From positions 13,682 through 77,681 of IMG/VR virus record IMGVR_UViG_3300019890_000003: a stretch of 64,000 nt of DNA, one strand, 5' to 3'. Source of the DNA: a virus. The stretch's first letter is position 1, and each line of letters begins with the position of its first letter. Below, piece after piece: positions 1 to 64,000 of this stretch. The position numbers were made by a program, and so were the translations under genes. The notes beneath the pieces are model-generated. The model made no database searches, was not told where the DNA came from, and saw only the letters and a list, made by a program, of their open reading frames with translations.

Positions 1-3000
1 CAGCAATCCTAATAACCGCATCTTTATCGGCGCAAAGAACAATGATGTTGGTTTCGGTGCGGGTGCATTCAGTGTTGTCTATATATGATAGCGGATCGAA
101 TCTTACGGTTATAAACGGATTGAAGAATGGAACGCCGGTTACTGGAATAGGATAAAACGGAACGCGCTGCGGAACAATGAACCTGTCCCGATAGCGGCTA
201 TCGGCGAACGGCGCTCCGAGTAGAGATTGAACCTTCCCTTGGATTACCGTCGGTAGGAATGAGCTTGCCGGGTATTTTGTTGTGTCGCGATAGCTTTTAT
301 CGGCGAACGGAACGCCGAGCGCCCGCTGAACCGGCGGCTGAATAAGCCGTGGCAGGAACGGGTGCGGCGGATATTCAGAGGTATCCCGATATTTCCCGTC
401 GCTGAACGGAACACCGAGTTGGGACTGAACCTTGCCCTGGATTACGCCAGGGAGGAACGCATTCTTTAGACCGGCGGCAGTATCGAAATAGCCCTTGACG
501 TCGAACTTGACAACCGGGAATGGATTGAAGAACGGCGTCTGAACCACCGCTGGCGCAGGGAATAGACCCTGGTTGAGCGGATAGACGTAGCTGTCGCGGT
601 ACGCTTTGGCATTGAACAGTACGACATTCTCAATGAGATTTAAGAACGTCGAGGCCGGCGTTTGAATTATGGATGGAAGAAACGCATTATCGCCGACGTT
701 GGTCGGATCGCGAAATGCGAGTGCGTTAAACGGTGCGCCAAGCAGCGACTGGACCAACGGGAACGTTGTTGGTGGCGGATAGAGTTCGGTGTTCCTCGGA
801 TAGACGTATGTGTCCCGATACGTAGCCGAGTTAAACGGGGCGGCGTTCTCGACGAAATTCAGGAACGTCGATGTTGGCGTCTGAATGATATTCGGAAGGA
901 ATGCGTTGTCGCCGAAGTTAGCTAGATCACGGTATCCTAGCGCGTTAAACGGCGCCCCTAGATAAGCCTGAACCTTTCCTTGGATTGTAAACGGAAGGAA
1001 TGCGTTGGAGTCGAAACCCCTATCACGGTAGCTCTGCGTGCTGAAGACTGCCGGAAGAGCTTGCCCAAAGAACGGCGAGAAGACAACAGCCTGATATAAA
1101 TTATCGTTTACAGAGGTGGCGGACGAATCTCTGTAGCTTAAGGTATTGAATGGTATGGGCGGCGGTGGCGGTCCAATTAACGCGCCAACTGGCTCGCCAA
1201 TCGACGGTAAGAATGTAGCGTAAAGACTTCTGGATTCGTTTGCAACAAACGTCGGCGATAGATACGGATTTGGGAGCGCGAGATCGCCTCCCGCGTCATT
1301 GTAGACAGTTTCTGAGCTTGGATCAGCCCGAACAGTATCCGAATTAACTACGCTGAGGTACGCAAGCCAAACAACCTGCCCCGCGACAAACAACGGATTC
1401 GCGGTCGTGTTGATTGTATTCCAGGCGTCGTGGCTAGGGCCTCCTGTTGCCTGCGCTAGAAGACTGCCCGGCTTACCGGCTACGTCGGAATAAACAGCCA
1501 GGGATAGGGTTGAATTGCGGCCGGTTGAACAATTAACCGATATAGACTCGATTGTCCCAGAATTCGGCACGATATACGGGCCGTTCGCTACCGTAACCCC
1601 GACCAGGTTGTAAAGGGAACCTATTGAGGTAGTAGTATACCCTAGCTCAAACCCACGCGGCAAAAACGCGTTGAAGGTCTGATAGCCTAGCGGGTCGCGA
1701 TAGCTGACGTTATTGAACGGAACGGACGCAATCGGATTGAAGAACGGCGAGACAGTTGCTACCGGGAATAGACTCGGGTTCTCGCCACCGAGCGAATAAT
1801 CCCGATAATTTAGGCCGTTGAACGAAACTCCTAATAAGGACTGTACCGGATTCTGAATTGTGGCCGGCAAGAACGCATTAGCGTCAAACAGGCTATCTCG
1901 GTAGTTCAGCCCATTGAACGGCGCGCCAAGTTGAGATTGAATCTCTCCTTGAATAATGCTCGGCAGAAATGCGTTCGGGCTCGGATCAAAATTAGCCGGA
2001 TCACGATAGTTCAGGCCGCTAAACGGAAGAGGCGGCAGCGGGCTGAAGAATGGCGAACCTACTGGAGCCGGGAAGAGGCTTGGATTCCTAGTCCAAGTCG
2101 AAGAATCTCGATAGCTAAGGCTGTTGAACGGAACTCCCAGCAACGATTGCGCTGGGTTCTGGATCGTCTGCGGCAGGAACGCATTGGGACTTGGATCGAA
2201 ATTAGCTGGGTCGCGATAGCTCAGGCTGTTGAACGGCGCGCCGAGCAACGGCAGAATCGGGAATTGCAGTACCCGAGGAAGAAACGCGCTCCCATCAAAG
2301 AAACTGTCGCGGTAGTTAAGCCCGTTGAATGGTCCGCCGGTAAGGGACTGAATCTCTCCCTGAATGATGGACGGAAGAAATGCGTTGAATGTCTCATAAC
2401 CAAGCGTGTCGAGATACGTCTTGGCGTCGAACTTGGAAACATTCTCAATGAAATTGAGGAATGTCTCGACCGGCGTTTGTATGACGCTCGGCAGAAACGC
2501 GTTTTCGCCGAAATTGCTCGGATCGGCGTATTTCTGCGAACTAAACTGTGCCGCCGTCGCCGGATTGAAAAACGGCGTCGCAGCCGGCGGTGTGCTATAA
2601 AGGCTTAGATTTACCGGCGGTATGAAATAGTCGCGATAGCCAGCGCCGCCAGTGTAGCCAGCGACGTTTAAATCGGCGCTTTCTACGGCCGTCCCGCCAC
2701 CGGCTGGCACATACGTGATAACGATAAGGCCTGCGCCGCCGACGCCACCGGTGCCTGCTGTCGATGATGACCAACCACCGCCACCGCCGCCACCGCCATA
2801 AAGGCCGCCAGCTCCGCCATTACCAGCAGCGCTAGTGTCTGGGCTATTGCGCCCGCCACCGCCGCCACCGCCTCCACCAGAGCCTTTGGTGCCGTCTCCG
2901 ACGTCTAGGCCATTGCCACCCGCACCGCCGTTGCCAGCGACCGCTGCGCCATTGGTCGAGCCACCACCACCGCCACCAGATCCATTCGATCCTGTGCCGC

Positions 3001-3643
3001 CATTTACACCGGCACCGCCTCCTGAGCCGCCCGCCGTCGAGTCAACCGCCGCGCCACCTGGAGCCCCAGTGAACTGATCTACAAGCGGCGTGCCGCCTGT
3101 AGAGCCGCCGCCATTACCGCCGCCGCCGCCGCCGCCATTCTGGCTGAAGCCTGTACTCGCCCCTGAACTGCCGCCAGCCTTCCCAGCGCCGCCGGGGCCG
3201 CCAGCACCACCACCTGCCGATGCGCCGTTAACAGTGTTAGCTTCCGCGCCGCCGTTACCGCCATTGACGGCCGTGCCGATCGAGCCGGATGCAAGGCCGC
3301 CTGGGCCGAATGTCGCCCCAGTAGCGCCGCCGCCCGCTTTCGCGCCGCAGCTCGAGCCGCCGAGAGTCGTGCCGTTAAACCAAGTGTCGCCGCCAGTGGT
3401 GCCGATAGCGCCGCCGACGCCGACCGTATAAGTGGCCGTGCCACCAGGCGTTAGGTTGACATTGGCGATCTTGGAATATGCGCCACCACCGCCGCCAGCA
3501 CCTGTGGTATTGGTGCCTACAACACCGCTAGCCCCGCCGCCTCCAGCACCGACCGTCTCAACGCTATTGTTTAAAATATTGAAATCGGTCGGAACATTGA
3601 ATGTCGCGAGCGAGCCCGACGTCAGATAAATGACTACCGCCAT
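1..3643 (-). CDS. Large repeat protein (>1214 aa, 3' end outside window): Gly-rich domain, ~21 F-x4-YRD repeats, inserted beta-sandwich domain; putative fibre scaffold
   Basis: Hand translation from ATG 3643 (MAVVIYLTSGSLATFNVP...). Frame stays open to position 2 (...IIVLCADKDAVIRIA), which is why the ORF track omits it. Gly-rich part ends GGVGGAGLIVITY near 2710. Confidence 0.9.
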   Translation of the reverse strand, partial: MAVVIYLTSGSLATFNVPTDFNILNNSVETVGAGGGGASGVVGTNTTGAGGGGGAYSKIANVNLTPGGTATYTVGVGGAIGTTGGDTWFNGTTLGGSSCGAKAGGGATGATFGPGGLASGSIGTAVNGGNGGAEANTVNGASAGGGAGGPGGAGKAGGSSGASTGFSQNGGGGGGGNGGGSTGGTPLVDQFTGAPGGAAVDSTAGGSGGGAGVNGGTGSNGSGGGGGGSTNGAAVAGNGGAGGNGLDVGDGTKGSGGGGGGGGGRNSPDTSAAGNGGAGGLYGGGGGGGGWSSSTAGTGGVGGAGLIVITYVPAGGGTAVESADLNVAGYTGGAGYRDYFIPPVNLSLYSTPPAATPFFNPATAAQFSSQKYADPSNFGENAFLPSVIQTPVETFLNFIENVSKFDAKTYLDTLGYETFNAFLPSIIQGEIQSLTGGPFNGLNYRDSFFDGSAFLPRVLQFPILPLLGAPFNSLSYRDPANFDPSPNAFLPQTIQNPAQSLLGVPFNSLSYRDSSTWTRNPSLFPAPVGSPFFSPLPPLPFSGLNYRDPANFDPSPNAFLPSIIQGEIQSQLGAPFNGLNYRDSLFDANAFLPATIQNPVQSLLGVSFNGLNYRDYSLGGENPSLFPVATVSPFFNPIASVPFNNVSYRDPLGYQTFNAFLPRGFELGYTTTSIGSLYNLVGVTVANGPYIVPNSGTIESISVNCSTGRNSTLSLAVYSDVAGKPGSLLAQATGGPSHDAWNTINTTANPLFVAGQVVWLAYLSVVNSDTVRADPSSETVYNDAGGDLALPNPYLSPTFVANESRSLYATFLPSIGEPVGALIGPPPPPIPFNTLSYRDSSATSVNDNLYQAVVFSPFFGQALPAVFSTQSYRDRGFDSNAFLPFTIQGKVQAYLGAPFNALGYRDLANFGDNAFLPNIIQTPTSTFLNFVENAAPFNSATYRDTYVYPRNTELYPPPTTFPLVQSLLGAPFNALAFRDPTNVGDNAFLPSIIQTPASTFLNLIENVVLFNAKAYRDSYVYPLNQGLFPAPAVVQTPFFNPFPVVKFDVKGYFDTAAGLKNAFLPGVIQGKVQSQLGVPFSDGKYRDTSEYPPHPFLPRLIQPPVQRALGVPFADKSYRDTTKYPASSFLPTVIQGKVQSLLGAPFADSRYRDRFIVPQRVPFYPIPVTGVPFFNPFITVRFDPLSYIDNTECTRTETNIIVLCADKDAVIRIA
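80..2650 (-). repeat. Coding tandem repeat of ~32-36 aa, consensus PFNxLxYRDxxxxxxNAFLPxxIQxxVQSxLGA
   Basis: 10 units at ~2650-1660 and 11 units at ~1160-80, separated by a non-repeat domain. Conserved at protein level, degenerate at DNA level. Confidence 0.9.
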
Positions 3644-3691
3644 GGCGACCCTAATGGTATGTCGCCTTAGGCGTCGTATGTTAGCCGCTGG

Positions 3692-4204
3692 CTATGGTAG
3701 CACCTTCAATATCCACGTATTGATAAACGGCGTAATTCCAGGAGGAGGAGATAGGATCGCATTGTTGTAATCGGCACTGTCACGGTAACTCATACTGTTA
3801 AACGGCGCCCCGAGTTGCGACTGCACTTTCCCCTGAATTAGCTTCGGCAGGAACGCGCTACCGTCAAAGAAGCTATCACGATACGTGAACGCATTGAATG
3901 GCGCCGGAATAAACGGATTAGAAAATGGCGCCAGCGTGGCGCCAAGGTATTGAATTACGCCGATCGCATCCGCGAGTTCCATCGCGGTTGTGGGTAGAGT
4001 CGGCAAAAGGCCGTTGTCGCTCCAGCTATTTCTATCCTGGTAGCTTAAACTCTGAAACGGAATTATGGGGGTTAGACCAAAAAACGGTTTCGCAGCAGCG
4101 GCCGGAGGATATAAGCTTTTGTTTAGCGGGAGATCCGCAGGATCGAGATAATTATGGCCATCAAACTTCGGCGGTCTGTTAAGAGATGTGCCGTATCGCG
4201 CCAT
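3692..4204 (-). CDS. Short YRD-repeat protein (4 units)
   Basis: FDGHNYLD, FQSLSYQD, FNAFTYRDSFFDGSAFLPKLIQGKVQSQLGAP, FNSMSYRD: same repeat as 1..3643. Confidence 0.85.
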   Translation of the reverse strand: MARYGTSLNRPPKFDGHNYLDPADLPLNKSLYPPAAAAKPFFGLTPIIPFQSLSYQDRNSWSDNGLLPTLPTTAMELADAIGVIQYLGATLAPFSNPFIPAPFNAFTYRDSFFDGSAFLPKLIQGKVQSQLGAPFNSMSYRDSADYNNAILSPPPGITPFINTWILKVLP

Positions 4205-4228
4205 GAAGCCGGACCTCTCGGCTTATCC

Positions 4229-5044
4229 CTACAGCCATGCGTTTACGAATGGGTCCACAGCAGCCGGTGGAAGAAACGTCTGCAGATCGAACGCAGGTGA
4301 TGCGAAGATGCCGTACGGATCAGACTCCAGAAGCACAGCGTCTTGTTGGGTAAGCGCATGATCCCAAAAATAGATCGCCATCATCGCCGTGTCTGGCATG
4401 GCCTGGATCTCTAATGCGGCGGTTGATTGCGTACCGGCACCAGCAGAAACCCCCGTCGACGTCAGATATGATGCAGCATCCACCCAGACATTGCTGGTCA
4501 GTGGATTAATCTTAAGGGAGGCCAAAACACCATGAATTCCATTGCTTACTGCTGCGCCAGGACCGACAGTGGAGAACGCACCATAATAAAGGCAATGTAG
4601 GTTGCTGTTAGCTGAAGACGTGAGCGGCCCGAAGCCGATGGGGCTAGCAGTGTTCGCGGCGTCACGCACGAACATCATGCCGTTGGCGCTGGCAGTCGAG
4701 ACGCCTATCTGGCGATAACGTATATAGAACGATATTTGTGGGGTCCACGCCACGATGCGCGGTGAGAGCGCGCCAGCCGCCGTGCATAAGCCATACCCGG
4801 TGTTAACCGCAGTACCAATTACCGGCCCTTCCTGAGTGACAGCCGGTATCCCTGTGCAGGCGGCACCAGCATTTTGAACATCTACATAGAGAAAAGGCTT
4901 ATTGATGCCGGTATAATCCACCCAGGATATCCCAGGAAGATATGCACCAATCAGTCCATCCGCCAGCGGGTGAGTCCGGTTAATCGAAAGACTCGCCGGA
5001 CGCGGAACCTGTTTCAGGCGTTGTCGCAACAGCTTGATAGGCAT
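4229..5044 (-). CDS. LamG/concanavalin-A-like domain protein
   Basis: HPLADGLIGAYL start, VWVDA strand and IYFWDHALTQQDAVLLESDPY end resemble phage LamG-like proteins. No signal peptide. Confidence 0.6.
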   Translation of the reverse strand: MPIKLLRQRLKQVPRPASLSINRTHPLADGLIGAYLPGISWVDYTGINKPFLYVDVQNAGAACTGIPAVTQEGPVIGTAVNTGYGLCTAAGALSPRIVAWTPQISFYIRYRQIGVSTASANGMMFVRDAANTASPIGFGPLTSSANSNLHCLYYGAFSTVGPGAAVSNGIHGVLASLKINPLTSNVWVDAASYLTSTGVSAGAGTQSTAALEIQAMPDTAMMAIYFWDHALTQQDAVLLESDPYGIFASPAFDLQTFLPPAAVDPFVNAWL

Positions 5045-5051
5045 ATGCGCG

Positions 5052-5528
5052 CTATGTCATGCTTATGTTGTAGGTGCGATAGCTAGATGTATTGCCTGAC
5101 GCCGGCGTCGAGTTAGTACCTGTCCCGTTGAAAATAACAAACTTAAAAGAGCCAGGCGGTATGACAATTTGAGTTAGAGAGCCATTTGTCGCTGTCGTGG
5201 TCACTACTGGTAAAGCGATACTACCGACCGAATAGTTAGAGGCTGGCGGCCCGGCCGCAGCCGTGGCGAACCGGCCATCACCATATGTCGAGCCATCTTG
5301 GTTAAGCGGGTAGAGATAAACCCCCAAGAAGGGCGCACCAGTTGTCGTCATCGCCGCAATATGAACAGAGAAATCGCAGAACATATCAAGTGCCGTGCCG
5401 TTGGTGATGACGACAGAGCTAGCTATGGCGTCATTAATCGGAAGCGCCGTGGTAGTGAATTCCGTTCCGAACGCCGCCGTCCACGTTAGGCCTACGCCAC
5501 TGCCAGCGATCCAGTGTGAAGCTGTCAT
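5052..5528 (-). CDS. Small beta-rich putative virion structural protein
   Basis: 158 aa, Thr/Ala/Gly-rich, in operon. Confidence 0.6.
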   Translation of the reverse strand: MTASHWIAGSGVGLTWTAAFGTEFTTTALPINDAIASSVVITNGTALDMFCDFSVHIAAMTTTGAPFLGVYLYPLNQDGSTYGDGRFATAAAGPPASNYSVGSIALPVVTTTATNGSLTQIVIPPGSFKFVIFNGTGTNSTPASGNTSSYRTYNISMT

Positions 5529-5636
5529 TTTCTTTCTAGCCTGCTATTCCACGTTGACGAACGGGTTGTTTGACGGCGCGAAATCAGTGGTGAATGCCGC
5601 GCTTGCTCCCAACCAGCTAATAGAGGCAGAAGTGCA

Positions 5637-6683
5637 TCATGGCGGGCCATAGAAGCTAACACTGCTTGCTTGGATGGCATTGTCGATAGCGTCAGCCGTT
5701 TGCGACGCTACGATGTAGCCCTCATAAAAGGCGCCTGGAGAAGCATTACTTCCATCGCCGCCCTGCATCATAGCGATCCCCCCTTCAAGAAGCAGCGGGG
5801 TATGATCGCCTGGCAAAGCCACATTGTTATTCCAGGTTATTAAAGCCCCGGTTTGCGCATGTCCAGTTTTTCCTGTCCATACGGTTGCCCCATCTGTCTT
5901 CGCAATACCATTTTCGATAGTCGCACCCGCATAGCCGGTGCCAGACAAAAATAGGCCGCCATTCTCGATATCAATCGACTGCAATGGATTTGGATTTCCC
6001 CCCAGACCCAAGGCGAACATGTGACCGTTGCCGTTATCGGAATAAGTACTCTCGCCCTCGCCAAAATCAAAGCAGCAGTTGTTGACCGAAAAGGTGCCGT
6101 TAATCGTCCAATATTCCGTCACAGGAACGCTAGCACCAGTGACTGGTGTGCCTGGCATTCCGCCATTGTTTGGATCGCCATTCCGTGTCCCAGTGCTATA
6201 ACCAACCGCTGGCCGCTGAGGTCCATCTAATGTGCCGTTAAGCTCCTTCTCGGCATTGAAAACTATTTTGCCATTGGTAAGAACAATCCTGCGAACAAGC
6301 GCAGAGCTTCCTGTCGCTCCAAACCCAGTATTGGCAATAAAATCGAGATGGCTAGGCCCTTGGTCATAGAGCTTGGACATAAAGCAGGTTGTAGACGTGC
6401 AGAACGTGTCATAAGCCGCGTGATCTACGATGCCGTTGATCATGCCAATATCGAGAGTCGTGCTATCACTAGCCCGCACCGCTTGAAACAACTTACCGGT
6501 GTAGCTGTGGCTAAGAGCACGATTCAACGAATAAGCCACCACCGCCGGCTTGTTCGCCAAAGCCAGAATATCCATCGGCCACTTGTTTGTTTTGCTACCA
6601 TACTGATGAGTCATAATCGTAGCATGCGCGCCAACGCCAAGAATGCAGACTAGCAATATTAGAAGAAGGCTTCGCAGCTTCAT
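5637..6683 (-). CDS. Signal-peptide GH54 (alpha-L-arabinofuranosidase B catalytic-domain-like) protein
   Basis: YSLNRAL, KLYDQ, NNCCFDFGEGE, GHM, DIENG and EGGIAMMQGGDGSNASPGAFYEG match GH54 motifs. Leader MKLRSLLLILLVCILGVGAHA. Confidence 0.8.
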   Translation of the reverse strand: MKLRSLLLILLVCILGVGAHATIMTHQYGSKTNKWPMDILALANKPAVVAYSLNRALSHSYTGKLFQAVRASDSTTLDIGMINGIVDHAAYDTFCTSTTCFMSKLYDQGPSHLDFIANTGFGATGSSALVRRIVLTNGKIVFNAEKELNGTLDGPQRPAVGYSTGTRNGDPNNGGMPGTPVTGASVPVTEYWTINGTFSVNNCCFDFGEGESTYSDNGNGHMFALGLGGNPNPLQSIDIENGGLFLSGTGYAGATIENGIAKTDGATVWTGKTGHAQTGALITWNNNVALPGDHTPLLLEGGIAMMQGGDGSNASPGAFYEGYIVASQTADAIDNAIQASSVSFYGPP

Positions 6684-7270
6684 AGGATTGTTGCTGCTTC
6701 AAGCGTCATATCTGAGGTAGAGCCTGGGGTATTGGTCGAGGCAGCCTTCCCTATGATGACCGCAAAAAGCGATCCTGACGCCCCAGAAATCGCTTTACCG
6801 ATATTGTCAAGATTATAGATCGTCATCGTGCCAAAATCGCTATTCGCCACCGCCAGAGGATAAATTCCAAGCAAATTGGCCATATCGGCGCCATTCCATG
6901 TTGGAGCGGCATGATCAGCATATGTGCCATTTGATGGGGAAGCCTTGAAGATGGCTACGTCGAATTGAAGCGTTTGAATGCTGGCCTTAAATTTCAAGGT
7001 CAGACTGATCAATTCTCCGTCGAATGTCGTCGCGTTCAGGATATTGGCGATCGTAATAATGCCGCCCCATACAAAGCCGGAGGTATACGAGCTGGCTGTA
7101 ATAGTGGGGGTGACGGACACATCCATGATCTGGCCAACCACAGGAACTTGTGCTTGGTCAGAAGCGATAACTACGGGGTGACTATTGGCACTTGTATTTG
7201 ATCCGCTATTTTGAAGTGTGTTGATCGTTTGCCCTGAACCGGGCGTGACGGTGACTGTTGGCAACGCCAT
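6680..7270 (-). CDS. Beta-rich putative structural protein
   Basis: 196 aa; SANSHPVVIASDQ fibre-like motif; ATGA overlap with the GH54 start. Confidence 0.6.
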   Translation of the reverse strand: MALPTVTVTPGSGQTINTLQNSGSNTSANSHPVVIASDQAQVPVVGQIMDVSVTPTITASSYTSGFVWGGIITIANILNATTFDGELISLTLKFKASIQTLQFDVAIFKASPSNGTYADHAAPTWNGADMANLLGIYPLAVANSDFGTMTIYNLDNIGKAISGASGSLFAVIIGKAASTNTPGSTSDMTLEAATIL

Positions 7271-7304
7271 GTTATATCACCGTCACCGCTAGCCACATCA
7301 TCCG

Positions 7305-7820
7305 TCAGATCGTCTCGTAAACGATATGTCCACCGATAAGGCCTGCTGTACTGCCGGTGAACCCTGATAGAGATGCGTCTCCATTCGGCCCGGTAACGCC
7401 GACAAGTTTGAAGTACTCACCTGGATCCATTGCCGTCCAGCGCACGATGCCACCAAACGCATTGAAGGTAAGATTCAACCTGCCAAGCGTCACGACGTTA
7501 GACCTGGTTGGCTGCGTCGTTGCCGCAATATATCCTACAGCCGGCAACGCTAGTGCAGCGGCTGCTGGATCCATAGGACCATTCGATGACGTACCCGCAG
7601 CCAGAGCGGTAGGCGTGGCGCCAGCGGTCGAATCGCGCGACAAAACCATATACTGCGGCGCAGACGAAGTGGCTTGGCCGCCCATGTACACTTCGCTGAT
7701 GTCGTTACGCTGAGTGGCAGAGCCGCCACCAAGAGCCATATATGTACCGGTCGTTAGAACCGCGTTGTCGGCTGTCGCGGCAGTCGTGAAGCTGTTGGTG
7801 GAAAACGAATACTTGGTCAT
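7305..7820 (-). CDS. Small beta-rich putative structural subunit
   Basis: 171 aa, Ala/Thr/Gly-rich, no Cys, AAGGGG RBS-like sequence upstream. Confidence 0.65.
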   Translation of the reverse strand: MTKYSFSTNSFTTAATADNAVLTTGTYMALGGGSATQRNDISEVYMGGQATSSAPQYMVLSRDSTAGATPTALAAGTSSNGPMDPAAAALALPAVGYIAATTQPTRSNVVTLGRLNLTFNAFGGIVRWTAMDPGEYFKLVGVTGPNGDASLSGFTGSTAGLIGGHIVYETI

Positions 7821-7826
7821 AGCCCC

Positions 7827-8192
7827 TTATCCTTTTAGAAGCGGTGAGACAGACGTTAAGTTCGGGAGCGGGTTATATCCCGCCTCTTTTCTGAACGCCT
7901 GCTCTTGAAGGTGATCAAGCGTCTTAACAAAGGGAGTACATTCAGCGTGGCATGAAGGCTTGTCGCAGATGAACCGATCGCACTTCCGGCAATGGCCACG
8001 GGCTCGAACCCTGTACGGATTCATAATCACGACATCGTCGCAATGAGCGCAGGTTTGTGTAGGCGCCTCTAACACCTTGCCCTCTGGCACCGCCATGGTT
8101 GGATCGAGGCCAACGGCGAATAGCTCATCAGCGGTTATCCCTGGACTCGCGCGGTGATCGACGAGCAGGTGTCCTTCTTTTCTGCGCATCAT
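7827..8192 (-). CDS. Cys-rich putative Zn-binding protein
   Basis: CAHC...CRKCDRFICDKPSCHAEC. Confidence 0.65.
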   Translation of the reverse strand: MMRRKEGHLLVDHRASPGITADELFAVGLDPTMAVPEGKVLEAPTQTCAHCDDVVIMNPYRVRARGHCRKCDRFICDKPSCHAECTPFVKTLDHLQEQAFRKEAGYNPLPNLTSVSPLLKG

Positions 8193-8220
8193 TTCGCCAA
8201 ACCGTCACAGAGTGGTGATT

Positions 8221-8348
8221 AAAAAAGGTTGCCGATCGCAAATTTACCGACGAGGCGGATGGCGACTTAATCAGGCCGTTACTGGACGCAGGCGTTGCGG
8301 CGCCTTGCCCATACCTGAGGGGTACCAACCCGAAAATGCGATCGGCAA
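8221..8348 (-). other. 12-bp inverted repeat enclosing ~96 nt, followed by T6 on the minus strand (structured RNA or terminator candidate)
   Basis: TTGCCGATCGCA 8229-8240 / TGCGATCGGCAA 8337-8348; A6 at 8221-8226. Confidence 0.5.
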
Positions 8349-8349
8349 T

Positions 8350-9759
8350 TCAGTGCCACACACCGACCCAATCGACGAATAGGTCGTACTTCCCAGATGG
8401 AGGCGGGAGCGAAACCCACCCACCGCCGGATGCAAGCTCCAGCATCGGCGCCCATAGCGGCTTCACTGCGGAATTAGGGGAGCTGTATTGCGGAAATGAA
8501 TCGCATTTCAGCTGCACCTCGTCGAAATATTCACAGACAGTGCCGGTTGCGCTGCCAGAATTCGAAATCTTCATCCCGACAGTGTGCCAATCCCAGGTGA
8601 GATCCGCGCCCGACCCAAGAGGATACCCGGCATACCCGCCATTGGGGCTAGCTGGAAAGAACGCTGGCGCATATGCGTGCGTAAATGCCTGGTGATAATG
8701 GATGTCATTCCCGAACATTTCGGTCATGTCCATCTCCATGCCGCCATGAGTCTGATCGCTCAACTCAAGCATCCAGAAGGATGGCCACGTACCGCCTGAA
8801 CAGGTATTATCGCCTGGGACGTTACAGAAGGAGTTCGGGATCAGAATACGGGCGTCATAGTATCCGTCTGTTAGGCCAGGCGCAGAGGCTGATTTATCAG
8901 GATATCCTGTGCCGAGGATCCCACACCGTTGCTTACGGCCAAAGCCGTAGGGATCGACATAAGCAGGATCGAAAGTGTTGCGGATACGCAACCCGCCCTG
9001 TGGTAGAATGGTAAATGGATTGTACCCATTGACACTGTCGGTGTGCTCATTGGCGCAATCGCCGAAGTCTTGTCCGGTGAAGAGCCCTTCATACCATTTG
9101 AAACCATCAGATGCCGTTGGGGCAGTGCAGCTAGGCCACGTACCGGTGCCTGGCTTGCATGGTGTTGAGTTGAGCGTCGTGAAATGATCGCTGAAGGCGA
9201 GGGTCATTCCTGACGCTGGCGCAGGGGTTGGGATGGCAGGACGTGTGCCAGCTACAAAGAGCTTATACCTGCCCTGCAAATGGACTGTAGGACTACCGCC
9301 AGGCACGACATCGTAGGCATTGAATTCCACAGTGAGCGGGCCTGCTGGCTCGGCGGATAGGTCGAGCAGACCGGTGAACATGCTGCCTGAGCCTTGTGTA
9401 AGCCTCACGGCCATCGCACCATGCGTCCATACTTCGACATTGAGCGAGCCCAGCGCCTTGATAACGATCTGTTGCGGGCTGGCCGATACCGTCGCATTCG
9501 CGTCGGTGATGCCGAGATCCAACAAGGCTGGTGACGAAATCTGATTAGACGTCACGACATTGGGTGAGCAGGGTAAAATGATCCCCATCTGGTTGGTGGT
9601 GGCCGATGACGAGGAGCATGTTGGGACCGGCTGACAAAGCGGCACGGTGATCTGCGTATAGCCGCTAGAGCACTCGGCGTGCGCCTCAGGGAACGCGAAG
9701 AAATGAACATACCCCAGCGCTATGAGGAGGAATAAAACCGCGATGAAGTATTTCAGCAT
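8350..9759 (-). CDS. Signal-peptide GH16-like glycoside hydrolase
   Basis: Start reassigned to ATG 9759 (MLKYFIAVLFLL...AHA|ECSSGYT), overlapping the upstream stop. WPSFWML...EMDMTE matches the GH16 ExDxxE motif. Confidence 0.75.
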   Translation of the reverse strand: MLKYFIAVLFLLIALGYVHFFAFPEAHAECSSGYTQITVPLCQPVPTCSSSSATTNQMGIILPCSPNVVTSNQISSPALLDLGITDANATVSASPQQIVIKALGSLNVEVWTHGAMAVRLTQGSGSMFTGLLDLSAEPAGPLTVEFNAYDVVPGGSPTVHLQGRYKLFVAGTRPAIPTPAPASGMTLAFSDHFTTLNSTPCKPGTGTWPSCTAPTASDGFKWYEGLFTGQDFGDCANEHTDSVNGYNPFTILPQGGLRIRNTFDPAYVDPYGFGRKQRCGILGTGYPDKSASAPGLTDGYYDARILIPNSFCNVPGDNTCSGGTWPSFWMLELSDQTHGGMEMDMTEMFGNDIHYHQAFTHAYAPAFFPASPNGGYAGYPLGSGADLTWDWHTVGMKISNSGSATGTVCEYFDEVQLKCDSFPQYSSPNSAVKPLWAPMLELASGGGWVSLPPPSGKYDLFVDWVGVWH

Positions 9760-11408
9760 GTGTGCGGGCTCGATGGCGCCGTGCCAGTTTGGGGAATTAC
9801 GAAGCCAGGCGGTCCCCACGTCCGATCGAAGTCCGTGAAGCTCACTGGCGCGCTGAAGACTGGCGACGTCGGATCGATGACATACGACCAGCATGTCAAC
9901 TTCGGGTCTCCCGTGGTTGGGCTGGCATCGGTATAATTGCCGCCTGAGCTAAGCGTACCGCTCCCATAATTGTGATAGAAATTCGCCGTGATCGTCGGCG
10001 CGGTAGGCGGAGACCCACTCAGAATATTGTAGCCGCCACCGGCGGCGCCGCTGATGACGATGTTGTGCTCGACCTGATTGCCGTCCATGTTCGAATTAAC
10101 GGGGCATGTCGTGGTTTGAAACGCCACAATGCTCTGTCCGAGAGTCGATAGATCGATCAGGTTGTTGTTCACCCGAACGTTACGGCCGCCATGGAAGAGC
10201 ATGGCGGTATTCGAACCATTGCGCCCAGTGATAACATTCCCGGTCGCGAGGATGTCCGTGGCGCAGTCATCCGCATACATGGCCGAGCCGAAGCCCGAAC
10301 CGAGGGTGGCAAACGTGTTTGCGTCGCGGATGTAATTGTTGGTCCATTGGGCGCCGGTGCCGGTTTGCCTGGTGGCGTCGACTTGGTAGATCCCGCTACA
10401 ATCCGCCTGCGCGGTGCAGGTGTTCCAAATCGCCATGTGGTCGATGTGGGGATTGGTGAGGACGCTACCGCTGCCAGGGTTGGTTATGTTTATGCCCCAT
10501 GAATTGGTATCATGGATAACGCCATGCGAAATCGTCATGCCGACAGGACCGTAGAAGGATATTCCGCCTGGCGCTGAGAAGTTGGAGTTCGTGGCGTACT
10601 CGTTAAAGATGATGAAATCTTTGAGGATGACGTTCGTATCGCCGCCCGTCGAATGGAAGCCGCTGTGCTGGAAATCGTGCAGCGACAGGCCGTCGATCGT
10701 CACATTTGTGGTGTGATCGAAGTTGAAGATGAAATGCAGGCCGTTGCCGAAGGCCGTCGAGCCGCCCGTAAGGTCGGCGCTGTCATAGCCGTCCGGAGGA
10801 TAATAGGACCACGTCTCGCCACTATCGGCCGACGTGAGGGCTATCCCACAGGTAATGCCGGTGCCGCCGTCGCAATTCTGGACTGGCGTTGGGAAGCTGT
10901 AGCTGCCGGCGCGGATGTATGTGGTTAGGATCGTGCCGCTCGCGCGCATGGCCGCTTGGGCTTTGCTAAGCGTGGCGAATGGCGCAGCTAGAGTCCCAGC
11001 ATTGCTATCGCTGCCATTAGTGGCAACGTAGAACGCAGATGCCAAAGCTGGATTCACGGTCAAGGCAAGGGACGCCGTGCCTGTCCCGCCAGCGTTCGTC
11101 GCGCTCTCGGTCGTATTCGTGGTGCCGGTGACCGTGGGCGTGCCGGAAATAAGGCCGGTGCTGGTGTTGACTGACATGCCAACGGGCAGGGGCGATGCGC
11201 CCCAGCTCGTAGGGGTATTCGTGGCCGTGATCTGGAAACTGCACGAGGTGTTAACCGTGCAGCTTCCTGATGCCGGGCTCGTAATCACCGGCGCCGGCGT
11301 GCTGTTTAATTGGCACAACGGCACTGTGACCGCAGTGTATCCAGCCGCGCACTCGGCAAAGGCGGGGCCGGCTAGCGCAACAAGGAAGGCTGCGAGAATA
11401 CCTCTCAT
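9753..11408 (-). CDS. Signal-peptide protein: He_PIG-type Ig domain plus right-handed beta-helix (pectin-lyase-like fold)
   Basis: Start ATG 11408 (ATGA overlap). TGLISGTPT Ig motif; FYVATNGSDSNAGTLAAPFATLSKA; Asn-rich beta-helix coils. Confidence 0.8.
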   Translation of the reverse strand: MRGILAAFLVALAGPAFAECAAGYTAVTVPLCQLNSTPAPVITSPASGSCTVNTSCSFQITATNTPTSWGASPLPVGMSVNTSTGLISGTPTVTGTTNTTESATNAGGTGTASLALTVNPALASAFYVATNGSDSNAGTLAAPFATLSKAQAAMRASGTILTTYIRAGSYSFPTPVQNCDGGTGITCGIALTSADSGETWSYYPPDGYDSADLTGGSTAFGNGLHFIFNFDHTTNVTIDGLSLHDFQHSGFHSTGGDTNVILKDFIIFNEYATNSNFSAPGGISFYGPVGMTISHGVIHDTNSWGINITNPGSGSVLTNPHIDHMAIWNTCTAQADCSGIYQVDATRQTGTGAQWTNNYIRDANTFATLGSGFGSAMYADDCATDILATGNVITGRNGSNTAMLFHGGRNVRVNNNLIDLSTLGQSIVAFQTTTCPVNSNMDGNQVEHNIVISGAAGGGYNILSGSPPTAPTITANFYHNYGSGTLSSGGNYTDASPTTGDPKLTCWSYVIDPTSPVFSAPVSFTDFDRTWGPPGFVIPQTGTAPSSPHTC

Positions 11409-12682
11409 CTGAATGTCACGCCAATGCAAGTCATGGCGCCAGAATTACCAGCCGTGAACGTTTGCGCTACGGGAGCTGACGCAGGCGCGTAATCTCCCCA
11501 TCTATAAAAATCAGCGATCCCGCTTCCGGCTGTTACAACATGCGACAGCGTTGCCGGTGACAATGCCGTTGGAGAGCCGAGATCGTTCATCCCGACATAG
11601 AATGCCCACTCTCCTGACTGCCATGTTTCGCTTATTGCCGGCACGACGCATGTCGTTCCATTTGACGTGTTTGCCTTACTCGATACTGCCTTAACCGCAA
11701 TCGACCCAGACGACGTTTTGTAATTCCTGATATTCCCGTCAATTGCCGCATAGGCCAGACCGGAACCAGGCATCGTTACCGTGTAAGATGCAGGCTCAGA
11801 ACTTGCAGTACGAGAAAAGAGTGCTGTCGTGAAGTTCCCATAAACTGGATCAAGTGCATTAGCTAGGCGGGCAACCACCGTCCACCCTGCCGGGGTGTTT
11901 GGCGTCTCGACAGGATCGGTTAAGGCCGTCTGCGAAGTGACGACCATAAACATTAAATCGCCATTGGCGACGCCAGCAGGCGTGCTCAATACGACGGACT
12001 GCGAAGCCGAAGCATTATATCCGCCGTCAGCGCCGAAGGAAATTGTGCCAGAGCCGGCCGCCGCGATGGTCAACGCCAGGTTTTGAGTTCCCGTCCCCGC
12101 CCCATTGGTTGCACTAAGGCCGACGGTGCTCGAACTAGCTGCCGTTGGCGTACCGGAGATAGTACCGGTCGAAGTGTTAATCCCGAGAGGAGCCGGAAGA
12201 TTGCTTGCGCCATAGCTGGTCGGCATATTGGTTGCGGTAATATGATATGTAAATCCAGTGCCCACCGTGCCAGACGCCGTGGTGGGGCTGTTGATAACCG
12301 GTGGCGAGCCAGCGGCGGCGATAGTCAGGGCCAGCGTCTCATTGCCGGTGCCCGTCCCATTCGTCGCGCCTAGCGTGACGTTGCCGCTAAAGGGGGCAGT
12401 GGGAGTGCCTGATATGAGACCGGTCCCCGTATTGACCCCAAGGGGTGATGGAAGCCCGGTAGCACTGTAGCTAGTGGGCGAATTGGTTGCGGTAATCTGG
12501 TAGCTGAAGGCCATCCCGGCGGTGCCGCTAGCGGTTGACGGACTAGTGACGACGGGCGCGCCAGTGGTGTTTTGCTGGCAGGCAAAGACGTTACTCAGCT
12601 GCGTGTAACCCGTAGCGCACTGGGCATTTGCTCCCACCGTAAGCGCGATAAGTGCCGTGAAAGCAATGGCTAAGGACTTCAT
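11405..12682 (-). CDS. Signal-peptide protein with two He_PIG-type Ig domains and a C-terminal beta-sandwich
   Basis: Two PVxxSPxTASGT...TGxISGTPT units. LSTPAGVANGDLM...TPAGWT...SEPASYT domain. Leader ends ANA. Confidence 0.8.
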   Translation of the reverse strand: MKSLAIAFTALIALTVGANAQCATGYTQLSNVFACQQNTTGAPVVTSPSTASGTAGMAFSYQITATNSPTSYSATGLPSPLGVNTGTGLISGTPTAPFSGNVTLGATNGTGTGNETLALTIAAAGSPPVINSPTTASGTVGTGFTYHITATNMPTSYGASNLPAPLGINTSTGTISGTPTAASSSTVGLSATNGAGTGTQNLALTIAAAGSGTISFGADGGYNASASQSVVLSTPAGVANGDLMFMVVTSQTALTDPVETPNTPAGWTVVARLANALDPVYGNFTTALFSRTASSEPASYTVTMPGSGLAYAAIDGNIRNYKTSSGSIAVKAVSSKANTSNGTTCVVPAISETWQSGEWAFYVGMNDLGSPTALSPATLSHVVTAGSGIADFYRWGDYAPASAPVAQTFTAGNSGAMTCIGVTFR

Positions 12683-12716
12683 TGTGTAGATCCTTTGAGT
12701 AAACCGGAATTAGTAC

Positions 12717-12745
12717 TTGACTATCGAGGGCAAATGCCTTAGGTT
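12717..12745 (+). promoter_or_regulatory. Sigma70-like promoter with palindromic operator in the spacer
   Basis: TTGACT-17-TAGGTT; AGGGCAAATGCCTT at 12727-12740. Confidence 0.7.
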
Positions 12746-12827
12746 AGCATGAAGGCGGGGAAGCAGAGTCAACGAGGGCGGTTGCCGCCCCAAACACTCA
12801 GCCCCGTCGACAATTGGAGAAACGGAG

Positions 12828-13031
12828 ATGACTTTTCTTGAAACCCTCGAACCGCTTGTGCACGCGGCAGAGCGATATGCACAACTAACTGAAATCCGCG
12901 AACAGCGCGGCGCGGGAGATTTCGTCGAGAAAGATTCCGGCAAGCGTATAACTTTATGGACGGCTCAAAAAGAGGCAGCCGATGCGCTTTGTGCCGCTGC
13001 TATCGAATTCTCAAAATGGGGGAGGCAATGA
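12828..13031 (+). CDS. Hypothetical early protein
   Basis: GGAG RBS; ATGA overlap with next gene. Confidence 0.6.
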   Translation: MTFLETLEPLVHAAERYAQLTEIREQRGAGDFVEKDSGKRITLWTAQKEAADALCAAAIEFSKWGRQ

Positions 13032-13258
13032 CCCAATTTCATGAAGGCCAAGAGGTGGAAGTAGCGCCGTTATCCGAAATGTTTGGCGCGTGGCGCAAGG
13101 CAAAGATCGTTGAAGTTGATCAACGAGCCGTGCAAACCTCGCCGATAAAACATCTAGTCGAGTTCGCTGATGGTACGCGCGGCGTGTTCGATGCGGATCA
13201 CATCAGATCTCTTACCTACAGAGGTCTAACTGCCCGTAACACGACAGGCATTTACTGA
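13028..13258 (+). CDS. Small Tudor/SH3-like barrel protein
   Basis: GGAGG RBS; FHEGQEVEV...WRKAKIVEV...HLVEFADG. Confidence 0.55.
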   Translation: MTQFHEGQEVEVAPLSEMFGAWRKAKIVEVDQRAVQTSPIKHLVEFADGTRGVFDADHIRSLTYRGLTARNTTGIY

Positions 13259-13260
13259 GT

Positions 13261-13368
13261 TGACGTTTCGGCTTGCCGGGTTCTTAGCCTCGCCCGGCAA
13301 AGCGAAGCGCCAGAAACGGAGCCGCCCAAGACTGGGAGATTGCGCGGATAGTTTGCCCGCGACGCTTC
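13261..13368 (+). ncRNA. Candidate structured cis-RNA, copy 1 (partial copy 13747-13792; copy 3 at 14355-14442)
   Basis: TGACG[hairpin]GCGCCAGA in three intergenic gaps. GAAAYGGAGC and GCGCGGATA...TGCCCGCGACGCT shared by copies 1 and 3. Confidence 0.5.
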
Positions 13369-13470
13369 ACAACAAAGGCCGGACCGACGCGCCACGCGGA
13401 CAACGCATTAGCACCGCTAGCCGCAGCGCGCCGATCCGTAACTCAACGAAACTAGGAGATTAACAAGGAA

Positions 13471-13749
13471 ATGAAAACACGCGAACAAAAGTACGAAGCC
13501 ATTTGGGATCGGGCAATCATGCTCGACTCCAAAAACCAAACAGAGACATTCTTGGACCTTGCCAAATGGCTCAACAAGAATGGATTTCGTAACCAAGCGG
13601 GGAAGCCATATAGGCCAGTCCCGCGTGGTGTCGCTAAGGTTGTCGCCTCTGCATGGACATATGCAGCCGACAGGTTCGGAGAGAAGAAGGCGCTCCCGAT
13701 TGCAAATGCCTTCACTGGCTCAACCGGGGAATATTCTTGGACTGAGTGA
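13471..13749 (+). CDS. Small protein resembling the serine-recombinase 'recombinase' DNA-binding motif
   Basis: LAKWLNKNGFRNQAGKPY; AAGGA RBS. Confidence 0.5.
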   Translation: MKTREQKYEAIWDRAIMLDSKNQTETFLDLAKWLNKNGFRNQAGKPYRPVPRGVAKVVASAWTYAADRFGEKKALPIANAFTGSTGEYSWTE

Positions 13750-13876
13750 CGTTTCGGCCTGCCGCTTGTGGGCGGCAGAGCGAAGCGCCAGAGTTTCAAA
13801 ATCCGGCGGGCAATCTCCCTTGCGGATACAAGGCGGCGGAATCTTTGTCGCTTCACCTTAACCATAAGAGGAAATC

Positions 13877-14140
13877 ATGACAACCAAAACTAACGTACCA
13901 GCCGTACACCTAACCCCAAAGCAACAATCCGTCATGAACGGCGCGCTGAGGGACACGCTTCTCAGCGAGCGCGCCATTGCCCGTTTAGAGGCGGCTGCGG
14001 AGGCCGTACACGCCCAAGCCAATGGGGGACGGGGATTTCAGGCTGTCAGCTCAAAGGAGGGCTTCGCGGCCACTATTAAGCACGGCAAGACCCTAATCGA
14101 AATTCAGGGCGATAGCTTTGCTGTAAGGCAAACGGATTGA
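13877..14140 (+). CDS. Hypothetical protein
   Basis: GAGGA RBS, 87 aa. Confidence 0.6.
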   Translation: MTTKTNVPAVHLTPKQQSVMNGALRDTLLSERAIARLEAAAEAVHAQANGGRGFQAVSSKEGFAATIKHGKTLIEIQGDSFAVRQTD

Positions 14141-14150
14141 GGAGAAGAAC

Positions 14151-14354
14151 ATGAGCGACATGCGAGAGAAGATTTATCATGACCTTTTTGATGCTCAGCA
14201 TCTGCTGAAAGCGCTAAAGTTCATTCTCGATGAAACCGAGGAGGGCACCGATAGTGGGCTGATGATGTCCAGTGTCGCAGACGCGATCATGGCTAAATTG
14301 GAGCAGATCGAGATCCGTCTTGACGCGAAGACTGATATCAGCCTTGCAGCCTAA
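14151..14354 (+). CDS. Hypothetical acidic protein
   Basis: GAGGAG RBS, 67 aa. Confidence 0.6.
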   Translation: MSDMREKIYHDLFDAQHLLKALKFILDETEEGTDSGLMMSSVADAIMAKLEQIEIRLDAKTDISLAA

Positions 14355-14442
14355 TGACGCAAGCCCATGGGCATCATGGTGCCCATGCACGAGCGCCAGA
14401 AATGGAGCAGCTGATGCGCGGATAACAGTGCCCGCGACGCTC
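14355..14442 (+). ncRNA. Candidate structured cis-RNA, copy 3
   Basis: Same conserved blocks as 13261-13368 with a different inner hairpin (CATGGGCA/TGCCCATG). Confidence 0.5.
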
Positions 14443-14733
14443 GGCTTAAAACCCAGGCATCCACTGCAACGGGTGCCTGGGCGCCTAGCAAGCTAGGTCT
14501 TAATGCCCGACGGCCGGGGTACGATTCGCAAAACCGAAATTACGCTGTCGAATTATGGAATGTCGTAGCATTGATAACAACTTATGGAGCGATTCGGCGC
14601 TAGAGCGCAACGAAAAGCCACATCCACACGATATCGCTCATTGACATCCAGTTTGGCGGGGTTGCCGGTTAGCTACGCCGGTCCTACGCGGGCTCCCGCG
14701 CCGTGCTGCTCACACTACAACCCCAGATATAAA

Positions 14734-14976
14734 TTAATCCCCGCACTCGCGGCGATACAGCTCGCAATTGCCCTGGCCCTCTTCGCCTAGCTCATGCTTA
14801 TGGGCGCAAGCCGCGCGCAATTCCCGACACCTACCCTCGGCATGATCCCTGTGGTGTTCATGCTGTAATGGCTCAACTCTGAGCCCATTAGGGCCAATCT
14901 CAAATTCCTGTGAGAATGCCGACAGCGGGAAGGCAAACGCGGCAGCAAGGATCAGGGCGAGGGCGTATGAACGCAT
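14734..14976 (-). CDS. Small secreted Cys-containing protein
   Basis: Signal peptide; CRELRAAC...GEEGQGNCELYRREC. Confidence 0.7.
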   Translation of the reverse strand: MRSYALALILAAAFAFPLSAFSQEFEIGPNGLRVEPLQHEHHRDHAEGRCRELRAACAHKHELGEEGQGNCELYRRECGD

Positions 14977-15062
14977 GGATTATTTCCCAACAAATGGCGC
15001 GAGGGCGGCAACCAAAAAGCAGATTGCCGTAACCAAATACATGATATCTTGGAAGCGTTGCA

Positions 15063-15635
15063 CTACGCAGCCTTATCGGTTGCGATAATATGTTCCGGAT
15101 AAGCAATCGCATTCCATTTTGCTACCGGATCAACTAGCCAATCATCGCTCCAATGGCCAGGTGGATGCGGCAGCTTGATTTCGTTTATCGAACGCAACGC
15201 ACTGTGCGGTACAAAATAGGCGCCCTCGCGTTCGCCGTGAGAATGCAACCATTCCGCTCGGCGCGCGTCTTGCGCCATTATCCAGCCCCATACGATGAAC
15301 ATAGGGCCTGTGCCGGTTACGAGAGAGTAGGGACGATCTTTCGAATCTTTTCGTACAATCAACTGATATTCGTGTTGCGTCCTAGTTCTAACCTCAAAGT
15401 CACCGACGTCCGGATCATTAGGCCGATTAACTGATTTCCGCCATTGCAACCCTGTCGCTTTGGCAAAACAGCATTCGCCGCGCGCGCCTGTCCGATGCAA
15501 AAACTCGCCGCCCGTCGCGCCGTATTTATCCTCGCTATGAAGGCGCTCTGATTCGGCTTGCCTCAAATTACCGATCTCGTCGGCCTCCGACATCTCAGCA
15601 GGCGTAAGGCTCCAAGGCTGAGCAATGAATTTCAA
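15063..15635 (-). CDS. Phage protein, possible PD-(D/E)xK-like nuclease fold
   Basis: GARGECCFAK...PDVGDFEVRT. Confidence 0.5.
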   Translation of the reverse strand: MKFIAQPWSLTPAEMSEADEIGNLRQAESERLHSEDKYGATGGEFLHRTGARGECCFAKATGLQWRKSVNRPNDPDVGDFEVRTRTQHEYQLIVRKDSKDRPYSLVTGTGPMFIVWGWIMAQDARRAEWLHSHGEREGAYFVPHSALRSINEIKLPHPPGHWSDDWLVDPVAKWNAIAYPEHIIATDKAA

Positions 15636-15676
15636 ATTGGATGGGCTTTCTAAGGGCTTTTGCCCACCGGGAGGTC

Positions 15677-15707
15677 AAAAAAAGGCCCGCGTGTGAGATC
15701 GCGAGCC
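15677..15707 (-). terminator. Intrinsic terminator
   Basis: GGCTCGCG-8-CGCGGGCC followed by T7 on the minus strand. Confidence 0.7.
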
Positions 15708-16001
15708 ATAAGTTTGGCTTGGGAGGAAATCACGGAACGGCCAGCGCATCAAGCGCAAAGAGGCACGGTGCGTTTCTGACACAAAGCATAGGCAAAGGCC
15801 CATGTCAAGCGGTATCGATAGGCTTTTGCCCAACGTCATCAGATTTCACAATTACCGGGCGTTGCCGCCACGGGAATAGCTCTTGCTTGTAGGTTGCCGC
15901 CATAATCACAACCTTGGCTATTACGCCGAAGCACATGGCGGCAAAAGCCAACCCCATCAGAATGCCACAGCCGGCACCAACCAAAAAGCCAATGACGAAT
16001 T

Positions 16002-16271
16002 CTAGGTGCACGTTATCTGCTCGCGGAAGCTCTCAAGGTTTTTGCGCTCTGGCATGGTGAGCTTTTGGCGATCGCCTGAGCGCTTGTTCCGGATGTTGCA
16101 GCACACGTAGCAACTGCACGTTTGCGGCTGTTCCTTAAACCTCGCCATGGCCTTGGGATCGGTCCAGCACGGGCACGACAAATCCTCGTAATGCTGATTA
16201 CGATCTTCCTTCAGCCGCCGCCACATATGGCGGCTTTCCTGATGGCGCCTATATGAAATTTCCCTGGTCAT
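16002..16271 (-). CDS. Basic Cys-containing hypothetical protein
   Basis: CPC and CSCYVCCN motifs; overlaps neighbours. Confidence 0.55.
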   Translation of the reverse strand: MTREISYRRHQESRHMWRRLKEDRNQHYEDLSCPCWTDPKAMARFKEQPQTCSCYVCCNIRNKRSGDRQKLTMPERKNLESFREQITCT

Positions 16272-16577
16272 TCCTTAGGCCTCTCACCATAAAAGCCAGC
16301 AATAATTCTCATCAATTCGTGCGGAGTGAATTCCCCGTCCAGCGTTATTGATTTTTCATTGAAGCATATCCACGCGCCATCGCGAGATAGGTCTACCGTT
16401 GTCCCCTTTGGGACGGGGGCGTTAATAAATTCATCGAGAGTTGTTCTTGTCATCGCCGACCTATCCACATCGCCAAATCCAACACGACAGCTACTCCGAC
16501 GCAAATGACTGCCGCGCCAACAAGGATGGCCGCTAAGTCGAGGATGATGCCGCCGATGTTAACCACCCAATCGAGCA

Positions 16578-17108
16578 TCATCTCCGCCCCAATTTCTTCA
16601 ACAGTTGCGCAAGCGAAAACAAAATCTCGATCGCGTGCGGCTCGAGCAATGGATCGATCTCAGCCTCGTGCACCGTGAGCATGCGCAACGCGCTAAATCC
16701 GTAAATGCTTTGGCGCTTGAGAGGTTTCTCGAGGCGCTCGAGTTCCTCCTTGAGCTTGATCGCCTTCTCCTCGCTTACCCCAGCCCCAGAGCCAGAACCG
16801 CCATCCGATGTTGGTTGCGGAATGCCCTTAGCCGCATAGAATTGGCGCACCAATCCGCCATACTCGATCCCGCTGTCGTAAATCTCTCGCCTTAGCTTGT
16901 GCCGAAGACACATTCGCCCAAGCGGGGATTCGCACTCTTGAAGGTTGTCACCACGCCGATGCGGTTGCGATAACACTGTAATCATTTCGGCTATCCCAAC
17001 ATATTTGTCTCGATCGGCGGCAAGCAAGCGCTTCAAACGCCCGTTGGGCTCACGCGGGCCGAACTTTCGCTTGCGGCCGAGGCGGTTCATCTGCTCATTC
17101 GCCAGCAT
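16578..17108 (-). CDS. Phage protein at distal end of replication arm, possible late regulator
   Basis: GRKRKFGPREPNGRL N-terminus; function inferred from position only. Confidence 0.5.
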   Translation of the reverse strand: MLANEQMNRLGRKRKFGPREPNGRLKRLLAADRDKYVGIAEMITVLSQPHRRGDNLQECESPLGRMCLRHKLRREIYDSGIEYGGLVRQFYAAKGIPQPTSDGGSGSGAGVSEEKAIKLKEELERLEKPLKRQSIYGFSALRMLTVHEAEIDPLLEPHAIEILFSLAQLLKKLGRR

Positions 17109-17590
17109 TCGCGACTAACCAAAGGGCAATTGCAGCCCCCACGAACAAAGCTAGAACTGCGATTATCGTAACTTGCAACCAGTTCATTCCGCCGCCTCGC
17201 GCATCCGCTTTTTCCTCATGTAGTCACGCATATATCGGCGCATATACGCGTTGTACCTTTCGCGTGTACTCCAGTTCCCATTCTTCGATCCGCTCGCAGA
17301 AGTCTCAATGGGTTGCTCGTCATAAGCAATCTTGCCGCGATATAGCTTCATGCGGCCCATCGTCCTCGACAAACTCCACGCCACTCGACAAGCATTCCAA
17401 ACATATTTTCCTCGGCTTCGTGGAGATTGGCGGCTTCGACGGATCGCTCCAATCGATGCAATACCCGATTGCCGTGCGTTGTACGCCACAATAATCGCAA
17501 AATGGATGATTTTCTATCATTTTACCGACGTTCTATCCCATTTTCCTAGTGTTCTCGCGTATAAAGGGCAGTTATGTCAGCATTGCTGAC

Positions 17591-17842
17591 CTAACTATCC
17601 AGCCTCGCCGTCTCGGTTTCCACGCGGCGCACGCCCTCGACAAGCCATGCTTGCCGGAAAATCTTTTCATTATCGGCCATGCAAATTTCCAGGATCTCAT
17701 ACGGCACGCCTGGCAATGGCTTATCGTCTTTGTCGAGCGGTTGCCATTCGACATCGGCCTCGAAGCGCGCAACCGCTCGCACACCTTCCGGCGGCGACAA
17801 TCCATCTCGGCATCTAGCCAACACGTGAAATCTAATTTTCAT
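17591..17842 (-). CDS. Hypothetical protein
   Basis: ATGA-coupled chain of small ORFs. Confidence 0.55.
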   Translation of the reverse strand: MKIRFHVLARCRDGLSPPEGVRAVARFEADVEWQPLDKDDKPLPGVPYEILEICMADNEKIFRQAWLVEGVRRVETETARLDS

Positions 17843-18036
17843 ACTGGCGGCCTATCCCAATTAAATCCATCCTTCACAGATTGATTTAGCTCATTGATGA
17901 TTTCATCAATGTACATCTTGTCCTTGTAATCAACATCGACCCATACATAAGCAACATGTATCCATCCAATCGCGCTCTTTTGACACAACTCCAACATCAC
18001 TACGGACATGCGCTTAATTTGATCCATCACATTCAC
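17839..18036 (-). CDS. Hypothetical protein
   Basis: 4-nt overlaps on both sides. Confidence 0.5.
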   Translation of the reverse strand: MNVMDQIKRMSVVMLELCQKSAIGWIHVAYVWVDVDYKDKMYIDEIINELNQSVKDGFNWDRPPV

Positions 18037-18440
18037 CTCTTGCGGAAAACTTCCCGTGTGGCCCTATCCGGATCGATCGGCACACCAGAGCGCAAATCCG
18101 CCACCACTTTTTGGAAGCCGTCGATAATACGCTGCCTCGTTATGGCATCGTTCTGCGACGGCATGCTTGTCAACTCACGTGGCCGTCTTCGCTGCGCCTC
18201 GCGCGCGGCAAAAGCTTCCGCAGCTTGAAACAACTCGGCCGCCGTGGGCAAAAACCGCCCATCGCCAATTTTGCCCTTGGCCGCATACTCGCAGGCCTCG
18301 ATCACAAATCGCGGTTCCCGCTTCTCGAGAACCTCCCAATACGCCATCAATTTTCCCTTGCGCTCACTCTCGTCGCCACTCTGTGGGTAGCAAAGGAATA
18401 GTTTTGCCAGGGCCTTCTTCGCGTCCTGTTGTGTCATCAT
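18033..18440 (-). CDS. Putative helicase loader / replication accessory protein
   Basis: Directly after the initiator; LFLCYP...YWEVL...RFLPTAAEL pattern. Confidence 0.55.
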   Translation of the reverse strand: MMTQQDAKKALAKLFLCYPQSGDESERKGKLMAYWEVLEKREPRFVIEACEYAAKGKIGDGRFLPTAAELFQAAEAFAAREAQRRRPRELTSMPSQNDAITRQRIIDGFQKVVADLRSGVPIDPDRATREVFRKR

Positions 18441-19212
18441 CGCCCTCTAAAAATGCTTTCGTCGCGCCGCCAGATCCATTGCTTCGCCCATGCCCATTCG
18501 GGCTTGCGCGCGCCGGTTGATCCAACCATCGCTCTTGGTTCAGGAATGTTGCCGGGTTCAGCCAAGGACGGTCTGGAGGCTTGTCGCACCTGTAGCGCTC
18601 AATACCCAAAAGAATGGCTTGCTGATCGAAATCTGGTTGTTTGGCTATTCGCTCGAATGATTTCCGCGCCGCCGGCTTCCCAACTTTGTTCGGCCACATT
18701 TCCCAAAATTCATCAAAGCATCTGCTTACCGGCGAAGTCCGAGCTTGGCTTGGACAACTCTCAATAGAGGTACGATTCTTTATCGTTAAGGTAGGATCTA
18801 GATCTAGGTGTAGAGACTCTTTCCTAGATCCTAGATCAGGCGCGAGGCTTCGCGAGGCTTCGCGAGTCTTTCGCGAGGATTCGCGAGGGCCTGGTATTTT
18901 GGAAATCCCCGGATGGTCAATCTTTTGATGTTTCAACCAGTTACATATTTGCAAATATGAATCACCGTCAATCGTATATTTCTCAACACAACCGTTAGCA
19001 ACCAATTCATCCATCCAGCCGTCGAGAAGCTCTCGCGCATCATCGTCGTATGGAAAGAGAAGGCTCGCGAGCATTCGCGAGGCCGCGCGAGAACGTCCCG
19101 AATCGTCCGCAATCGTCCATAATTCAATGAATAAGAGCCGCGCATCGCGCGACAATTTCCCAATAGTTTCGGATTGAGGAAATTCCGGTTTGATGCTTCT
19201 GATGCGCGCCAT
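18364..19212 (-). CDS. Phage replication initiator protein
   Basis: MARIRSIKPEF...LWTIADDSGR N-terminus; FDEFWEMWPNKVGK...PATFLNQERWLD C-terminus; internal iterons. Confidence 0.85.
   Translation of the reverse strand: MARIRSIKPEFPQSETIGKLSRDARLLFIELWTIADDSGRSRAASRMLASLLFPYDDDARELLDGWMDELVANGCVEKYTIDGDSYLQICNWLKHQKIDHPGISKIPGPRESSRKTREASRSLAPDLGSRKESLHLDLDPTLTIKNRTSIESCPSQARTSPVSRCFDEFWEMWPNKVGKPAARKSFERIAKQPDFDQQAILLGIERYRCDKPPDRPWLNPATFLNQERWLDQPARASPNGHGRSNGSGGATKAFLEGDDDTTGREEGPGKTIPLLPTEWRRE
18792..18889. repeat. Putative replication origin inside the initiator gene
   Basis: Five (T)CGCGAG units at 10-11 bp spacing (18841-18889), next to CTAGATC repeats (18792-18838). Confidence 0.7.
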
Positions 19213-19218
19213 TACACA

Positions 19219-19731
19219 TCACCGGCCCAACAAAGCGACGATATCGGCGACAGCCGCCGCGCACTTTTCGTCTTTCTGCATCCTGTCCTTAACGCGCTTG
19301 ACAGAATGAATAACAGTGGCGTGATCTAAGCCAAAATAGCCGGCGATCCTTATAAAGGAAAACGGGACAAGCGCCATCTCATGTCCTTGATACCGAACTT
19401 GACGGCAAAACGTGCGCATAATGTACAACGCAACCTGTCGAGGCTTCACGATACGCGCTAGCTTCGTTCGGACTTTAATCTCATCCACAGATAGCCCATA
19501 GTACGCGGCCGTTACATGAATAACTGACTTCGGCGTAGCGCGGCCACCAAACAGGCGGTCGTTAATCTCTCGCCACCTGGCTGCTATTTCTTCAACAGCA
19601 GTAGGCGCCGTCTCTGGCTCAATATCTGGCAGTTCGACGCTCGGCATCGGCTCTGGCTCAGACGGTGGCAACATCCACAACCGCTCATGAACAGCAAGAT
19701 AGTGCGCCTTGAGTTCAGCATCGATGCTCAT
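19219..19731 (-). CDS. DnaA C-terminal HTH domain protein
   Basis: TAAYYGLSVDEI...IVKPRQVALY...IAGYFGLDHATVIHSVKRV. Confidence 0.85.
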   Translation of the reverse strand: MSIDAELKAHYLAVHERLWMLPPSEPEPMPSVELPDIEPETAPTAVEEIAARWREINDRLFGGRATPKSVIHVTAAYYGLSVDEIKVRTKLARIVKPRQVALYIMRTFCRQVRYQGHEMALVPFSFIRIAGYFGLDHATVIHSVKRVKDRMQKDEKCAAAVADIVALLGR

Positions 19732-20042
19732 TCCGCCGCATCCTCGTATAACATAGATCTTTCAGATACCCACTCGTCCGGCTCAATGGCTACAACCGGC
19801 AATTGCTTTGCTCTTTCTATCAAAGGCTCAAGCGGTTGCGGATGGCGCGGGCGCCAAAGCAAGGGCATGCTTTCTAATTCATTCCAAGGATTATTAATCG
19901 AACCTAATGTATCGCCAGTCCATTCGCCTAAATCAATGCGCCAACTTTTATTTGAATCCTCAACATACACGTCAACCCACACGCCAATAGGCGGCGGATT
20001 GTCGAATGTCTGCCAGCGATTCTTCTTCCCTTTTTTCGTCAT
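19728..20042 (-). CDS. Hypothetical protein
   Basis: WQTFDNPP...LLWRP small phage protein; coupled overlaps. Confidence 0.55.
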   Translation of the reverse strand: MTKKGKKNRWQTFDNPPPIGVWVDVYVEDSNKSWRIDLGEWTGDTLGSINNPWNELESMPLLWRPRHPQPLEPLIERAKQLPVVAIEPDEWVSERSMLYEDAAE

Positions 20043-20043
20043 A

Positions 20044-20475
20044 CTAGCTCCCGGTTAGCCTGATGCGTACACAATTCCAGTTTTCAAATAAGTACAGCAC
20101 TTCCTTCATTGTCCGGCAAACCGAATGCGGCACATTGTTCCGGATACACCAAAGCTGGAAGGCTTGTTGATCATCGGTGAGCTGCTCGCCTTCTCGTTTT
20201 AGTTCGAGGCAATGCATCTGTCCGGTTGGCGGCACTAGCACAAAGTCAGGCCAACCACGGCGCACACCCATTCTCTTCAACTTCGTTGCCGTCCGGACGT
20301 CCCTTAACTCGCCGCTTGCGATATGGGTCCATTGCCAATCAGGCAAACAATGCTCGCGAAGCACTTTCGCAACATCGTACTGCAGTACAATCTCTTTAGG
20401 CCTCGACGCCGCCGCCTTGCGTAAACGCGGTTTGCGGCCTTGGGCAAGCATAAGGAAGGGGAGGGTGGCTCTCAT
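20044..20475 (-). CDS. VRR-NUC family nuclease
   Basis: MGVRRGWPDF...CLELKREG...QQAF. Confidence 0.8.
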   Translation of the reverse strand: MRATLPFLMLAQGRKPRLRKAAASRPKEIVLQYDVAKVLREHCLPDWQWTHIASGELRDVRTATKLKRMGVRRGWPDFVLVPPTGQMHCLELKREGEQLTDDQQAFQLWCIRNNVPHSVCRTMKEVLYLFENWNCVRIRLTGS

Positions 20476-20816
20476 AATTTACGTGTCGGCGCAAATATGG
20501 TTTGCCGCTGCCCATACTCCGCCCTCAGATCCTCTAGGTGCCTGTCACATGCAGCCACTAAATCAAAAGAGCCAAGCGAGTTTTCTCGCAACTCTTTCGG
20601 CCCAGCATTATCGGCGTTTCTAAAATGCCGGCGCTGTGGTGGCCGCCTTGGTGGTGGCGGTTGGAATAGATAGACAACCGGGTCGCCGGCGCGGATGCGC
20701 CGCTTGACGCGCTTAACGGTACTAAGGTTGCAATTGAAGCGAATGGCAAGCTGCTGGTTCGTTAACTCACCGTTAACGAGAAGATTGCACTCGGACTTGG
20801 TAAGGGGCGTGCTCAT
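20472..20816 (-). CDS. HTH-containing protein
   Basis: TNQQLAIRFNCNLSTVKRVK. Confidence 0.6.
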   Translation of the reverse strand: MSTPLTKSECNLLVNGELTNQQLAIRFNCNLSTVKRVKRRIRAGDPVVYLFQPPPPRRPPQRRHFRNADNAGPKELRENSLGSFDLVAACDRHLEDLRAEYGQRQTIFAPTRKL

Positions 20817-20817
20817 T

Positions 20818-20979
20818 TTATTTGCGCAGATGTAGGAATTGACGGATAGTGTGTAGTTCGATCCCTACCCATACCGCCGCCCAAACTATCGCGGCAGATA
20901 TGGCGGCTGCGCCAAGGAAGAACCAATGCCCTAAACTATCGACATGTTCTATCAACTCGTGGAATTGGGCATCGTTCAT
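20818..20979 (-). CDS. 53-aa single-TM protein (not in ORF track)
   Basis: MNDAQFHELIEHVDSLGHWFFLGAAAISAAIVWAAVWVG...; ATGA overlap with the upstream paralog. Confidence 0.65.
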   Translation of the reverse strand: MNDAQFHELIEHVDSLGHWFFLGAAAISAAIVWAAVWVGIELHTIRQFLHLRK

Positions 20980-21149
20980 TTTCTCGATCTTTCATTCCAA
21001 AGCATTTCTAGCCACGCCAAGAGCAGAACAATCGCGAGAACGGCCAACATCATGCTGCCACCGAAAAGAATGGATTGCCATGTTGGGTTAATACGGAATG
21101 CAGAAGCGTCTACATGTTCAAGCAGTTCCTGGAATTGGGCATCAGTCAT
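20976..21149 (-). CDS. 57-aa single-TM protein (not in ORF track)
   Basis: AGGAGG RBS; MTDAQFQELLEHVDASAF...MLAVLAIVLLLAWL. Confidence 0.65.
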   Translation of the reverse strand: MTDAQFQELLEHVDASAFRINPTWQSILFGGSMMLAVLAIVLLLAWLEMLWNERSRK

Positions 21150-21353
21150 AGTGTGCCTCCTAAAGTAACCGCCTTATCGAGTTTCACGGGCATTATGAAC
21201 CCAGCCTAGCGGCTGCCGAAAGGAAGGAACCCGAACTCGATCTTGTAGCGCCTTGCACGCTTGCCCGTTGACGGTGCGGCTGCAGGTAAAGTACCCTCCT
21301 CGCGGGATCTTTGGATTCTATTGAAGATGTACCATCCGGCGATGTTGCCGCGC

Positions 21354-21662
21354 CTACTCCGCCGCCTTGGCTCGGCGCGAGCGCGCGGTTTTCATGTACG
21401 CGTCAATCTGCCTTGCAACATCGAGCTTTATCCCGCCGGTGCCCTTCTTGACGCCTAAACGGAGACGCGGGAGGAATTTCGAATTCTCGACGGCAAACGT
21501 GCCGAACTCGGTATCGATCAAGTGCGCGGCCCGGATGCGAGCTTCGCGTAGCGTCCGCGCCCGTTTCTTTTTGAGGATGGCTAAGGCGCGCTCTTCTAAT
21601 GGCGCCGTTTCGCGCAAGAATTCGTCGATTTGTTTAAGGAAGTCAGCTGCTGTCGGTATCAT
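21354..21662 (-). CDS. Cro-like regulator
   Basis: FLKQIDEFLRET...TEFGTFAVENSKFLPRLR...VARQIDAYM resembles alphaproteobacterial prophage Cro-like proteins; divergent from the repressor. Confidence 0.65.
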   Translation of the reverse strand: MIPTAADFLKQIDEFLRETAPLEERALAILKKKRARTLREARIRAAHLIDTEFGTFAVENSKFLPRLRLGVKKGTGGIKLDVARQIDAYMKTARSRRAKAAE

Positions 21663-21672
21663 GATAAGCCTA

Positions 21673-21701
21673 ATATAAAAGGCAATTGCCCTCTTTGTCA
21701 A
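21673..21701 (-). promoter_or_regulatory. Leftward promoter with operator
   Basis: Minus strand TTGACA-AAGAGGGCAATTGCCTT-TTATAT, ~10 nt before the cro ATG. Confidence 0.7.
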
Positions 21702-21908
21702 CGCAAAACGTCACCAATCCGGTATGTGCAGCGATGGCATTTGTGCTATGCGGCAACACAAAGTCTTTACCGCTCCCGCCCACGTTAGGTAATTGTACCT
21801 ATGGACCGCAGGGCATTTGTCCTGTAAGTGGGCGCGACATTTTGTCTCGTAAGAGATCGGCAACATTTGCCCTGTAATTTTTTATTTTAGAAATTTGGGA
21901 TTTTGCCC

Positions 21909-22328
21909 ATGCCAATATCTGACGCGCAGCGCGCTCGCTTTCGAGAAGAAATGGATAGGGTAGGCGTCGACAGTAAAAAGGCCGCCTCGGTTAAAGCTAG
22001 ATGGAAGAGCGGGCCGAAGGCCGGAAAGCCGTTGAGCGACAGTTACATAAGCCAAGCTTTAAACAAAGGCCGAGGCAGCTATCAAGGCATGGAGCTTATC
22101 TGCGAGGCGACAGGCGGGGATTGGCCATACGTGAAGGATGGGAAGCGCACGCCGCCGTTTATTAAAGGGCAAGGGCCACGCTCCGTCACCTCGCCGCCGC
22201 TTGATTTCGACGCGCTTCGTGACTTGATAGCGTCGGCGCTCGGGATAGCTGGGATGTCCCCACAAGACGCCGCGTCTCTGGCGAAAAGCGTCGTGAAAAC
22301 TTGGCGAGACAGGCAATCTCTCGATTGA
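21909..22328 (+). CDS. Putative repressor (HTH, no S24 peptidase domain)
   Basis: Divergent from cro across operators; LSDSYISQALNKGRGS...ICEATGGDWPYVKDG. Confidence 0.55.
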   Translation: MPISDAQRARFREEMDRVGVDSKKAASVKARWKSGPKAGKPLSDSYISQALNKGRGSYQGMELICEATGGDWPYVKDGKRTPPFIKGQGPRSVTSPPLDFDALRDLIASALGIAGMSPQDAASLAKSVVKTWRDRQSLD

Positions 22329-22664
22329 TTACCTTGCGTTTCGGTTCCGGACTAAAAATCAATTGACGCTTTAATTCATTGATTTGAGCCAACATTCCCC
22401 TCAATAAGACGCGGTCCCACAGCGCTCGGCGCGCGCGTTCACTCTGCATGGCGAAATCCCTATTATTAAGGTTGATCAGAAATTGGGAGGAGCGAAACGA
22501 AACAGGCTCGTTGCATTATTTGACACAAAACACACGCAAAACGAAACGGCATCGTTGCGTTACCAATAGCTAAGCACGTTTCCGGCCAGAACGTCCACTC
22601 ACGAAACATTAAATAAAAGTCAGGGTTGCCTAAGGAGTGGGCACAAAGATTTATATCCTGATCG

Positions 22665-22705
22665 AGGGCAATTGCCTTGACATCGGCGACATTTGCCCTT
22701 ACTAA
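22665..22705 (+). promoter_or_regulatory. Rightward promoter with operator and half-site
   Basis: AGGGCAATTGCCTT overlapping TTGACA at 22677; CATTTGCCCT in the spacer. Confidence 0.65.
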
Positions 22706-22742
22706 CGTGGCAACCATAGCAAATCAACTGATGAGGAAACAC

Positions 22743-23552
22743 ATGGAAGCCCACAAATTGGCCAATCTATTCCCACTCATGGACGAGCTGGAATTGAAAG
22801 GCTTGACTGAATCTATCCACATGAACGGCCAACGTGAACCGATCATCCTCTATGAGGACCAGATCCTGGATGGCCGTAACCGCTACGCGGCTTGCATCGC
22901 GGCCAACGTGGATCCCGTCTTTGCGCCATTCCCCGGTGGCGACCCACTCGACTTCATCGTCGATCACAATCTTCGTCGGAGGCATTTGACGCCGGCGCAA
23001 GCGCAATTGGCGGCTGCCGAATATGCGAACATGAAACGCGGCGCGCCAGTCGGAAATCAAAACGCTGCGACAACAAAGGTTCCAATTGGTCCTTTTGTTT
23101 CACCACAAGAAGATCAAGAGGTTACGTCAGTTAACCTAAAAACCGCAGCCGACAAAATGGGCGTGAGTCACACCTCGGTAAGGCGTGCGTCGGCAGTCAA
23201 AAATAGCGGGCGGACCGATTTGATCGAGGACATAAAGGCCGGCAAGCGCACGGTGTGGAATGCCTACGAAGAAATGCAGGGCAGGGAGCCAGGCGAAAAG
23301 AAGCCGTCTGCCGAGCGCAATGGTAATGGCAAGGCTCGGCCACGTCGAGCGCCTCTGCACGAGGAAATTGGCGTGACCATGTGGTCGCATCTCAAGGTGG
23401 CCCTCATGGCGCTGACTAATCTGCCGGCCGCCGATGAAGTTGCCGCCATCACCAAAAAGAATCCCAGAAGAGTCATGCTCGTCGATGCGCGCGTCTCTAG
23501 GGCAACCAAATGGTTGACGGAGTTTTCAAACGCATGGAACCAGGGAGCCTGA
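22743..23552 (+). CDS. ParB/Srx N-terminal domain protein with HTH
   Basis: HKLANLFPLM...GQREPIILYEDQILDGRNRYAAC...NLRRRHLT. Confidence 0.8.
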   Translation: MEAHKLANLFPLMDELELKGLTESIHMNGQREPIILYEDQILDGRNRYAACIAANVDPVFAPFPGGDPLDFIVDHNLRRRHLTPAQAQLAAAEYANMKRGAPVGNQNAATTKVPIGPFVSPQEDQEVTSVNLKTAADKMGVSHTSVRRASAVKNSGRTDLIEDIKAGKRTVWNAYEEMQGREPGEKKPSAERNGNGKARPRRAPLHEEIGVTMWSHLKVALMALTNLPAADEVAAITKKNPRRVMLVDARVSRATKWLTEFSNAWNQGA

Positions 23553-23553
23553 C

Positions 23554-24378
23554 ATGACTGCGCTTAAGAAAGTTGACTTTGGCCGTCGGATTATAACGCC
23601 GGCCGACGCACAAAAGCTGATCGAACACAATCAGCATAATCGCCCAATCCGCGACCGGCACGTCGCGCGCATTGCCAACGAAATAAAACTGGATCGATGG
23701 AAGTTCAATGGCGACACGATCAAACTCGCCGACACCGGAGACGTGCTCGACGGCCAGCATCGGCTTTGGGCCATCATCATGGCAGATAAGCCCGTTGAGA
23801 CGATCATTGTCAACGGGATCGCGCGCGACGCCTTTGCGACTATCGACACCATCAGGCAAGCGCGCACCGGATCCGATGTCTTGGCGTTGAACAACGTCAA
23901 GCGCTATCGCACCATCATGGCGTCTGGGCTCTCGTGGTTCATCCGCCTTCGCCGCAATGTGATGGTTGAGTGGAAGGCGCCCGAGAACAAGATCGAAAAC
24001 TCTGACATCGAGGCGGCGGCAATCGAGAATCCCGACTTCTATCTAGCCGTCGAACGTGTGATGTGTCTTCGCGGGCTCACCAACCCATCCATCTTCGCAT
24101 TTCTTTATTTCGTGCTTTCGAATCGGAACTACGATCTTGCAGAGAGAATGGTTAACACGCTCGAGAATCCAGAAGGGGTTGCACTGAGCGATCCGTTCTA
24201 CCGCTTGCGCTCCTACCTTACTTCCGATCACCACAAGCGCAAGGAGCCCTTGACGACGATCGCCATTGCAATCAAGGCAATCAATCTCGCCGACAAAGGG
24301 CAAAAAATCCAAGCCCTGGCATGGCGCAGCCAAGGCAAGAATGCCGAGGCTTTCCCAACACTCAACGTTAAAAAATAA
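23554..24378 (+). CDS. ParB-like DGQHR-motif protein
   Basis: ITPADAQKL...NRPI...WKFNGDTI...LDGQHRLWAI. Confidence 0.75.
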   Translation: MTALKKVDFGRRIITPADAQKLIEHNQHNRPIRDRHVARIANEIKLDRWKFNGDTIKLADTGDVLDGQHRLWAIIMADKPVETIIVNGIARDAFATIDTIRQARTGSDVLALNNVKRYRTIMASGLSWFIRLRRNVMVEWKAPENKIENSDIEAAAIENPDFYLAVERVMCLRGLTNPSIFAFLYFVLSNRNYDLAERMVNTLENPEGVALSDPFYRLRSYLTSDHHKRKEPLTTIAIAIKAINLADKGQKIQALAWRSQGKNAEAFPTLNVKK

Positions 24379-24409
24379 CGCCCGCATGCGAGGGGATGGC
24401 AAAATCCCC

Positions 24410-24439
24410 TTGACACGACGAGGGCAAATGCCCTAGAAT
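24410..24439 (+). promoter_or_regulatory. Promoter with operator having perfect inverted arms
   Basis: TTGACA-18-TAGAAT; AGGGCAAATGCCCT at 24421-24434. Confidence 0.75.
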
Positions 24440-24474
24440 GCCCCTATGAATTAGCTCTTGCCTGAGGAACCGCC

Positions 24475-24795
24475 ATGCTTACCGAAGCCGAAGTTGAGAC
24501 GAAAACCTTCGAGGCTATCGAAGCCGCGACCACCTATGCAGCCGAGTGTGCAATTCGAGTTAGGGCAAGGGATTTTGCCCTTTGCCCAGCTCTCCTCGAC
24601 AGCATCGAACCAGGTCTTTCGACGAAGTCACCGAGGCGCATGCGCGCGACCATCATGGGCTTCATTGGCGACGAGATGATGAAGCCTCGCCGCGACTTTT
24701 CTTTTGGCGGTTTTATTCCGTTGATCAACCTGAACGGCGCGCTGAATTACGCGAATCAATGCGTCGCGATCGAGAGCCGCGAGTTCGCGCGATGA
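24475..24795 (+). CDS. Hypothetical protein
   Basis: GAGGA RBS; first gene after the promoter. Confidence 0.55.
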   Translation: MLTEAEVETKTFEAIEAATTYAAECAIRVRARDFALCPALLDSIEPGLSTKSPRRMRATIMGFIGDEMMKPRRDFSFGGFIPLINLNGALNYANQCVAIESREFAR

Positions 24796-24874
24796 TATGG
24801 GCTTTTCTTATGACATTTCTCCTTGGCTTTATTGCTGGGGTTATCGTCTGCATAGCAATTGACGAGGCAAATCG

Positions 24875-25126
24875 ATGAGAAGCCCAACCCCTTGGGAATT
24901 TCAAATGCACGAGCTTCAAATAGGGTTTTCGTGCGCCGTTTATGACGCGACTGGAGTCCCCTTAGATCTCGGCCACCTAGATGAGGAGGACCTGCGCATA
25001 ATCTCCGCCGTCCATGATTTGCTGTCTGCAGCAAGGACAGCGGCCGCCATGATCGACGCGCAGGCCTATCCTGGCGTCGTCGCGAAACTGCAAATCGCCG
25101 TGGCTAAGGCAGAGGGACGCGAATGA
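24875..25126 (+). CDS. Hypothetical protein
   Basis: ISAVHDLLSAAR...AVAKAEG, a common small phage protein ending. Confidence 0.6.
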   Translation: MRSPTPWEFQMHELQIGFSCAVYDATGVPLDLGHLDEEDLRIISAVHDLLSAARTAAAMIDAQAYPGVVAKLQIAVAKAEGRE

Positions 25127-25305
25127 GCACTGAAACAGCCCCATGGAACGTCATCGATCATCTCAATACACCCGAGGCGATCGGCCAATACATCATCGCG
25201 GCATTTGAGGACGGAGATCCCGAGCTTATTTCCGCAGTTATCGGCGACGTGGCCCGCGCCATGAGTCGTCTTCTCGATGAAATGGAGCGCCACAGTGAGC
25301 CATGA
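25123..25305 (+). CDS. N-terminal half of a HI1420-type addiction-module antidote protein
   Basis: PWNVIDHLNTPEAIGQYIIAAFEDGDPELISAVIGDVARA; ends before the HTH. Confidence 0.65.
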   Translation: MSTETAPWNVIDHLNTPEAIGQYIIAAFEDGDPELISAVIGDVARAMSRLLDEMERHSEP

Positions 25306-25683
25306 ATCGCTAGTGCATTACAAGTTCGCCGTACTGAGCGCTACCGCGCTTTACGGCCCAACCATTGAGCGCAGCTTTGGGCGCCCGCTTATCGTCCGGT
25401 CGAAGAAAGCTGATGCGCTAGCGCGCGCACTCCCCGAGCCAGAGCGCACCGCCGTCGAGAAGCTCTTCGCGCTACTGCGCAATATCGTGGAGATGAAATG
25501 ACCAACATACTCGTGACTACCTATCTTCGTGATCTCGCGGAGCGCCTTATGATGATCTCGGGGAGTTGTGGCGTGGACGATACCGACGTCAAACAACTCC
25601 TAGATCTAGCCGACACACTAGATGAGGAGCGCGCTGGACGCCTGCTGAGGAGTACAAGCGCCAATGACCAAGTACCTTAGCCT

Positions 25684-26100
25684 ATGATGACGGAGGATAT
25701 CGAAAATCTCGCTATCCAATTGTGTGCTCTCGCTACGGCGCGCGGGAGAAGTATCGAGCTTGCGAATGCCGTCAGCTATTTGACAGATATTACCGCTCCG
25801 CACGTGCGAGTTTCGGACATTCAAGAGATAGTGGCTATGGAGTATGGCGTTACTGTACACGAAATGAAAGCCAGACGAGGCAGCCACGCAAAGATAGTTA
25901 GGCCTCGCCACATCGCTTATTTCATCGCTACCAAGTTAACTGCTCTATCGTTCAGCGCAATAGGTCATATCTTTGGGAACCGAGACAGGACTACAATCCT
26001 TTATGGCGTGCGCCGCGTTAAGGATCGAGTGGCGAGCGACACTGCATTTGCTGATGAAGTCGCGCTATTAATACGAAGAATCACAGGAGCAATAGAATGA
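25684..26100 (+). CDS. Second DnaA C-terminal HTH domain protein
   Basis: IQEIVAMEYGV...IVRPRHIAYF...SFSAIGHIFGNRDRTTILYGVRRV. Confidence 0.85.
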   Translation: MMTEDIENLAIQLCALATARGRSIELANAVSYLTDITAPHVRVSDIQEIVAMEYGVTVHEMKARRGSHAKIVRPRHIAYFIATKLTALSFSAIGHIFGNRDRTTILYGVRRVKDRVASDTAFADEVALLIRRITGAIE

Positions 26101-26306
26101 TCGACATAGAGAAGGGCATACCGTTCCCAGCTATTCGCTGCAGAAAGTATCCATTTGATAAAATGGAAAAGGGCGATTCCTTTTTTATCGCCACCGACAA
26201 ACTGAACTCGGTGCACAATTCCGCATCCGTTTGGGGACGGCGGCACAACATGAAGTTCGTGGTTAGAAAGGTAGACGACGGCGCTCGTGTCTGGCGAATC
26301 AAATAA
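26097..26306 (+). CDS. Conserved small phage protein
   Basis: IEKGIPFP...KYPFDKMEKGDSFF...ARVWRI. Confidence 0.7.
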   Translation: MIDIEKGIPFPAIRCRKYPFDKMEKGDSFFIATDKLNSVHNSASVWGRRHNMKFVVRKVDDGARVWRIK

Positions 26307-26459
26307 CAAGACTACCCGCCTAGGGTACCTCCCGGCAGCCGCTCCACCAACGGGCTATGTTTAAAGGACATTCAAGACAAAGTTCGGGTTCTTAGGCGGG
26401 TAATCTTATCATGCCTGTGAAACTTTGTAAGGTGGATACTTCAACAACGAGTGATACAC

Positions 26460-27392
26460 ATGACTATCAACGCCAAGATACTCGCCCCATCAGACCGCGA
26501 AGAATGGCTAGAGCAACGCCGCCGCGTAGTTGGCGCGAGCGAGATCGCCGTGTTGTTCGATAAATCGCCCTGGGTAAGCCCGTTCAAGCTGTCCGCAATC
26601 AAAGGCGGCCTAATTGAGGATGATGACGAAAATCAGAACATGCGGTGGGGACGCTTGCTTGAACCTATTGCCGTCCAACTTATTAAGGAAGAGCATCCGG
26701 ATTGGACCGTCCAATATAACACCCTCCCCAATCTGCAATATTTTGTAGATCCTGCTAATCGAATTGGCGCGACGCCGGATGCTTTCGTAAAAATTCCAGG
26801 GCGTGAGGGGCGCGGCATAATTCAAATAAAATCCGTCGATCAGTCTTCTTTCAGAAAGCGATGGCTTCAAAACGGCGGTGATATAGTGCCGCCTATTTAT
26901 GTCGCACTACAGGCAGCCATTGAGTGTGCCATTACTAATTCCCAATACGCTCTTGTCGCAGCACTGGTTATCAGAGAAGATTTACACTTAGAAGAAGTGC
27001 CGTTGACGCCAGGCCTCTATGCCGCCGCCGCCGCGCGCTCACTAGCATTTTGGGAGAAAGTTGATCGTGGAGAGACGTATGCGCCAGACTTCGAAAAAGA
27101 CGGAGATCTCATCCGCAACATCTACGCCGACGCGTCGGACGGGAAAGAGATCGATCTCAGCGGAGACAACGAAATTCTTGAATTGGCGGAAAACGATCGG
27201 GTCCTCATGGGCGTTGAATCAGAAGCCACAGCCGCCCGCAAAATCATCAAGAACAAACTCAAATTCAAAATGAAGGATGCCAACGTTGCGCTGTTTCGCG
27301 GGGATGTTATCGCGACGGCCACGACCGTGCATCGAAAACCGACAGCGGCCACGACCTACAGGCAATTTAAATTTAAGGAGAACAAGCAATGA
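26460..27392 (+). CDS. YqaJ/lambda-exonuclease-like viral recombination nuclease
   Basis: EEWLEQRRRVVGASEI, MRWGRLLEP, GATPDA, IQIKS. Confidence 0.9.
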   Translation: MTINAKILAPSDREEWLEQRRRVVGASEIAVLFDKSPWVSPFKLSAIKGGLIEDDDENQNMRWGRLLEPIAVQLIKEEHPDWTVQYNTLPNLQYFVDPANRIGATPDAFVKIPGREGRGIIQIKSVDQSSFRKRWLQNGGDIVPPIYVALQAAIECAITNSQYALVAALVIREDLHLEEVPLTPGLYAAAAARSLAFWEKVDRGETYAPDFEKDGDLIRNIYADASDGKEIDLSGDNEILELAENDRVLMGVESEATAARKIIKNKLKFKMKDANVALFRGDVIATATTVHRKPTAATTYRQFKFKENKQ

Positions 27393-27641
27393 GAAGGCTA
27401 GCGAAAAAGCTAATTATTCCAGTTGTAGGAGCATCAATCTTAGTGGTGGCAGTATGGATGCTAGTCGATGTTGGTTACCAACTCGGCAAGGCCACGCCAT
27501 GCGTCGACGAAGAGCAATTCGAAGTTCACCCTATGGAAGTTCCGCAATGAAATTCATCTTCCTCTATATCCTGCTCATCGCCCTGGTGCTCACGTCGGCG
27601 GCACTTGGCTTGATCGCCCTCGTTGCACACGCTCACGCATC

Positions 27642-27959
27642 ATGAAGCTAGTCAGCATCCAATCTCCATACGCAGGCAACATCGAGCGCAACGTCGCCTA
27701 TGCGCGGCGCGCGCTTCGCGACTCGCTTGATCTAGGAGAGGTGCCATTCGCCTCGCACTTGCTCTATACGCAGGTCCTTAGAGACGAGAGCCCGGAACGG
27801 CAACGCGCCCTTGAGTGCGATCATGCCTTTCTTGCCAAGTGCGACCTAGTCGCTTTCTATGCCGATTTTGGTATTTCCCCCGGCATGGACGAAGCCATGG
27901 CGAAGGCGGACGGCCTAAAAATTCAAATGACTATTCGCTATATTGGCAATTGCCCTTGA
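27642..27959 (+). CDS. Nucleoside-deoxyribosyltransferase-like (DUF4406-type) protein
   Basis: SPYAGNIERNVAYAR...PFASHLLYTQ...CDLVAFYADFGISPGM. Confidence 0.65.
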   Translation: MKLVSIQSPYAGNIERNVAYARRALRDSLDLGEVPFASHLLYTQVLRDESPERQRALECDHAFLAKCDLVAFYADFGISPGMDEAMAKADGLKIQMTIRYIGNCP

Positions 27960-27984
27960 CTTCCAAGGCATTTGCCCTCATATG
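27943..27984 (+). promoter_or_regulatory. Promoter with tandem operators
   Basis: TTGGCAATTGCCCT at 27943, TTGACT at 27956, AAGGCATTTGCCCT at 27965. Confidence 0.7.
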
Positions 27985-28020
27985 TATATTAAGCAATTCT
28001 GCTAACCGGAGGACTATGAA

Positions 28021-28707
28021 ATGGACGCCTGCATTTTTGTCTTAACTATCAACATGATGACGCCGGTTTATATGTCAGACCGCGCCACATACCTCACCGA
28101 TTTAACCGCTGGTGATAAAGTCTGCGTGATGGAAATTCTGCCGGACGAGTGGATGTCAATCCATTGGTCGGCTGGCGGCATTGGGCACACCGGCTTCCTG
28201 CATGGTGCAACCGTGCACAAGGAAGCAAAGCCAACTGAGCCCACGCCTTACGAAGAGCACGAGGCGTTACCGCCGCCGCAACCTATTGCGCCGCCCACAC
28301 CAAGTATGCCACCGCAACAGCAGCGTGGCTACCCAGGGCAGCCAATGCCCTCGCAAGAGCAACGCAGCGCCAGCACGCCGAATTTGCCACGCGTCTTGGC
28401 TATGACATGCCAGCCATCTGACATTGGCGCGCGCTCGTATGATGTCTTTTTTAAAGACGGCGATCCATCATTAAAAATCACCGGCTCTAACGTGCCACGT
28501 TGGTATCACGTAATCGACCGGCACGATAACAGCGGCGGCCACATTCTCTATGTTGCGGCCAAACGACAAGACCAAGAGCGCACACTCTATTTTGCCTTCG
28601 ATTATTCGCAAACAAACGGCGATGCGAGCGCGATCAGAGTGAAGGCGCCGAACGGCTACGACGCCAAGGATAAGTGCTGGATGGATTGGGAACAAACATC
28701 TTACTAG
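28021..28707 (+). CDS. SH3b-like domain, Pro/Gln linker and C-terminal domain
   Basis: LTAGDKVCV...EWMSI...TGFLH; GGAGG RBS. Confidence 0.5.
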   Translation: MDACIFVLTINMMTPVYMSDRATYLTDLTAGDKVCVMEILPDEWMSIHWSAGGIGHTGFLHGATVHKEAKPTEPTPYEEHEALPPPQPIAPPTPSMPPQQQRGYPGQPMPSQEQRSASTPNLPRVLAMTCQPSDIGARSYDVFFKDGDPSLKITGSNVPRWYHVIDRHDNSGGHILYVAAKRQDQERTLYFAFDYSQTNGDASAIRVKAPNGYDAKDKCWMDWEQTSY

Positions 28708-28970
28708 GAGAGTGAAATGGAAATGCTCTGGATGATAACGAAGATCATACTCGCCATTATCGTGGTCTCAAACGTCGCGCTAATCTGCCTCTTCGCGGTG
28801 GCGGCGTGGAGGAACGATCCATGACTCCTATGTACGCCATCCTGCTCGGCATTGTTATCTTTTGTGTGGTGATTTCTGCCTTCAAATGGTGAGCAAGATG
28901 AACGCGGCAAAGGGCAATCCTGTGACAAAAGTGGGCATTTGCCCTAATGGTGAGTGAACAAGGAGGAATT

Positions 28971-29282
28971 ATGAAGGACATCACTGCTAGGTACGAGAGA
29001 TACCGTTTTATGAGTCTCGTCGGATATGTCGGATCTCGTAGATGGGCAGAGGAAATTAACGCCGCTTATCTGGCGATGCGCAATCGTCCAAGGCGACTTG
29101 GAGACATGTCGGTAAATCAGCTTAGAGAGCACCTGGACCACACAGAACAGTTATATGACACATATGTTCAAGATGGATGTGAGAGAGGGCTAGGGTATGC
29201 CATCTATCTCGCGCAGAAGATGACCAGTCTTCGCGAACAAATCCAACTTAGTAATAGGAGATCAAAACATGCAAGCGATTAA
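28971..29282 (+). CDS. Hypothetical protein
   Basis: AGGAGG RBS; operator at 28932 upstream. Confidence 0.6.
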   Translation: MKDITARYERYRFMSLVGYVGSRRWAEEINAAYLAMRNRPRRLGDMSVNQLREHLDHTEQLYDTYVQDGCERGLGYAIYLAQKMTSLREQIQLSNRRSKHASD

Positions 29283-29499
29283 TACGAATGACCTGCGTGC
29301 GCAAATATTGCACGACCTAGACGACATAAGGGCTGGAAAATTAAGCAAGGGCGAGGCGCGCGTGATTATAGGCATGCACCGCAATCTCATTGAGACATTG
29401 AAGGTCGATCTTGCTTATGCAAACTCGCAAGTGCTCAACATCCGGCCAGTTGAAATTATTTTGAAGCACGCCTCCAAATTAGGTATCGCCGCAGAGTAG
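29269..29499 (+). CDS. Hypothetical protein
   Basis: AGGAG RBS. Confidence 0.6.
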   Translation: MQAINTNDLRAQILHDLDDIRAGKLSKGEARVIIGMHRNLIETLKVDLAYANSQVLNIRPVEIILKHASKLGIAAE

Positions 29500-29560
29500 A
29501 TGATGGTGACGGAGGCAGGGGCATTTGCCCTTAGGGTGGTTAGAACTTAGGGAGGTTGCT

Positions 29561-30544
29561 ATGAATGACATAGTCGCACGCGATGACAAAATTGCATCCA
29601 AAATCGACACCGAGGTCACCGGGAACTTGCCAGTCTCAAACAGCGCTGGCGGCGTGAATTTCGCCAACGCCGGGCAGGTTATGGAATTCGCTAAAATGTT
29701 ATCGGTATCGAACGTCGCCGTGCCGAAACACCTTCGGGGCAACCCCGGCGCTTGCTTGGGAATTGTCATGCAAGCGATCGAGTGGCGCATGAGCCCGTTC
29801 GCCGTCGCGAACAAATCCTATAGCGTCAGCGACAGGCTCGCATACGAAGCCCAGCTGATCCACGCGGTTGTCTTGCAACGCGCGCAGATTGTCGGCCGCA
29901 TCAAATTTGAATTTAGCGGAGATGGCGCGTCACGCACATGCCGCACATGGGCGCAGCTCAAAGGCTCTGACGAGATCGTGGATTACACCTCGCCCAGGAT
30001 CGGCGATATCAAAACCAAAAACTCGCCGTTGTGGGCGGCGGATCCGGACCAACAGCTAGGTTACTATTCTGTGCGCGCCTTTTGCCGCCGGAATTTCCCA
30101 GAAATTCTCATGGGCATTTATTCCAAGGACGAACTCGAGGAGTCGCCGCGCATCGGCCCGGAGGCCGCCAGGGACGTCACCCCCAAGAGATCCTTAGCCG
30201 ATAGGCTAGCATCAATCGCCGACAATAAGGACAATAGGTTCTATCGGCAGACGCCGGAAGCTATCGCGGAAGAACATGCCGCAGAGGCCAAGCACGATCC
30301 GGAGACAGGCGAGGTTGTTGATAAGGAGCATCAAGAGCATCCGCTTGAACATCCAGGTGTGAAGGGGATGACTGCAGAAACCGCCGAGGTAAAGCTCGCT
30401 GGGATGCTCGCCGCGAGGAATGGCCAAAAAGAGTTCACTAAGTGGTGGCGTAGACTCTCGCCGCCGGATGCCGAGCGCGCGGAGCCGTATATGGAAGAGT
30501 TCAACGCAATCCTAGCGGAACAAAGTGGTGCGCCTCGTGGCTAG
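29561..30544 (+). CDS. recT: RecT-family single-strand annealing protein
   Basis: VPKHLRGNPGACLGIVMQAIEWRMSPFAVA...SPLWAADPDQQLGY...RRNFPEILMGIY; pairs with YqaJ. Confidence 0.8.
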   Translation: MNDIVARDDKIASKIDTEVTGNLPVSNSAGGVNFANAGQVMEFAKMLSVSNVAVPKHLRGNPGACLGIVMQAIEWRMSPFAVANKSYSVSDRLAYEAQLIHAVVLQRAQIVGRIKFEFSGDGASRTCRTWAQLKGSDEIVDYTSPRIGDIKTKNSPLWAADPDQQLGYYSVRAFCRRNFPEILMGIYSKDELEESPRIGPEAARDVTPKRSLADRLASIADNKDNRFYRQTPEAIAEEHAAEAKHDPETGEVVDKEHQEHPLEHPGVKGMTAETAEVKLAGMLAARNGQKEFTKWWRRLSPPDAERAEPYMEEFNAILAEQSGAPRG

Positions 30545-30803
30545 CCTTAAAGAGATGAGGGCGCGAGCGATCGAGGTGATGGCGATGGCTATGTGTAATG
30601 TTCATGGCGGAGAAACTCCTTGGCAAGATCTAGTCGAGGGGGCGGGCGCTGCCTTTGATGCCCTCGGCGCGGCTGGGTTCATCGTCCTCGGGCCAAAGTA
30701 CACGGAAGAGCAGCTGCTAGCTGGGCTGAATTCCTATAGCGAGCCGCTAACAGCTTTCGAGACAATAGCCGCCGCAGGGGATCTCGCGAGGAAGCCGGAA
30801 TGA
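30537..30803 (+). CDS. Hypothetical protein (paralog A)
   Basis: DALGAAGF..GP...AGDLARKPE shared with the next gene. Confidence 0.65.
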   Translation: MASLKEMRARAIEVMAMAMCNVHGGETPWQDLVEGAGAAFDALGAAGFIVLGPKYTEEQLLAGLNSYSEPLTAFETIAAAGDLARKPE

Positions 30804-31069
30804 CACGAGAGGAATTTAGGACGAAGGCGCTCGATGTGATGGAGGGTGCTTATGAAGACGCGTTGCATGCTGGTGGCACAGTTAGAGACACCGTGACCGC
30901 CGCCCTCGACGCCCTCGGCGCCGCCGGGTTCAAAGTTGTAGGGCCGGAGGTGACGCGGGAAATGCTTGATGCCTCGCATATGCGTGGTGGATACGCTGCG
31001 CTCTTCGAGTCCATGGCCCTCTTCGAGGCCATGGCCCTCGCCGGAGATCTAGCAAGGAAGCCGGAATGA
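30800..31069 (+). CDS. Hypothetical protein (paralog B)
   Basis: Same motifs; ATGA overlaps. Confidence 0.65.
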   Translation: MTREEFRTKALDVMEGAYEDALHAGGTVRDTVTAALDALGAAGFKVVGPEVTREMLDASHMRGGYAALFESMALFEAMALAGDLARKPE

Positions 31070-31237
31070 CCGAAGAGTTCAATTACGAACGCGCCGCAAT
31101 TGAAGCTGGGTGGATGCCCCTTGGCACCGGCCGCTGGATCAAGCGCGGGGCTGGCGGTTGCTACGACGGGACGGCCAGGGAATTGTGCATGTTCCTCGGC
31201 ATCGGCCCGGAATGGGAGGCGTGGAAGGCAAAGCCAT

Positions 31238-31414
31238 ATGTCAAACCGTCCAGCTAGCTTTACCGAAGCCGATGCGAAGCGCGCATGCAGGGCCGCGCCG
31301 GATCGGGTCGTGGAGATCCATTTGCCGGATGGGACGGTGATCCGTATGATTCCAGGCGGCACGCAAGAAGCAGTTAAGTCCACGGTTGTGGAGAAAAAGG
31401 ACGTTAGGCTGTGA
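31238..31414 (+). CDS. Putative excisionase-like small protein
   Basis: MSNRPASFTEADAKRACRAA...VEIHLPDGTVIR, upstream of the integrase. Confidence 0.55.
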   Translation: MSNRPASFTEADAKRACRAAPDRVVEIHLPDGTVIRMIPGGTQEAVKSTVVEKKDVRL

Positions 31415-31629
31415 AAATTATAGTCGCAGCAGCGACCGTCGCCATCACCACGACTGGTGTGCCGCATGCCGATCCGCGTGGCCCTATTACCGACGATTTC
31501 AAGCGAGGGGCGTGCTACGTTCTCGATCTATGGAATCAGACACTTCGTATGCCTGACGGCACGAAGATGCAGGGAGATATCACGCTTTCTGGCAAAAACT
31601 CATTCACCTGCCCAATGGCTCCACAATGA
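31411..31629 (+). CDS. Small hypothetical protein between xis and int
   Basis: GTGA/ATGA overlaps on both sides. Confidence 0.5.
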   Translation: MKIIVAAATVAITTTGVPHADPRGPITDDFKRGACYVLDLWNQTLRMPDGTKMQGDITLSGKNSFTCPMAPQ

Positions 31630-32636
31630 TTCGCCCAATGCCGCCAAACCTTTACCTGGAACGCAACCGTCACGGGACGGCCGTGTTCTATGTTCGCGTC
31701 GGGAAGGGGCCACGGATACGTGTGCGTGGGGCTTACGGGTCATCTGAATTTGCCAGCAATTACAACACTGCCATCCTCGGCATAGCGCCACAGAGCGGCC
31801 CCGTGACGGCCACGGGCACCCTAGGATGGCTCATCGAGCGTTACGAGGATTCCAGCGCCTGGGAGAGGCTCTCCGCAGCCACAAAGAGGCAGAGGGGCTA
31901 TGTCTTCAAGACCGTGGCCAAGCGGGCAGGGGATACGCCGCTAAGTTCCATCACAGCGAAGGTTATACGGCAGGGCGTCGAGGATCGCGCCAAGACGCCA
32001 TTCGCCGCCAATGGTTTTCTGAAAACGATGCGCGTGCTGTTCCAATGGGCCAAGCGCGCGCAACACGTTGATGCGGATCCGACCGCAGGCGTAATGGGCT
32101 TTCCTAACAAAACTGAGGGACACCACACATGGACGGACGAGGAGATTTCGTGTTTCGAATCGCGGTGGCCAGTCGGGACCCGACAGCGATTGGCACTCTC
32201 TATTTTGCTCTTTACGGGGTTGCGCCGTGGGGATGCCGCAGTGCTAGGACGGCAACATATCAAGGGTGGTGTGATCTCATTGCGAACCACAAAGACCGGC
32301 CAGCAAGTCACTATCCCAATCCTCCCTCAGCTTGCCGAGATTATAAATGCGACGAAGACGGGTGACCTCGCCTTCATTGCGACGGCGGCCGGCCGGCCAA
32401 TGACGGCGGAGAGTTTCGGATCTTGGTTCCACGAGGCGTGCAAGGCGGCTGGGGTGCCAGGATCCGCGCATGGGTTGCGCAAGGCGGGCGCGACGCGCGC
32501 GGCGAACAACGGCGCGACGACGGCTCAATTGAATGCCATTTATGGATGGACTGGCGAGAAGATGGCGTCGCTCTATACGAGGAATGCCGATCGTGCGCGG
32601 TTGGCGCGGGACGCAATGAGGAAGCTAGTGAAATGA
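31626..32636 (+). CDS. int: Tyrosine integrase
   Basis: TGLRRGD, KT, HGLRK, GW, LYT catalytic motifs. Confidence 0.95.
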   Translation: MIRPMPPNLYLERNRHGTAVFYVRVGKGPRIRVRGAYGSSEFASNYNTAILGIAPQSGPVTATGTLGWLIERYEDSSAWERLSAATKRQRGYVFKTVAKRAGDTPLSSITAKVIRQGVEDRAKTPFAANGFLKTMRVLFQWAKRAQHVDADPTAGVMGFPNKTEGHHTWTDEEISCFESRWPVGTRQRLALSILLFTGLRRGDAAVLGRQHIKGGVISLRTTKTGQQVTIPILPQLAEIINATKTGDLAFIATAAGRPMTAESFGSWFHEACKAAGVPGSAHGLRKAGATRAANNGATTAQLNAIYGWTGEKMASLYTRNADRARLARDAMRKLVK

Positions 32637-32648
32637 AATGGCAACATT

Positions 32649-32866
32649 CGCCCGCACCGGATTTAACCCTAGCGCCCGCACCTCGTCCGAAGCCGAATAA
32701 AATCAACCTCAAAAATAAGCACTCGTGTCCCAGCCGGGAATGTCGGTTTAGTGTGAAAGACTAATAGAATCAATGATGGTGCGGGAAACTTCGAGGGGGG
32801 AATTTACTATAAAGGCTTAAATGGACGTTAAATTACACACCACATTCCCCGCACCTACCCCCGCAC
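32649..32866. other. Putative attP: arm-type CCCGCAC repeats around a tRNA-3'-like core (32725-32741)
   Basis: CCCGCAC-containing repeats at 32649, 32673, 32848, 32860 and inverted at 32778. Core reverse complement ATTCCCGGCTGGGACAC. Confidence 0.65.
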
Positions 32867-32880
32867 TTTGAGAGTTAATT

Positions 32881-33372
32881 ATGCCTAAGCCGCTGCCGCC
32901 TTATCTTCGCAAAGAAATCACGCGCCACGGACATGTTGTCTGGTACGTCCGCGTCCGTAAGGGTCCAAGAACACGAATCCGTGGAGAGTTTGGATCTGAA
33001 CATTTCATGAAGTCATATAGCGCGGCGATAGTCGGAGACCCGGTTCCGTCGCTGGCAGATGGCCATTCACAAATGATGCGGGTCGGCACCTCGCCGAAAC
33101 CGACGGGGCATATCTATTTCGCCAGCGACGGGCGTTATATTAAAATTGGGTTTGCTTCGAATGTCAAAAACAGAGTCGCAAGTCTGCAAACCGGGCATCA
33201 CAAAAAACTTGCTGTTCTCCGAGTTGAGAAGGGAACCATGGAGGATGAGGCCAAATTTCACGAACGATTTGCGACTCTTCGCGCTCGCGGTGAATGGTTT
33301 CGCCGAGAAGGCGAACTTGCTGAGTACGTCGGCATAGAGCCGATAACATTTCACAAGGACGTCAGGCTCTAA
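32881..33372 (+). CDS. Integrase-N-terminal-domain / GIY-YIG (T5orf172-like) fusion
   Basis: First 52 aa align with the Int N-terminus; GHIYF...YIKIGFA...RVASLQTG...RGEWF. Confidence 0.8.
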   Translation: MPKPLPPYLRKEITRHGHVVWYVRVRKGPRTRIRGEFGSEHFMKSYSAAIVGDPVPSLADGHSQMMRVGTSPKPTGHIYFASDGRYIKIGFASNVKNRVASLQTGHHKKLAVLRVEKGTMEDEAKFHERFATLRARGEWFRREGELAEYVGIEPITFHKDVRL

Positions 33373-33388
33373 TGGACACGGTGGAGAA

Positions 33389-33634
33389 ATGATATCTGAC
33401 GAAATGCTCAATCACATTGCCACGCTAGAAGAAGGCCAGAAGAGTGCATTAGACGATCATGAAGAGCGCATCGCCGAGCTGGAAGCCAAGATCGAGGCAC
33501 CTCATGCCAGGCTTGCAGCGTTATCGGCACGCATCGCTGAGCTTGAGGCCGCTATCGAAAAACTTTCCAAACACTATTGGGATCTTGAAACGGAAATGGA
33601 TGAGAAATTCGCCAAATTAGAGGCGCTGAAATGA
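33389..33634 (+). CDS. Coiled-coil protein
   Basis: RIAELEA repeated twice. Confidence 0.6.
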   Translation: MISDEMLNHIATLEEGQKSALDDHEERIAELEAKIEAPHARLAALSARIAELEAAIEKLSKHYWDLETEMDEKFAKLEALK

Positions 33635-33993
33635 GCTATTGTCGCTGGTCGTCAGACAATTGGAAGTGCGACTTGTACTGCTACGAGTATTGCGAAGGCG
33701 GGTGGACAACGCATGTCGCCGGCACTAGAATCGTAGGCGATGTCCCAGAAGTAAGGTGGGATGGCCCTAACTGGATGGATACCCATAAGGCCGTGGGTGA
33801 GTTTTTGAAATCAGCCGAGTACCGCAACATAGGGTTGCCCTACGACGGAAAGACTTTCAACGACCCGACACTTGAGACATTCCGAGATCGGCTATTGTAC
33901 CTTCGTGGAGTCGGCTATAATTTCCCGGATTATGTGCTTGAGAATATCAAGGAGGAAATCGCTGAGAGAGACGTGGAGGAGGTAGCGGAATGA
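33631..33993 (+). CDS. Conserved phage protein
   Basis: MSYCRWSSD...CDLYCYE...WTTHVA. Confidence 0.65.
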   Translation: MSYCRWSSDNWKCDLYCYEYCEGGWTTHVAGTRIVGDVPEVRWDGPNWMDTHKAVGEFLKSAEYRNIGLPYDGKTFNDPTLETFRDRLLYLRGVGYNFPDYVLENIKEEIAERDVEEVAE

Positions 33994-34509
33994 TCTGGGG
34001 CTTAGATGAAACCAACGCCTTCGTGCGCTGCTTTCGTTGCCATAAGCTCGTGGCGATCGAGTTTGACTACTGGTGCATAGATTGCGACGGATACCCACCA
34101 CCGTATTACGCTGGCGAATTGTGGGCCTATTGGGGTGCGTGATGACAATTATCACTATGCTTTTTTTCTTCGCATTTGGTTATATTGCGCGCAGCATCCT
34201 TGTCATTATTGGCTATGAACTAGATAGGCGCCGTGTGAGGCGCTCAAAATGCAGGGATGACAAATGACCGAAGTCGTATTTACACCAGCGGAAGATATGA
34301 CAGTGCAAGAGCTTTGTATCTTGCTGACTCCAATGTCTCGCGGGATGACGCCATGGAAGCCATGGACGTTATCTCCGGAATGGTGGAGCAGCATGCCGCC
34401 ACATCTCAAGCGGCACTTCGAGCTAACAGCAACCGGCAAAGAAAAAACACCGCCGCCGCAAGACTGACGCAAGCCAGCAAGCGACGGCGGCTAAGAGGAG
34501 CAATAGCGC

Positions 34510-34767
34510 ATGTTCAAGGTAGGTCAGAGAGTTTTGTGCATCATTGATAATTTCGATCCGGATGCGAGCCCTAATCCTCCTGCACATAAAGTTTTATGGC
34601 CTGTGAAGGGGTATGAATATACAGTTTCCTGGATCCGAGAAAGGCATGGTTGGGCATGGCCCAACCATTGTGAGCTAGGGTTGGTCTTAGAGGAACTACC
34701 TTACCATCTAGGATTCGATGCGCGCGCATTTACCACAGCGGTTAGTCATGATCGAAAATATCGATAG
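34510..34767 (+). CDS. Hypothetical protein
   Basis: GAGGAG RBS; FKVGQRVLCI. Confidence 0.6.
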   Translation: MFKVGQRVLCIIDNFDPDASPNPPAHKVLWPVKGYEYTVSWIRERHGWAWPNHCELGLVLEELPYHLGFDARAFTTAVSHDRKYR

Positions 34768-35004
34768 AGCATGAACGTGAGCCTGCCTGAGCACCTCGAG
34801 GTTGTGCTTGAACTTGATTAGCAATTCCTTGTCGTTATCTACCGACGAGCCAGCATTGCTAATGTAATACACCTCGAACCAGCTTCTTGATATGGTCCGC
34901 GTAGGCCGCGTCGATCGCGGCCTTTTCCATTTCCCATTTGCGCGGACCAGCTTCGATGCTCATCGGCTTCTCCGGAAATGGCCATTCGATATGGAATTTC
35001 TCCG

Positions 35005-35763
35005 TCATGCCTTGAAATGCGCCATGCGCTCCACGAGCACGGACAGGTCTAAATTCGCCGGTGACCGGCCCCTGTTGATCCATGACGCGATTAGCACCGC
35101 GTCGACTGAATCGAAATACGATTTCACCGCATCCAAGCTGACGGGCATCAGCTGGCCCCATGTCCACACATATAGATAATTCTCGTCATATTTTTCACAG
35201 CACACACAGTGGCCACCCCAACTTCCGGGCTTCCAATCTGCCGCGACGTAGTCGTTCGTTTGCCACTTGTTCATCGTCCAGCTATCCGCTGTCTGCCACG
35301 CCTTTGGCAACGAGACGCCGAGATCGACGCATCCAAACCAATCGATCGCGCGCTTAATATTTTGAGCGTCGCCAGGGTCGATTGAGGCCGTGCCGATGAA
35401 ATGATGCCCGAAGGCGCCATTGTTCATCACATATTTGAGAACGTCCTCGATCACGAGGCCGGTATCTTTGCCGCCTGTGAGCTTGTAATAAAGAGATAGC
35501 ACGTCGCGGGTTGTCGGATACCACTCTTTGCCGAAGGCTTCCTTCATGGCGCCGATGATAATGTTTGCAATCGCTGCACAAGTGCAATCGCCGACCGTAT
35601 CGTTTCCGAAAACAGGCCTGGACTTATCTCCATCCGTCCAATCTCGCGTTGGCTCAGGTGCCGGGAGATCGGTTCCAAAGACAGATGCAAATGACACACG
35701 CTTCGATTTATCCGCCGGATGCGGAGGAAGGCATCCTAGCTTTTTATTAGAATGATCAGGCAT
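35005..35763 (-). CDS. Papain-like (C1-type) cysteine peptidase
   Basis: RDW, GNDTVGDCTCAA, IKRAI, GGHCV, VWTWG. Confidence 0.7.
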   Translation of the reverse strand: MPDHSNKKLGCLPPHPADKSKRVSFASVFGTDLPAPEPTRDWTDGDKSRPVFGNDTVGDCTCAAIANIIIGAMKEAFGKEWYPTTRDVLSLYYKLTGGKDTGLVIEDVLKYVMNNGAFGHHFIGTASIDPGDAQNIKRAIDWFGCVDLGVSLPKAWQTADSWTMNKWQTNDYVAADWKPGSWGGHCVCCEKYDENYLYVWTWGQLMPVSLDAVKSYFDSVDAVLIASWINRGRSPANLDLSVLVERMAHFKA

Positions 35764-35833
35764 CAGGTCCCACCGCCGATTAAATAGAGAACAAAAAGCA
35801 CGAGAAGCACCGTCCACACGGTATCGACGAAGC

Positions 35834-36034
35834 TCATTTGATTTCCGGCTCGATCAGCGGGTAAACCCCGAGTTTGTTAGCTTTGAGGGCGGCGAGAAGC
35901 GCATCAATTAGGCCTGGAACATAGCCCTCAATCTCGCCCTCGAACCAGCCAGCGGCCGACGCATTGTCTCTGACATACTGCTTGCCGGCCTCTGTTAGGA
36001 TTGTCTTGATGTTATCAGCCGCCATTATCGCCAT
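35834..36034 (-). CDS. Hypothetical protein
   Basis: 66-aa ORF in late operon. Confidence 0.45.
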   Translation of the reverse strand: MAIMAADNIKTILTEAGKQYVRDNASAAGWFEGEIEGYVPGLIDALLAALKANKLGVYPLIEPEIK

Positions 36035-36439
36035 CCATGGTGATGGTAGGGGATGCCAATGCCGATCCCTATGCCGCCGTCGTCATCTGGGACGATCGCG
36101 CAAGCGCTTAGGACAAGCATGGCCAGGATCGATAATGCGAAGACGAATTTAACGGACGTTACCACCGTCGGAACTCCTATGAAGGACAAAGACAATAAAC
36201 CCGAAGATCGCGAAAATTATCAGATAGCCTACCATCGCAACCACATGGCGCGCGTCACCCCTCTGGAGGATCCGGCGCCTTTGTCTCTTCGGCAGTCTTA
36301 GCCAATGCCTTGAACGCATCTGAGAACTCATGGTGGATTTGCAAACTAATTCTGCCTTCTGACGTCTCTCCACGGAACCACGTAATGATGTGGATGAACA
36401 CGAGGATCCACACACCAAGGAACGTTAGGATCGCCAGCA

Positions 36440-37138
36440 TTATCGGATATCTCTATGCGCGGTGGTCACCGGCTTTCCGGCGTACGCCACGGAAAGATAG
36501 TTCAGCGCATACGTCATCCCGGTTTTAATAATCCCCTCGGCTTGTATGCGCCGGCCAGAAGCCGGCATCGCCATATCCCAAGCCCAGCATATTTTCCCGT
36601 GCTCGGCCACGCGTACCGCGAGATCGGTGTCCTCGCCGTAGAACTCGATCGATGTGTTGAAGCCGCCCGCGCGCTCAAGCGCGTCGCGCCGAACCGCGAA
36701 ATTCCCGCCTTGTAGCATCGCGCCGGTAATCCGATAAATCAGATAGGCATTCATGTTAAAGAACAGCGCCAAAACGCGTTGCCGTCTAGGCAAGTCATAG
36801 AAAAAGGATGGCCCAGTGACGGCCGCGATAGGCTCGCCGAAATGCTTCAGAAGCCGCGTAAACCAATAAGCTGGCATGCGCGTATCCGCATCGATGCAGC
36901 AGATGATGTCGCCCCTGGCCGCCTCGAAGCCCCTTTGCCTAGCAAAGGAGATTCCCTTCCGTGGCTCGTCTACCACAACCGCGCCGTAGGCAACGGCGCC
37001 CGTTCTGTCCGTGGAGGCGTTGTTAACGACAATAATTTCAATCTGACGGAAACAATTCTTGGCTGCGTCCTTAATCGCCGCAAGGCAATCAGGCAATTCC
37101 GCTTCTTCATTATATGCGGGGATAACGACGCTAATCAT
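36440..37138 (-). CDS. Glycosyltransferase family 2
   Basis: ISVVIPAYNEE, VVNNASTDRT, IDAD, GGF...YGEDTDL. Confidence 0.92.
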   Translation of the reverse strand: MISVVIPAYNEEAELPDCLAAIKDAAKNCFRQIEIIVVNNASTDRTGAVAYGAVVVDEPRKGISFARQRGFEAARGDIICCIDADTRMPAYWFTRLLKHFGEPIAAVTGPSFFYDLPRRQRVLALFFNMNAYLIYRITGAMLQGGNFAVRRDALERAGGFNTSIEFYGEDTDLAVRVAEHGKICWAWDMAMPASGRRIQAEGIIKTGMTYALNYLSVAYAGKPVTTAHRDIR

Positions 37139-37775
37139 GCGGAATTTGCATCCACAAGAACATGGCGCCAACAATGGCACAAACGAAAACAATTAGGATC
37201 AAAATTGAATTCATCGGCCACACCACCAATCTGATGGATGTATGACACATCCGACCACATAAATCGGCAGAAACAAAAGGCCAAACACCAGCACGAAGGC
37301 CACGATTGCTTTCACTTCGTGCACTTAACGGAGGTGGTGTGGATGCCCTCGGTGGTTTGTGTCGTCACCGGCTTATAGGAGCATGCGTTCTCGGACACAT
37401 AGCCGTGCTTTTCCATCACGGGCGTCCTGCAATAAGGCACGTATCCCGCACAAATAATCACAACAGCCGCGACGAGTTTCATTTGGGCACGCATATGGTG
37501 GCGGTCATTCCGCCTTGCTCGTAGGGACTCATCTTTGCAATTTCCACACGCGCGTTCTCACATGCGGCCTGCGAGCTGAACTCGGTGGAAAATCCCAATA
37601 GGGGATTGGTATTCCATATGAGAAAGATCAACACATACATCATTTGGTCTCCAGCGCGATCGCCGCGACGAGTTTCATCCTTTATCGCCCAACTTCCAAA
37701 TGAGGATAGAAACCGCCAAGGCAATCACTATAGCAACACCAATCGCGGTGGCCACTCCTATAAAAACACACTTCA

Positions 37776-38141
37776 TCACTTAGTCCAGTAGCCATAGATA
37801 GGCTTGCCATTCAGGTATCCAAGAATGACTGGCGCTGATGGAGATCCAACCGCCATTGCAAATTGTCTCCTGGACATGCCGGCCACTGGTTTCGGCGGGA
37901 TCAGGACTGAACACACTTGCGAGGCCACCATGGTTATTTGCGCCGCCGTGGGGTTCACGAGCCCGTCATCAGCCAAGACCGTCTCAAGGGAGGCAACGGT
38001 AGGCACAGCCCCGCATGCCGTGTCTATGGCGTTCCCAAGCGCGTCTAGGACCGATGCTGGCGTCACCCCAGGGAAGTCAGCCTGGAGGGTGGCGCAACCG
38101 GTGAGCGCGAGAAGCGCGCAAGCGGCAATAAGATTTTTCAT
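37776..38141 (-). CDS. Lipoprotein in lysis region (spanin candidate)
   Basis: Lipobox LTGC after a hydrophobic leader. Confidence 0.6.
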   Translation of the reverse strand: MKNLIAACALLALTGCATLQADFPGVTPASVLDALGNAIDTACGAVPTVASLETVLADDGLVNPTAAQITMVASQVCSVLIPPKPVAGMSRRQFAMAVGSPSAPVILGYLNGKPIYGYWTK

Positions 38142-38283
38142 TCCTTAGATTCCTCTGCAATGATTACGGCCAATCGGCGCTCGACTTCCCTTAGTTCGTC
38201 TAAGTCACAAAGGCGCAAGAGTGCCTCGATATCTTTGACCAATGCGTCTCCAGTGACTCTTTTCCAAACAGGGCTAAGGGCGC

Positions 38284-38703
38284 TCACGTGCGTAGCCCTG
38301 TGAAGATACCGGTGCGAGGATCGTAGAGAGACTGGCCCTTAGATGGCACGAACCCGCCTTTGCCATCCGGAACCATAGTTGATCCAACGCCTAGGACGAT
38401 CGGGACAAGGAACGTCGCGACGGCGAGCGCATCGGCTGGGACGGTTAGGGCCGGAATGAAAACGGCGCCAATCTTGAGGAACGTATCAATTAGCGACGCG
38501 CCAGCCTCGATCTCGCCTAGGACGTTATGATCCTTCCACGCAGCCTCGAAGCCGACCCAATCTCCGGACTTGAAGAACCCGAGGACCTTCTCGATATCCG
38601 CGATTTCAGCTTCGATGTTAGCTGGTAGGCCAATAGGCGCAACCGGTGTCGGCACTGGCGTGCTAGGGAAAAGGCTCCCGATCCAACCAAGAATGCCGCT
38701 CAT
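38284..38703 (-). CDS. Hypothetical membrane-associated lysis-region protein
   Basis: Coupled to the holin; hydrophobic C-terminal half. Confidence 0.55.
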   Translation of the reverse strand: MSGILGWIGSLFPSTPVPTPVAPIGLPANIEAEIADIEKVLGFFKSGDWVGFEAAWKDHNVLGEIEAGASLIDTFLKIGAVFIPALTVPADALAVATFLVPIVLGVGSTMVPDGKGGFVPSKGQSLYDPRTGIFTGLRT

Positions 38704-39008
38704 TTGCTAACGACCTTATCGTCTGGCGCGAACTGGGCGGAAGTGGCGATTTCCGGAGTTGTCACGATCGAATGCACCTCGGGGAGCGCACTCGCGGCGG
38801 CAATCGTGCCGCCTGTGGAATGCACCCAAAGGCCCCAGATAAAAGTGGCAATGCCCGGTGCTAACCCAAGAAGGAAAACCGTCAAAGCGCCGGCGGATGC
38901 CGTTGTCGCCCATCCCTTAGAAACAAGGACTCCAGAAATTACCGCAGAGGCATATGTGATCACCCAACGAATCGCCATTGTAATTTGGTCTTGTGTAATT
39001 CCTAACAT
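38700..39008 (-). CDS. Putative holin
   Basis: Two TM segments, directly after the endolysin. Confidence 0.65.
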   Translation of the reverse strand: MLGITQDQITMAIRWVITYASAVISGVLVSKGWATTASAGALTVFLLGLAPGIATFIWGLWVHSTGGTIAAASALPEVHSIVTTPEIATSAQFAPDDKVVSK

Positions 39009-39016
39009 CCCAACTC

Positions 39017-39484
39017 CTATGCTGCGGTTATTGCTGGCGGCGAGGCCCCACGAACGGCCTCAATGGCAATCCCGGCCCAATGGATGCGGCTAGGCATGTT
39101 GATGATGCCGGCGCGCTCATAGCCGCGCTCAAAGGCCACCGTGGCGGCTTTCAGATTAGGCGCCTTGGCGACAGCGGCGACCGTGGCACCATCTTGGTGA
39201 AGCTCTTTTACGAGATAGCCGTAATTCGCTGCCTCGGAATGCCAATCGAGCTTGACGACTTCGCAATAGTGCAAAAATTCTCGCGCGCGCGGGCCGGTCC
39301 ATTGCGCCCAACCAAAGCCGCCGCGATTTGGCTTCGCGCCGATCTCCCGCAATTCTAGAAGGCCATCACTCTCGTGGCCGAGGTTGCCCATGCAGCCGGC
39401 GGCCTGGAAGTCTTCCCAATCAAACTCTGTCATGAGCTTTGGGATGACGAGGCGGCAGGTATCTTGGAAAAGAATCGTCGACAT
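39017..39484 (-). CDS. Endolysin, phage-tail-lysozyme-like fold
   Basis: QAAGCMGNLGHES, GFGWAQWTGPR, FERGYERAG; GAGG RBS before ATG 39484. Confidence 0.8.
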   Translation of the reverse strand: MSTILFQDTCRLVIPKLMTEFDWEDFQAAGCMGNLGHESDGLLELREIGAKPNRGGFGWAQWTGPRAREFLHYCEVVKLDWHSEAANYGYLVKELHQDGATVAAVAKAPNLKAATVAFERGYERAGIINMPSRIHWAGIAIEAVRGASPPAITAA

Positions 39485-39554
39485 CGCCGCCTCGCTGTGA
39501 ACGCGCTGGTGACGGTGTCTTAGAGGGCTTTTGCCCGCGTTGTCAAGGGCATGC

Positions 39555-39719
39555 CTATATGAAAGGTATCCCGGCGAAAAACACCGCCAACACACTTCCA
39601 AACAATATGCCGCCTTCACACGCATCTCCGAGGGAAGCGTCATCCTCCTTCGAAAAAATGTACCCGCCAATCAGAACGGCGGTGCCGGTAAAAAAGATCG
39701 GCGAAAATGTTTCTAACAT
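39555..39719 (-). CDS. 54-aa two-TM protein (not in ORF track)
   Basis: MLETFSPIFFTGTAVLIGGYIF...GILFGSVLAVFFAGIPFI. Confidence 0.45.
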   Translation of the reverse strand: MLETFSPIFFTGTAVLIGGYIFSKEDDASLGDACEGGILFGSVLAVFFAGIPFI

Positions 39720-39736
39720 CTCTCACCCCATCACCG

Positions 39737-39841
39737 TTAAGGTTGCGACAGCCACACAATACAAGCGCCGAAAACGAGGCCCACAATGGCGCCGGAAAGA
39801 GCGGCGCCGAAGATAGCGATAAGGAACGGTCTGTTATCCAT
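39737..39841 (-). CDS. 34-aa single-TM protein (not in ORF track)
   Basis: MDNRPFLIAIFGAALSGAIVGLVFGACIVWLSQP. Confidence 0.45.
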   Translation of the reverse strand: MDNRPFLIAIFGAALSGAIVGLVFGACIVWLSQP

Positions 39842-39867
39842 AGCGACACCCATACCAGCGAAGGCCG

Positions 39868-39896
39868 CATGATACGGGGCAAATGCCTTTTGTCAA
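39868..39896 (-). promoter_or_regulatory. Promoter with operator upstream of lysis region
   Basis: Minus strand TTGACA-AAAGGCATTTGCCCCG-TATCAT; a second TTGACA plus operator at 39546-39524. Confidence 0.65.
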
Positions 39897-39999
39897 GAGG
39901 CAAAAGCCTATTATGGTTGGGCGATGGCGGCAAGGGCGAGCGCTAATATGGTCATCGAAACGCCGATTGCAATCGCGAGGATCTCAGGCCAATGCTCGC

Positions 40000-40716
40000 C
40001 TAGCAATGGGTGACCAAGCCGGCGTTGACTGTAAAGAATGGGGTTGGCGGTCCGAAGCATGACACCGCCATGGTGCCTTTGACGTTTACGCTCCCGACGT
40101 CTAGTGTAAGCATACCTGAGCTGTGGATGTGGAAGTCGCTAGGCCATTGTTGTAGCCATGCGCTTGATCCATCTGGCGCTTCCCACCAAATGTAATCGTA
40201 CACCGGCATGCCTATCGCGGCGCCCGCCTCGAGCGCGCCGTTGGCGAAGACAATTCCGGTTTTGTATTGCTGGGTGTTTGGGGCGATGGCCAAGGCCGTT
40301 CCACACTCATGCTCATTTGCCTGCCCGTTCCCGCAATCGATCAGGAGATTGGTGTTCGTGACTGGATTCCAATTGTATGGGGCACGCCCGGCCACCACCG
40401 GCCCTTGGTTGACAAGGGAGTTTTCCTCGTCGATCAGGCGGCCGGAGCTACCCGGCGTGATGACGCCAAGCGTGTAACGCGCCCAGGCGTTCCCAGAGCC
40501 GCCGCCGCTGTTGAGCATCGCGATCGCGGTGTCGGCGACGGTGTAATTGTTGATGGTTCCCAAAGTTTGCGTGGCGGCCACACTACCGCTCCCCGCCGCC
40601 GCGCCAAAATACGCTCCGACGAAGGACGGTACCGTGTTGCAAACCGGGGCCACGCATGTTTGTGCGGACGCCGCCGAGCTGAAGAGAGCGGCGAGTAAGA
40701 CAAAATAACTTCGCAT
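40000..40716 (-). CDS. Signal-peptide fibre/spike-like protein
   Basis: Leader ends ASA|QTCVAPVC; C-terminus VSCFGPPTPFFTVNAGLVTHC. Confidence 0.7.
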   Translation of the reverse strand: MRSYFVLLAALFSSAASAQTCVAPVCNTVPSFVGAYFGAAAGSGSVAATQTLGTINNYTVADTAIAMLNSGGGSGNAWARYTLGVITPGSSGRLIDEENSLVNQGPVVAGRAPYNWNPVTNTNLLIDCGNGQANEHECGTALAIAPNTQQYKTGIVFANGALEAGAAIGMPVYDYIWWEAPDGSSAWLQQWPSDFHIHSSGMLTLDVGSVNVKGTMAVSCFGPPTPFFTVNAGLVTHC

Positions 40717-40721
40717 TGCGA

Positions 40722-41099
40722 TTAACTACACGTAACGGTGATAGTCGTTGGGGCCGAGGTGCCGGTCGAACTTATCGCGTAGAGCACAAACGTATAGGTC
40801 CCTGCCGTTCCCGCGCTCATATAAAACAAGCTTGTATTTGGACCGGGATTGGACGCAGTAAAAAGCGGCGGACTCCCTCCGCTAGTGCTGTACCCATAAA
40901 ACGACGTAACGTTACCGGAAGCCGTGGCTTGATATGTGTTATTAATCCCGCCAACCACACAATTTGATGTCGTCAAAGGGCTCGTGATCACCGGATTCGT
41001 TTGTTGACACACCGGAAGCGCCGGACCAGCCACGCATTGAGCAAAAGCGGAGGCTGGGGCAAAGAAAAATAGAATTAGCAGACGACACAGTTTCGTCAT
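40722..41099 (-). CDS. Signal-peptide single-Ig-domain protein, related to the N-terminus of 11405..12682
   Basis: AFA|QCVAGPALPVCQQTNPVITSP...YQATA. Confidence 0.7.
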   Translation of the reverse strand: MTKLCRLLILFFFAPASAFAQCVAGPALPVCQQTNPVITSPLTTSNCVVGGINNTYQATASGNVTSFYGYSTSGGSPPLFTASNPGPNTSLFYMSAGTAGTYTFVLYAISSTGTSAPTTITVTCS

Positions 41100-41109
41100 C
41101 ACCACCGCC

Positions 41110-43629
41110 TCATAGTTCCGCCGCCGTAGTTGAAACATTTGTAATACTACAAGTTCCTCCTGCACCGCCTGCGGATAATTGAACATCAAACCAAAGAGCT
41201 GTTGATAGGGTTCTTCCAGTTGTGACTCCAGAAAGAGAAAAAACGCTTATCTGATCTGTGGCGAACGTCGTCTGTTCTGACGCTCCAAGAACCGTTCCAG
41301 TAGTGGCCGCTCCGAGTGTTGGGGCGGTACCAGTTCCGAACCGAAGAGCCACAAAACATCTGTCGTTCGTAAGTGTGTTCGCTACAGAACCGTTTACAAT
41401 AAATAAGACCGTGCCGGTTTTTGTCGGAGTGATTGCGCCCGCAAGGCCCTCCATCACTGCTGTTACACTAGAATTCCCACTAGCTGGATTTGATGGGGCG
41501 GCCGTACCACCAGAGGTGGCCAAACTGCATGTCGAGCCAAGGGTACAGGTGACGCCGTTAACTGTCGTGCTAGGATTCGCCAGCTTGGTGTTCGTGACGG
41601 CAGCAGAACCTATCGTTGTCGCGCACGAGCCAGCCGATGTTGTGACATCTCCAGTCAACGCTGGTGTCTGCCCGCAAGCAAGTGAACTCGCAATATTGGA
41701 AAACGCTAATGGCGATCCGCCGATTTGATACGTGCCAGAAGCTAGATTGAGACCGCCGCCAGTGGAAAGCGTAAGCAGCGCGCCATAACCGCCGCCATTA
41801 ACCTGGCCGCTCCAAACCAGATTGCCGCTTGGACTAATTGCCCCTTGAACAGGTTGCAGTTCTTCGATCACGTCGACGGTCTGGCTACCGGCGGTCGCGT
41901 TGGTCTTCCAACCTTGGCCCGTGAAGTGCACGCGCGGCGACCATTTCTGAGCACCAACCGTCGCCGCCGTAATATCCGTCAAGAGCAAACCATCGGTGCT
42001 AGTGGCAGCGATCGCTTGCGTGCCAGTGATAGCACCAGAGGTCCCTAGGCTCGTTAAAGTGCCCAAACTCGTCAGGGACGATGCCGTGACGCCGGCCGCC
42101 AGAGTGGCACCTGTCAACGTGCCTGCCGGAGCTATAACCGCGTTCGAGCCTGCCGAGACAATCAACCCCTTCCCGTTAACATTGAAGTTAGGGATAGAAG
42201 TCGATGAGCCGAAGGAACCCACATTCGTGTTAACCGTGGCCAACGTTGTGGCGCAACCAACGGACGTGACATCACCTGTTAATGTACCGCACGCTCCAAT
42301 GGCAGCGGTGGTCATAGCGGTAACAAGACCCTTGCCGTTTACCGTTATAACTGGGACAAGCGAGGAGCTTCCGAAGGTGCCTGTATTGGCGTTGACCGTG
42401 TTCAACGTGGTAACAAAACTATTCGCCGGCGTCGTGAGATCCCCGGACATCGCCGCCGTTTGTAAATTAGTTCCTGAGAATGCGAGCGTCGCCCCGAGCG
42501 CCACCGCTCCCGCATTGCCGATCGAACCGGAAGAATTCCCTACCAGGCTGCTTGCAGCAACCGTTTGAAACTTGCCATAGGTTACGGCGTTCGCCGCGAT
42601 CGTCGTGGCGCATGAGCCAGCGCTCGACGTGACGTCACCCGTATTGGCTGGCTCACTAGCGCAAGCGACATTGAATCCAGATGCGGTGGTGCCGCTCGCC
42701 AACGTGCCGGTGCCGGTAATGTTAGCCTGGGTCGCCGCTGGGATTGTCGATGAAATCGACGGGACTCCGCCAGCGCCCGTAATGAGCACGCCGTTGTTCG
42801 CCGTCGCAAGCCCGACGACGGTTGTCCCGGCCGCGTTGTACCAAGCGAGCTGATTGATCAATGCAGACGTTACGGTGCCGCCACCGCCGCCAACCGTGCA
42901 AGCGCCACCGGCATCGATGAAATTGCCGCTTGCATCGATCGAGACGCAGTGACCGCTGGTAAGGGTGCCTGTCGCTGTAGCAAAGGTGGTCGTGCTACCA
43001 GAGCGCGTGCCAAAAGCGACATTCGAAGTTCCCGCCCCAATCAATGGGGCATTAGCCGTCAGAGTCGCGAGACCGGTGCCGCCATTAGCAACGGAAACCT
43101 GCCCTGTCAGATCGGTGGCCGGGATCGCCGGAAGATCGGCATTGACGAGCGCGCGGAATGTGGGCGTCCCTGTCGAGCCACTCGGCGCGGCGAACACCTT
43201 GTTTGTTGTCTGTGTTGCGAGCGATACGGCAAACGTGCCAGCGCCGGTAATAGGGGATCCGCCGACGGCCATAATAGACGGGACCGTCATAGCAACGGAT
43301 GTTACAGTGCCGCCGCCTGTAAGGGATATGCACCCAAGAACTCCGCCATTGTTGTATAAGCCAAATCCGTTCGTGCAAGCGCCGGTGATCGGGCTCCCAA
43401 CCGTCAGGCCAACGGCTGATCCATTTACGAAGAAGCCGCCCGAAACATTTATGGTGCCGATACCCTTTTGGCCGCCAGTCGGCGCGCCCATAGTAAGGCC
43501 GCCATTGTTGTAAAAAAGAGATAGCGACGGCCCGTAATTCCAAGGGTCCGGCGGCGGACCAGGGCCGGTCTGCGCATAGACAGCGCTAGAGAGCGCCGCG
43601 AATCCTAGGATTGCGAGGACACGTTTCAA
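41110..43629 (-). CDS. Long tail-fibre-like protein with signal peptide
   Basis: GGTVTSV, VANGGTG, LTGDVT and NGKGL fibre motifs; leader MKRVLAILGFAALSSAVYA; 14 Cys. Confidence 0.8.
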   Translation of the reverse strand: MKRVLAILGFAALSSAVYAQTGPGPPPDPWNYGPSLSLFYNNGGLTMGAPTGGQKGIGTINVSGGFFVNGSAVGLTVGSPITGACTNGFGLYNNGGVLGCISLTGGGTVTSVAMTVPSIMAVGGSPITGAGTFAVSLATQTTNKVFAAPSGSTGTPTFRALVNADLPAIPATDLTGQVSVANGGTGLATLTANAPLIGAGTSNVAFGTRSGSTTTFATATGTLTSGHCVSIDASGNFIDAGGACTVGGGGGTVTSALINQLAWYNAAGTTVVGLATANNGVLITGAGGVPSISSTIPAATQANITGTGTLASGTTASGFNVACASEPANTGDVTSSAGSCATTIAANAVTYGKFQTVAASSLVGNSSGSIGNAGAVALGATLAFSGTNLQTAAMSGDLTTPANSFVTTLNTVNANTGTFGSSSLVPVITVNGKGLVTAMTTAAIGACGTLTGDVTSVGCATTLATVNTNVGSFGSSTSIPNFNVNGKGLIVSAGSNAVIAPAGTLTGATLAAGVTASSLTSLGTLTSLGTSGAITGTQAIAATSTDGLLLTDITAATVGAQKWSPRVHFTGQGWKTNATAGSQTVDVIEELQPVQGAISPSGNLVWSGQVNGGGYGALLTLSTGGGLNLASGTYQIGGSPLAFSNIASSLACGQTPALTGDVTTSAGSCATTIGSAAVTNTKLANPSTTVNGVTCTLGSTCSLATSGGTAAPSNPASGNSSVTAVMEGLAGAITPTKTGTVLFIVNGSVANTLTNDRCFVALRFGTGTAPTLGAATTGTVLGASEQTTFATDQISVFSLSGVTTGRTLSTALWFDVQLSAGGAGGTCSITNVSTTAAEL

Positions 43630-43644
43630 CGGCCTTCTCCAGGC

Positions 43645-43959
43645 TTAATAAACGACGACAGTGAATTTGTGATTGCTCGTGGCGGCGTTCACGAGCGTCG
43701 CGGTGACTTGGCCTGGAATTAGGTTCCAACTCTGCCCCGGTTGGAGCGCAATGGCCGTTCCATTCGCATTCAAGCCTGGAGACACGCCAGTCGGGTCTAC
43801 GATAAGCGGCTCTGCCGTGCCGATACCTTGATCAGAGGCCGTGAGCGGATTCACGATATATCCGCCATTATAGCCAGCCGGCAAGGCGAAGGCGGCAGTT
43901 ACCGCCGTCCCGCCGGTTGTGATAAAACTGTGGGCGCCTGCGACTGGTGTTACGGTCAT
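43645..43959 (-). CDS. Small structural protein, paralog of the N-terminal domain of 45764..46873
   Basis: GGYIVNPLTASDQGI...VNAATSNHKFT. Confidence 0.75.
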   Translation of the reverse strand: MTVTPVAGAHSFITTGGTAVTAAFALPAGYNGGYIVNPLTASDQGIGTAEPLIVDPTGVSPGLNANGTAIALQPGQSWNLIPGQVTATLVNAATSNHKFTVVVY

Positions 43960-43968
43960 GTTCAGGTC

Positions 43969-45135
43969 CTATTGGTATTGACAACCGGATCCTGATGTAC
44001 CGGCGACGCTTCCTGGATAGTAGTTCAAGTTACCGCCGGATAGTGTTTCGATAACGCCGTTCAGGACGCAATCGAATTTCCCCCCGGTCACATTTCCAGC
44101 GCCGGTTATCGACGGAAGTATTAGACCTTCAAAACCGGCACCTCGAGCGACTACAAAATATTGCACGGTTATTGGAGTCGTTATTACCATCGACGTAGTA
44201 CCGGCGATAAATCCACCGTAATTTGCATCAAACACCGCACCGCATCCAGGATTGCATGCCTGACCAGTACTGGATCCAGAGACAGAAATTGTCCCAGAAC
44301 CTACATTAACACTGGATTGCTGCGCGAAAACCCCATCCCCGTAGCATGTTCCAAAAATGATATTGGTAATCGTCAATGCTGTTTGTTGCTGTGCAAAAAT
44401 ACATGCGCCGAGACTGTCTGCGGGTGTCGAATCGGTCTGTATTAGGGTAAATCCGTTAAACGATTGGCCTGTGACTCCTGTAGCCGTAATGGTAGATGTC
44501 GTGCTTGACGAAATTACCACAAGGGATGGAGTGCTGACGTTTCCTATCCAATTTACAAACCCATTCCCGCCAACCGGAAGTAGAACGACAGGAGCGTATG
44601 TGCCGGTGCCGACATTGATGGTGATGGTGAATCCATTAGCATTGTATTTGCTGATGAACGTTGCGGCATGTTGCAAGGTTAGCCAACAGTTAGGTGACAC
44701 CCCCGTGTTTGAATCGTTTCCGCTTGTCGCAACACAGAATGTCGTGGGGGCAAAAAGTATCGGTTGAGGTGAGATAGTGCTATCGAGCACATACTCTGTG
44801 CCGTCATACACCAATACCGTCAACTGACCGGCAACCATCTCTTGGCCGCCAAGAACAGTCAGACCGCTCTGAGTTGCCTTTTTAATCGCGGTAGCTGCCG
44901 TACCACCAACGGCCGCAGTTGCCGCCCCCGTGTTCGTCGCCGATGGGAGGAACCGGATAGGGACGCCAACCAAATCGGCGATAGAGGAAACGTTTGGAAT
45001 GCCGATTACGATAGCGTTCGCCGTGCCGGTGGTTGTCGCCTGCCACGTTTGCTGCGATATGAATTGCGCGCTCGCCGGTATCGACGCCGCGAAGACAAGC
45101 GCGAGGCAAACTAAAATATTCCTTATGGTCCGCAT
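43969..45135 (-). CDS. Tail-fibre/tailspike-like protein (beta-helix) with signal peptide
   Basis: TGTANAI...TNTGAAT fibre N-domain; VATSGNDSNTG...LTLQHA; leader ends ASA. Confidence 0.75.
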   Translation of the reverse strand: MRTIRNILVCLALVFAASIPASAQFISQQTWQATTTGTANAIVIGIPNVSSIADLVGVPIRFLPSATNTGAATAAVGGTAATAIKKATQSGLTVLGGQEMVAGQLTVLVYDGTEYVLDSTISPQPILFAPTTFCVATSGNDSNTGVSPNCWLTLQHAATFISKYNANGFTITINVGTGTYAPVVLLPVGGNGFVNWIGNVSTPSLVVISSSTTSTITATGVTGQSFNGFTLIQTDSTPADSLGACIFAQQQTALTITNIIFGTCYGDGVFAQQSSVNVGSGTISVSGSSTGQACNPGCGAVFDANYGGFIAGTTSMVITTPITVQYFVVARGAGFEGLILPSITGAGNVTGGKFDCVLNGVIETLSGGNLNYYPGSVAGTSGSGCQYQ

Positions 45136-45767
45136 CAGTAAACGCCTCCGACGTCCCAGAAATTACTACCGTAATAGGTGAATGACGCCTTCATGTGGTT
45201 GACATTCAAGACAATGAACGATTGATTTGAAATCGTCATCCCAGCCGGTGCATTGATCGTAACCGGGAAGCCCTGAAAATTTCCGATTAGATCGGAATAT
45301 GTGATCATTTGGCCGATCGACGCGCCGCCAGGCAATGTCGTCGACGAGTTTGCTATGGATGTTGTTCGCTGCAGTCCTATCGCGCCATCGGTTGAGTTCG
45401 TTGTGAACACGCCGCTAAGCGTGATAATGCGCGGCGTGGCCGGGCTGGCGACAGATTGAAGAAAGGACGTCATCTGGCCGGCGGTGAGTTGGTGGATGAA
45501 GAAATCTCCAGCCAACCAATTTAGGGGCGTCGTGCCCTCTTGGCCACGTAGCATCGTAACGGTGTCCGTTGCGATGGCGGTTACCTGAACAATTTCATTG
45601 AGAGTTTGCGTTGCGGCGTCGATAAGAGTGGCTGCGAAAACCTGTCCGGTACTTGGGACCGGGAACTCAATCCCCGATCCAGGCGCTAAATTCGCGGTGA
45701 CAGCTACGTTTGTTATTGCTCCAGCAAGAGTCGAGTTTGCGTTGTTTTTGAATATAAAGGTGGTCAT
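45135..45767 (-). CDS. Baseplate-proximal tail fibre / adaptor
   Basis: NNANSTLA...EIVQVTA...RGQEGTT. Confidence 0.75.
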   Translation of the reverse strand: MTTFIFKNNANSTLAGAITNVAVTANLAPGSGIEFPVPSTGQVFAATLIDAATQTLNEIVQVTAIATDTVTMLRGQEGTTPLNWLAGDFFIHQLTAGQMTSFLQSVASPATPRIITLSGVFTTNSTDGAIGLQRTTSIANSSTTLPGGASIGQMITYSDLIGNFQGFPVTINAPAGMTISNQSFIVLNVNHMKASFTYYGSNFWDVGGVY

Positions 45768-46873
45768 GCGAACTCGCCTTTTGCATAGATGTGAACTATA
45801 ACGGGAGAGAATTGAAATGGCATCTCAAGCGCACCTGTATCTACTGCCTCTTTAAAGATAGTTGATAGTGGCGGAACCACTTCGCTAACGAATGTTGATG
45901 TCACTGAATTGTATGGCCCAAAGTGATCGTTGTATGCGGCGCCTGGGATTGGGTTATAAACGTGCGATTTTGTGATTGTACGGAAGCCGGAGATAATAGT
46001 TATATTCAACTGCTGATTCACGCCAAACGTGACACTAATCGAATATGTCGGGCCGTCAAAGTCCGCTCCGTTCTCTCCGAATAAGAACCTTATGATTCTG
46101 GCCTTTAGCCACAATGGCGAAAAATACTTCCCATCACCCTTAAAGAAGTGCCACGTGATGATGCGCTTGAAAATATCATCTGTAGTCGTGGCGACATTGC
46201 TAGAGCCAATAAACTGAAACCCGTTGTAGGGGTTCTTCTGATTAAAATATTGTGTGTTGTACGGGCCGACAGAGTGAAAAGTGCCGGATGACAGAACTGG
46301 GCGCGCGAGCCCATAGATTCCAGCAGCGACCCAATCGAGGAGGGCGCCAAAGATTTGCGGTTGGGTGTAAATCGGAAGATTGATGGAATTGAACCAATCC
46401 ACGAACTCTTGTGCATACGTGTTGTATGCGAGCACAAAAGCCTGGAGGTCGTCATCATCCGTGTATTGCTGATACAGGTAGCTTGGGAGGGCGGTTGTCA
46501 GACCGGTCGGACCTGACGGCGGGAATGATCCAACAAGAGGAGTAAAGAACGGAGGCGCCGGTTGCCACAGAATGGAAGTGAACTGATGACCACTCGTCGC
46601 CGCATTGACATAAATGCTGTTCGTACTGTTCGGCGTGGCAAAATAGAATTGGCCTGGGAGAAGTTCAAACGTCGTTTGGTTGGCGATAAGCCCAGGCGGC
46701 CCAACCTCGCTTACATATATGGCCTCCGGGATTGCGATGCCCTGATCGCTTGCATTTAGCGGGTTCCAGATAACGCCGCCGGACAACAAGGCATGGATTG
46801 CGACAACCGGCGTGCCGCCAGTTATAATCGCGCTTGCGTTCCCGTGGAACAGATTGACGGGCGCAGACGTCAT
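45764..46873 (-). CDS. Baseplate wedge protein with extra N-terminal domain
   Basis: YLYQQYTDDDDLQAF...LLDWVAAGIYG...DDIFKRIITW; follows baseplate J. Confidence 0.75.
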   Translation of the reverse strand: MTSAPVNLFHGNASAIITGGTPVVAIHALLSGGVIWNPLNASDQGIAIPEAIYVSEVGPPGLIANQTTFELLPGQFYFATPNSTNSIYVNAATSGHQFTSILWQPAPPFFTPLVGSFPPSGPTGLTTALPSYLYQQYTDDDDLQAFVLAYNTYAQEFVDWFNSINLPIYTQPQIFGALLDWVAAGIYGLARPVLSSGTFHSVGPYNTQYFNQKNPYNGFQFIGSSNVATTTDDIFKRIITWHFFKGDGKYFSPLWLKARIIRFLFGENGADFDGPTYSISVTFGVNQQLNITIISGFRTITKSHVYNPIPGAAYNDHFGPYNSVTSTFVSEVVPPLSTIFKEAVDTGALEMPFQFSPVIVHIYAKGEFA

Positions 46874-48306
46874 TAACCCTGTCCGATAACGACAAGCGTG
46901 GGATTAGTGAAAAAGAACGATTCAGGATCCCCAGCGATTATCCCAGTGCCGCCGATCGGCGACGTGCCAATTCCATTGATCGACACGGCAAACACCATGC
47001 GGGTTAGAAGAGCTGGCGGCAGAACCGATTCAATCGCAGTCTGGAATGTCGCTTGCAACTCAAACAGGTTCATCGGTTGCCCGACCGAAATCGAATTGAC
47101 ATAGGTGACTAGAGCGGGGTTCCCGAGCTGCTCCACAGCAGCACCGCCGACGAAATTTACGGCCGATGTATTCCATGTGACGACGACGGCCACCGTTTGC
47201 TGTGGTGGACTAACGTAGATAATATTATAGGTGTCCGGAAAGTCGACTATCGATACGGAATTGTTGCGTAGATTCGGTGTGAGATAGCCGCCGCCGATGT
47301 AAACGCTATATCCGACAGACGTATCTAGCCCCGTGCTGAAATTCTTCTCATCAATCACCGTCACTGTGAGCGGAACGCCGTTGATTTGGTACATCCCAAG
47401 GACATTAAAGGCGGTAACGATCTGTCCGTTGGAATAGCCGTGATTTAGTGCCGTCGTGACAACGGCGGGATTTGCCTGCGTGATGTTTGTGATCGACATC
47501 ACCGATCCAACAATCGTCGATGGATCGCCAATGGCTTGGAAAATCGCGAGCGCGACTTGGAAAGTGTCGCCACCGCCAACAATGACCTCCCATCCACCAG
47601 TTGTCTGCTGAAGGACAGAGATCAAATTTTGTTGAACGCCAGGGACATTTCCAACAAGCGTTTTCAGGAAGCGTGGCATTCCCTGACTTGCCGCGAGCCC
47701 AGCTTGGAGAACACGCGTGCGAAATTCCGACTCGGTTTCAGCCGCGAGGCCAGGCGTTCCTGGAGCGGGATTGGTAACGGTTACATTAAAGCCGGATGGA
47801 ACCGACGTCACAAGTTGTGTGACCGTTCCGGCTAGAACCGCCCATGATCCAGAGACAGTTCCAAAAGCCGTGACAGGAAGTGAATTTCCGGTGACGGCGC
47901 CTATAATTGCCGCTTCTTGGACAGAATATTGGAACGTGCCGTCTGTGACGAGAAACCCGATGGGGATGATATATCCAGCAGGCCCGCTAAACACCACGTT
48001 GACGCTTGTGACGGTAGAACCATGAAGGCCCGCATTGTTCCCTAGATATATCTGCCCAAGCTGATTACAGAGGAAAGCGTTTGCACCGAACGGTGTAATT
48101 GAATTAAGCAACTCGACGCGGAACGAATCCATTTCGACGATGGCGGCAACATCGGTGCTGCTGATATCCTCAATAAGCGTGCCAGGCAGGTTCGCCGTGT
48201 ATCCAGGATTCGTCGCGGAGACTGATGCGACGAGGTTTTGTTCGATTGTCGTTGGCGGTATCGGCTGAAGGCCTGATGGAGCCATGACTGTGGGGAGTTC
48301 TGCCAT
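46873..48306 (-). CDS. Baseplate J-like protein
   Basis: VVFSGPAGYIIPIG, PGLAAETESEFRTRV, VGNVPGV. Confidence 0.85.
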   Translation of the reverse strand: MAELPTVMAPSGLQPIPPTTIEQNLVASVSATNPGYTANLPGTLIEDISSTDVAAIVEMDSFRVELLNSITPFGANAFLCNQLGQIYLGNNAGLHGSTVTSVNVVFSGPAGYIIPIGFLVTDGTFQYSVQEAAIIGAVTGNSLPVTAFGTVSGSWAVLAGTVTQLVTSVPSGFNVTVTNPAPGTPGLAAETESEFRTRVLQAGLAASQGMPRFLKTLVGNVPGVQQNLISVLQQTTGGWEVIVGGGDTFQVALAIFQAIGDPSTIVGSVMSITNITQANPAVVTTALNHGYSNGQIVTAFNVLGMYQINGVPLTVTVIDEKNFSTGLDTSVGYSVYIGGGYLTPNLRNNSVSIVDFPDTYNIIYVSPPQQTVAVVVTWNTSAVNFVGGAAVEQLGNPALVTYVNSISVGQPMNLFELQATFQTAIESVLPPALLTRMVFAVSINGIGTSPIGGTGIIAGDPESFFFTNPTLVVIGQG

Positions 48307-49464
48307 TTATCCAGCTATCCAATTGGTGCCATTGCAGAACGCAGGGCATACGACGCCGCCGCCGCCGGCATCAATCAACGTTGACCCGAAAGTGGCGACA
48401 GAAGTGTTCGTCACGTAACCCCTCAGGCCTCGATGGCTCGCTGGTGGATATGCCGCGTTAAGCCCCGTAACGGTATATGGATTGGTAAGCACGGTGTCGG
48501 CCGCCGACACGCCGGTTATCGCGGCGCTCGTGCCGCTCACGGCGCCTGATGGAGATATCCCACCACCACCGCCACCACCACCGCCTGAAAACATCCCTCC
48601 GAGCGCGCTTAGGATCCCGGTAACATTGGTGTTGCCGCCGATATTCGTATTGCCGGAAATGTTGGTGGTTGGACTATTGATGTCGGTTTTCGGGGCAGTG
48701 ACGTTTACCTGCGCCGACGAGGTAATCTGATGACCGCTTTGGCCAATCGCATGGGTGTGCTTGCCGCCGAACATAGATAGCAACAGGCCGATAGGGCCAG
48801 AACCGCCTTGAGGAACAATAGACTGGGTATGATCACCATTTTGTTGATCCTTGATCGTATGCAGCAACCCGTTCAAGGGATGCAACAAAGATGTCATATT
48901 GTAAGTTGGGTTGGACGTCGGTCCAGTCTGTCCCTGCGCGCCGGTCGAACTTGTTACGCCGTTCGTCGGATGAACGATATGCTTGGCTTTTTTGTTCGTG
49001 TCCCGATGGACTGTACCTGTCGGGCCGTATCCCATGAGCGCCGTTTGATCGTCAGTCGGCGTGAAGTTCTGATTCCCAATCGGGGCGAAAACCAACGGGC
49101 TTAGGTTCCCTGGGTAGGTGAAGTTCGCTGGCGTGCTTGCCCCTAACCCAGAAATATTTCCCAGGTTCGCGGCGCCAGATGAAAGGACGCCCTTATCGCC
49201 AGGGGTGTCTCCGCTTGCTGGCTTGATCGGATACCGAATGTATTCTGGCCCCCAGAGCGGCATTGTTACGTTTGGCAGCGTCCAGGGACCTAGCGCCGTC
49301 CCCTGCGTCTCAAACTTCAGCGTCATGATCGTATTGGACTTATCGATCTTTACGACCGAGGCTGGCAAGTCCTTTGGATAGTTTTGGATGCGGCCGGCGG
49401 CTTGCTTATTTGCGCCGGTATTCTGCTTGACGCCAAAATTATGTTTCTGGACGTCATTGGCCAT
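48307..49464 (-). CDS. Baseplate central spike protein
   Basis: OB-like N-terminus (LPASVVKI...PEYIRYPIK...GDKG); beta-repeat C-terminal half. Confidence 0.7.
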   Translation of the reverse strand: MANDVQKHNFGVKQNTGANKQAAGRIQNYPKDLPASVVKIDKSNTIMTLKFETQGTALGPWTLPNVTMPLWGPEYIRYPIKPASGDTPGDKGVLSSGAANLGNISGLGASTPANFTYPGNLSPLVFAPIGNQNFTPTDDQTALMGYGPTGTVHRDTNKKAKHIVHPTNGVTSSTGAQGQTGPTSNPTYNMTSLLHPLNGLLHTIKDQQNGDHTQSIVPQGGSGPIGLLLSMFGGKHTHAIGQSGHQITSSAQVNVTAPKTDINSPTTNISGNTNIGGNTNVTGILSALGGMFSGGGGGGGGGISPSGAVSGTSAAITGVSAADTVLTNPYTVTGLNAAYPPASHRGLRGYVTNTSVATFGSTLIDAGGGGVVCPAFCNGTNWIAG

Positions 49465-50422
49465 TAGATGTACCCGGATTCAGAAGCGCCTCAATAATAG
49501 TCACCCAGGCGTCACCAGATGGTTGGCGAAAATTGCCTACATGCCGAATTGAGTTGATTGTGAACGTGCCTTGGAATGTAAGAGGAGTGTTTAAGCCTTG
49601 TTGTGCTTCGAACGTCGATATTACCGGAGTTGGCGGCAGCGTAACTTGATCGCCTGTTTTCAAATCACCGCGCATCACGGTTTTGATTGATATTTTTTTC
49701 TGCTCGATCCAAGTCGGCTGGCCAACTAGATCGATGAATTGGATCATCTTTGCGCCGGGCGGCGATGTCCCGTCATGCACGGTTATCTCGCCCTGTTGCA
49801 TACAAAGGCCGACGCCTGGATAGTTCTGCTGCCCAATCATTATTTGTTGGCTAATAGGGCGCAGGATCTTATTAAGCTCTTCCAAAGTGCCGCAATAATG
49901 AATCGTGTCCTGCGGCGCGACAAGTTGCGAGCTGATGTTGATGTTTGCTGTTTGGTCTGGGTAAGCAGTCTGCAAAGTCTGTTGCAGGGCTTCGCTAAGG
50001 GTCTGCCCCTTTTTCCAATTAACCACAATATTTTTAGGCGGTGGGTTCTGCGCGTTTGGTTGCGCCGGCGGGTCGGGTGCCGTTCCTGGGAAAACAACAA
50101 AATTCAAGGTCATATCAGTCATGACCCAATTACCCCAGCTTGAATAGACATATCCCTTAATTAGCGTTCCGTACTCAGACGATTGCGCAGTCGCCAGCGG
50201 TAGGCCTGGTGCCATCCCAGCCGACATGGTGAATGGTTGGTTTATAAATTGCGTGCCCTGGCTTATTGTCTCGAGCGCCTCGCCCCAAATTGTGATCTCG
50301 GCTGGCTTGAAAGTGTCCGCGTCGATAACCGTGATATCCAACTCAATATTCAAGGCATTTGGATCGCCATGGCTGTCCCAGCTTTTAGAGCCGGCCGTAA
50401 CCGTATATGCCCTTTCCGTCAC
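49454..50422 (-). CDS. Baseplate hub protein
   Basis: DLVGQPTWI...MRGDLKTGD...IRHVGNFRQP...W. Confidence 0.75.
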   Translation of the reverse strand: MTERAYTVTAGSKSWDSHGDPNALNIELDITVIDADTFKPAEITIWGEALETISQGTQFINQPFTMSAGMAPGLPLATAQSSEYGTLIKGYVYSSWGNWVMTDMTLNFVVFPGTAPDPPAQPNAQNPPPKNIVVNWKKGQTLSEALQQTLQTAYPDQTANINISSQLVAPQDTIHYCGTLEELNKILRPISQQIMIGQQNYPGVGLCMQQGEITVHDGTSPPGAKMIQFIDLVGQPTWIEQKKISIKTVMRGDLKTGDQVTLPPTPVISTFEAQQGLNTPLTFQGTFTINSIRHVGNFRQPSGDAWVTIIEALLNPGTSNGQ

Positions 50423-50919
50423 GGCGACACTTCGAACTGCTGAGTCGCTTCACGGAACACGAACGTCGACGTCGTAAAATATCCACCGGCGATGTTGATA
50501 TCGTGGCCGATATTCCCATTAACGGTTGCATCACTACCAGGGTCGATCGCGAGCGGGAATGTCAAAGTCGACGGAGCCGTCACGAACATGCTCCATATCC
50601 CATTATACGCCGATGGCGAGACACCTACGACTGTGAGCTGCGCTGTAACGCCAAGCGGTATCCCATGCGGTACGGCGGTGGTCACCGTCACGAGATTCTG
50701 AACGCCGCTCCAAGTAAGAGCCGCAGTTTGGATAGCAGTTGGAGAACCGATAATTGGAAGGTAGAAAATGAGATTGCCAGTCTGATCAAAAAGGTTGATG
50801 TACCACCTTTGACCAGACAATCCCCACGTAATCTTGGCTTGATATTGGGTGCCATCCAAAATTGGCGAGAATGAAAACGGCACAGTCGCCGATGGTGAAA
50901 ATATCGTAAACGTCGTCAT
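50419..50919 (-). CDS. Small baseplate protein
   Basis: FSPILDGTQY...WGLSGQRWYINL; position. Confidence 0.7.
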   Translation of the reverse strand: MTTFTIFSPSATVPFSFSPILDGTQYQAKITWGLSGQRWYINLFDQTGNLIFYLPIIGSPTAIQTAALTWSGVQNLVTVTTAVPHGIPLGVTAQLTVVGVSPSAYNGIWSMFVTAPSTLTFPLAIDPGSDATVNGNIGHDINIAGGYFTTSTFVFREATQQFEVSP

Positions 50920-51644
50920 TGCTGACCAGCGACGCCAGAACTGGCAGATAGTTGCGCGGCCGGCGCGATATTTGGAGTCGCGAGGCTCGGCGGGACGCCG
51001 ACTGTCGGCGGCAGGCCGAAGCCAGCCCCAGACGTTTGGACGCCGGATGACAGCTGTTGCATCATTGAGTTAAGGGCAAATTGGGCCGCCGCTGCGGCTT
51101 GCAATGATACGAGCGGCTGAATGAAGTCCAACTTCCATTGAATTTGCGCCTGTTTCGAATCGCTGCTGGAAATGTCGTGCATGCCTGTCATGACGCAATT
51201 CGTATAAAAGTAGCTAGGCGTCGCGATCGTATATGTGCCTCCAGTCGTATTATGCTGATGCAAAGTGTTTTGGACAGACGTCATATTTGATAGTTTGGTT
51301 ATGTACCCGCCTGCATCGCGCACAGGAACAGTCATAAGCATCGTGACTGCCAACGGCTGGACGATGATAGCGTTTGCCGCAACTGTTTGGTTGGCGAATG
51401 GATACATGCCGATCTGCTGGTCGATTAACGACGAGCCTGGAAGCGGGTAGAAATATGCAAAGAAGTCGTCGAGGCCGATATCCTCGCTGCCGCTAATAAG
51501 TCCTGTGTCGAAACTCTGCGCTTGTGTAAGCGAGAGGATCGGCAACATGCCGCCAGGAATATTGAGCGCCACCCCACCTGTAAGAGTGATCGGGCTGATC
51601 TCAAAGTTCAGCTTGAATTGAGCTTCGCCTGCAGAGTATGGCAT
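50916..51644 (-). CDS. Tail-tube initiator / distal tail protein
   Basis: YPFANQTVAANA...TIATPSYFYTNC...WKLDFIQP; follows the tape measures. Confidence 0.7.
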   Translation of the reverse strand: MPYSAGEAQFKLNFEISPITLTGGVALNIPGGMLPILSLTQAQSFDTGLISGSEDIGLDDFFAYFYPLPGSSLIDQQIGMYPFANQTVAANAIIVQPLAVTMLMTVPVRDAGGYITKLSNMTSVQNTLHQHNTTGGTYTIATPSYFYTNCVMTGMHDISSSDSKQAQIQWKLDFIQPLVSLQAAAAAQFALNSMMQQLSSGVQTSGAGFGLPPTVGVPPSLATPNIAPAAQLSASSGVAGQQ

Positions 51645-51659
51645 TTGCTACTATTTCCC

Positions 51660-51683
51660 TTGACACGCGAGGGCATTTGCCCT
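51660..51683 (+). promoter_or_regulatory. Moron promoter with operator having perfect inverted arms
   Basis: TTGACA at 51660; AGGGCATTTGCCCT at 51670-51683. Confidence 0.7.
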
Positions 51684-51711
51684 ACAAGGGCAGTAACAAG
51701 AGGAGCCAGAT

Positions 51712-52023
51712 ATGCACATCCTGCTTTTTTTCGTACTGATCGCACTGATCTTTCCGGGTCTGATGCGATTCCTCATGTCCTTGGTTGGGCTCGCGATCCT
51801 TTGCGTAATTATTGTGGCTTCCGCGCACGCTAGCGATACCGCCTGCGAACATGCAGCAGCGTATCAAGTCTCTGGCGAGCCAGGCATGCACCAATGCCTC
51901 GCACACACCCCTATGACGGCAGACTGCCATGCCGTCATGATGGCGTCGATGAACAAGAGAATTCATGAATGCCAAGCTACAAGAAGATTCCTGCAAACTG
52001 GCGATAAGAGGTGGCTGAAATGA
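51712..52023 (+). CDS. Membrane/secreted Cys-containing moron protein
   Basis: GAGGAG RBS; two hydrophobic segments ending AHA. Confidence 0.65.
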   Translation: MHILLFFVLIALIFPGLMRFLMSLVGLAILCVIIVASAHASDTACEHAAAYQVSGEPGMHQCLAHTPMTADCHAVMMASMNKRIHECQATRRFLQTGDKRWLK

Positions 52024-52262
52024 CAAAATTAATGATCATTCTCGCCGCTATGATGCTTGCGAGTCCAGCCGTGGCAGCAGATATATACTCCCATGAAATA
52101 TGTCTTACGGATGGCGGGCGCGCCTTAGCGCACTGCGAACGTTACGGGAACCACTATCTGTGCGACTTTCGTGCGAATCCGCGCGGGAGCGATAAGGGCA
52201 CTGAAATTTGTTACAAGCACGGGGAATGCTTCGCTTGTGACGAATCCACATTGCGTTATTAA
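52020..52262 (+). CDS. Small secreted 6-Cys moron protein
   Basis: ATGA overlap; signal peptide MTKLMIILAAMMLASPAVA. Confidence 0.65.
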   Translation: MTKLMIILAAMMLASPAVAADIYSHEICLTDGGRALAHCERYGNHYLCDFRANPRGSDKGTEICYKHGECFACDESTLRY

Positions 52263-54388
52263 GCAACCGACCAGCTGCCAGGACCTTCAAGTGCAATCTC
52301 TATCTCTGGCTTCCGATGCCTCAGAGCGACCTCTGCCGGATGCTTTCCAAGCGAGACCTGTTTCTCCCGTTTTCGTTCCACAGGGCGGCGGATTTGTGCC
52401 GTGCCTGGATCCGCGTAGTCATGAATCTCAACGTGATCTCCATAATCACCAGAGATCTCTGGCAAGACCCATTTTCCACGCCTTAGCTCTGGTGGACCTG
52501 CAGCTATACCAACATGCCCAGAAGCACCCTGATGCGGCGCAGTCTTATGTCGCCCTTCTACAATAACATCGCCGCGCTTAATATCTTTCCATCCGACCGG
52601 CGCGCCAAACTTCAAATAGTCGGTCGCCATTCTAGTATGCAGCGAACTGTACCCAGCATGATCCAATGCGGCACCGACAAAATCTGCGCACCATAGGCTA
52701 GATGGATGGCCTCTGCCAGTTTCCGATATATATTGCTGAACTTCTCCCGATTGAATCTTCCTGCCTGCAAGAGCCGAAGCCGAATCGGCGATCGTGCCTA
52801 TTTCGCCAGCTTCAGGCGTTGGCAACCCCTGCGATTTATCCGACACTCGCTGAAGAGGCGAACTTTGGCTTCCTGGGCCGCCTGGTGTCTGTGTCCGCGC
52901 TCCCTCTATTGCCGCGCGCTCGTTCTGTGACGGAGTCGGCTGGCCAAACGATTGCTTCGTTGGTGGCGTGCCGCCGCTCTCGGCAGCCTCTTTCTGATGC
53001 TTTGTTAATTGCCCTCCGCCAGGCTTATAGACATCCTCAGGCCTGCCAGGCCGATTTTGCTCTTGCGGAGTTTGCGTTTGCGGCTCTGTGCCGCCAGGCT
53101 TAGTGCTTGTTATTTTATAATCAGAAGGATCGGCTGGTTTCGCTCCCTCCAAAAAGGTGTCTTTAACCCCAGAGAACGCGTTCCAATCCTTGCCATACCG
53201 TTGTTCGATATCGGCACGCGACGCATCCATGCCGCGTTGCATGCCGGCAAAGATATCCTTAAGACTCATATGTGTTATGCGTTCGACGGCATGAATAAGC
53301 GCGGTCGAGTCACGGAGAACGTTGGAAACGCCTTGCTTGAATCCACGGCTTCCCATCGACTTAGCGAGACTATCTATGCCGTCTCCAAGTCTGTCGATCC
53401 ATCCTTTTATCGGGCTTCCGTCCTTCAAAAGATTTTCAACCAGGTGAATGAAAGCATTCGATAAATCTGTCAGACCAGGAATAAGAGTCTTGAGATTTTC
53501 GCCAAAAACCTTCTCCAGCTCGCGCCCAGCCGATTCCATTTGGGTTGTGAAATCTACCCATTTCTGAGCCGTCGCCGGATCTAGACCAAGAGCGTTTTCA
53601 GTCCTGCCTTCGCGGTAACCCTTAACACGCTCTTCGATTTCCTCGCGCGGGATTCCTCGGATGGCCCTAGCCTGTTCGACACCGAGGCCAAGTTTCGTAT
53701 ATCCCAGCGCCTCAAGCCGAGGCTCGAGTTGCTCGTCAGGCGTCCTCTCGACAAAATCTTTGAATTTTGGGAGCGCCTCTACCGCCGCCTCAGCCGCGTC
53801 GCCAGTTGGCTGGTGGCCGATCAAATGCGCGATCTGCGCCTTGCCGACGGGAGTCGAGAGGCCCTCACTGAAACCCTTCAGAATGGCCTCAGGATTGCCC
53901 AAGCGGCGGAAGTTCGTAAGGAAGCTAGCTTGCTCCCCATAGGAGACGCCGAGGCCCATGGCGGACGCTCTTTGGCCAGCTACAGAGGCGGCCATTCGAT
54001 CAATGCCAAAAAGGCCGCCTGCGCCAATAACCCCGGCAAACACCGAGGTCAATTTCGTCCACTTCATCAATGATTGGGTGGATCGAACGATATTTGAAGC
54101 GAACAGTTTCCCTTGGGTGCCAATCAAGCCGAGCGACACCGCAGCGCCATCCAGGAGCTTGCCGACACCGTCTTGCGCCTTCTCGACGATTGTTGATGCG
54201 TCGCCAGTCGCAGCTAGCTTCGCGCTAATCCTTTCGAAGTTAGTTTTCTGTTTTTCAACTTCCTGACCGGCAGCCGTCCAATACGATGGTAGCGCCTTCA
54301 TAACCTCTTTATGTTCATTGAACTTTTGCATAAAATCCTGGAATGCGGAATCGTCAATTTCAATTTCCAGGATCTGACGGTTGACCAT
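52259..54388 (-). CDS. Tape-measure-like protein 2 with C-terminal CHAP/NlpC-P60-like domain
   Basis: WCADFVGAAL...RGDVIV...GHVGI. Confidence 0.8.
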   Translation of the reverse strand: MVNRQILEIEIDDSAFQDFMQKFNEHKEVMKALPSYWTAAGQEVEKQKTNFERISAKLAATGDASTIVEKAQDGVGKLLDGAAVSLGLIGTQGKLFASNIVRSTQSLMKWTKLTSVFAGVIGAGGLFGIDRMAASVAGQRASAMGLGVSYGEQASFLTNFRRLGNPEAILKGFSEGLSTPVGKAQIAHLIGHQPTGDAAEAAVEALPKFKDFVERTPDEQLEPRLEALGYTKLGLGVEQARAIRGIPREEIEERVKGYREGRTENALGLDPATAQKWVDFTTQMESAGRELEKVFGENLKTLIPGLTDLSNAFIHLVENLLKDGSPIKGWIDRLGDGIDSLAKSMGSRGFKQGVSNVLRDSTALIHAVERITHMSLKDIFAGMQRGMDASRADIEQRYGKDWNAFSGVKDTFLEGAKPADPSDYKITSTKPGGTEPQTQTPQEQNRPGRPEDVYKPGGGQLTKHQKEAAESGGTPPTKQSFGQPTPSQNERAAIEGARTQTPGGPGSQSSPLQRVSDKSQGLPTPEAGEIGTIADSASALAGRKIQSGEVQQYISETGRGHPSSLWCADFVGAALDHAGYSSLHTRMATDYLKFGAPVGWKDIKRGDVIVEGRHKTAPHQGASGHVGIAAGPPELRRGKWVLPEISGDYGDHVEIHDYADPGTAQIRRPVERKREKQVSLGKHPAEVALRHRKPEIEIALEGPGSWSVA

Positions 54389-56256
54389 TACGGGCTCCCA
54401 GCCGCTGCTGCATTAGCCGCGTCAACAGTGTTCCCACCAGGATTGTTACGGATCGTTACTTTTGGCTTGTCCGTGGCCGACTTATTGTATGATTCTAACA
54501 TTCGTCTAGAATCTTGCTCGCGCCGTTTCTGGATACCGCCAGCATATCCCTCAAAACTATAGCCGTATCTGTTGCCTTCCTCTATCGAATGCGTCTGACG
54601 CCAGCCGGCTTCCGAGCCTCCGCTGCCTTTGTGCGTCTTTATCTCCTCGCTATAGAAATCCAGTTCATGATGAACGGTATCTCCACCGTGCTCGGATAGA
54701 TAGTTTTTAAGCGCAGTGTTTCGCCCTTCTCTCCATTGAAACAATCCGTGAGCTTCTTTTCCAGGCCCAAGGTTTTTGTCTCCGCCTACTCCTGAGCTAG
54801 CAAGGGCAAAGGACGGATCCTCTGTAAGGATTTGACCAACTGCTGTCGCGGCACCCTCTGGAGTAAATCCCTTCTCCTTTATTAAATAATTCATGGCGTC
54901 CTGAGCAGCTTCTGTGTTCTGCTTATTTATACCACTGCCGCCGCCTCCAAGGTCACTGCGGCCCGCGCCATGATGACCTAATGCCCCAGGCTTGGCATCG
55001 CCGCCACCGTCACCCACATCTTTGCCGCCGCCATGTAGGGAAAGGCCCGGAGCGCTACTAAACCCGCTACTGTCGGATTTCCCCACAACGGCGCTGACAC
55101 CGCCGCCAAACATACCGCTAGTGTCAACCCCCAGCCAGTTAGCGAATTTGAGCAGGCCTGTTAGAAGGCCGCCGAGACTCGATGCAAGGCGCCCAACTTC
55201 TTCGAAGAACGAATTCACATCTTCTCGGAATTCCTTCTTATCGATCTCGCCGGCGAGCCACTTTATACCCTCAGCAAGATCCCCTATGAGTGCGTCAAGC
55301 GGCCCATCCTTGGACATTAGCATCGCGACGAGTTTTACGACTTCCTTAGAAAGATTCCTCAGTGGATCGGCAAGCCTAACGAGGCCCTCGACGAAGATTT
55401 TCTCGATAGAGCGCGAGGCGCTTTCCATCTGTGTGGTGAAATCTGTGTAGGCCTTCAGGGCTTCCGGCGACAAACCATATTTGTTTGCCTTACGTTCCTC
55501 CTGGAATTGCGCAATCTTCTTCTCAATTTGCTCTTCCGATAGATCGCGGCCCATCATCCTCTGTTCATGCGTGAACATCTTGAGGTGCGGATCTGTATCA
55601 AGATTCTCCAGCCTGTCGGCCTTCGCAATCTTGGACATACGCCGCCATGCCGCAATCGCGACATCAGCAGGATCACCTTTGATCTGCTCTCTCGTAAGGC
55701 CTAGAGTTATAAGATCGCGACCCTGGTTCGCCTGCGCTTCGCTAATTGTCGAAAGCAACCCTTCTGGGTCACCGACAACGCTTCTCATATTAGTCAGAAA
55801 AGAAGCGCGGGCTCCATAATCTCCGCCGGTGCTTAGCGCCGCAGTGCGTTGGCTCGCGACAGAATGGGCGAGCCGATCGAAGCCGAACAACCCAGCTCCG
55901 CCCGTAACGAGTCCAAGAATGCCGGACCATTTAAGGAGGGATTCGGTGGCGGCGACAATGTTCTTTGCAACACCGCCAGTTGTAAGCGACAGCTCCTTCC
56001 AATAGCGCGTGGTCGATATCGTGATCTGATGAAAATCTTTTGCGGAACCGTGGATCGCGGCCATACTGCCGGCTACCACACCGGTAGAAGCCGCCGTCTC
56101 CTCAAACTTAGTTTTTACAACGCCAGCCGATTGCCCAGCTTTCTTCCATAGATCCGGCACCGTCGCGAGCAGGGCCGCATACTTCGCGAATTTATCCGTG
56201 AAGGCCTGAAATTCAGCCGAGTTAACATCGACGTCAATTTGTGTCTTACCGGCCAC
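54388..56256 (-). CDS. Tape-measure-like protein 1 with C-terminal tail-lysozyme-like domain
   Basis: GFTPEGAATAVGQILTE...AHGLFQWREGR. Confidence 0.8.
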   Translation of the reverse strand: MAGKTQIDVDVNSAEFQAFTDKFAKYAALLATVPDLWKKAGQSAGVVKTKFEETAASTGVVAGSMAAIHGSAKDFHQITISTTRYWKELSLTTGGVAKNIVAATESLLKWSGILGLVTGGAGLFGFDRLAHSVASQRTAALSTGGDYGARASFLTNMRSVVGDPEGLLSTISEAQANQGRDLITLGLTREQIKGDPADVAIAAWRRMSKIAKADRLENLDTDPHLKMFTHEQRMMGRDLSEEQIEKKIAQFQEERKANKYGLSPEALKAYTDFTTQMESASRSIEKIFVEGLVRLADPLRNLSKEVVKLVAMLMSKDGPLDALIGDLAEGIKWLAGEIDKKEFREDVNSFFEEVGRLASSLGGLLTGLLKFANWLGVDTSGMFGGGVSAVVGKSDSSGFSSAPGLSLHGGGKDVGDGGGDAKPGALGHHGAGRSDLGGGGSGINKQNTEAAQDAMNYLIKEKGFTPEGAATAVGQILTEDPSFALASSGVGGDKNLGPGKEAHGLFQWREGRNTALKNYLSEHGGDTVHHELDFYSEEIKTHKGSGGSEAGWRQTHSIEEGNRYGYSFEGYAGGIQKRREQDSRRMLESYNKSATDKPKVTIRNNPGGNTVDAANAAAAGSP

Positions 56257-56581
56257 CGAGCGCCTCCGCGATTTGCCTCAGAGACCCAATAATCGCGCGC
56301 TCTCTAAATTCCCGTGCCGAGCGGTACTCGTAGCCAAGTTCCCGCATAACAAGCGAGAATCCCTCAGTTGCCGCCCATGCTAGGCAGGTATCTGTGATCG
56401 GCGCCTCGTGTGCTCTTGCGGTTTGGCTGCCGAATTTGCGATCGCCGTCGATCTCGACAATGAAGCGCAAAACTCCGAACAGCTCAATGATTCTAAGCGC
56501 GCACCCCACAGTCTCGAGGCCCCGTCGAGAATCCCTCTCCGATCCGCTTTCCGATGCATGTGACAAGCGACAGAAAAAAAA
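56246..56581 (-). CDS. Probable -1 frameshift extension of the tail assembly chaperone
   Basis: -1 frame is open from the T8 run (56581-56574) to 56246 and overlaps the tape-measure start. Confidence 0.5.
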   Translation of the reverse strand, partial: FFFCRLSHASESGSERDSRRGLETVGCALRIIELFGVLRFIVEIDGDRKFGSQTARAHEAPITDTCLAWAATEGFSLVMRELGYEYRSAREFRERAIIGSLRQIAEALGGR

Positions 56582-56973
56582 GCTAGCGCGTTTTCCACCT
56601 CTGACATGTCGTCTTCATCAATGTGGCCTTTCGCAATGGCCTCATGGATCGGTATTGTTTCCCATCCGTTGTCAGTCAAAACTAGCACGTTGGTCAAGCG
56701 GCGGATTTCATTCATCAGCCCGCGTTCGACGCCCTCTGGACCATCCCAGACGCCCATCTCTATCGCAGTATCCTTGATGACCATCGAGGCCACGCGCGGC
56801 CCCGACATGATTCCAAGGCCACCGCTGTAGATCGTATTAAACGCCTTCGCCATCACCATGTAATATCTCTCGAACACAGCGCGAGAAATTGGAATAGCGT
56901 ACACATGAACTGTCGTGCCGTTTTCCCGTTCAATTGGCATTACAAAGTTTAGCGTGTTTTTATCTATTTGCAT
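56380..56973 (-). CDS. Tail assembly chaperone
   Basis: Between tube and tape measure; TAATG coupling at 56973. Confidence 0.7.
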   Translation of the reverse strand: MQIDKNTLNFVMPIERENGTTVHVYAIPISRAVFERYYMVMAKAFNTIYSGGLGIMSGPRVASMVIKDTAIEMGVWDGPEGVERGLMNEIRRLTNVLVLTDNGWETIPIHEAIAKGHIDEDDMSEVENALAFFSVACHMHRKADRRGILDGASRLWGARLESLSCSEFCASLSRSTAIANSAAKPQEHTRRRSQIPA

Positions 56974-57416
56974 TATGGCCACAACGCAGAGTTGATCTGA
57001 TATTGCCCCATCACGGTCACGACGAAGCCGGCCTCTCGTCCGCTATAATTAAGCGTATTCAGGTTTGTGATTGCGGCATTATCGATAAGGAATGGAGGCA
57101 GATTTGCCTGCGGCACATCTGGCCGTACCGTCGCAGGTCCCAGCAGTGTCGACTGTTCCCATACAACTTTATATGCTGCGGCCAAACTCTGCGACCGAAC
57201 CATATGGATGACTAGACGAATTGGCATCCAAGGCTCTGGCGATGTCACAAACCCAGTCATGGCTGGCAGCATCGTCGTCATAACGCCCTCGAGCGTCATG
57301 TCAATTCCTTCCGGCGCAAGATACGACGGCGTGACATTCAACGCCGGAAAATTATTCCACACAACCGAGGCAAGAAGCCTATTAATTGTGCCAAGGGGGA
57401 TATTCGGATTAGCCAT
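56973..57416 (-). CDS. Tail tube protein
   Basis: 147 aa directly after the sheath. Confidence 0.75.
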   Translation of the reverse strand: MANPNIPLGTINRLLASVVWNNFPALNVTPSYLAPEGIDMTLEGVMTTMLPAMTGFVTSPEPWMPIRLVIHMVRSQSLAAAYKVVWEQSTLLGPATVRPDVPQANLPPFLIDNAAITNLNTLNYSGREAGFVVTVMGQYQINSALWP

Positions 57417-57430
57417 TTTCTATAGCCTCT

Positions 57431-58810
57431 TTAGGTTATCACAAACTGGCTAACGACCAGATTGAAGACGATATTGCGGAAGCCGCGAGACGGCGTGTAG
57501 ATAACTGAGAACCCGGCGTATCGTCCGATCTTGTAATCGCTCGGGTTCTCTTGGCTATAGGTGATGAACGGAACCGCATTGACGATCGTAAAGCCTACGA
57601 AATCCTGATCGCCAAGTGCGGTATCAAGAATCGGGCCGTCGAGGGCAACTTGGATGGATGGGAACAGCGCCAACCCGAACGTAACCGCAGAATTCATCGT
57701 ACTCGCAATGACGCTCTGCAATACGTTGATGCCAGCTTGATTGTAGTACAGCGGATTGACAGGGTTGTTAGACCCGTTGATGATCGCGTTAGACACATTC
57801 AGGTCGACGTTAATCTGAACCCAATCCACCGAGTACCAGTAGCTGAAGTCGTTCCCGTCCATGGCCGTGCCATAGAGAAGGATCGCCTCGGCAATACCGC
57901 CTTCGGCACCGGTCCCGACAACATTAACAAAGGCATTCGAGTACGTCGTCAAGAGCGCCGAATTACCCATGGTCGGATAAGGCGTGACACCAAACAGGAA
58001 GTCAAAAGCGAACGGAGTCACCTTGTTGGTTGTGCTTGGCAACTGATGCAGCACACCCCAGAACGCGGCTGCGTTGCTAAATTCAGTCGATGGTATGCCG
58101 GGCGCCTCGATCAAACCAAACACGCTCTTCATCAAATTGGAATACAGCGTGTAATTGGCGTTCGTCATCGTAACGAAGAAATACGTCTTCGCTGTCGCCG
58201 CCTCGAAATTGGTTGCCATCGTCACGAAGGTTGGCGCGCTCGCCCATGACCGTGGAACCAGATAGGCGTAGAAGAATTGCGGGGTGTTGATGATCCAGTT
58301 ATTCAGATACGTCACGCCGTCAGCCGCGTTTCCTGGCCCAATCTCAAGGACATAGACGGCTTGCGCCGCGCCCTGAGCAAAGAAGGTCGTGGCCATCGCG
58401 TTCAACTCTGCGACGTCCTCGAGGGTGTAGGTGCCGACCGAGGATGTGCTACCCGGGTTGACGACGAGCGGATATGTGAACGTGCTCGCGCCGGTGATGG
58501 TGGCCGTGAACGTTCCGTTATATCCGCTGGGGACAGCCCCAACGATCGTAACCAGCAGCGTGTCCGCAATGGTGAACCCGTGCGGCGCCGTGGTCGTTAC
58601 GGTCGCAACGCTCGACGCCCATGAAATGGTTGTGATGGCATGAGCGCCGTTTATGATCGGCGTCAGATCCGATAGTTGGGTGAGAAGCGACATCGTGCCA
58701 GGGGCCGTCGTGGTTGCCCCCTGGGAAATGAACGCGCCTGTCTGTTGAAGCTTGCTCGGAGTCGGCGCTACTAACTGCGAGACATTTACTGTAACGATAG
58801 GAGTCGTCAT
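57431..58810 (-). CDS. Tail sheath protein
   Basis: ~459 aa; YWYSVDWVQIN...LYYNQAGIN...NPSDYKIGRYAG. Confidence 0.85.
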   Translation of the reverse strand: MTTPIVTVNVSQLVAPTPSKLQQTGAFISQGATTTAPGTMSLLTQLSDLTPIINGAHAITTISWASSVATVTTTAPHGFTIADTLLVTIVGAVPSGYNGTFTATITGASTFTYPLVVNPGSTSSVGTYTLEDVAELNAMATTFFAQGAAQAVYVLEIGPGNAADGVTYLNNWIINTPQFFYAYLVPRSWASAPTFVTMATNFEAATAKTYFFVTMTNANYTLYSNLMKSVFGLIEAPGIPSTEFSNAAAFWGVLHQLPSTTNKVTPFAFDFLFGVTPYPTMGNSALLTTYSNAFVNVVGTGAEGGIAEAILLYGTAMDGNDFSYWYSVDWVQINVDLNVSNAIINGSNNPVNPLYYNQAGINVLQSVIASTMNSAVTFGLALFPSIQVALDGPILDTALGDQDFVGFTIVNAVPFITYSQENPSDYKIGRYAGFSVIYTPSRGFRNIVFNLVVSQFVIT

Positions 58811-58828
58811 TGGCGCGTCCATCCGTGC

Positions 58829-58857
58829 AAAAAAAAGCCCGCCAAGTTGGGGCGGGC
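58829..58857 (-). terminator. Intrinsic terminator
   Basis: GCCCGCC-7-GGCGGGC followed by T8. Confidence 0.75.
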
Positions 58858-58886
58858 AGGCGAATGATATTCGTTATGTGGATTTG

Positions 58887-59225
58887 TTAGGCGTAATCCA
58901 CCGTGATGTTCCCAGAGGTAGTCCCGACGATAACCGCGAACAATCCGGTTTTAAACGTGACCGGGTTTGGGCGAAGTTGGATTGTCGCAAGCGTGCTGAA
59001 CACTCCGATAACTGGACCGGCCGTGCTCGTCCCATCATAAAGGGTTATGGATGACGCAACCGTCCCAGCGACATTGACATACACCGCAAAGAACGTTCCT
59101 TGGCCTAATTTGATTTGAGTTCCAGCAGTGTTCGCCGTAAAATTCGCATACTTTGTAGTAAGGAATTTTGCAGCGAAGTCGGTAACGGCAACGGCTGTTT
59201 GCGGCATTGCATTGATCCCTATCAA
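58887..59225 (-). CDS. Small beta-rich structural protein (paralog B)
   Basis: ANTAGTQ, ITLYDGTSTAGP, TGLF, GNITV shared with the neighbour. Confidence 0.75.
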   Translation of the reverse strand: MIGINAMPQTAVAVTDFAAKFLTTKYANFTANTAGTQIKLGQGTFFAVYVNVAGTVASSITLYDGTSTAGPVIGVFSTLATIQLRPNPVTFKTGLFAVIVGTTSGNITVDYA

Positions 59226-59548
59226 AGATAAACGACGGTGATGTTGCCAGACGTCGTGGTTCCGGTCAGAGCAACAAACAACCCAGTAACAAACGCTATC
59301 GGGTTGATGTCGAAAACGCCTGCCGGAGTCGTGGCAAATACGCCAATGATCGGACCGGCCGTGCTGGTTCCGTCATACAGCGTGATGACATTGGCGCCGC
59401 CGGTTCCGGCGGTATTGATGTTCAACCCGAGGAGCGTGCCAGCGGTGGCCTTAACCTGCGTGCCAGCGGTGTTAGCCGCGAAGTTGGCAAAATTCCCGGC
59501 GACATCCTCCGGGACCGTATTTTTAATGCCGATCGGTCCTTGTACCAT
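59222..59548 (-). CDS. Small beta-rich structural protein (paralog A)
   Basis: Same motifs as paralog B. Confidence 0.75.
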   Translation of the reverse strand: MVQGPIGIKNTVPEDVAGNFANFAANTAGTQVKATAGTLLGLNINTAGTGGANVITLYDGTSTAGPIIGVFATTPAGVFDINPIAFVTGLFVALTGTTTSGNITVVYL

Positions 59549-59561
59549 TTTAGAAGTCCTT

Positions 59562-60650
59562 TCAGGGGCTCTCTGGATCGTAACTGTGGAACTCAGCCGG
59601 GACCGTGATAAAGGACGGTAGCGCCTGGCCTATGATTTGACGCGCGATATGACGCGCGCGCAGTTGGTAATAGCTAATCTCGTATTCGATGGTTTTTTTC
59701 TGCGCGATAATCCCAAGCTCGTTCTGAGACATCTTCTCGTCGCGCATAATCGGAACGTTCATCAATCCAAAATAATCATAGTCAGCACTGTACTGATTAA
59801 CAGCATCAACGAAATCCATAGCGTAGCTATTACCGAGTCCATAGATCGTTACCTTCACGCGCTCTCTGGTGAGCTGCTGATGGGATGATCGAAAACCGAT
59901 GCGAGGCGTGCTAGCGAGCGCCTGCGTGCTGTCCGGATAGATATGCACCGAGGCGAATGGCGGTGGAGTGTTTGGTTGGACTAGGTGGGAGGGAAACAAC
60001 GGCATCATCGTGTTGCCGAAACCATAGGACGGCAACGTCGGGGTGTAATTGTTAAGCTTCAACCAAAGCGGCAGGCTGTTCGACACTATCTGTGCGCCGG
60101 TGTTGATTTGCGCCGCGTTGTCGATAATCTGCGAATCCATGAATGGATAGATCGCGTCGCCGATATAGTGCCAGATATCCGCTTGCCGGTAGAAATTTTC
60201 CCTGTTCGAGAACGCGAACCTGATGCCATCGCAACGATCGCTTATCGTCCCGATATAAATCATATTGGTGTTGATGCGGCTGAAATCCTGGTGAAGCGGC
60301 TCCTCGCTCGTGAAGGTGATTTTGTTGATCCCGTAGGATTCGGTTTCGTCCTGAATCTTCTGAGACGCGAAATGAAGCGAGCCCTTGGCGACGATCGTCT
60401 TGGCGGCCGTCGTTATCGTTGGCTGCCCGTTGAGAATCTCGGAGTTGTATGGCGAGAGAGCCGAATTGAATATCGCCGACGGGCTGAGCAAGTCAGCCTT
60501 CACCCAGAACACGAATTGATCAAGCGGCAATATCACCTTGACGTATTGCGTAAAGGTCACAGTCTGTTGGGCCGATAACGACTCTATTCCTGCCCTGAGG
60601 TCCGAACTCAGCGGTGTTGGTGCAAAGCTTGCCTCAGCCGCTGTCGGCAT
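59562..60650 (-). CDS. Neck / tail-completion protein
   Basis: 362 aa between neck genes and sheath; positional call. Confidence 0.6.
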   Translation of the reverse strand: MPTAAEASFAPTPLSSDLRAGIESLSAQQTVTFTQYVKVILPLDQFVFWVKADLLSPSAIFNSALSPYNSEILNGQPTITTAAKTIVAKGSLHFASQKIQDETESYGINKITFTSEEPLHQDFSRINTNMIYIGTISDRCDGIRFAFSNRENFYRQADIWHYIGDAIYPFMDSQIIDNAAQINTGAQIVSNSLPLWLKLNNYTPTLPSYGFGNTMMPLFPSHLVQPNTPPPFASVHIYPDSTQALASTPRIGFRSSHQQLTRERVKVTIYGLGNSYAMDFVDAVNQYSADYDYFGLMNVPIMRDEKMSQNELGIIAQKKTIEYEISYYQLRARHIARQIIGQALPSFITVPAEFHSYDPESP

Positions 60651-61212
60651 ATCCGGCCCTCTGGTTGTCTAACCATACCGCTGGATGGAAATCTCGCTTG
60701 GAATAATTGCATGCGGCGCATAGCCATTGAAGATTTTCAATGCTATTTGATCCACCTAGTTTGATAGGAATTATATGGTCGATATGACGTTTCTCATTCC
60801 ACAAATTCGCTTTGCAGTATGGATTTGCGCAGATGTGATGCTGACTAACCAGCAGTTCTTTTGTCTGCGCGGCAGTATGAGCACCATTAGATCCGCTAAT
60901 TCTTGCGCGCCTATTTCTTGTGTCAGCTCTGACAGCTTCAGGATTTTTCTTTTTCCACAATTTTGCTCTTAACTTCACACTATCGGAATTTCTCCGATAC
61001 CAATCTGCCCTCTCAGCTTTGGATTTCTCTAAATCGGCGTAATACACATCTTCTGATTTTCTCTTAATCTTCTCAGAATTACGTGCATAATAATTCGCGC
61101 CGGCGATAGACACGCACTCCTTGCATTCAGGACGAAGTCCATCCTTGCTCCTTACGCGTCTATGAAAACGATCTAGAGGTTTAGCAGATTTGCAGATTAC
61201 GCAAATTTTCAT
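60634..61212 (-). CDS. HNH endonuclease
   Basis: CVIC...CKEC; HIDHIIPIKLGGSNSIENLQWLCAACN; AT-richer than its flanks. Confidence 0.9.
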   Translation of the reverse strand: MKICVICKSAKPLDRFHRRVRSKDGLRPECKECVSIAGANYYARNSEKIKRKSEDVYYADLEKSKAERADWYRRNSDSVKLRAKLWKKKNPEAVRADTRNRRARISGSNGAHTAAQTKELLVSQHHICANPYCKANLWNEKRHIDHIIPIKLGGSNSIENLQWLCAACNYSKRDFHPAVWLDNQRAGYADSG

Positions 61213-61628
61213 CAGTCAATCCAGCAGACCATGCTGCTCTGATAGAGGCCGGTGTCGATAAACGATGGGCGAGGCGATCCCTTGTTAATTTTCATCCGAT
61301 GGTTCACGCCATTAAGCGCGGCGGCGGTTGGAACGCCTGGGTATCCGAGCGAATCCATCTCTGCCTCGCTAAGGAACCGTCTAAACCTGTCCTCGATCGA
61401 GGACTCGGCGCTGCCAAACGGTTTGTTTGGCGGTGGCGATCCTGCCATCATATTTTCAAGTTGGCCGACGATGGCGCTTTCTAAGTCCGCAGCAACATCA
61501 TCTTTATGCTGCTCATAGAAAACTTGCATGATGTGGTATTTGTCTTCCAGGATTTCCGCGACGTCCCCAGTTGTCTGGGTGCCTTCCGCATATGGGATGT
61601 CGGTTACGCCGAGGTGGATTACGGGCAT
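61212..61628 (-). CDS. Neck protein
   Basis: RPSFIDTGLYQSS motif. Confidence 0.7.
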   Translation of the reverse strand: MPVIHLGVTDIPYAEGTQTTGDVAEILEDKYHIMQVFYEQHKDDVAADLESAIVGQLENMMAGSPPPNKPFGSAESSIEDRFRRFLSEAEMDSLGYPGVPTAAALNGVNHRMKINKGSPRPSFIDTGLYQSSMVCWID

Positions 61629-61924
61629 TAGTAATAGGACACGTTTAGAATTGTTCCTGCCACGGCATTAATAAACTTCACCGTCGACAGGTTTGAACTA
61701 AAGGCCAGCGGCGTGCCTACAGGCTGCAACATCCCTACAGCTGCCGTTGGCGCCGTTCCATCATCGCGCCACCGGACGGCCTGCGCCTCTGGAAGCACGA
61801 TTGCTACAGTAGCGCCGGCAGGGACAGTCAAGCCAGTAGACGCGACCAAGGTAGCCGCCAATATCTGCTGATAGCCGAGCGGCTTGCCGCCCGCGCCGCT
61901 TATAGTAGGGCCAGGTGCCGACAT
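61628..61924 (-). CDS. Small structural (decoration-type) protein
   Basis: VRWRDDGTAPTAAVGM. Confidence 0.65.
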   Translation of the reverse strand: MSAPGPTISGAGGKPLGYQQILAATLVASTGLTVPAGATVAIVLPEAQAVRWRDDGTAPTAAVGMLQPVGTPLAFSSNLSTVKFINAVAGTILNVSYY

Positions 61925-62469
61925 TAGCTAATTCCCCACAATGGACCCCAATTCTGAGCAAGCGCGAGATATTGCCGCCCGAATGGATCTTTCAAAAGCT
62001 GAAGCTCCGATAGATTTAAATTCTTTGCGTAATCTGGAACAATCATCGACTCGCTTGTCGAGACGTCGCTGGACGATTGAATCGTACCAGATACATATCC
62101 AAGGATATTCCATTTATCTCTTAGATATAGAAAGAATGGTTTCCCGTTTTGGTACACTGGCGCGCCAGCTTGATCACTCGCAAAATTGATGACGTTGGAA
62201 CCGGCGAGATTGTACACGGCCAAGGTGTAAATCGCCGGCGACGTGCAAGCCAAAAACTGGTTGACGACGTTCAGCGCCACCGTGAACGCCATGCAAACCA
62301 CGGGATCGGTCGGCGGAAGGATCGTGTTGCTGATCCCCATCACATTTACGATGAACGCCTGGAAGCCCTCGATGGTCGGCGGTTGGATACCTTGGCACGG
62401 ACCTGCTGGAGGCGGAGGCGATGGCGGCGTGCCTTCAAGGCAGATTCCGTCATAGACAACGATAGCCAT
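61924..62469 (-). CDS. Head-tail adaptor protein
   Basis: AVYNLA...GTIQSSSD...KDPFGRQYLALA. Confidence 0.7.
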   Translation of the reverse strand: MAIVVYDGICLEGTPPSPPPPAGPCQGIQPPTIEGFQAFIVNVMGISNTILPPTDPVVCMAFTVALNVVNQFLACTSPAIYTLAVYNLAGSNVINFASDQAGAPVYQNGKPFFLYLRDKWNILGYVSGTIQSSSDVSTSESMIVPDYAKNLNLSELQLLKDPFGRQYLALAQNWGPLWGIS

Positions 62470-62472
62470 GGG

Positions 62473-62673
62473 TCACCGCCTAACTTCAAATCCTACCAGG
62501 CTTGCACTTTTTGGCTCTTCGATAAACCCGGCGACGCATTTGCATTCGACATACCGACCGTCGCGTAAGGCATAATATTTGTGCTTCCATAGCACGATCT
62601 CGGCATCCCACGGGATTGAAACCGTCGCCACGAGATCCCCGGTCGTGGCAAATAATTGAACTTGAGAAGCCAT
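62473..62673 (-). CDS. Hypothetical protein
   Basis: Fills the gap in the operon. Confidence 0.5.
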   Translation of the reverse strand: MASQVQLFATTGDLVATVSIPWDAEIVLWKHKYYALRDGRYVECKCVAGFIEEPKSASLVGFEVRR

Positions 62674-62676
62674 GGG

Positions 62677-63234
62677 CTAGCCCTTCTTCCGCCCGCGAGG
62701 CGACGGTTCGGAACTGGAAACCCTGATACCGCCAGCCGCATGCTTGCCATCCCGGAAGAAGTTTGTCTTTGCCGGCACGCCGCTTGAGCTTTCCTCGGTA
62801 ATGCTGATCTCTAGATCGCCAATCGCCGGAATCGGGCGCCTGGCGTCGCGAGCCATTTTTTCTACGTTGCCCTCTAGCAATTGGCTGTTTGCTAAGGCGG
62901 TCGCCTTCAGGGTGTCTTCCGCTCGCTCTTCCAACACTTCCTGATTATGAATCATAAGCTTTTGAATCTTCATAGCCGGAATCGGCTTATCGACTGAATA
63001 GCACAAGCCGACGAATGGCTTGGCGCGATCGATCTCGTCGACAGGAATCAGGCCATAGACGGTATGCTGACCAACAATGTAATCGACAGCCTCGGGCTGC
63101 AACTCTCCGCTGATCTGGATCTGGCCGCCTTCTTTAATTGGCTGCGCGCGAAGGCCAGTCGCTTCAGGGACGCGGTAGAGGAAATGATGTACCTGCTTAG
63201 AACAATTCGCGATGAATAACTTCATTAGTCCCAT
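62677..63234 (-). CDS. Conserved post-capsid protein
   Basis: MKLFIANCSKQ...GLCYSVDKPI; GGAG RBS. Confidence 0.7.
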   Translation of the reverse strand: MGLMKLFIANCSKQVHHFLYRVPEATGLRAQPIKEGGQIQISGELQPEAVDYIVGQHTVYGLIPVDEIDRAKPFVGLCYSVDKPIPAMKIQKLMIHNQEVLEERAEDTLKATALANSQLLEGNVEKMARDARRPIPAIGDLEISITEESSSGVPAKTNFFRDGKHAAGGIRVSSSEPSPRGRKKG

Positions 63235-63330
63235 TCTCCATTAGGGATGCAGTCCCGGCTTTTCTTCCGCGCACAGCCGGGAGCGCGGCGAAGGGGCAGG
63301 GGGGAGGCCCCGCCCAGGAAGTTAGGCGAC

Positions 63331-63352
63331 AAAAAACCCGCCGATTGGCGGG
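63331..63352 (-). terminator. Intrinsic terminator after the capsid gene
   Basis: CCCGCC-AATC-GGCGGG followed by T6. Confidence 0.75.
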
Positions 63353-63380
63353 CATCCGTCTCTACTAAGTTTAGAAACGA

Positions 63381-64000
63381 TTACTGATATTGCATCGATA
63401 CGATCGTCAACGCCTCGGGACGGATTGGCCATCCAGAAGAAATGCGCCATTCAGAAAGCGTATCGACAGCGCCACCGGCGAGAGGTGCGGTGATCTCACG
63501 CGGAGCGGCCATATCGCAATACTGGAGATTGCAAGCGTCAATCCCGGGTGCGAGTTTGGCGAACTCGTTGGTGTTGATCGCCATGCCCTGCGGTTTGGTA
63601 ACCTCCGGCATGGTGATGATCACGGCGTCGTTGCCGCCAGCGCCTTGGCCGATAAGCGTGTCGTCGTAGACCCAGAAGACCTCGTCGTCGTTATCTTCCA
63701 GGACATTTTTGACAACGCCCGCCGTCGATGACGTGCCAGCGCCAACCCTTTGGAACTGGACAAGCTGGACGACATTATACTCGAACGCCACGCCGATCCT
63801 CTGCGGCATTAGAATGACGAACTTCTTGCCGATCCCTAGTTGATTGGTGCGGCTCTTAATCGCACTAATCTGGGATAGCAGGAAGAATGCCATCTGGCCG
63901 TTGTCATAGGTGACAACGGTCGTGTCGCCATTGGTGTCCGCCGGAAGGTTGACCGAAGAAGCGCCGTTGGCATTCAACATCCCTTCGCCGTTCGCCGGGT
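63381..64000 (-). CDS. Major capsid protein (C-terminal part)
   Basis: GEGMLNA...SSGWPIRPEA ending; upstream of adaptor/neck genes; followed by a terminator. Confidence 0.75.
   Translation of the reverse strand, partial: PANGEGMLNANGASSVNLPADTNGDTTVVTYDNGQMAFFLLSQISAIKSRTNQLGIGKKFVILMPQRIGVAFEYNVVQLVQFQRVGAGTSSTAGVVKNVLEDNDDEVFWVYDDTLIGQGAGGNDAVIITMPEVTKPQGMAINTNEFAKLAPGIDACNLQYCDMAAPREITAPLAGGAVDTLSEWRISSGWPIRPEALTIVSMQYQ

Follow-up and report, generated by a model that had tools for sequence, protein, structure and literature searches.

A short two-cysteine tag directly behind the signal peptide of exported phage proteins with unrelated payloads

Results

Four exported proteins share one N-terminal module

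Four proteins encoded in the window (the whole 64,000-nucleotide stretch of viral DNA analysed here) carry the same short module at their mature N-termini. The module is real and previously undescribed, and presumably serves these exported proteins as an address or for docking. The tag is 12–16 residues long and contains two cysteines. The signal peptide in front of it has an AxA cleavage site, and the tag itself, which begins right behind this site, reads [QE]-C-A-x-G-Y-T...C-Q (the positions are given in Table 1). Both cysteines of the tag are invariant, the mature residue +1 is Gln or Glu, and the length of the loop defines three classes: A (C-x12-C), B (C-x11-C) and C (C-x8/9-C).

Table 1. 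Positions of the tagged genes, of their tags and of further genes discussed in the text.
Feature	Position	Strand	Remarks
A-class gene, 425 aa	11405..12682	-	ORF; signal peptide 12623-12682
A tag QCATGYTQLSNVFACQ	12575-12622	-	re-translated coordinates
B-class gene (B1), 551 aa	9753..11408	-	ORF; signal peptide 11355-11408
B1 tag ECAAGYTAVTVPLCQ	11310-11354	-	re-translated coordinates
Second B-class gene (B2), 469 aa	8350..9759	-	signal peptide 9676-9759
B2 tag ECSSGYTQITVPLCQ	9631-9675	-	re-translated coordinates
C-class gene, 125 aa	40722..41099	-	signal peptide 41040-41099
C tag, short loop QCVAGPALPVCQ	41004-41039	-	re-translated coordinates
Exported orphan, 238 aa	40000..40716	-	signal peptide; QTCVAPVCN at 40636-40662
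Untagged exported GH54-like arabinofuranosidase	5637..6683	-	PF09206, E 2.4e-45; signal peptide by heuristic; A/B operon
Conserved fibre anchor, 210 aa	45135-45767		no signal peptide

A protein was counted as a member of the family if [QE]-C-x2-G-...-C followed AxA, with the cysteines 8–12 residues apart and Gly at Cys+3, and if, directly after the signal peptide, the tag profile scored ~36 bits or higher. The 425-, 551-, 469- and 125-residue proteins score 55–69 bits, partly by construction because all four belong to the profile model, and the other signal-peptide proteins of the genome reach 4 bits at most. A six-frame regular-expression scan of the whole 77.7-kb genome found C-x2-G...C-Q after a signal peptide in these four proteins only. 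At the level of sequence, the four tagged N-termini are a real family, far beyond chance. The initial annotation had assigned such a tag to five proteins. All five of its peptides are encoded on the minus strand of the window, directly after signal-peptide-like N-termini, and the claim stands for the four proteins named above, which are supported by the profile, the regular expression and independent homologues. The fifth, the 238-residue orphan, falls short of the family definition: it has a C-x4-C pair and no Gly, its 2.6 bits with the tag profile correspond to the level of proteins having a signal peptide only, and no homologue of near length was found among 5.8 billion proteins, so that its membership cannot be shown.

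No Pfam-A or NCBIfam model covers the tag loop, the matches of the tagged proteins being confined to their payload domains. In a profile search of PDB sequences the best match (E 0.12) was to an artificial signal peptide and no entry covered the tag. Neither the motif nor Sec-exported tail fibres were found reported in the literature.

The signal peptides were judged by a basic n-region, an uncharged h-region of ~10–15 residues and small residues at -3/-1. In agreement with Sec export and signal peptidase I, Ala is invariant at -3 and -1 (alignment A3), and the hydrophobic core is kept despite free amino-acid change (alignment A3 and heuristic scan scores). These heuristics together with the conservation suggest that the signal peptide is cleaved at AxA and that the tag cysteines probably form a disulfide. 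The disulfide-closed tag proposed initially is thereby consistent with the invariant Cys pair, with the signal for export and with the hairpin that AF2 models at low confidence, the bond itself being presumed. Processing as a lipoprotein by signal peptidase II is excluded, since Q or E always precedes the Cys and the lipobox L-[AS]-[GAS]-C is incompatible with this.

The tag precedes unrelated payloads

The domains that follow the tag differ between the proteins, as had been noted before. The 425-residue A protein contains two He_PIG Ig-like domains (E 2.7e-15) and a beta-rich C-terminal half; in its AF2 model the Ig domains have pLDDT of 80–96 and the C-terminal half <50, and the tag is modelled with low confidence (pLDDT ~55) as a hairpin with strands 26–29 and 32–37. 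The gene of the 551-residue B1 protein starts 4 nt before the end of the A gene. This protein consists of one He_PIG domain and a right-handed beta-helix (pectate-lyase-like; PelN-like with E 1.5e-10), the latter having homologues at ~50% identity. The He_PIG (PF05345) scores of the A and B1 proteins are 57 and 32.6 bits, respectively, at a gathering cut-off of 24. The gene of the 469-residue B2 protein in turn shares 7 nt with the gene before it; the C-terminal part of this protein is GH16-like with an E-x-D-x-x-E motif (EMDMTE), its match to EglC (GH16) being weak (E 7e-5), and its homologue P0139 carries the same tag. The 125-residue C protein is predicted to form one Ig-like beta-sandwich (AF2 pLDDT 63–83, <50 in the tag), for which a fold search gave generic Ig/FN3-like matches only; its loop is kept in the homologues P0160 and P0163.

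The GH54-like arabinofuranosidase of the A/B operon is exported without a tag, which means that the tag is not required for export alone. Even numbers of cysteines are also found in other exported proteins of the phage. In all, at least nine unrelated payload types occur behind the tag, namely Ig-like domains, further domains that are likely to bind, beta-helices and GH16-like ones, which bears out the interchangeable payloads suggested initially.

The tag is rare and recurs in independent contigs

The motif is conserved in homologues, as the same tag is found on independent homologues from other contigs. Tagged genes occur in seven independent contigs, which include two other phages, metagenome contigs and two MAGs (one labelled Methylocapsa). 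Among 1.84 billion representative proteins, an exhaustive HMMER search with the profile gave 28 matches at E 1e-3 or better; a word-based profile search, crowded by long proteins, gave 15. Nearly all of the 28 matches lie at the extreme N-terminus directly after the signal peptide. In the exceptions (P0145, P0161 and the second stretch of P0146) the tag still lies behind a signal-peptide-like stretch, and wrongly called starts or fused gene calls seem to be the cause. The subtype-A DNA pattern is present in two contigs of IMG/VR, both already known. No match to the cassette DNA was found in the phage collection, and no relatives of the whole 425-residue protein among viral contigs.

The 3.9-Mb MAG labelled Methylocapsa contains only two tag matches, and a strong match was found in 2 of the 301 genomes of its family. 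For the genomes searched, these counts reject a host-wide sorting signal. The same 301 genomes contain no sheath homologues, so the assignment of the host comes from the two MAG contigs only; the hosts of the tag-bearing temperate soil phages are probably Beijerinckiaceae.

The A tag is conserved at the protein level

Between six loci the A tag shows 7–12 synonymous versus 0–2 nonsynonymous differences per 16 codons. In the adjoining signal peptide the nonsynonymous count rises to 8–15 per 20 codons, and the payloads are unrelated. Of the 16 tag positions, 10 are the same in all 20 distinct A-tagged N-termini compared, and four more vary in one sequence each. The B tag is clearly looser, with 2–7 nonsynonymous changes per 15 codons. 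Conservation at the DNA level or by recombination only is rejected because synonymous sites are saturated. By these codon comparisons, very strong selection acts on the tag, which is a discrete module.

A- and B-class genes are always adjacent

Each of the seven independent contigs (7/7) has its A and B genes next to each other, and the C-class genes are not adjacent to them. The initial annotation had proposed attachment to one site; this does not agree with three conserved classes, of which A and B always occur together. The A tags are found on small domains without a detectable catalytic family, which are likely binders, and the B tags mostly on glycanases. In contig L010 both B-tagged payloads are of a non-catalytic kind, so that the assignment of A to binders and B to enzymes is no more than a tendency.

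The arrangement of one domain (‘NVGYTT’) varies between contigs. In G302 it is a separate A-tagged gene adjoining a B-tagged beta-helix gene, in G303 it is an A-tagged gene adjoining a two-loop beta-helix protein, and in L007, P0067 and P0011 it is part of a fusion, with the B tag before it and the beta-helix after it. In the single chains with two loops (n=3; the 921-residue protein of G303, P0033 and P0060) the 11-residue loop always comes first and the 12-residue loop second.

Discussion

Possible function of the tag

As the best reading, we tentatively regard the tag as a connector, an oxidised hairpin by which binder chains are linked to enzyme chains exported separately. Once the protein has been exported and cleaved, the tag cysteines would most likely be oxidised in the periplasm, giving a small rigid beta-hairpin; this may be the standard connector of accessory proteins that temperate soil phages export. 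The A-class and B-class hairpins are encoded side by side and probably pair, which would unite binders and enzymes made as separate chains in a single complex outside the cytoplasm; there, the interface would be fixed and the payloads could be swapped between phages. Pairing is favoured by the adjacency of the A and B genes, their 4-nt overlap in the window, the ‘NVGYTT’ domain being either a separate A-tagged gene or fused behind the B tag, and the constant loop order of the two-loop chains. The connector reading also draws on the rarity, the selection pattern and the exchangeable payloads of the tag, on its independence of the tail type and on the hairpin predicted for the A tag. Docking or oligomerisation by the tag, as the initial annotation suggested, is itself inferred.

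Several points speak against a connector. The A–B interaction is a putative one, and the AF2 models of the A and C tags, as described above, are of low confidence. The looser B tag is unexpected if its face and that of the A tag fit each other, and the adjacency of A and B could come from tandem duplication inside one operon. The separate position of the C-class genes and the non-catalytic B payloads of L010 are also not in line with it.

It is possible, though we consider it doubtful, that the tag is instead an address read by the envelope machinery of the host, leading to outer-membrane transfer of the folded protein or to its retention at the surface or sacculus, with the classes being different addresses. 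A nearly invariant A tag at saturated synonymous divergence fits a non-co-evolving partner, for instance an essential host structure. In the podovirus G302 the same payload domain is found both with and without the tag, which indicates a contribution of the tag beyond mere export. Short sorting signals at the mature N-terminus are known (see below). Furthermore, comparison of the myovirus G000 with G302 revealed no shared phage-encoded periplasmic receptor: apart from the exported set, these complete phages have only a few early genes and one tail-anchored coiled-coil protein in common, and the coiled-coil protein, their sole shared non-exported late protein, is probably cytoplasmic. On the other hand, the host-type genomes searched make no use of the tag themselves (the two matches in the 3.9-Mb MAG are cassette genes), which would leave a host system without native clients, and an address explains neither the strict A–B adjacency nor the split and fused arrangements of the domains.

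A function of the tag as virion adaptor seems unlikely. Receptor-binding or depolymerase subunits folded in the periplasm would in this case dock on the particle via the hairpin once lysis mixes the compartments. Beta-helix and Ig-like payloads are typical of tailspikes, and the tagged genes of G303 lie directly behind the baseplate hub inside the tail operon. The C-class gene of the window is located behind an 839-residue fibre-like gene. The true conserved fibre anchor of the lineage is a 210-residue protein without signal peptide, and the fibre gene of the window is this anchor part only, signal-peptide-bearing genes coming next. In addition, a tailspike-like protein of G302 lacking a signal peptide is 66% identical to the core of a signal-peptide-bearing G303 protein. 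A tail anchor, however, has no export signal and tracks the tail type, whereas the cleavable signal separates the tagged proteins from cytoplasmic tail assembly, and the tag is independent of tail type: it is common to G000 and G302, whose virion genes give no mutual BLAST match at E 1e-4 or better. Nor was the tag found at the 13 loci screened (of 17 relatives found) with the same baseplate, at 48–60% identity and within the ≤10 kb fetched on either side of the gene. Its presence in a podovirus and absence from these 13 loci make a docking site on the tail unlikely, contrary to the docking on tail or fibres proposed initially. The A–B cassettes also lie outside tail modules (near early genes in L010, in a separate operon in the window), and the podovirus already has a tailspike without signal peptide.

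The link between accessory operon and tail-fibre locus drawn in the same annotation comes down to one C-class protein and one non-member. YRD repeats, which had been named as a candidate partner, are not supported as such: no repeat protein was found in a complete 48-kb tag-bearing phage, in a search without positive control.

It is likewise improbable that the tag has no specific partner and is an N-terminal cap against exoproteases (with possible pyroglutamate and the disulfide) or an aid to export or folding, spread together with a successful signal peptide. The constant location at the extreme mature N-terminus, Gln or Glu at +1, the oxidising extracellular setting and the even Cys counts of other exported phage proteins would agree with a cap. 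Nevertheless, a cap needs little beyond two cysteines, and this does not account for the nearly invariant A tag (n=20) or for the maintenance of three discrete length classes, and the same phages export other proteins that lack the tag. Also improbable is the idea that some receptor-binding and glycan-cutting parts, folded in the periplasm, which allows disulfides to form, snap together and onto the finished particle at lysis via hairpin plugs, virion completion taking place outside the cytoplasm.

Comparison with known systems

Modular tags for swapping binding and enzyme domains of phages are central to the evolution of host range and polysaccharide degradation. To our knowledge, the domain-swapping tags described so far are on tail proteins assembled in the cytoplasm. 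The novelty of the present case is a tiny unannotated candidate connector after an export signal, common to unrelated tails and with nearly all residues of its A class conserved. Should it prove to be a docking peptide, exported proteins would have a natural disulfide-closed tag of 16 residues for their assembly, and this would help in understanding the surface biology of soil phages and hosts and in annotating ‘hypothetical’ proteins of soil viruses.

Receptor-binding proteins and depolymerases of Klebsiella KP32/KP34-type phages and TSP1-4 of CBA120 carry a conserved N-terminal anchor or ‘conserved peptide’ in branched tailspike systems. As in the tagged proteins, a short conserved N-terminus is combined with variable, horizontally exchanged C-terminal domains for binding or glycan cutting, several per phage. 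Unlike the tag, these anchors have no signal peptide, are assembled on a specific tail in the cytoplasm and track the tail type; the tag is a two-cysteine loop behind a cleavable export signal, occurs with unrelated tails and was not found in the same-baseplate relatives screened.

Dockerin is a duplicated calcium-binding segment of ~70 residues, usually C-terminal, that works with a cohesin scaffold. It resembles the tag as a small module on many exported enzymes and binding modules, allowing subunits to be mixed and matched, but the tag is much smaller, N-terminal and closed by two cysteines, and its docking role is a candidate one. Pfam scans of the tagged proteins and their neighbours gave no dockerin (PF00404-type) or cohesin match, and the tag is not a dockerin.

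CsgA N22 (export by CsgG) and the Bacteroidetes lipoprotein export signal are sorting signals in the first mature residues. They share with the tag the position directly after the cleavage site, and the tag is portable between cargoes; they differ in having unrelated sequences, no cysteine loop, host encoding and many host clients. Class IIa bacteriocins have a double-glycine leader and a receptor-docking pediocin-box hairpin, YGNGV-C-x4-C. Here the likeness, taken as a lead only, is a small, nearly invariant, disulfide-closed N-terminal hairpin of a secreted protein; on visual comparison the motif, leader, organisms and loop length differ and there is no sequence match.

Exported glycanases of temperate soil phages, to which the tagged enzymes are similar, are represented among soil prophage CAZymes, of which about 5% have signal peptides according to the part of the study considered here (PMC13507307). 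That part describes no shared tag after the signal peptide, no tag classes and no tagged non-enzymatic partners. The tag bears on whether soil phage glycanases act as free enzymes, in complexes or as parts of the virion.

Phage and tagged genes

The virus record of 77,681 bp, of which the window covers bases 13682–77681, belongs to a temperate, myovirus-type phage that also encodes a GtrB-like glycosyltransferase. No DNA-level match to the region was found in the INPHARED phage collection, and identity of the sheath to those of known phages does not exceed 44%.

Positions of the features discussed (aa, length of the encoded protein)
Feature	Locus	Position	Strand
Repeat protein, 1290 aa	window	2–3643	-
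Exported untagged protein, 348 aa	window	5637–6683	-
171-aa protein	window	7305–7820	-
Cys-rich protein, 121 aa	window	7827–8192	-
B-tagged, 469 aa	window	8350–9759	-
B-tagged, 551 aa	window	9753–11408	-
A-tagged, 425 aa	window	11405–12682	-
87-aa protein	window	13877–14140	+
Phage lysozyme	window	39.0–39.5 kb	
Sigma-70-like site	window	39869–39896	-
QTCVAPVCN protein, 238 aa	window	40000–40716	-
C-tagged, 125 aa	window	40722–41099	-
Fibre-like protein, 839 aa	window	41110–43629	-
Signal-peptide protein, 388 aa	window	43969–45135	-
Anchor protein, 210 aa	window	45135–45767	-
Tail sheath, baseplate hub and wedge, tape-measure-like genes	window	46.8–58.8 kb	
Coiled-coil protein (266/278 aa)	L013, before the window	8763–9563	-
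Coiled-coil protein (266/278 aa)	L001, podovirus	16815–17651	+
Tailspike-like protein	L001, podovirus	3736–5343	+
Exported spike protein, >1137 aa	L002, other myovirus	13309–16719	+
839-aa N-terminus, relative	L027	14953–15402	
839-aa N-terminus, relative	L032	13968–15488	
Fragmented beta-helix gene	L018, G235 contig 9	9161–9949	+

Re-translation reproduced exactly the five ORFs and N-terminal strings of the initial annotation. Each opens with a basic residue followed by a hydrophobic stretch and an AxA site, the Cys loop beginning at residue +1 or +2. Of the proposal that all five share one tag, four members stand: only these carry C-x2-G...C-Q behind a signal peptide when the complete genome is scanned in six frames with a regex. 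They score 55–69 bits against a profile of tag-bearing N-termini; as this profile includes the four themselves, independent homologues elsewhere weigh more. The 238-aa protein is a look-alike with 2.6 bits, for which no near-length homologue was found, and the remaining signal-peptide proteins of the phage reach at most 4 bits. Between the 238-aa gene and that for lysozyme is TTGACA-16-TATCAT (11/12), the region's best sigma-70-like site, so the lysis genes may have a promoter of their own.

Distribution and conservation of the tag

The tag is a portable module under selection. Its classes are A (Q-C-A-[ST]-G-Y-T-Q-L-S-N-V-[FY]-A-C-Q, C-x12-C), B (E-C-[AS]-x-G-Y-[TS]-x-[VI]-x-V-P-[LIF]-C-Q, C-x11-C) and the shorter C (Q-C-x2-G-x...P-V-C-Q, C-x8/9-C); no entry in Pfam, NCBIfam or PDB sequences covers it. 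When a ten-sequence profile was run with HMMER exhaustively against 1.84 billion representative proteins, only 28 matched (E 1e-3 or better), nearly all at the extreme N-terminus behind a signal peptide. A wrongly called start or a fusion of gene calls seems to account for the few internal ones (proteins P0145, P0161 and a second stretch of P0146). Most homologues of the beta-helix protein are bacterial enzymes with different leaders; a minority bear ASPAFA|[EQ]CAxGY[TS]Q[VI]xVP[LIF]CQ, two of them with tandem loops. Conservation in homologues beyond this genome was borne out when viral, genome and metagenome collections were scanned; this gave seven independent contigs: this genome, a podovirus-like temperate phage (G302, 48 kb, rated 100% complete), a fragment of a different myovirus (G303), WNGI01003312/Ga0137376, Ga0307477, one from a MAG labelled uncultured Methylocapsa (G001) and one from another genome of that family (G235).

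Among six loci the 16 codons of the A tag show 7–12 synonymous and only 0–2 amino-acid differences, while the 20 signal-peptide codons directly upstream differ at 8–15 amino acids and the 30 that follow the tag are unrelated. Conservation thus acts at the protein level, and this codon comparison rules out a DNA or recombination footprint as its source. It covers almost every residue of the A tag, beyond the cysteines; that the tag is a plain stabilising cap is improbable. The B tag is looser (2–7 amino-acid changes per 15 codons). Cleavage at AxA, a disulfide between the two tag cysteines and folding as a hairpin are well-founded inferences. The AF2 model lends the hairpin weak backing for the A tag (strands 26–29 and 32–37, pLDDT only about 55); in the A protein confidence is high for the Ig domains but not for the C-terminal half, and the C tag is unmodelled.

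Payloads and pairing of A and B

The suggestion of interchangeable payloads holds, at least nine unrelated types being fused to the tag: He_PIG Ig-like domains, single small Ig-like sandwiches, a right-handed beta-helix, a GH16-like type, an 'NVGYTT...GPYTMPQ' domain (~170 aa) and at least four more unassigned families. All A-tagged payloads are at most 425 aa and none matches a catalytic family. Most B-tagged ones are of the beta-helix or GH16-like types; locus L010 departs from this, both its B payloads being non-catalytic in kind.

A adjoins B in 7/7 contigs, and the tagged genes of the window overlap by 4 and 7 nt. The 'NVGYTT' domain has its own A-tagged gene in G302, adjoining a B-tagged beta-helix, and in G303, adjoining a two-loop beta-helix protein; in L007, P0067 and P0011 it sits inside a fusion (B tag, domain, beta-helix). 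In all three natural two-loop proteins the 11-residue loop precedes the 12-residue loop. Mainly because of these split and fused patterns and this loop order we tentatively favour the tag as a connector, by which A- and B-tagged exported chains would be joined.

The operon shares its gene order with L007 (A, B, two small conserved proteins, large repeat protein). The Cys-rich protein (7 Cys, zinc-finger-like) and the 171-aa protein, 78–79% identical to their L007 counterparts, are the most conserved of the accessory operon and gave no family match. Residues ~655–811 of the repeat protein form an inserted domain; at 34–35% identity it is a homologue of the A-tagged 'NVGYTT' domain of G302 and G303. 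The 348-aa protein of the same operon has a match to the catalytic domain of alpha-L-arabinofuranosidase B, family GH54 (E 2.4e-45). Upstream of the A-B cassette, in divergent orientation, the 87-aa protein keeps its position in L007 and L010 (82–92% identity) and is present in G302; it may regulate the cassette.

Host envelope and virion as alternative sites

That envelope machinery of the host reads the tag as an address is rather unlikely. The 3.9-Mb Methylocapsa-labelled MAG has it on its two cassette genes only, and a strong match occurs in just 2 of the 301 genomes of the family, which indicates that the host does not use it on its own proteins and rules out a host-wide signal for the genomes searched. 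The cassette of each MAG contig sits at a contig end, next to ordinary chromosomal genes, and the G235 beta-helix gene is fragmented, which fits a prophage edge or remnant. The latter gene, in at least two fragments, adjoins an intact A-tagged gene downstream of chromosomal PriA and phosphoribosyltransferase genes, suggesting a decaying cassette or prophage edge. The two contigs point tentatively to a Beijerinckiaceae host; a search of the 301 genomes gave no homologue of the sheath.

A virion adaptor acting after lysis has a low probability. Docking on the tail was not supported: this phage and G302 have no common virion proteins (BLAST, E 1e-4 or better), sharing only the exported set, the coiled-coil protein and a few early genes. 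The coiled-coil protein has a single C-terminal membrane helix and is 56% identical between myovirus and podovirus. Nor did a search of the complete G302 detect the repeat protein, a suggested tag partner. The baseplate wedge protein has homologues in 17 IMG/VR loci (38–60% identity); in the 13 screened (48–60% identical, covering at most 10 kb on either side of the gene) neither the tag nor a BLAST homologue of the tagged proteins was found. The N-terminal ~105 residues of the 210-aa protein, which lacks a signal peptide, are retained throughout these 13 and constitute the lineage's true fibre anchor.

The relatives carry this anchor on fibres of 210–1131 aa. In the window the 210-aa protein is anchor only and is followed, with an ATGA overlap, by the 388-aa signal-peptide gene; the fibre may thus consist of separate pieces, with the anchor in the cytoplasm and the distal parts exported. 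The 839-aa protein has a signal peptide followed by Q-x-GPGP-x-P-x-PW, and its exported N-terminus recurs in two baseplate-sharing relatives. Over 371 residues the podovirus tailspike-like protein, without signal peptide, shares 66% identity with the central part of the signal-peptide-bearing L002 protein, so one spike module occurs in exported and non-exported forms.

Relation to known exported phage enzymes

The tag is undescribed in the literature sources searched. Exported prophage glycanases as such are already known: PMC13507307 reports signal peptides for about 5% of soil prophage CAZymes.

Follow-up and report, generated by a model that had tools for sequence, protein, structure and literature searches.

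The phage tape measure is usually treated as a homo-oligomer encoded by a single gene, and its combination with wall-cutting domains is well known. We describe here a pair of adjacent, paralogous genes, A and B, at the tape-measure position of one phage genome. In mycobacteriophage TM4 (Tmp, PMC1796659) and phage T5 (pb2, PMC10038345) the tape measure has an embedded muralytic domain and, as proposed below for A and B, carries a wall-degrading activity that is ejected at infection. However, these phages have one such gene each and siphophage tails, whereas here two bond specificities appear to be split over paralogous carriers. The Anabaena myophage A-1(L) is similar in that a contractile tail delivers two different wall-cutting activities, but both are located on the hub protein, and the single tape measure, which a tripod of its last ~20 residues anchors in the hub, is without an enzyme (PMC10966104).

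Literature searches for two tape measure proteins or genes in one phage mostly returned cases of two chaperone products, together with one real precedent. This precedent concerns the Staphylococcus jumbo phages MarsHill, Madawaska, Machias and DC4, for which "two potential tape measure proteins" are mentioned without analysis, one of them annotated as a tail lysin (bioRxiv 10.1101/2020.12.14.422802; PMC10638138). This neighboring pair of tape-measure-like helical proteins carries different peptidoglycan hydrolase domains, one protein having PF18013 and PF00877 and the other M23, which is the same architectural idea as in A and B. The Staphylococcus phage proteins differ in being about 2000 aa long and in belonging to an unrelated tail of phages with a Gram-positive host, and no sequence relationship to the A/B family was seen. 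With muralytic tape measures known, and paired tape-measure-like proteins in print for these phages, the novelty of the locus is moderate.

Single-copy orthologues are present in several described phages, namely gp15 of the Pantoea phage PdC23 (Certevirus; "tail length tape measure protein"), a protein of the Yersinia vB_YenM_06.16-1 group ("virion protein" or "lytic transglycosylase domain-containing protein"), and proteins of the Klebsiella phages Chronis, RothC and RothD. The Yersinia vB_YenM phages are myoviruses by EM (PMC9224151). The N-terminal module is 26-29% identical in PdC23 and the Yersinia group (E 1e-29 to 2e-30), with weaker matches in the Klebsiella phages (E 4e-18 to 2e-17). 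As in the locus described here, these orthologues are placed after the sheath, tube and chaperone genes, and have an NNTGGN-type C-terminal tail preceded by a wall-cutting domain. In PdC23 and the Yersinia vB_YenM phages, the single-copy homologue is the only long gene at the tape-measure place. All of these phages have one such gene in a genome of 44-46 kb, whereas here there are two in 77.7 kb.

Two paralogous genes at the tape-measure position

The DNA analyzed (the window, 64,000 nucleotides) is part of the 77,681-bp IMG/VR virus record IMGVR_UViG_3300019890_000003, from an uncultured phage with a contractile tail. A and B are adjacent ORFs on the minus strand of the window, and the genome contains exactly these two copies. 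The original prediction of two paralogous genes was confirmed, the two ORFs together filling exactly the span that it had given (52259-56256):

54388..56256, minus strand: tape-measure paralogue A, 622 aa, GTG start with a GGAGG Shine-Dalgarno sequence 5 nt upstream; in the A clade of the tree
52259..54388, minus strand: tape-measure paralogue B, 709 aa, ATG start; in the B clade of the tree

The ATG of B overlaps the stop codon of A as TAATG, and the GGGAG Shine-Dalgarno sequence of B lies within the 3′ end of A. By BLASTP, residues 7-360 of B align with residues 7-353 of A with 32% identity over 358 columns and 15 gaps (E 4e-49); the three motif blocks that had been noticed as common to both proteins all fall within this alignment. 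Judged from their sequences, A and B are true paralogues. Their common parts are an all-helical N-terminal module of ~375 residues and a short C-terminal tail. Both copies had been described as full-length, and the label is a fair one because the short conserved C-terminal tail is present, together with the N-module, in each. A split single gene was ruled out, each copy having its own N-terminus, cargo and C-terminal tail.

The gene order around the pair is sheath, tube, chaperone, A, B, a 242-aa protein, a 166-aa protein, hub and baseplate J. A and B thus occupy the tape-measure position of a Mu-like contractile-tail module, of which the following features were mapped:

57431..58822, minus strand: tail sheath gene, 463 aa (phrog_205 tail sheath, E 7e-29)
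56973..57416, minus strand: tail tube-like gene, 147 aa (phrog_6566, E 1.7e-44)
56380..56973, minus strand: tail assembly chaperone, 0-frame product (G-like; phrog_11810)
56575..56581, minus strand: slippery heptamer T_TTT_TTT, whose phase, worked out from the sequence, fits a -1 frameshift
56246..56574, minus strand: predicted -1 frame extension of the chaperone (GT-like; ORF 56246-56566), which stops 8 nt inside gene A
49454..50422, minus strand: baseplate hub gene, 322 aa (phrog_196 baseplate hub, E 3e-28)

The sheath protein is 89-91% identical in two related loci (L085 and L086). The tube gene lies between the sheath and the chaperone, likewise in PdC23 and the Yersinia phages, and its stop codon is overlapped as TAATG by the probable ATG of the chaperone at 56973. 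Homologues of the chaperone were found in L026, L085, L086 and L079. In relatives, both paired and single-copy, the tape-measure start is preceded by the same heptamer at a distance of roughly 250-460 nt, and an equivalent -1 ORF extends to that start. A lies directly behind this chaperone gene, for which a programmed -1 frameshift of the G/GT type is predicted. The tape-measure C-termini are likely to dock at the hub. Between the tube and the baseplate, no other gene has the length needed for a tape measure.

Domain architecture of A and B

The two proteins were divided as follows:

55132..56256, minus strand: A N-terminal module, residues 1-375, from the AlphaFold model and the family alignment; Gly-rich hydrophobic motif at residues 113-128
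54925..55131, minus strand: A Gly/Ser-rich disordered linker, residues 376-444; 35% Gly, pLDDT about 32
54481..54924, minus strand: A Phage_lysozyme2 domain (PF18013), by Pfam, above the gathering cut-off
54391..54480, minus strand: A conserved C-terminal tail (KPKVTIRNNPGGN...), of the same type in single-copy relatives
53249..54388, minus strand: B N-terminal helical module, residues 1-380; hydrophobic motif at residues 113-131
52784..53248, minus strand: B Pro/Gln/Gly/Thr-rich linker, by composition; variable and unalignable
52373..52783, minus strand: B NlpC/P60-CHAP-type cysteine peptidase domain, by model and motifs; C567, H625 and D648
52262..52372, minus strand: B derived C-terminal tail (GKHP...KPEIEIALEGPGSWSVA), by family comparison

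The AlphaFold model of A is helical over residues 14-374, with a pLDDT of 90-98 for residues 125-290. No block of the family is better conserved than the Gly-rich hydrophobic motif at 113-131. The length of the N-module stays at 368-388 residues in both copies, though identity drops to about 30%, and the residues that are invariant across an 18-sequence family alignment are kept in both A and B. A search of PDB sequences with the family profile matched only designed coiled coils, and a VIA-wide search with the full A model returned generic helical proteins only (Z<=5.6); hence, the N-module is without a solved relative that these searches could find.

The lysozyme-like domain that had been predicted at the end of A is recognized by Pfam, residues 450-583 matching PF18013 with an E value of 1.8e-13 and 51.3 bits vs. 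a cut-off of 28.2. Residues 478-480 (T-E-D) keep the Glu of the E-S..NP motif, in an alignment that is messy at this point, and AlphaFold confidence for the domain is low. Phage_lysozyme2 was also detected in the A copies of L085, L086, L087, L091 and L165, and the A copy of L026 scores 27.8 bits, just below the cut-off.

For B, the expected Cys/His CHAP-like domain was matched by an NlpC/P60-CHAP fold in the model, with a conserved Cys and His. The domain has 400 homologues at E<=1e-3. Every row of a 36-row alignment has the His (H625, in a GHVG motif), and the Cys (C567, in a WC motif) is conserved in at least 90%; a polar residue in third place, D648, follows an invariant Gly and is Asn in most homologues. 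The AlphaFold model of the domain (pLDDT 85) aligns along its entire length by VIA with many NlpC/P60, CHAP and Tae/Tse structures at Z 10-12.4 and an rmsd of about 3 A, with 110-128 residues aligned, spanning model residues 3-154. Foldseek with this model gave weak matches (best E 1.8e-3), but for the same matches VIA-align was clear. The scores of the C-terminal domain of B were below the curated cut-offs of Amidase_5 (19.3 vs. 21 bits) and TIGR02594 (26.5 vs. 70.55). By modeled fold and motifs, the B cargo is a member of the NlpC/P60-CHAP superfamily, not of a curated family.

Conservation and age of the pair

The 4-kb region had no megablast match among phage records, and single-protein scans of viral contigs gave none either; an alignment-based pattern search was required to find relatives. 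Pairing was judged on the related loci, with the contigs of P0013, P0022 and P0026 left out. One tape measure gene is indeed the norm among relatives, as had been stated in general terms at the outset, with about 160 single-copy loci vs. 11 with the pair. Surveying relatives for the duplication had been proposed as a check, and this survey placed the pair in ten further contigs, always in the order A then B.

In the tree, A and B form separate, congruent clades, so the A/B split must be old. A recent duplication or gene conversion was ruled out, the paralogues being only 25-32% identical and in separate clades. The dN/dS values are 0.09-0.13 for both A and B, comparable to that of the tube gene, and are rough because dS is saturated for A; they indicate that both genes are under purifying selection. 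Likewise, a pseudogene or decaying duplicate was ruled out by ORFs that are intact wherever visible whole and by a dN/dS of about 0.1, the sole exception being one frameshift in the B copy of L094 that may be an assembly error. The age of the pair, its conservation under purifying selection and its constant order all indicate that both copies are functional. In L026, L092 and L088 the pair occupies a different position, and in the latter two it does not adjoin the chaperone. Where gene order changes, the pair moves as a unit, A and B having remained neighbors in three distinct rearrangements.

Proposed function of the pair

The reading that we favor, and to which we give about an even chance of being right, is that A and B are anciently duplicated tape measures of one Mu-like contractile tail, co-loaded and delivering both enzymes. 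Each protein would combine a fixed-length, helical and partly hydrophobic N-module of ~375 residues with a flexible linker and a short C-terminal tail which, by analogy to solved tails, may dock in the baseplate hub; an exchangeable cargo slot would lie between linker and tail. A would retain the ancestral glycan-cutting cargo (Phage_lysozyme2), and that of B would have been swapped for a peptide- or amide-cutting type, here the putative NlpC/P60-CHAP cysteine peptidase. The two genes, translationally coupled behind the putatively frameshifting chaperone gene, would supply proteins that both enter the lumen of a single tail, a mixed trimer being the simplest arrangement. Upon sheath contraction, both would be ejected into the periplasm, where the two enzymes could open the peptidoglycan by cutting glycan strands and peptide stems, and the hydrophobic segments may aid DNA passage. 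The paralogy, domain content, synteny, frameshift site, conservation and selection come directly from the sequence comparisons, whereas incorporation into the virion, co-assembly and enzymatic activity are what we infer; loading into the lumen and ejection to cut both glycan and peptide bonds are probable. These results bear out part of the original interpretation, in which a hetero-oligomer delivering both activities, or two particle types, had been offered as hypotheses.

A stricter form of this proposal, which we hold possible but rather doubtful, is an obligate hetero-oligomeric tape measure, with A and B in fixed stoichiometry in one lumen and each tail variant plugged into the hub, so that duplication multiplies the "cargo slots" in this phage family. 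If true, this would make it the first mixed tape measure to be defined, and a tractable system for studying the number of tape-measure chains per tail and the passage of folded enzymes through the tube.

It is unlikely that only A sets the length and that B is an ejected lysin or pilot protein derived from a tape measure, present at low copy number and riding in or near the lumen by means of its old N-module and tail. The cargo and C-terminal tail of A do resemble those of single-copy relatives, while B has a derived tail and cargo; it is A that directly follows the chaperone frameshift ORF, and the second such protein of the Staphylococcus jumbo phages was named "tail lysin" by the authors. 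However, among close relatives the N-module is better conserved in B than in A (79% vs. 64-66% and 66% vs. 56-58%), and the B module keeps both its length and all the invariant residues of the 18-sequence alignment, which is unexpected for a passenger freed from the constraints of a ruler.

We consider it improbable that two particle types are made, with A and B each homo-oligomeric and a burst mixing glycosidase-tipped and peptidase-tipped tails as bet-hedging against wall states or hosts. Each copy has every part to act alone (N-module, hub tail and equal module length), and the single-copy relatives show that a homo-oligomer works. Nevertheless, the strict adjacency, fixed order and TAATG overlap in all lineages point to co-expression within one assembly line; moreover, there is no regulatory element between A and B.

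That neither protein is a tape measure is very improbable. Both would then be wall hydrolases associated with the baseplate or hub, as T4 gp5 is, or internal ejection proteins of a tail whose length is set otherwise. In favor of this, a Pfam scan at E<=1 found no tape-measure family for A or B (PF10145 PhageMin_Tail, PF20155 TMP_3, PF09718 Tape_meas_lam_C or PF06791 TMP_2), the confidently modeled residues 125-290 of A form a compact helical domain and not one long rod, and the pair has a variable position in L092 and L088. Against it, the tube-baseplate interval holds no other gene of sufficient length, the conserved chaperone gene with its predicted frameshift is directly upstream, the helical content and hydrophobic segment are typical of tape measures, and most of the named look-alikes, found by structure or by language model, belong to tape-measure families, with weak scores (BFVD; ESM Atlas 0.93). 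A and B would work like a tape measure but stand outside the Pfam tape-measure sequence families.

A conserved pair with equal-length rulers and different enzymes is a natural system for testing tape-measure stoichiometry, for asking how cargo enzymes travel in the tube, and for testing whether cutting glycan and peptide together improves infection. For annotators, calls of a "second tape measure" need not mean split genes or errors. The practical value of the pair, as a source of modular virion-associated lysins, is modest.

Cargo domains across the family

Among the ten single-copy relatives scanned by Pfam, a glycosidase domain (PF18013 or SLT) was found in six and a weak CHAP domain in one (L109). 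The cargos of the B clade are NlpC/P60, M15_4 or Amidase_2. Some proteins of this clade carry an unrecognized cargo, for which Pfam at E<=1 gave nothing useful, and P0013 has a weak lysozyme2 match, so the assignment of sugar to A and peptide to B is not universal. Over the whole family, lysozyme2, SLT, NlpC/P60, M15, amidase, CHAP and unrecognized cargo types are freely swapped.

Tandem genes and their domain plan

The window, bases 13682-77681, comes from a 77,681-bp IMG/VR virus record, complete by CheckV, and the whole genome holds exactly two copies of the gene family considered here, A and B:

54388-56256, minus strand: A, 622 aa, GTG start
52259-54388, minus strand: B, 709 aa, ATG start

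The stop codon of A overlaps the ATG of B (TAATG), and both genes are preceded by a Shine-Dalgarno sequence of the GGAG type. Residues 7-353 of A align with residues 7-360 of B at 32% identity with 15 gaps (BLASTP, E 4e-49), and the three motif blocks quoted in the original prediction of two paralogous tape-measure genes all fall inside this alignment.

Both proteins are built from four parts: an N-terminal module, a disordered linker (35% Gly in A; Pro/Gln/Gly/Thr-rich in B), a wall-cutting cargo domain, and a short conserved C-terminal tail. The AlphaFold model of A, from a 70-sequence alignment, is helical over residues 14-374, with very high confidence at residues 125-290. This N-module also includes the most strongly conserved segment of the family, a hydrophobic, Gly-rich run that leads into GLFG(I/F)DR (residues 113-131). 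The tail of A, KPKVTIRNNPGGN..., resembles the NNTGGN tail of single-copy relatives; that of B, ...KPEIEIALEGPGSWSVA, is a derived form.

The cargo of A is a Phage_lysozyme2 domain (Pfam, E 1.8e-13, over the gathering score). The cargo of B falls below every curated HMM cut-off (Amidase_5, TIGR02594). Despite this, we assign it on sequence and model to the NlpC/P60-CHAP superfamily, because it has 400 homologues with E<=1e-3, because H625 is invariant and C567 at least 90% conserved in a 36-sequence alignment, and because its model (pLDDT 85) aligns over the whole domain with NlpC/P60 endopeptidases, CHAP endolysin domains, and type VI amidase effectors (Z 10-12.4). The earlier descriptions of the two tips, lysozyme-like in A and Cys/His CHAP-like in B, were therefore both right.

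Proposed role of the pair

In the reading that we prefer, and whose chances of being correct we put at about half, both proteins would be loaded by a chaperone into one and the same tail lumen, anchored in the hub through their C-terminal tails, and, after contraction, ejected to cleave the glycan strands and the peptide stems; of this, presence in the virion, co-assembly, and enzyme activity are inferred. Hub anchoring is proposed by likeness to the tape measure of myophage A-1(L), whose last ~20 residues form a tripod in the hub (PMC10966104). Muralytic domains in tape measures are established for TM4 (PMC1796659) and T5 pb2 (PMC10038345), and paired tape-measure-like proteins are already in print, in passing, for Staphylococcus jumbo phages such as MarsHill (bioRxiv 10.1101/2020.12.14.422802). 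The addition here is a distinct, smaller tape-measure family whose paired genes prove to be ancient, constant in order, relocated jointly, and subject to selection.

Distribution and age of the pair

The pair, originally noted in the window, recurs among relatives. A search of viral, metagenome, and genome collections with a pattern built from the alignment yielded 169 related loci, and tblastn counted two tandem copies in ten (L026, L085, L086, L087, L088, L091, L092, L094, L096, and L165), always with the A-like copy first and the B-like copy second. The rest have one copy each by the same count. Short loci are frequent, and for 25 single-copy entries of the tree the flank is too short to exclude a partner gene.

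In a maximum-likelihood tree of 125 N-modules, the A copies all group together (core SH-aLRT 100; 82 with the two most distant included) and the B copies form a separate clade (core 96; 90 with the most distant included), with congruent inner branching. Because the sister of the B clade is single-copy (L109/L123), B may derive either from tandem duplication or from capture of a related gene. dN/dS is ~0.09-0.13 in A and B, similar to the tube gene, with dS saturated for A. In L094 (2393-4488, plus strand), copy B is interrupted by a frameshift near residue 146; the break is due to an assembly error or else marks the one decayed copy encountered.

Three alternatives are less likely: A could be the ruler and B a passenger lysin; separate homo-oligomers of A and of B could give two particle types, which the original prediction had set beside a hetero-oligomer; or neither protein would be a tape measure. 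N-module length stays within 368-388 residues for A and B alike, down to ~30% identity. The pair is kept together despite altered gene order. It lies after the chaperone in four cases (window, L085, L086, and L096), after the 242/166-aa homologues in L026, and after the hub in L092, and in L088 it forms the final structural genes ahead of integrase and primase.

Tape-measure identity

The genes around A and B constitute a Mu-like contractile-tail module, in the order sheath (phrog_205), tube-like, 200-aa protein, A, B, small ORF, 242 aa, 166 aa, hub (phrog_196), 385 aa, and baseplate J. The 200-aa gene bears the sequence signature of a tape-measure chaperone. It contains a T_TTT_TTT heptamer (56581-56575) in exactly the right phase for a -1 shift, and the -1 frame stays open until 56246, 8 nt into gene A. 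The heptamer and -1 ORF also precede the homologue in paired and single-copy relatives.

One homologue at the same place is present in each of the cultured relatives: Pantoea phage PdC23, Klebsiella phages Chronis, RothC, and RothD, and a group of five Yersinia vB_YenM phages, shown by EM to be myoviruses (PMC9224151). Annotations vary between tape measure, virion protein, and lytic transglycosylase. In the two records inspected (PdC23 and vB_YenM_29.18), the homologue is the sole tube-to-baseplate gene long enough for a tape measure, which argues against neither A nor B being one. Named look-alikes from structural (BFVD) and language-model plus structural (ESM Atlas) searches are mostly tape-measure families, with weak scores. 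Pfam tape-measure HMMs did not match A or B, and sequence-profile and structure searches found no solved structure resembling the N-module; we therefore call A and B tape-measure proteins on the grounds of function and position, without assigning them to any curated sequence family.

Cargo domains and their probable exchange

Six of the ten single-copy relatives scanned carry a glycan-cutting cargo (Phage_lysozyme2 or SLT), L109 gives a weak CHAP match, and in three none was recognised. The A-copy cargo is Phage_lysozyme2 wherever Pfam recognises one.

Cargo domains of B copies
NlpC/P60-type: window, L092
Peptidase_M15_4: L085, L026
Weak Amidase_2: L086
Weak lysozyme2 match: related protein P0013
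Unrecognised: several domains

The likely history is that a glycosidase-tipped ancestral tape measure gave two copies, one conservative and the other acquiring varied peptide- or amide-cutting cargos through cassette exchange.

The L109 protein (4805-7648, plus strand; 947 aa, single-copy, sister to the B clade) has its weak CHAP domain at residues 715-798 and a second, unrecognised domain of the RGRGSSP..GAVEIH..CFGIP type, which is also the cargo of related proteins P0008 and P0019; the L109 protein may combine two cargos in one chain. Another cargo that Pfam does not recognise, with the motif NPGNLR...GFAVFP, occurs in single-copy relatives from Yersinia and Klebsiella-type prophages (L014, L020, L033, and other enterobacterial prophage loci).

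Segment divergence and neighbouring genes

Between the window and L085/L086, identity is 56-66% for A and 66-79% for B, whereas sheath, tube, chaperone, and baseplate J reach 85-91%, and dS is higher in the tape-measure genes (1.6-2.7 vs 0.8 for the tube). This divergence relative to the neighbours suggests, at the sequence level, mosaic exchange of segment 52259-56256. Other features of the surrounding region are:

46873-48306, minus strand: baseplate J-like protein with an inserted E1_FCCH-like domain (PF16190, E 2.5e-9), also in the L026 homologue
50419-50919, minus strand: 166-aa baseplate protein, weak match to the Pam3 gp18 'plug'
51682-52258, minus strand: ~600-nt spacer from B to the 242-aa gene
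57431-58822, minus strand: sheath
60634-61212, minus strand: HNH/endonuclease VII gene within the head-neck structural block

The sole content of the spacer, which is 730-820 nt long in L085 and L086, is a 114-aa ORF starting with TTG, which shows little conservation and matches no family. The 166-aa protein and the sheath (residues 53-137) have a common segment of ~60-75 residues at 35-46% identity, also found in L026, L085, L086, and L079.
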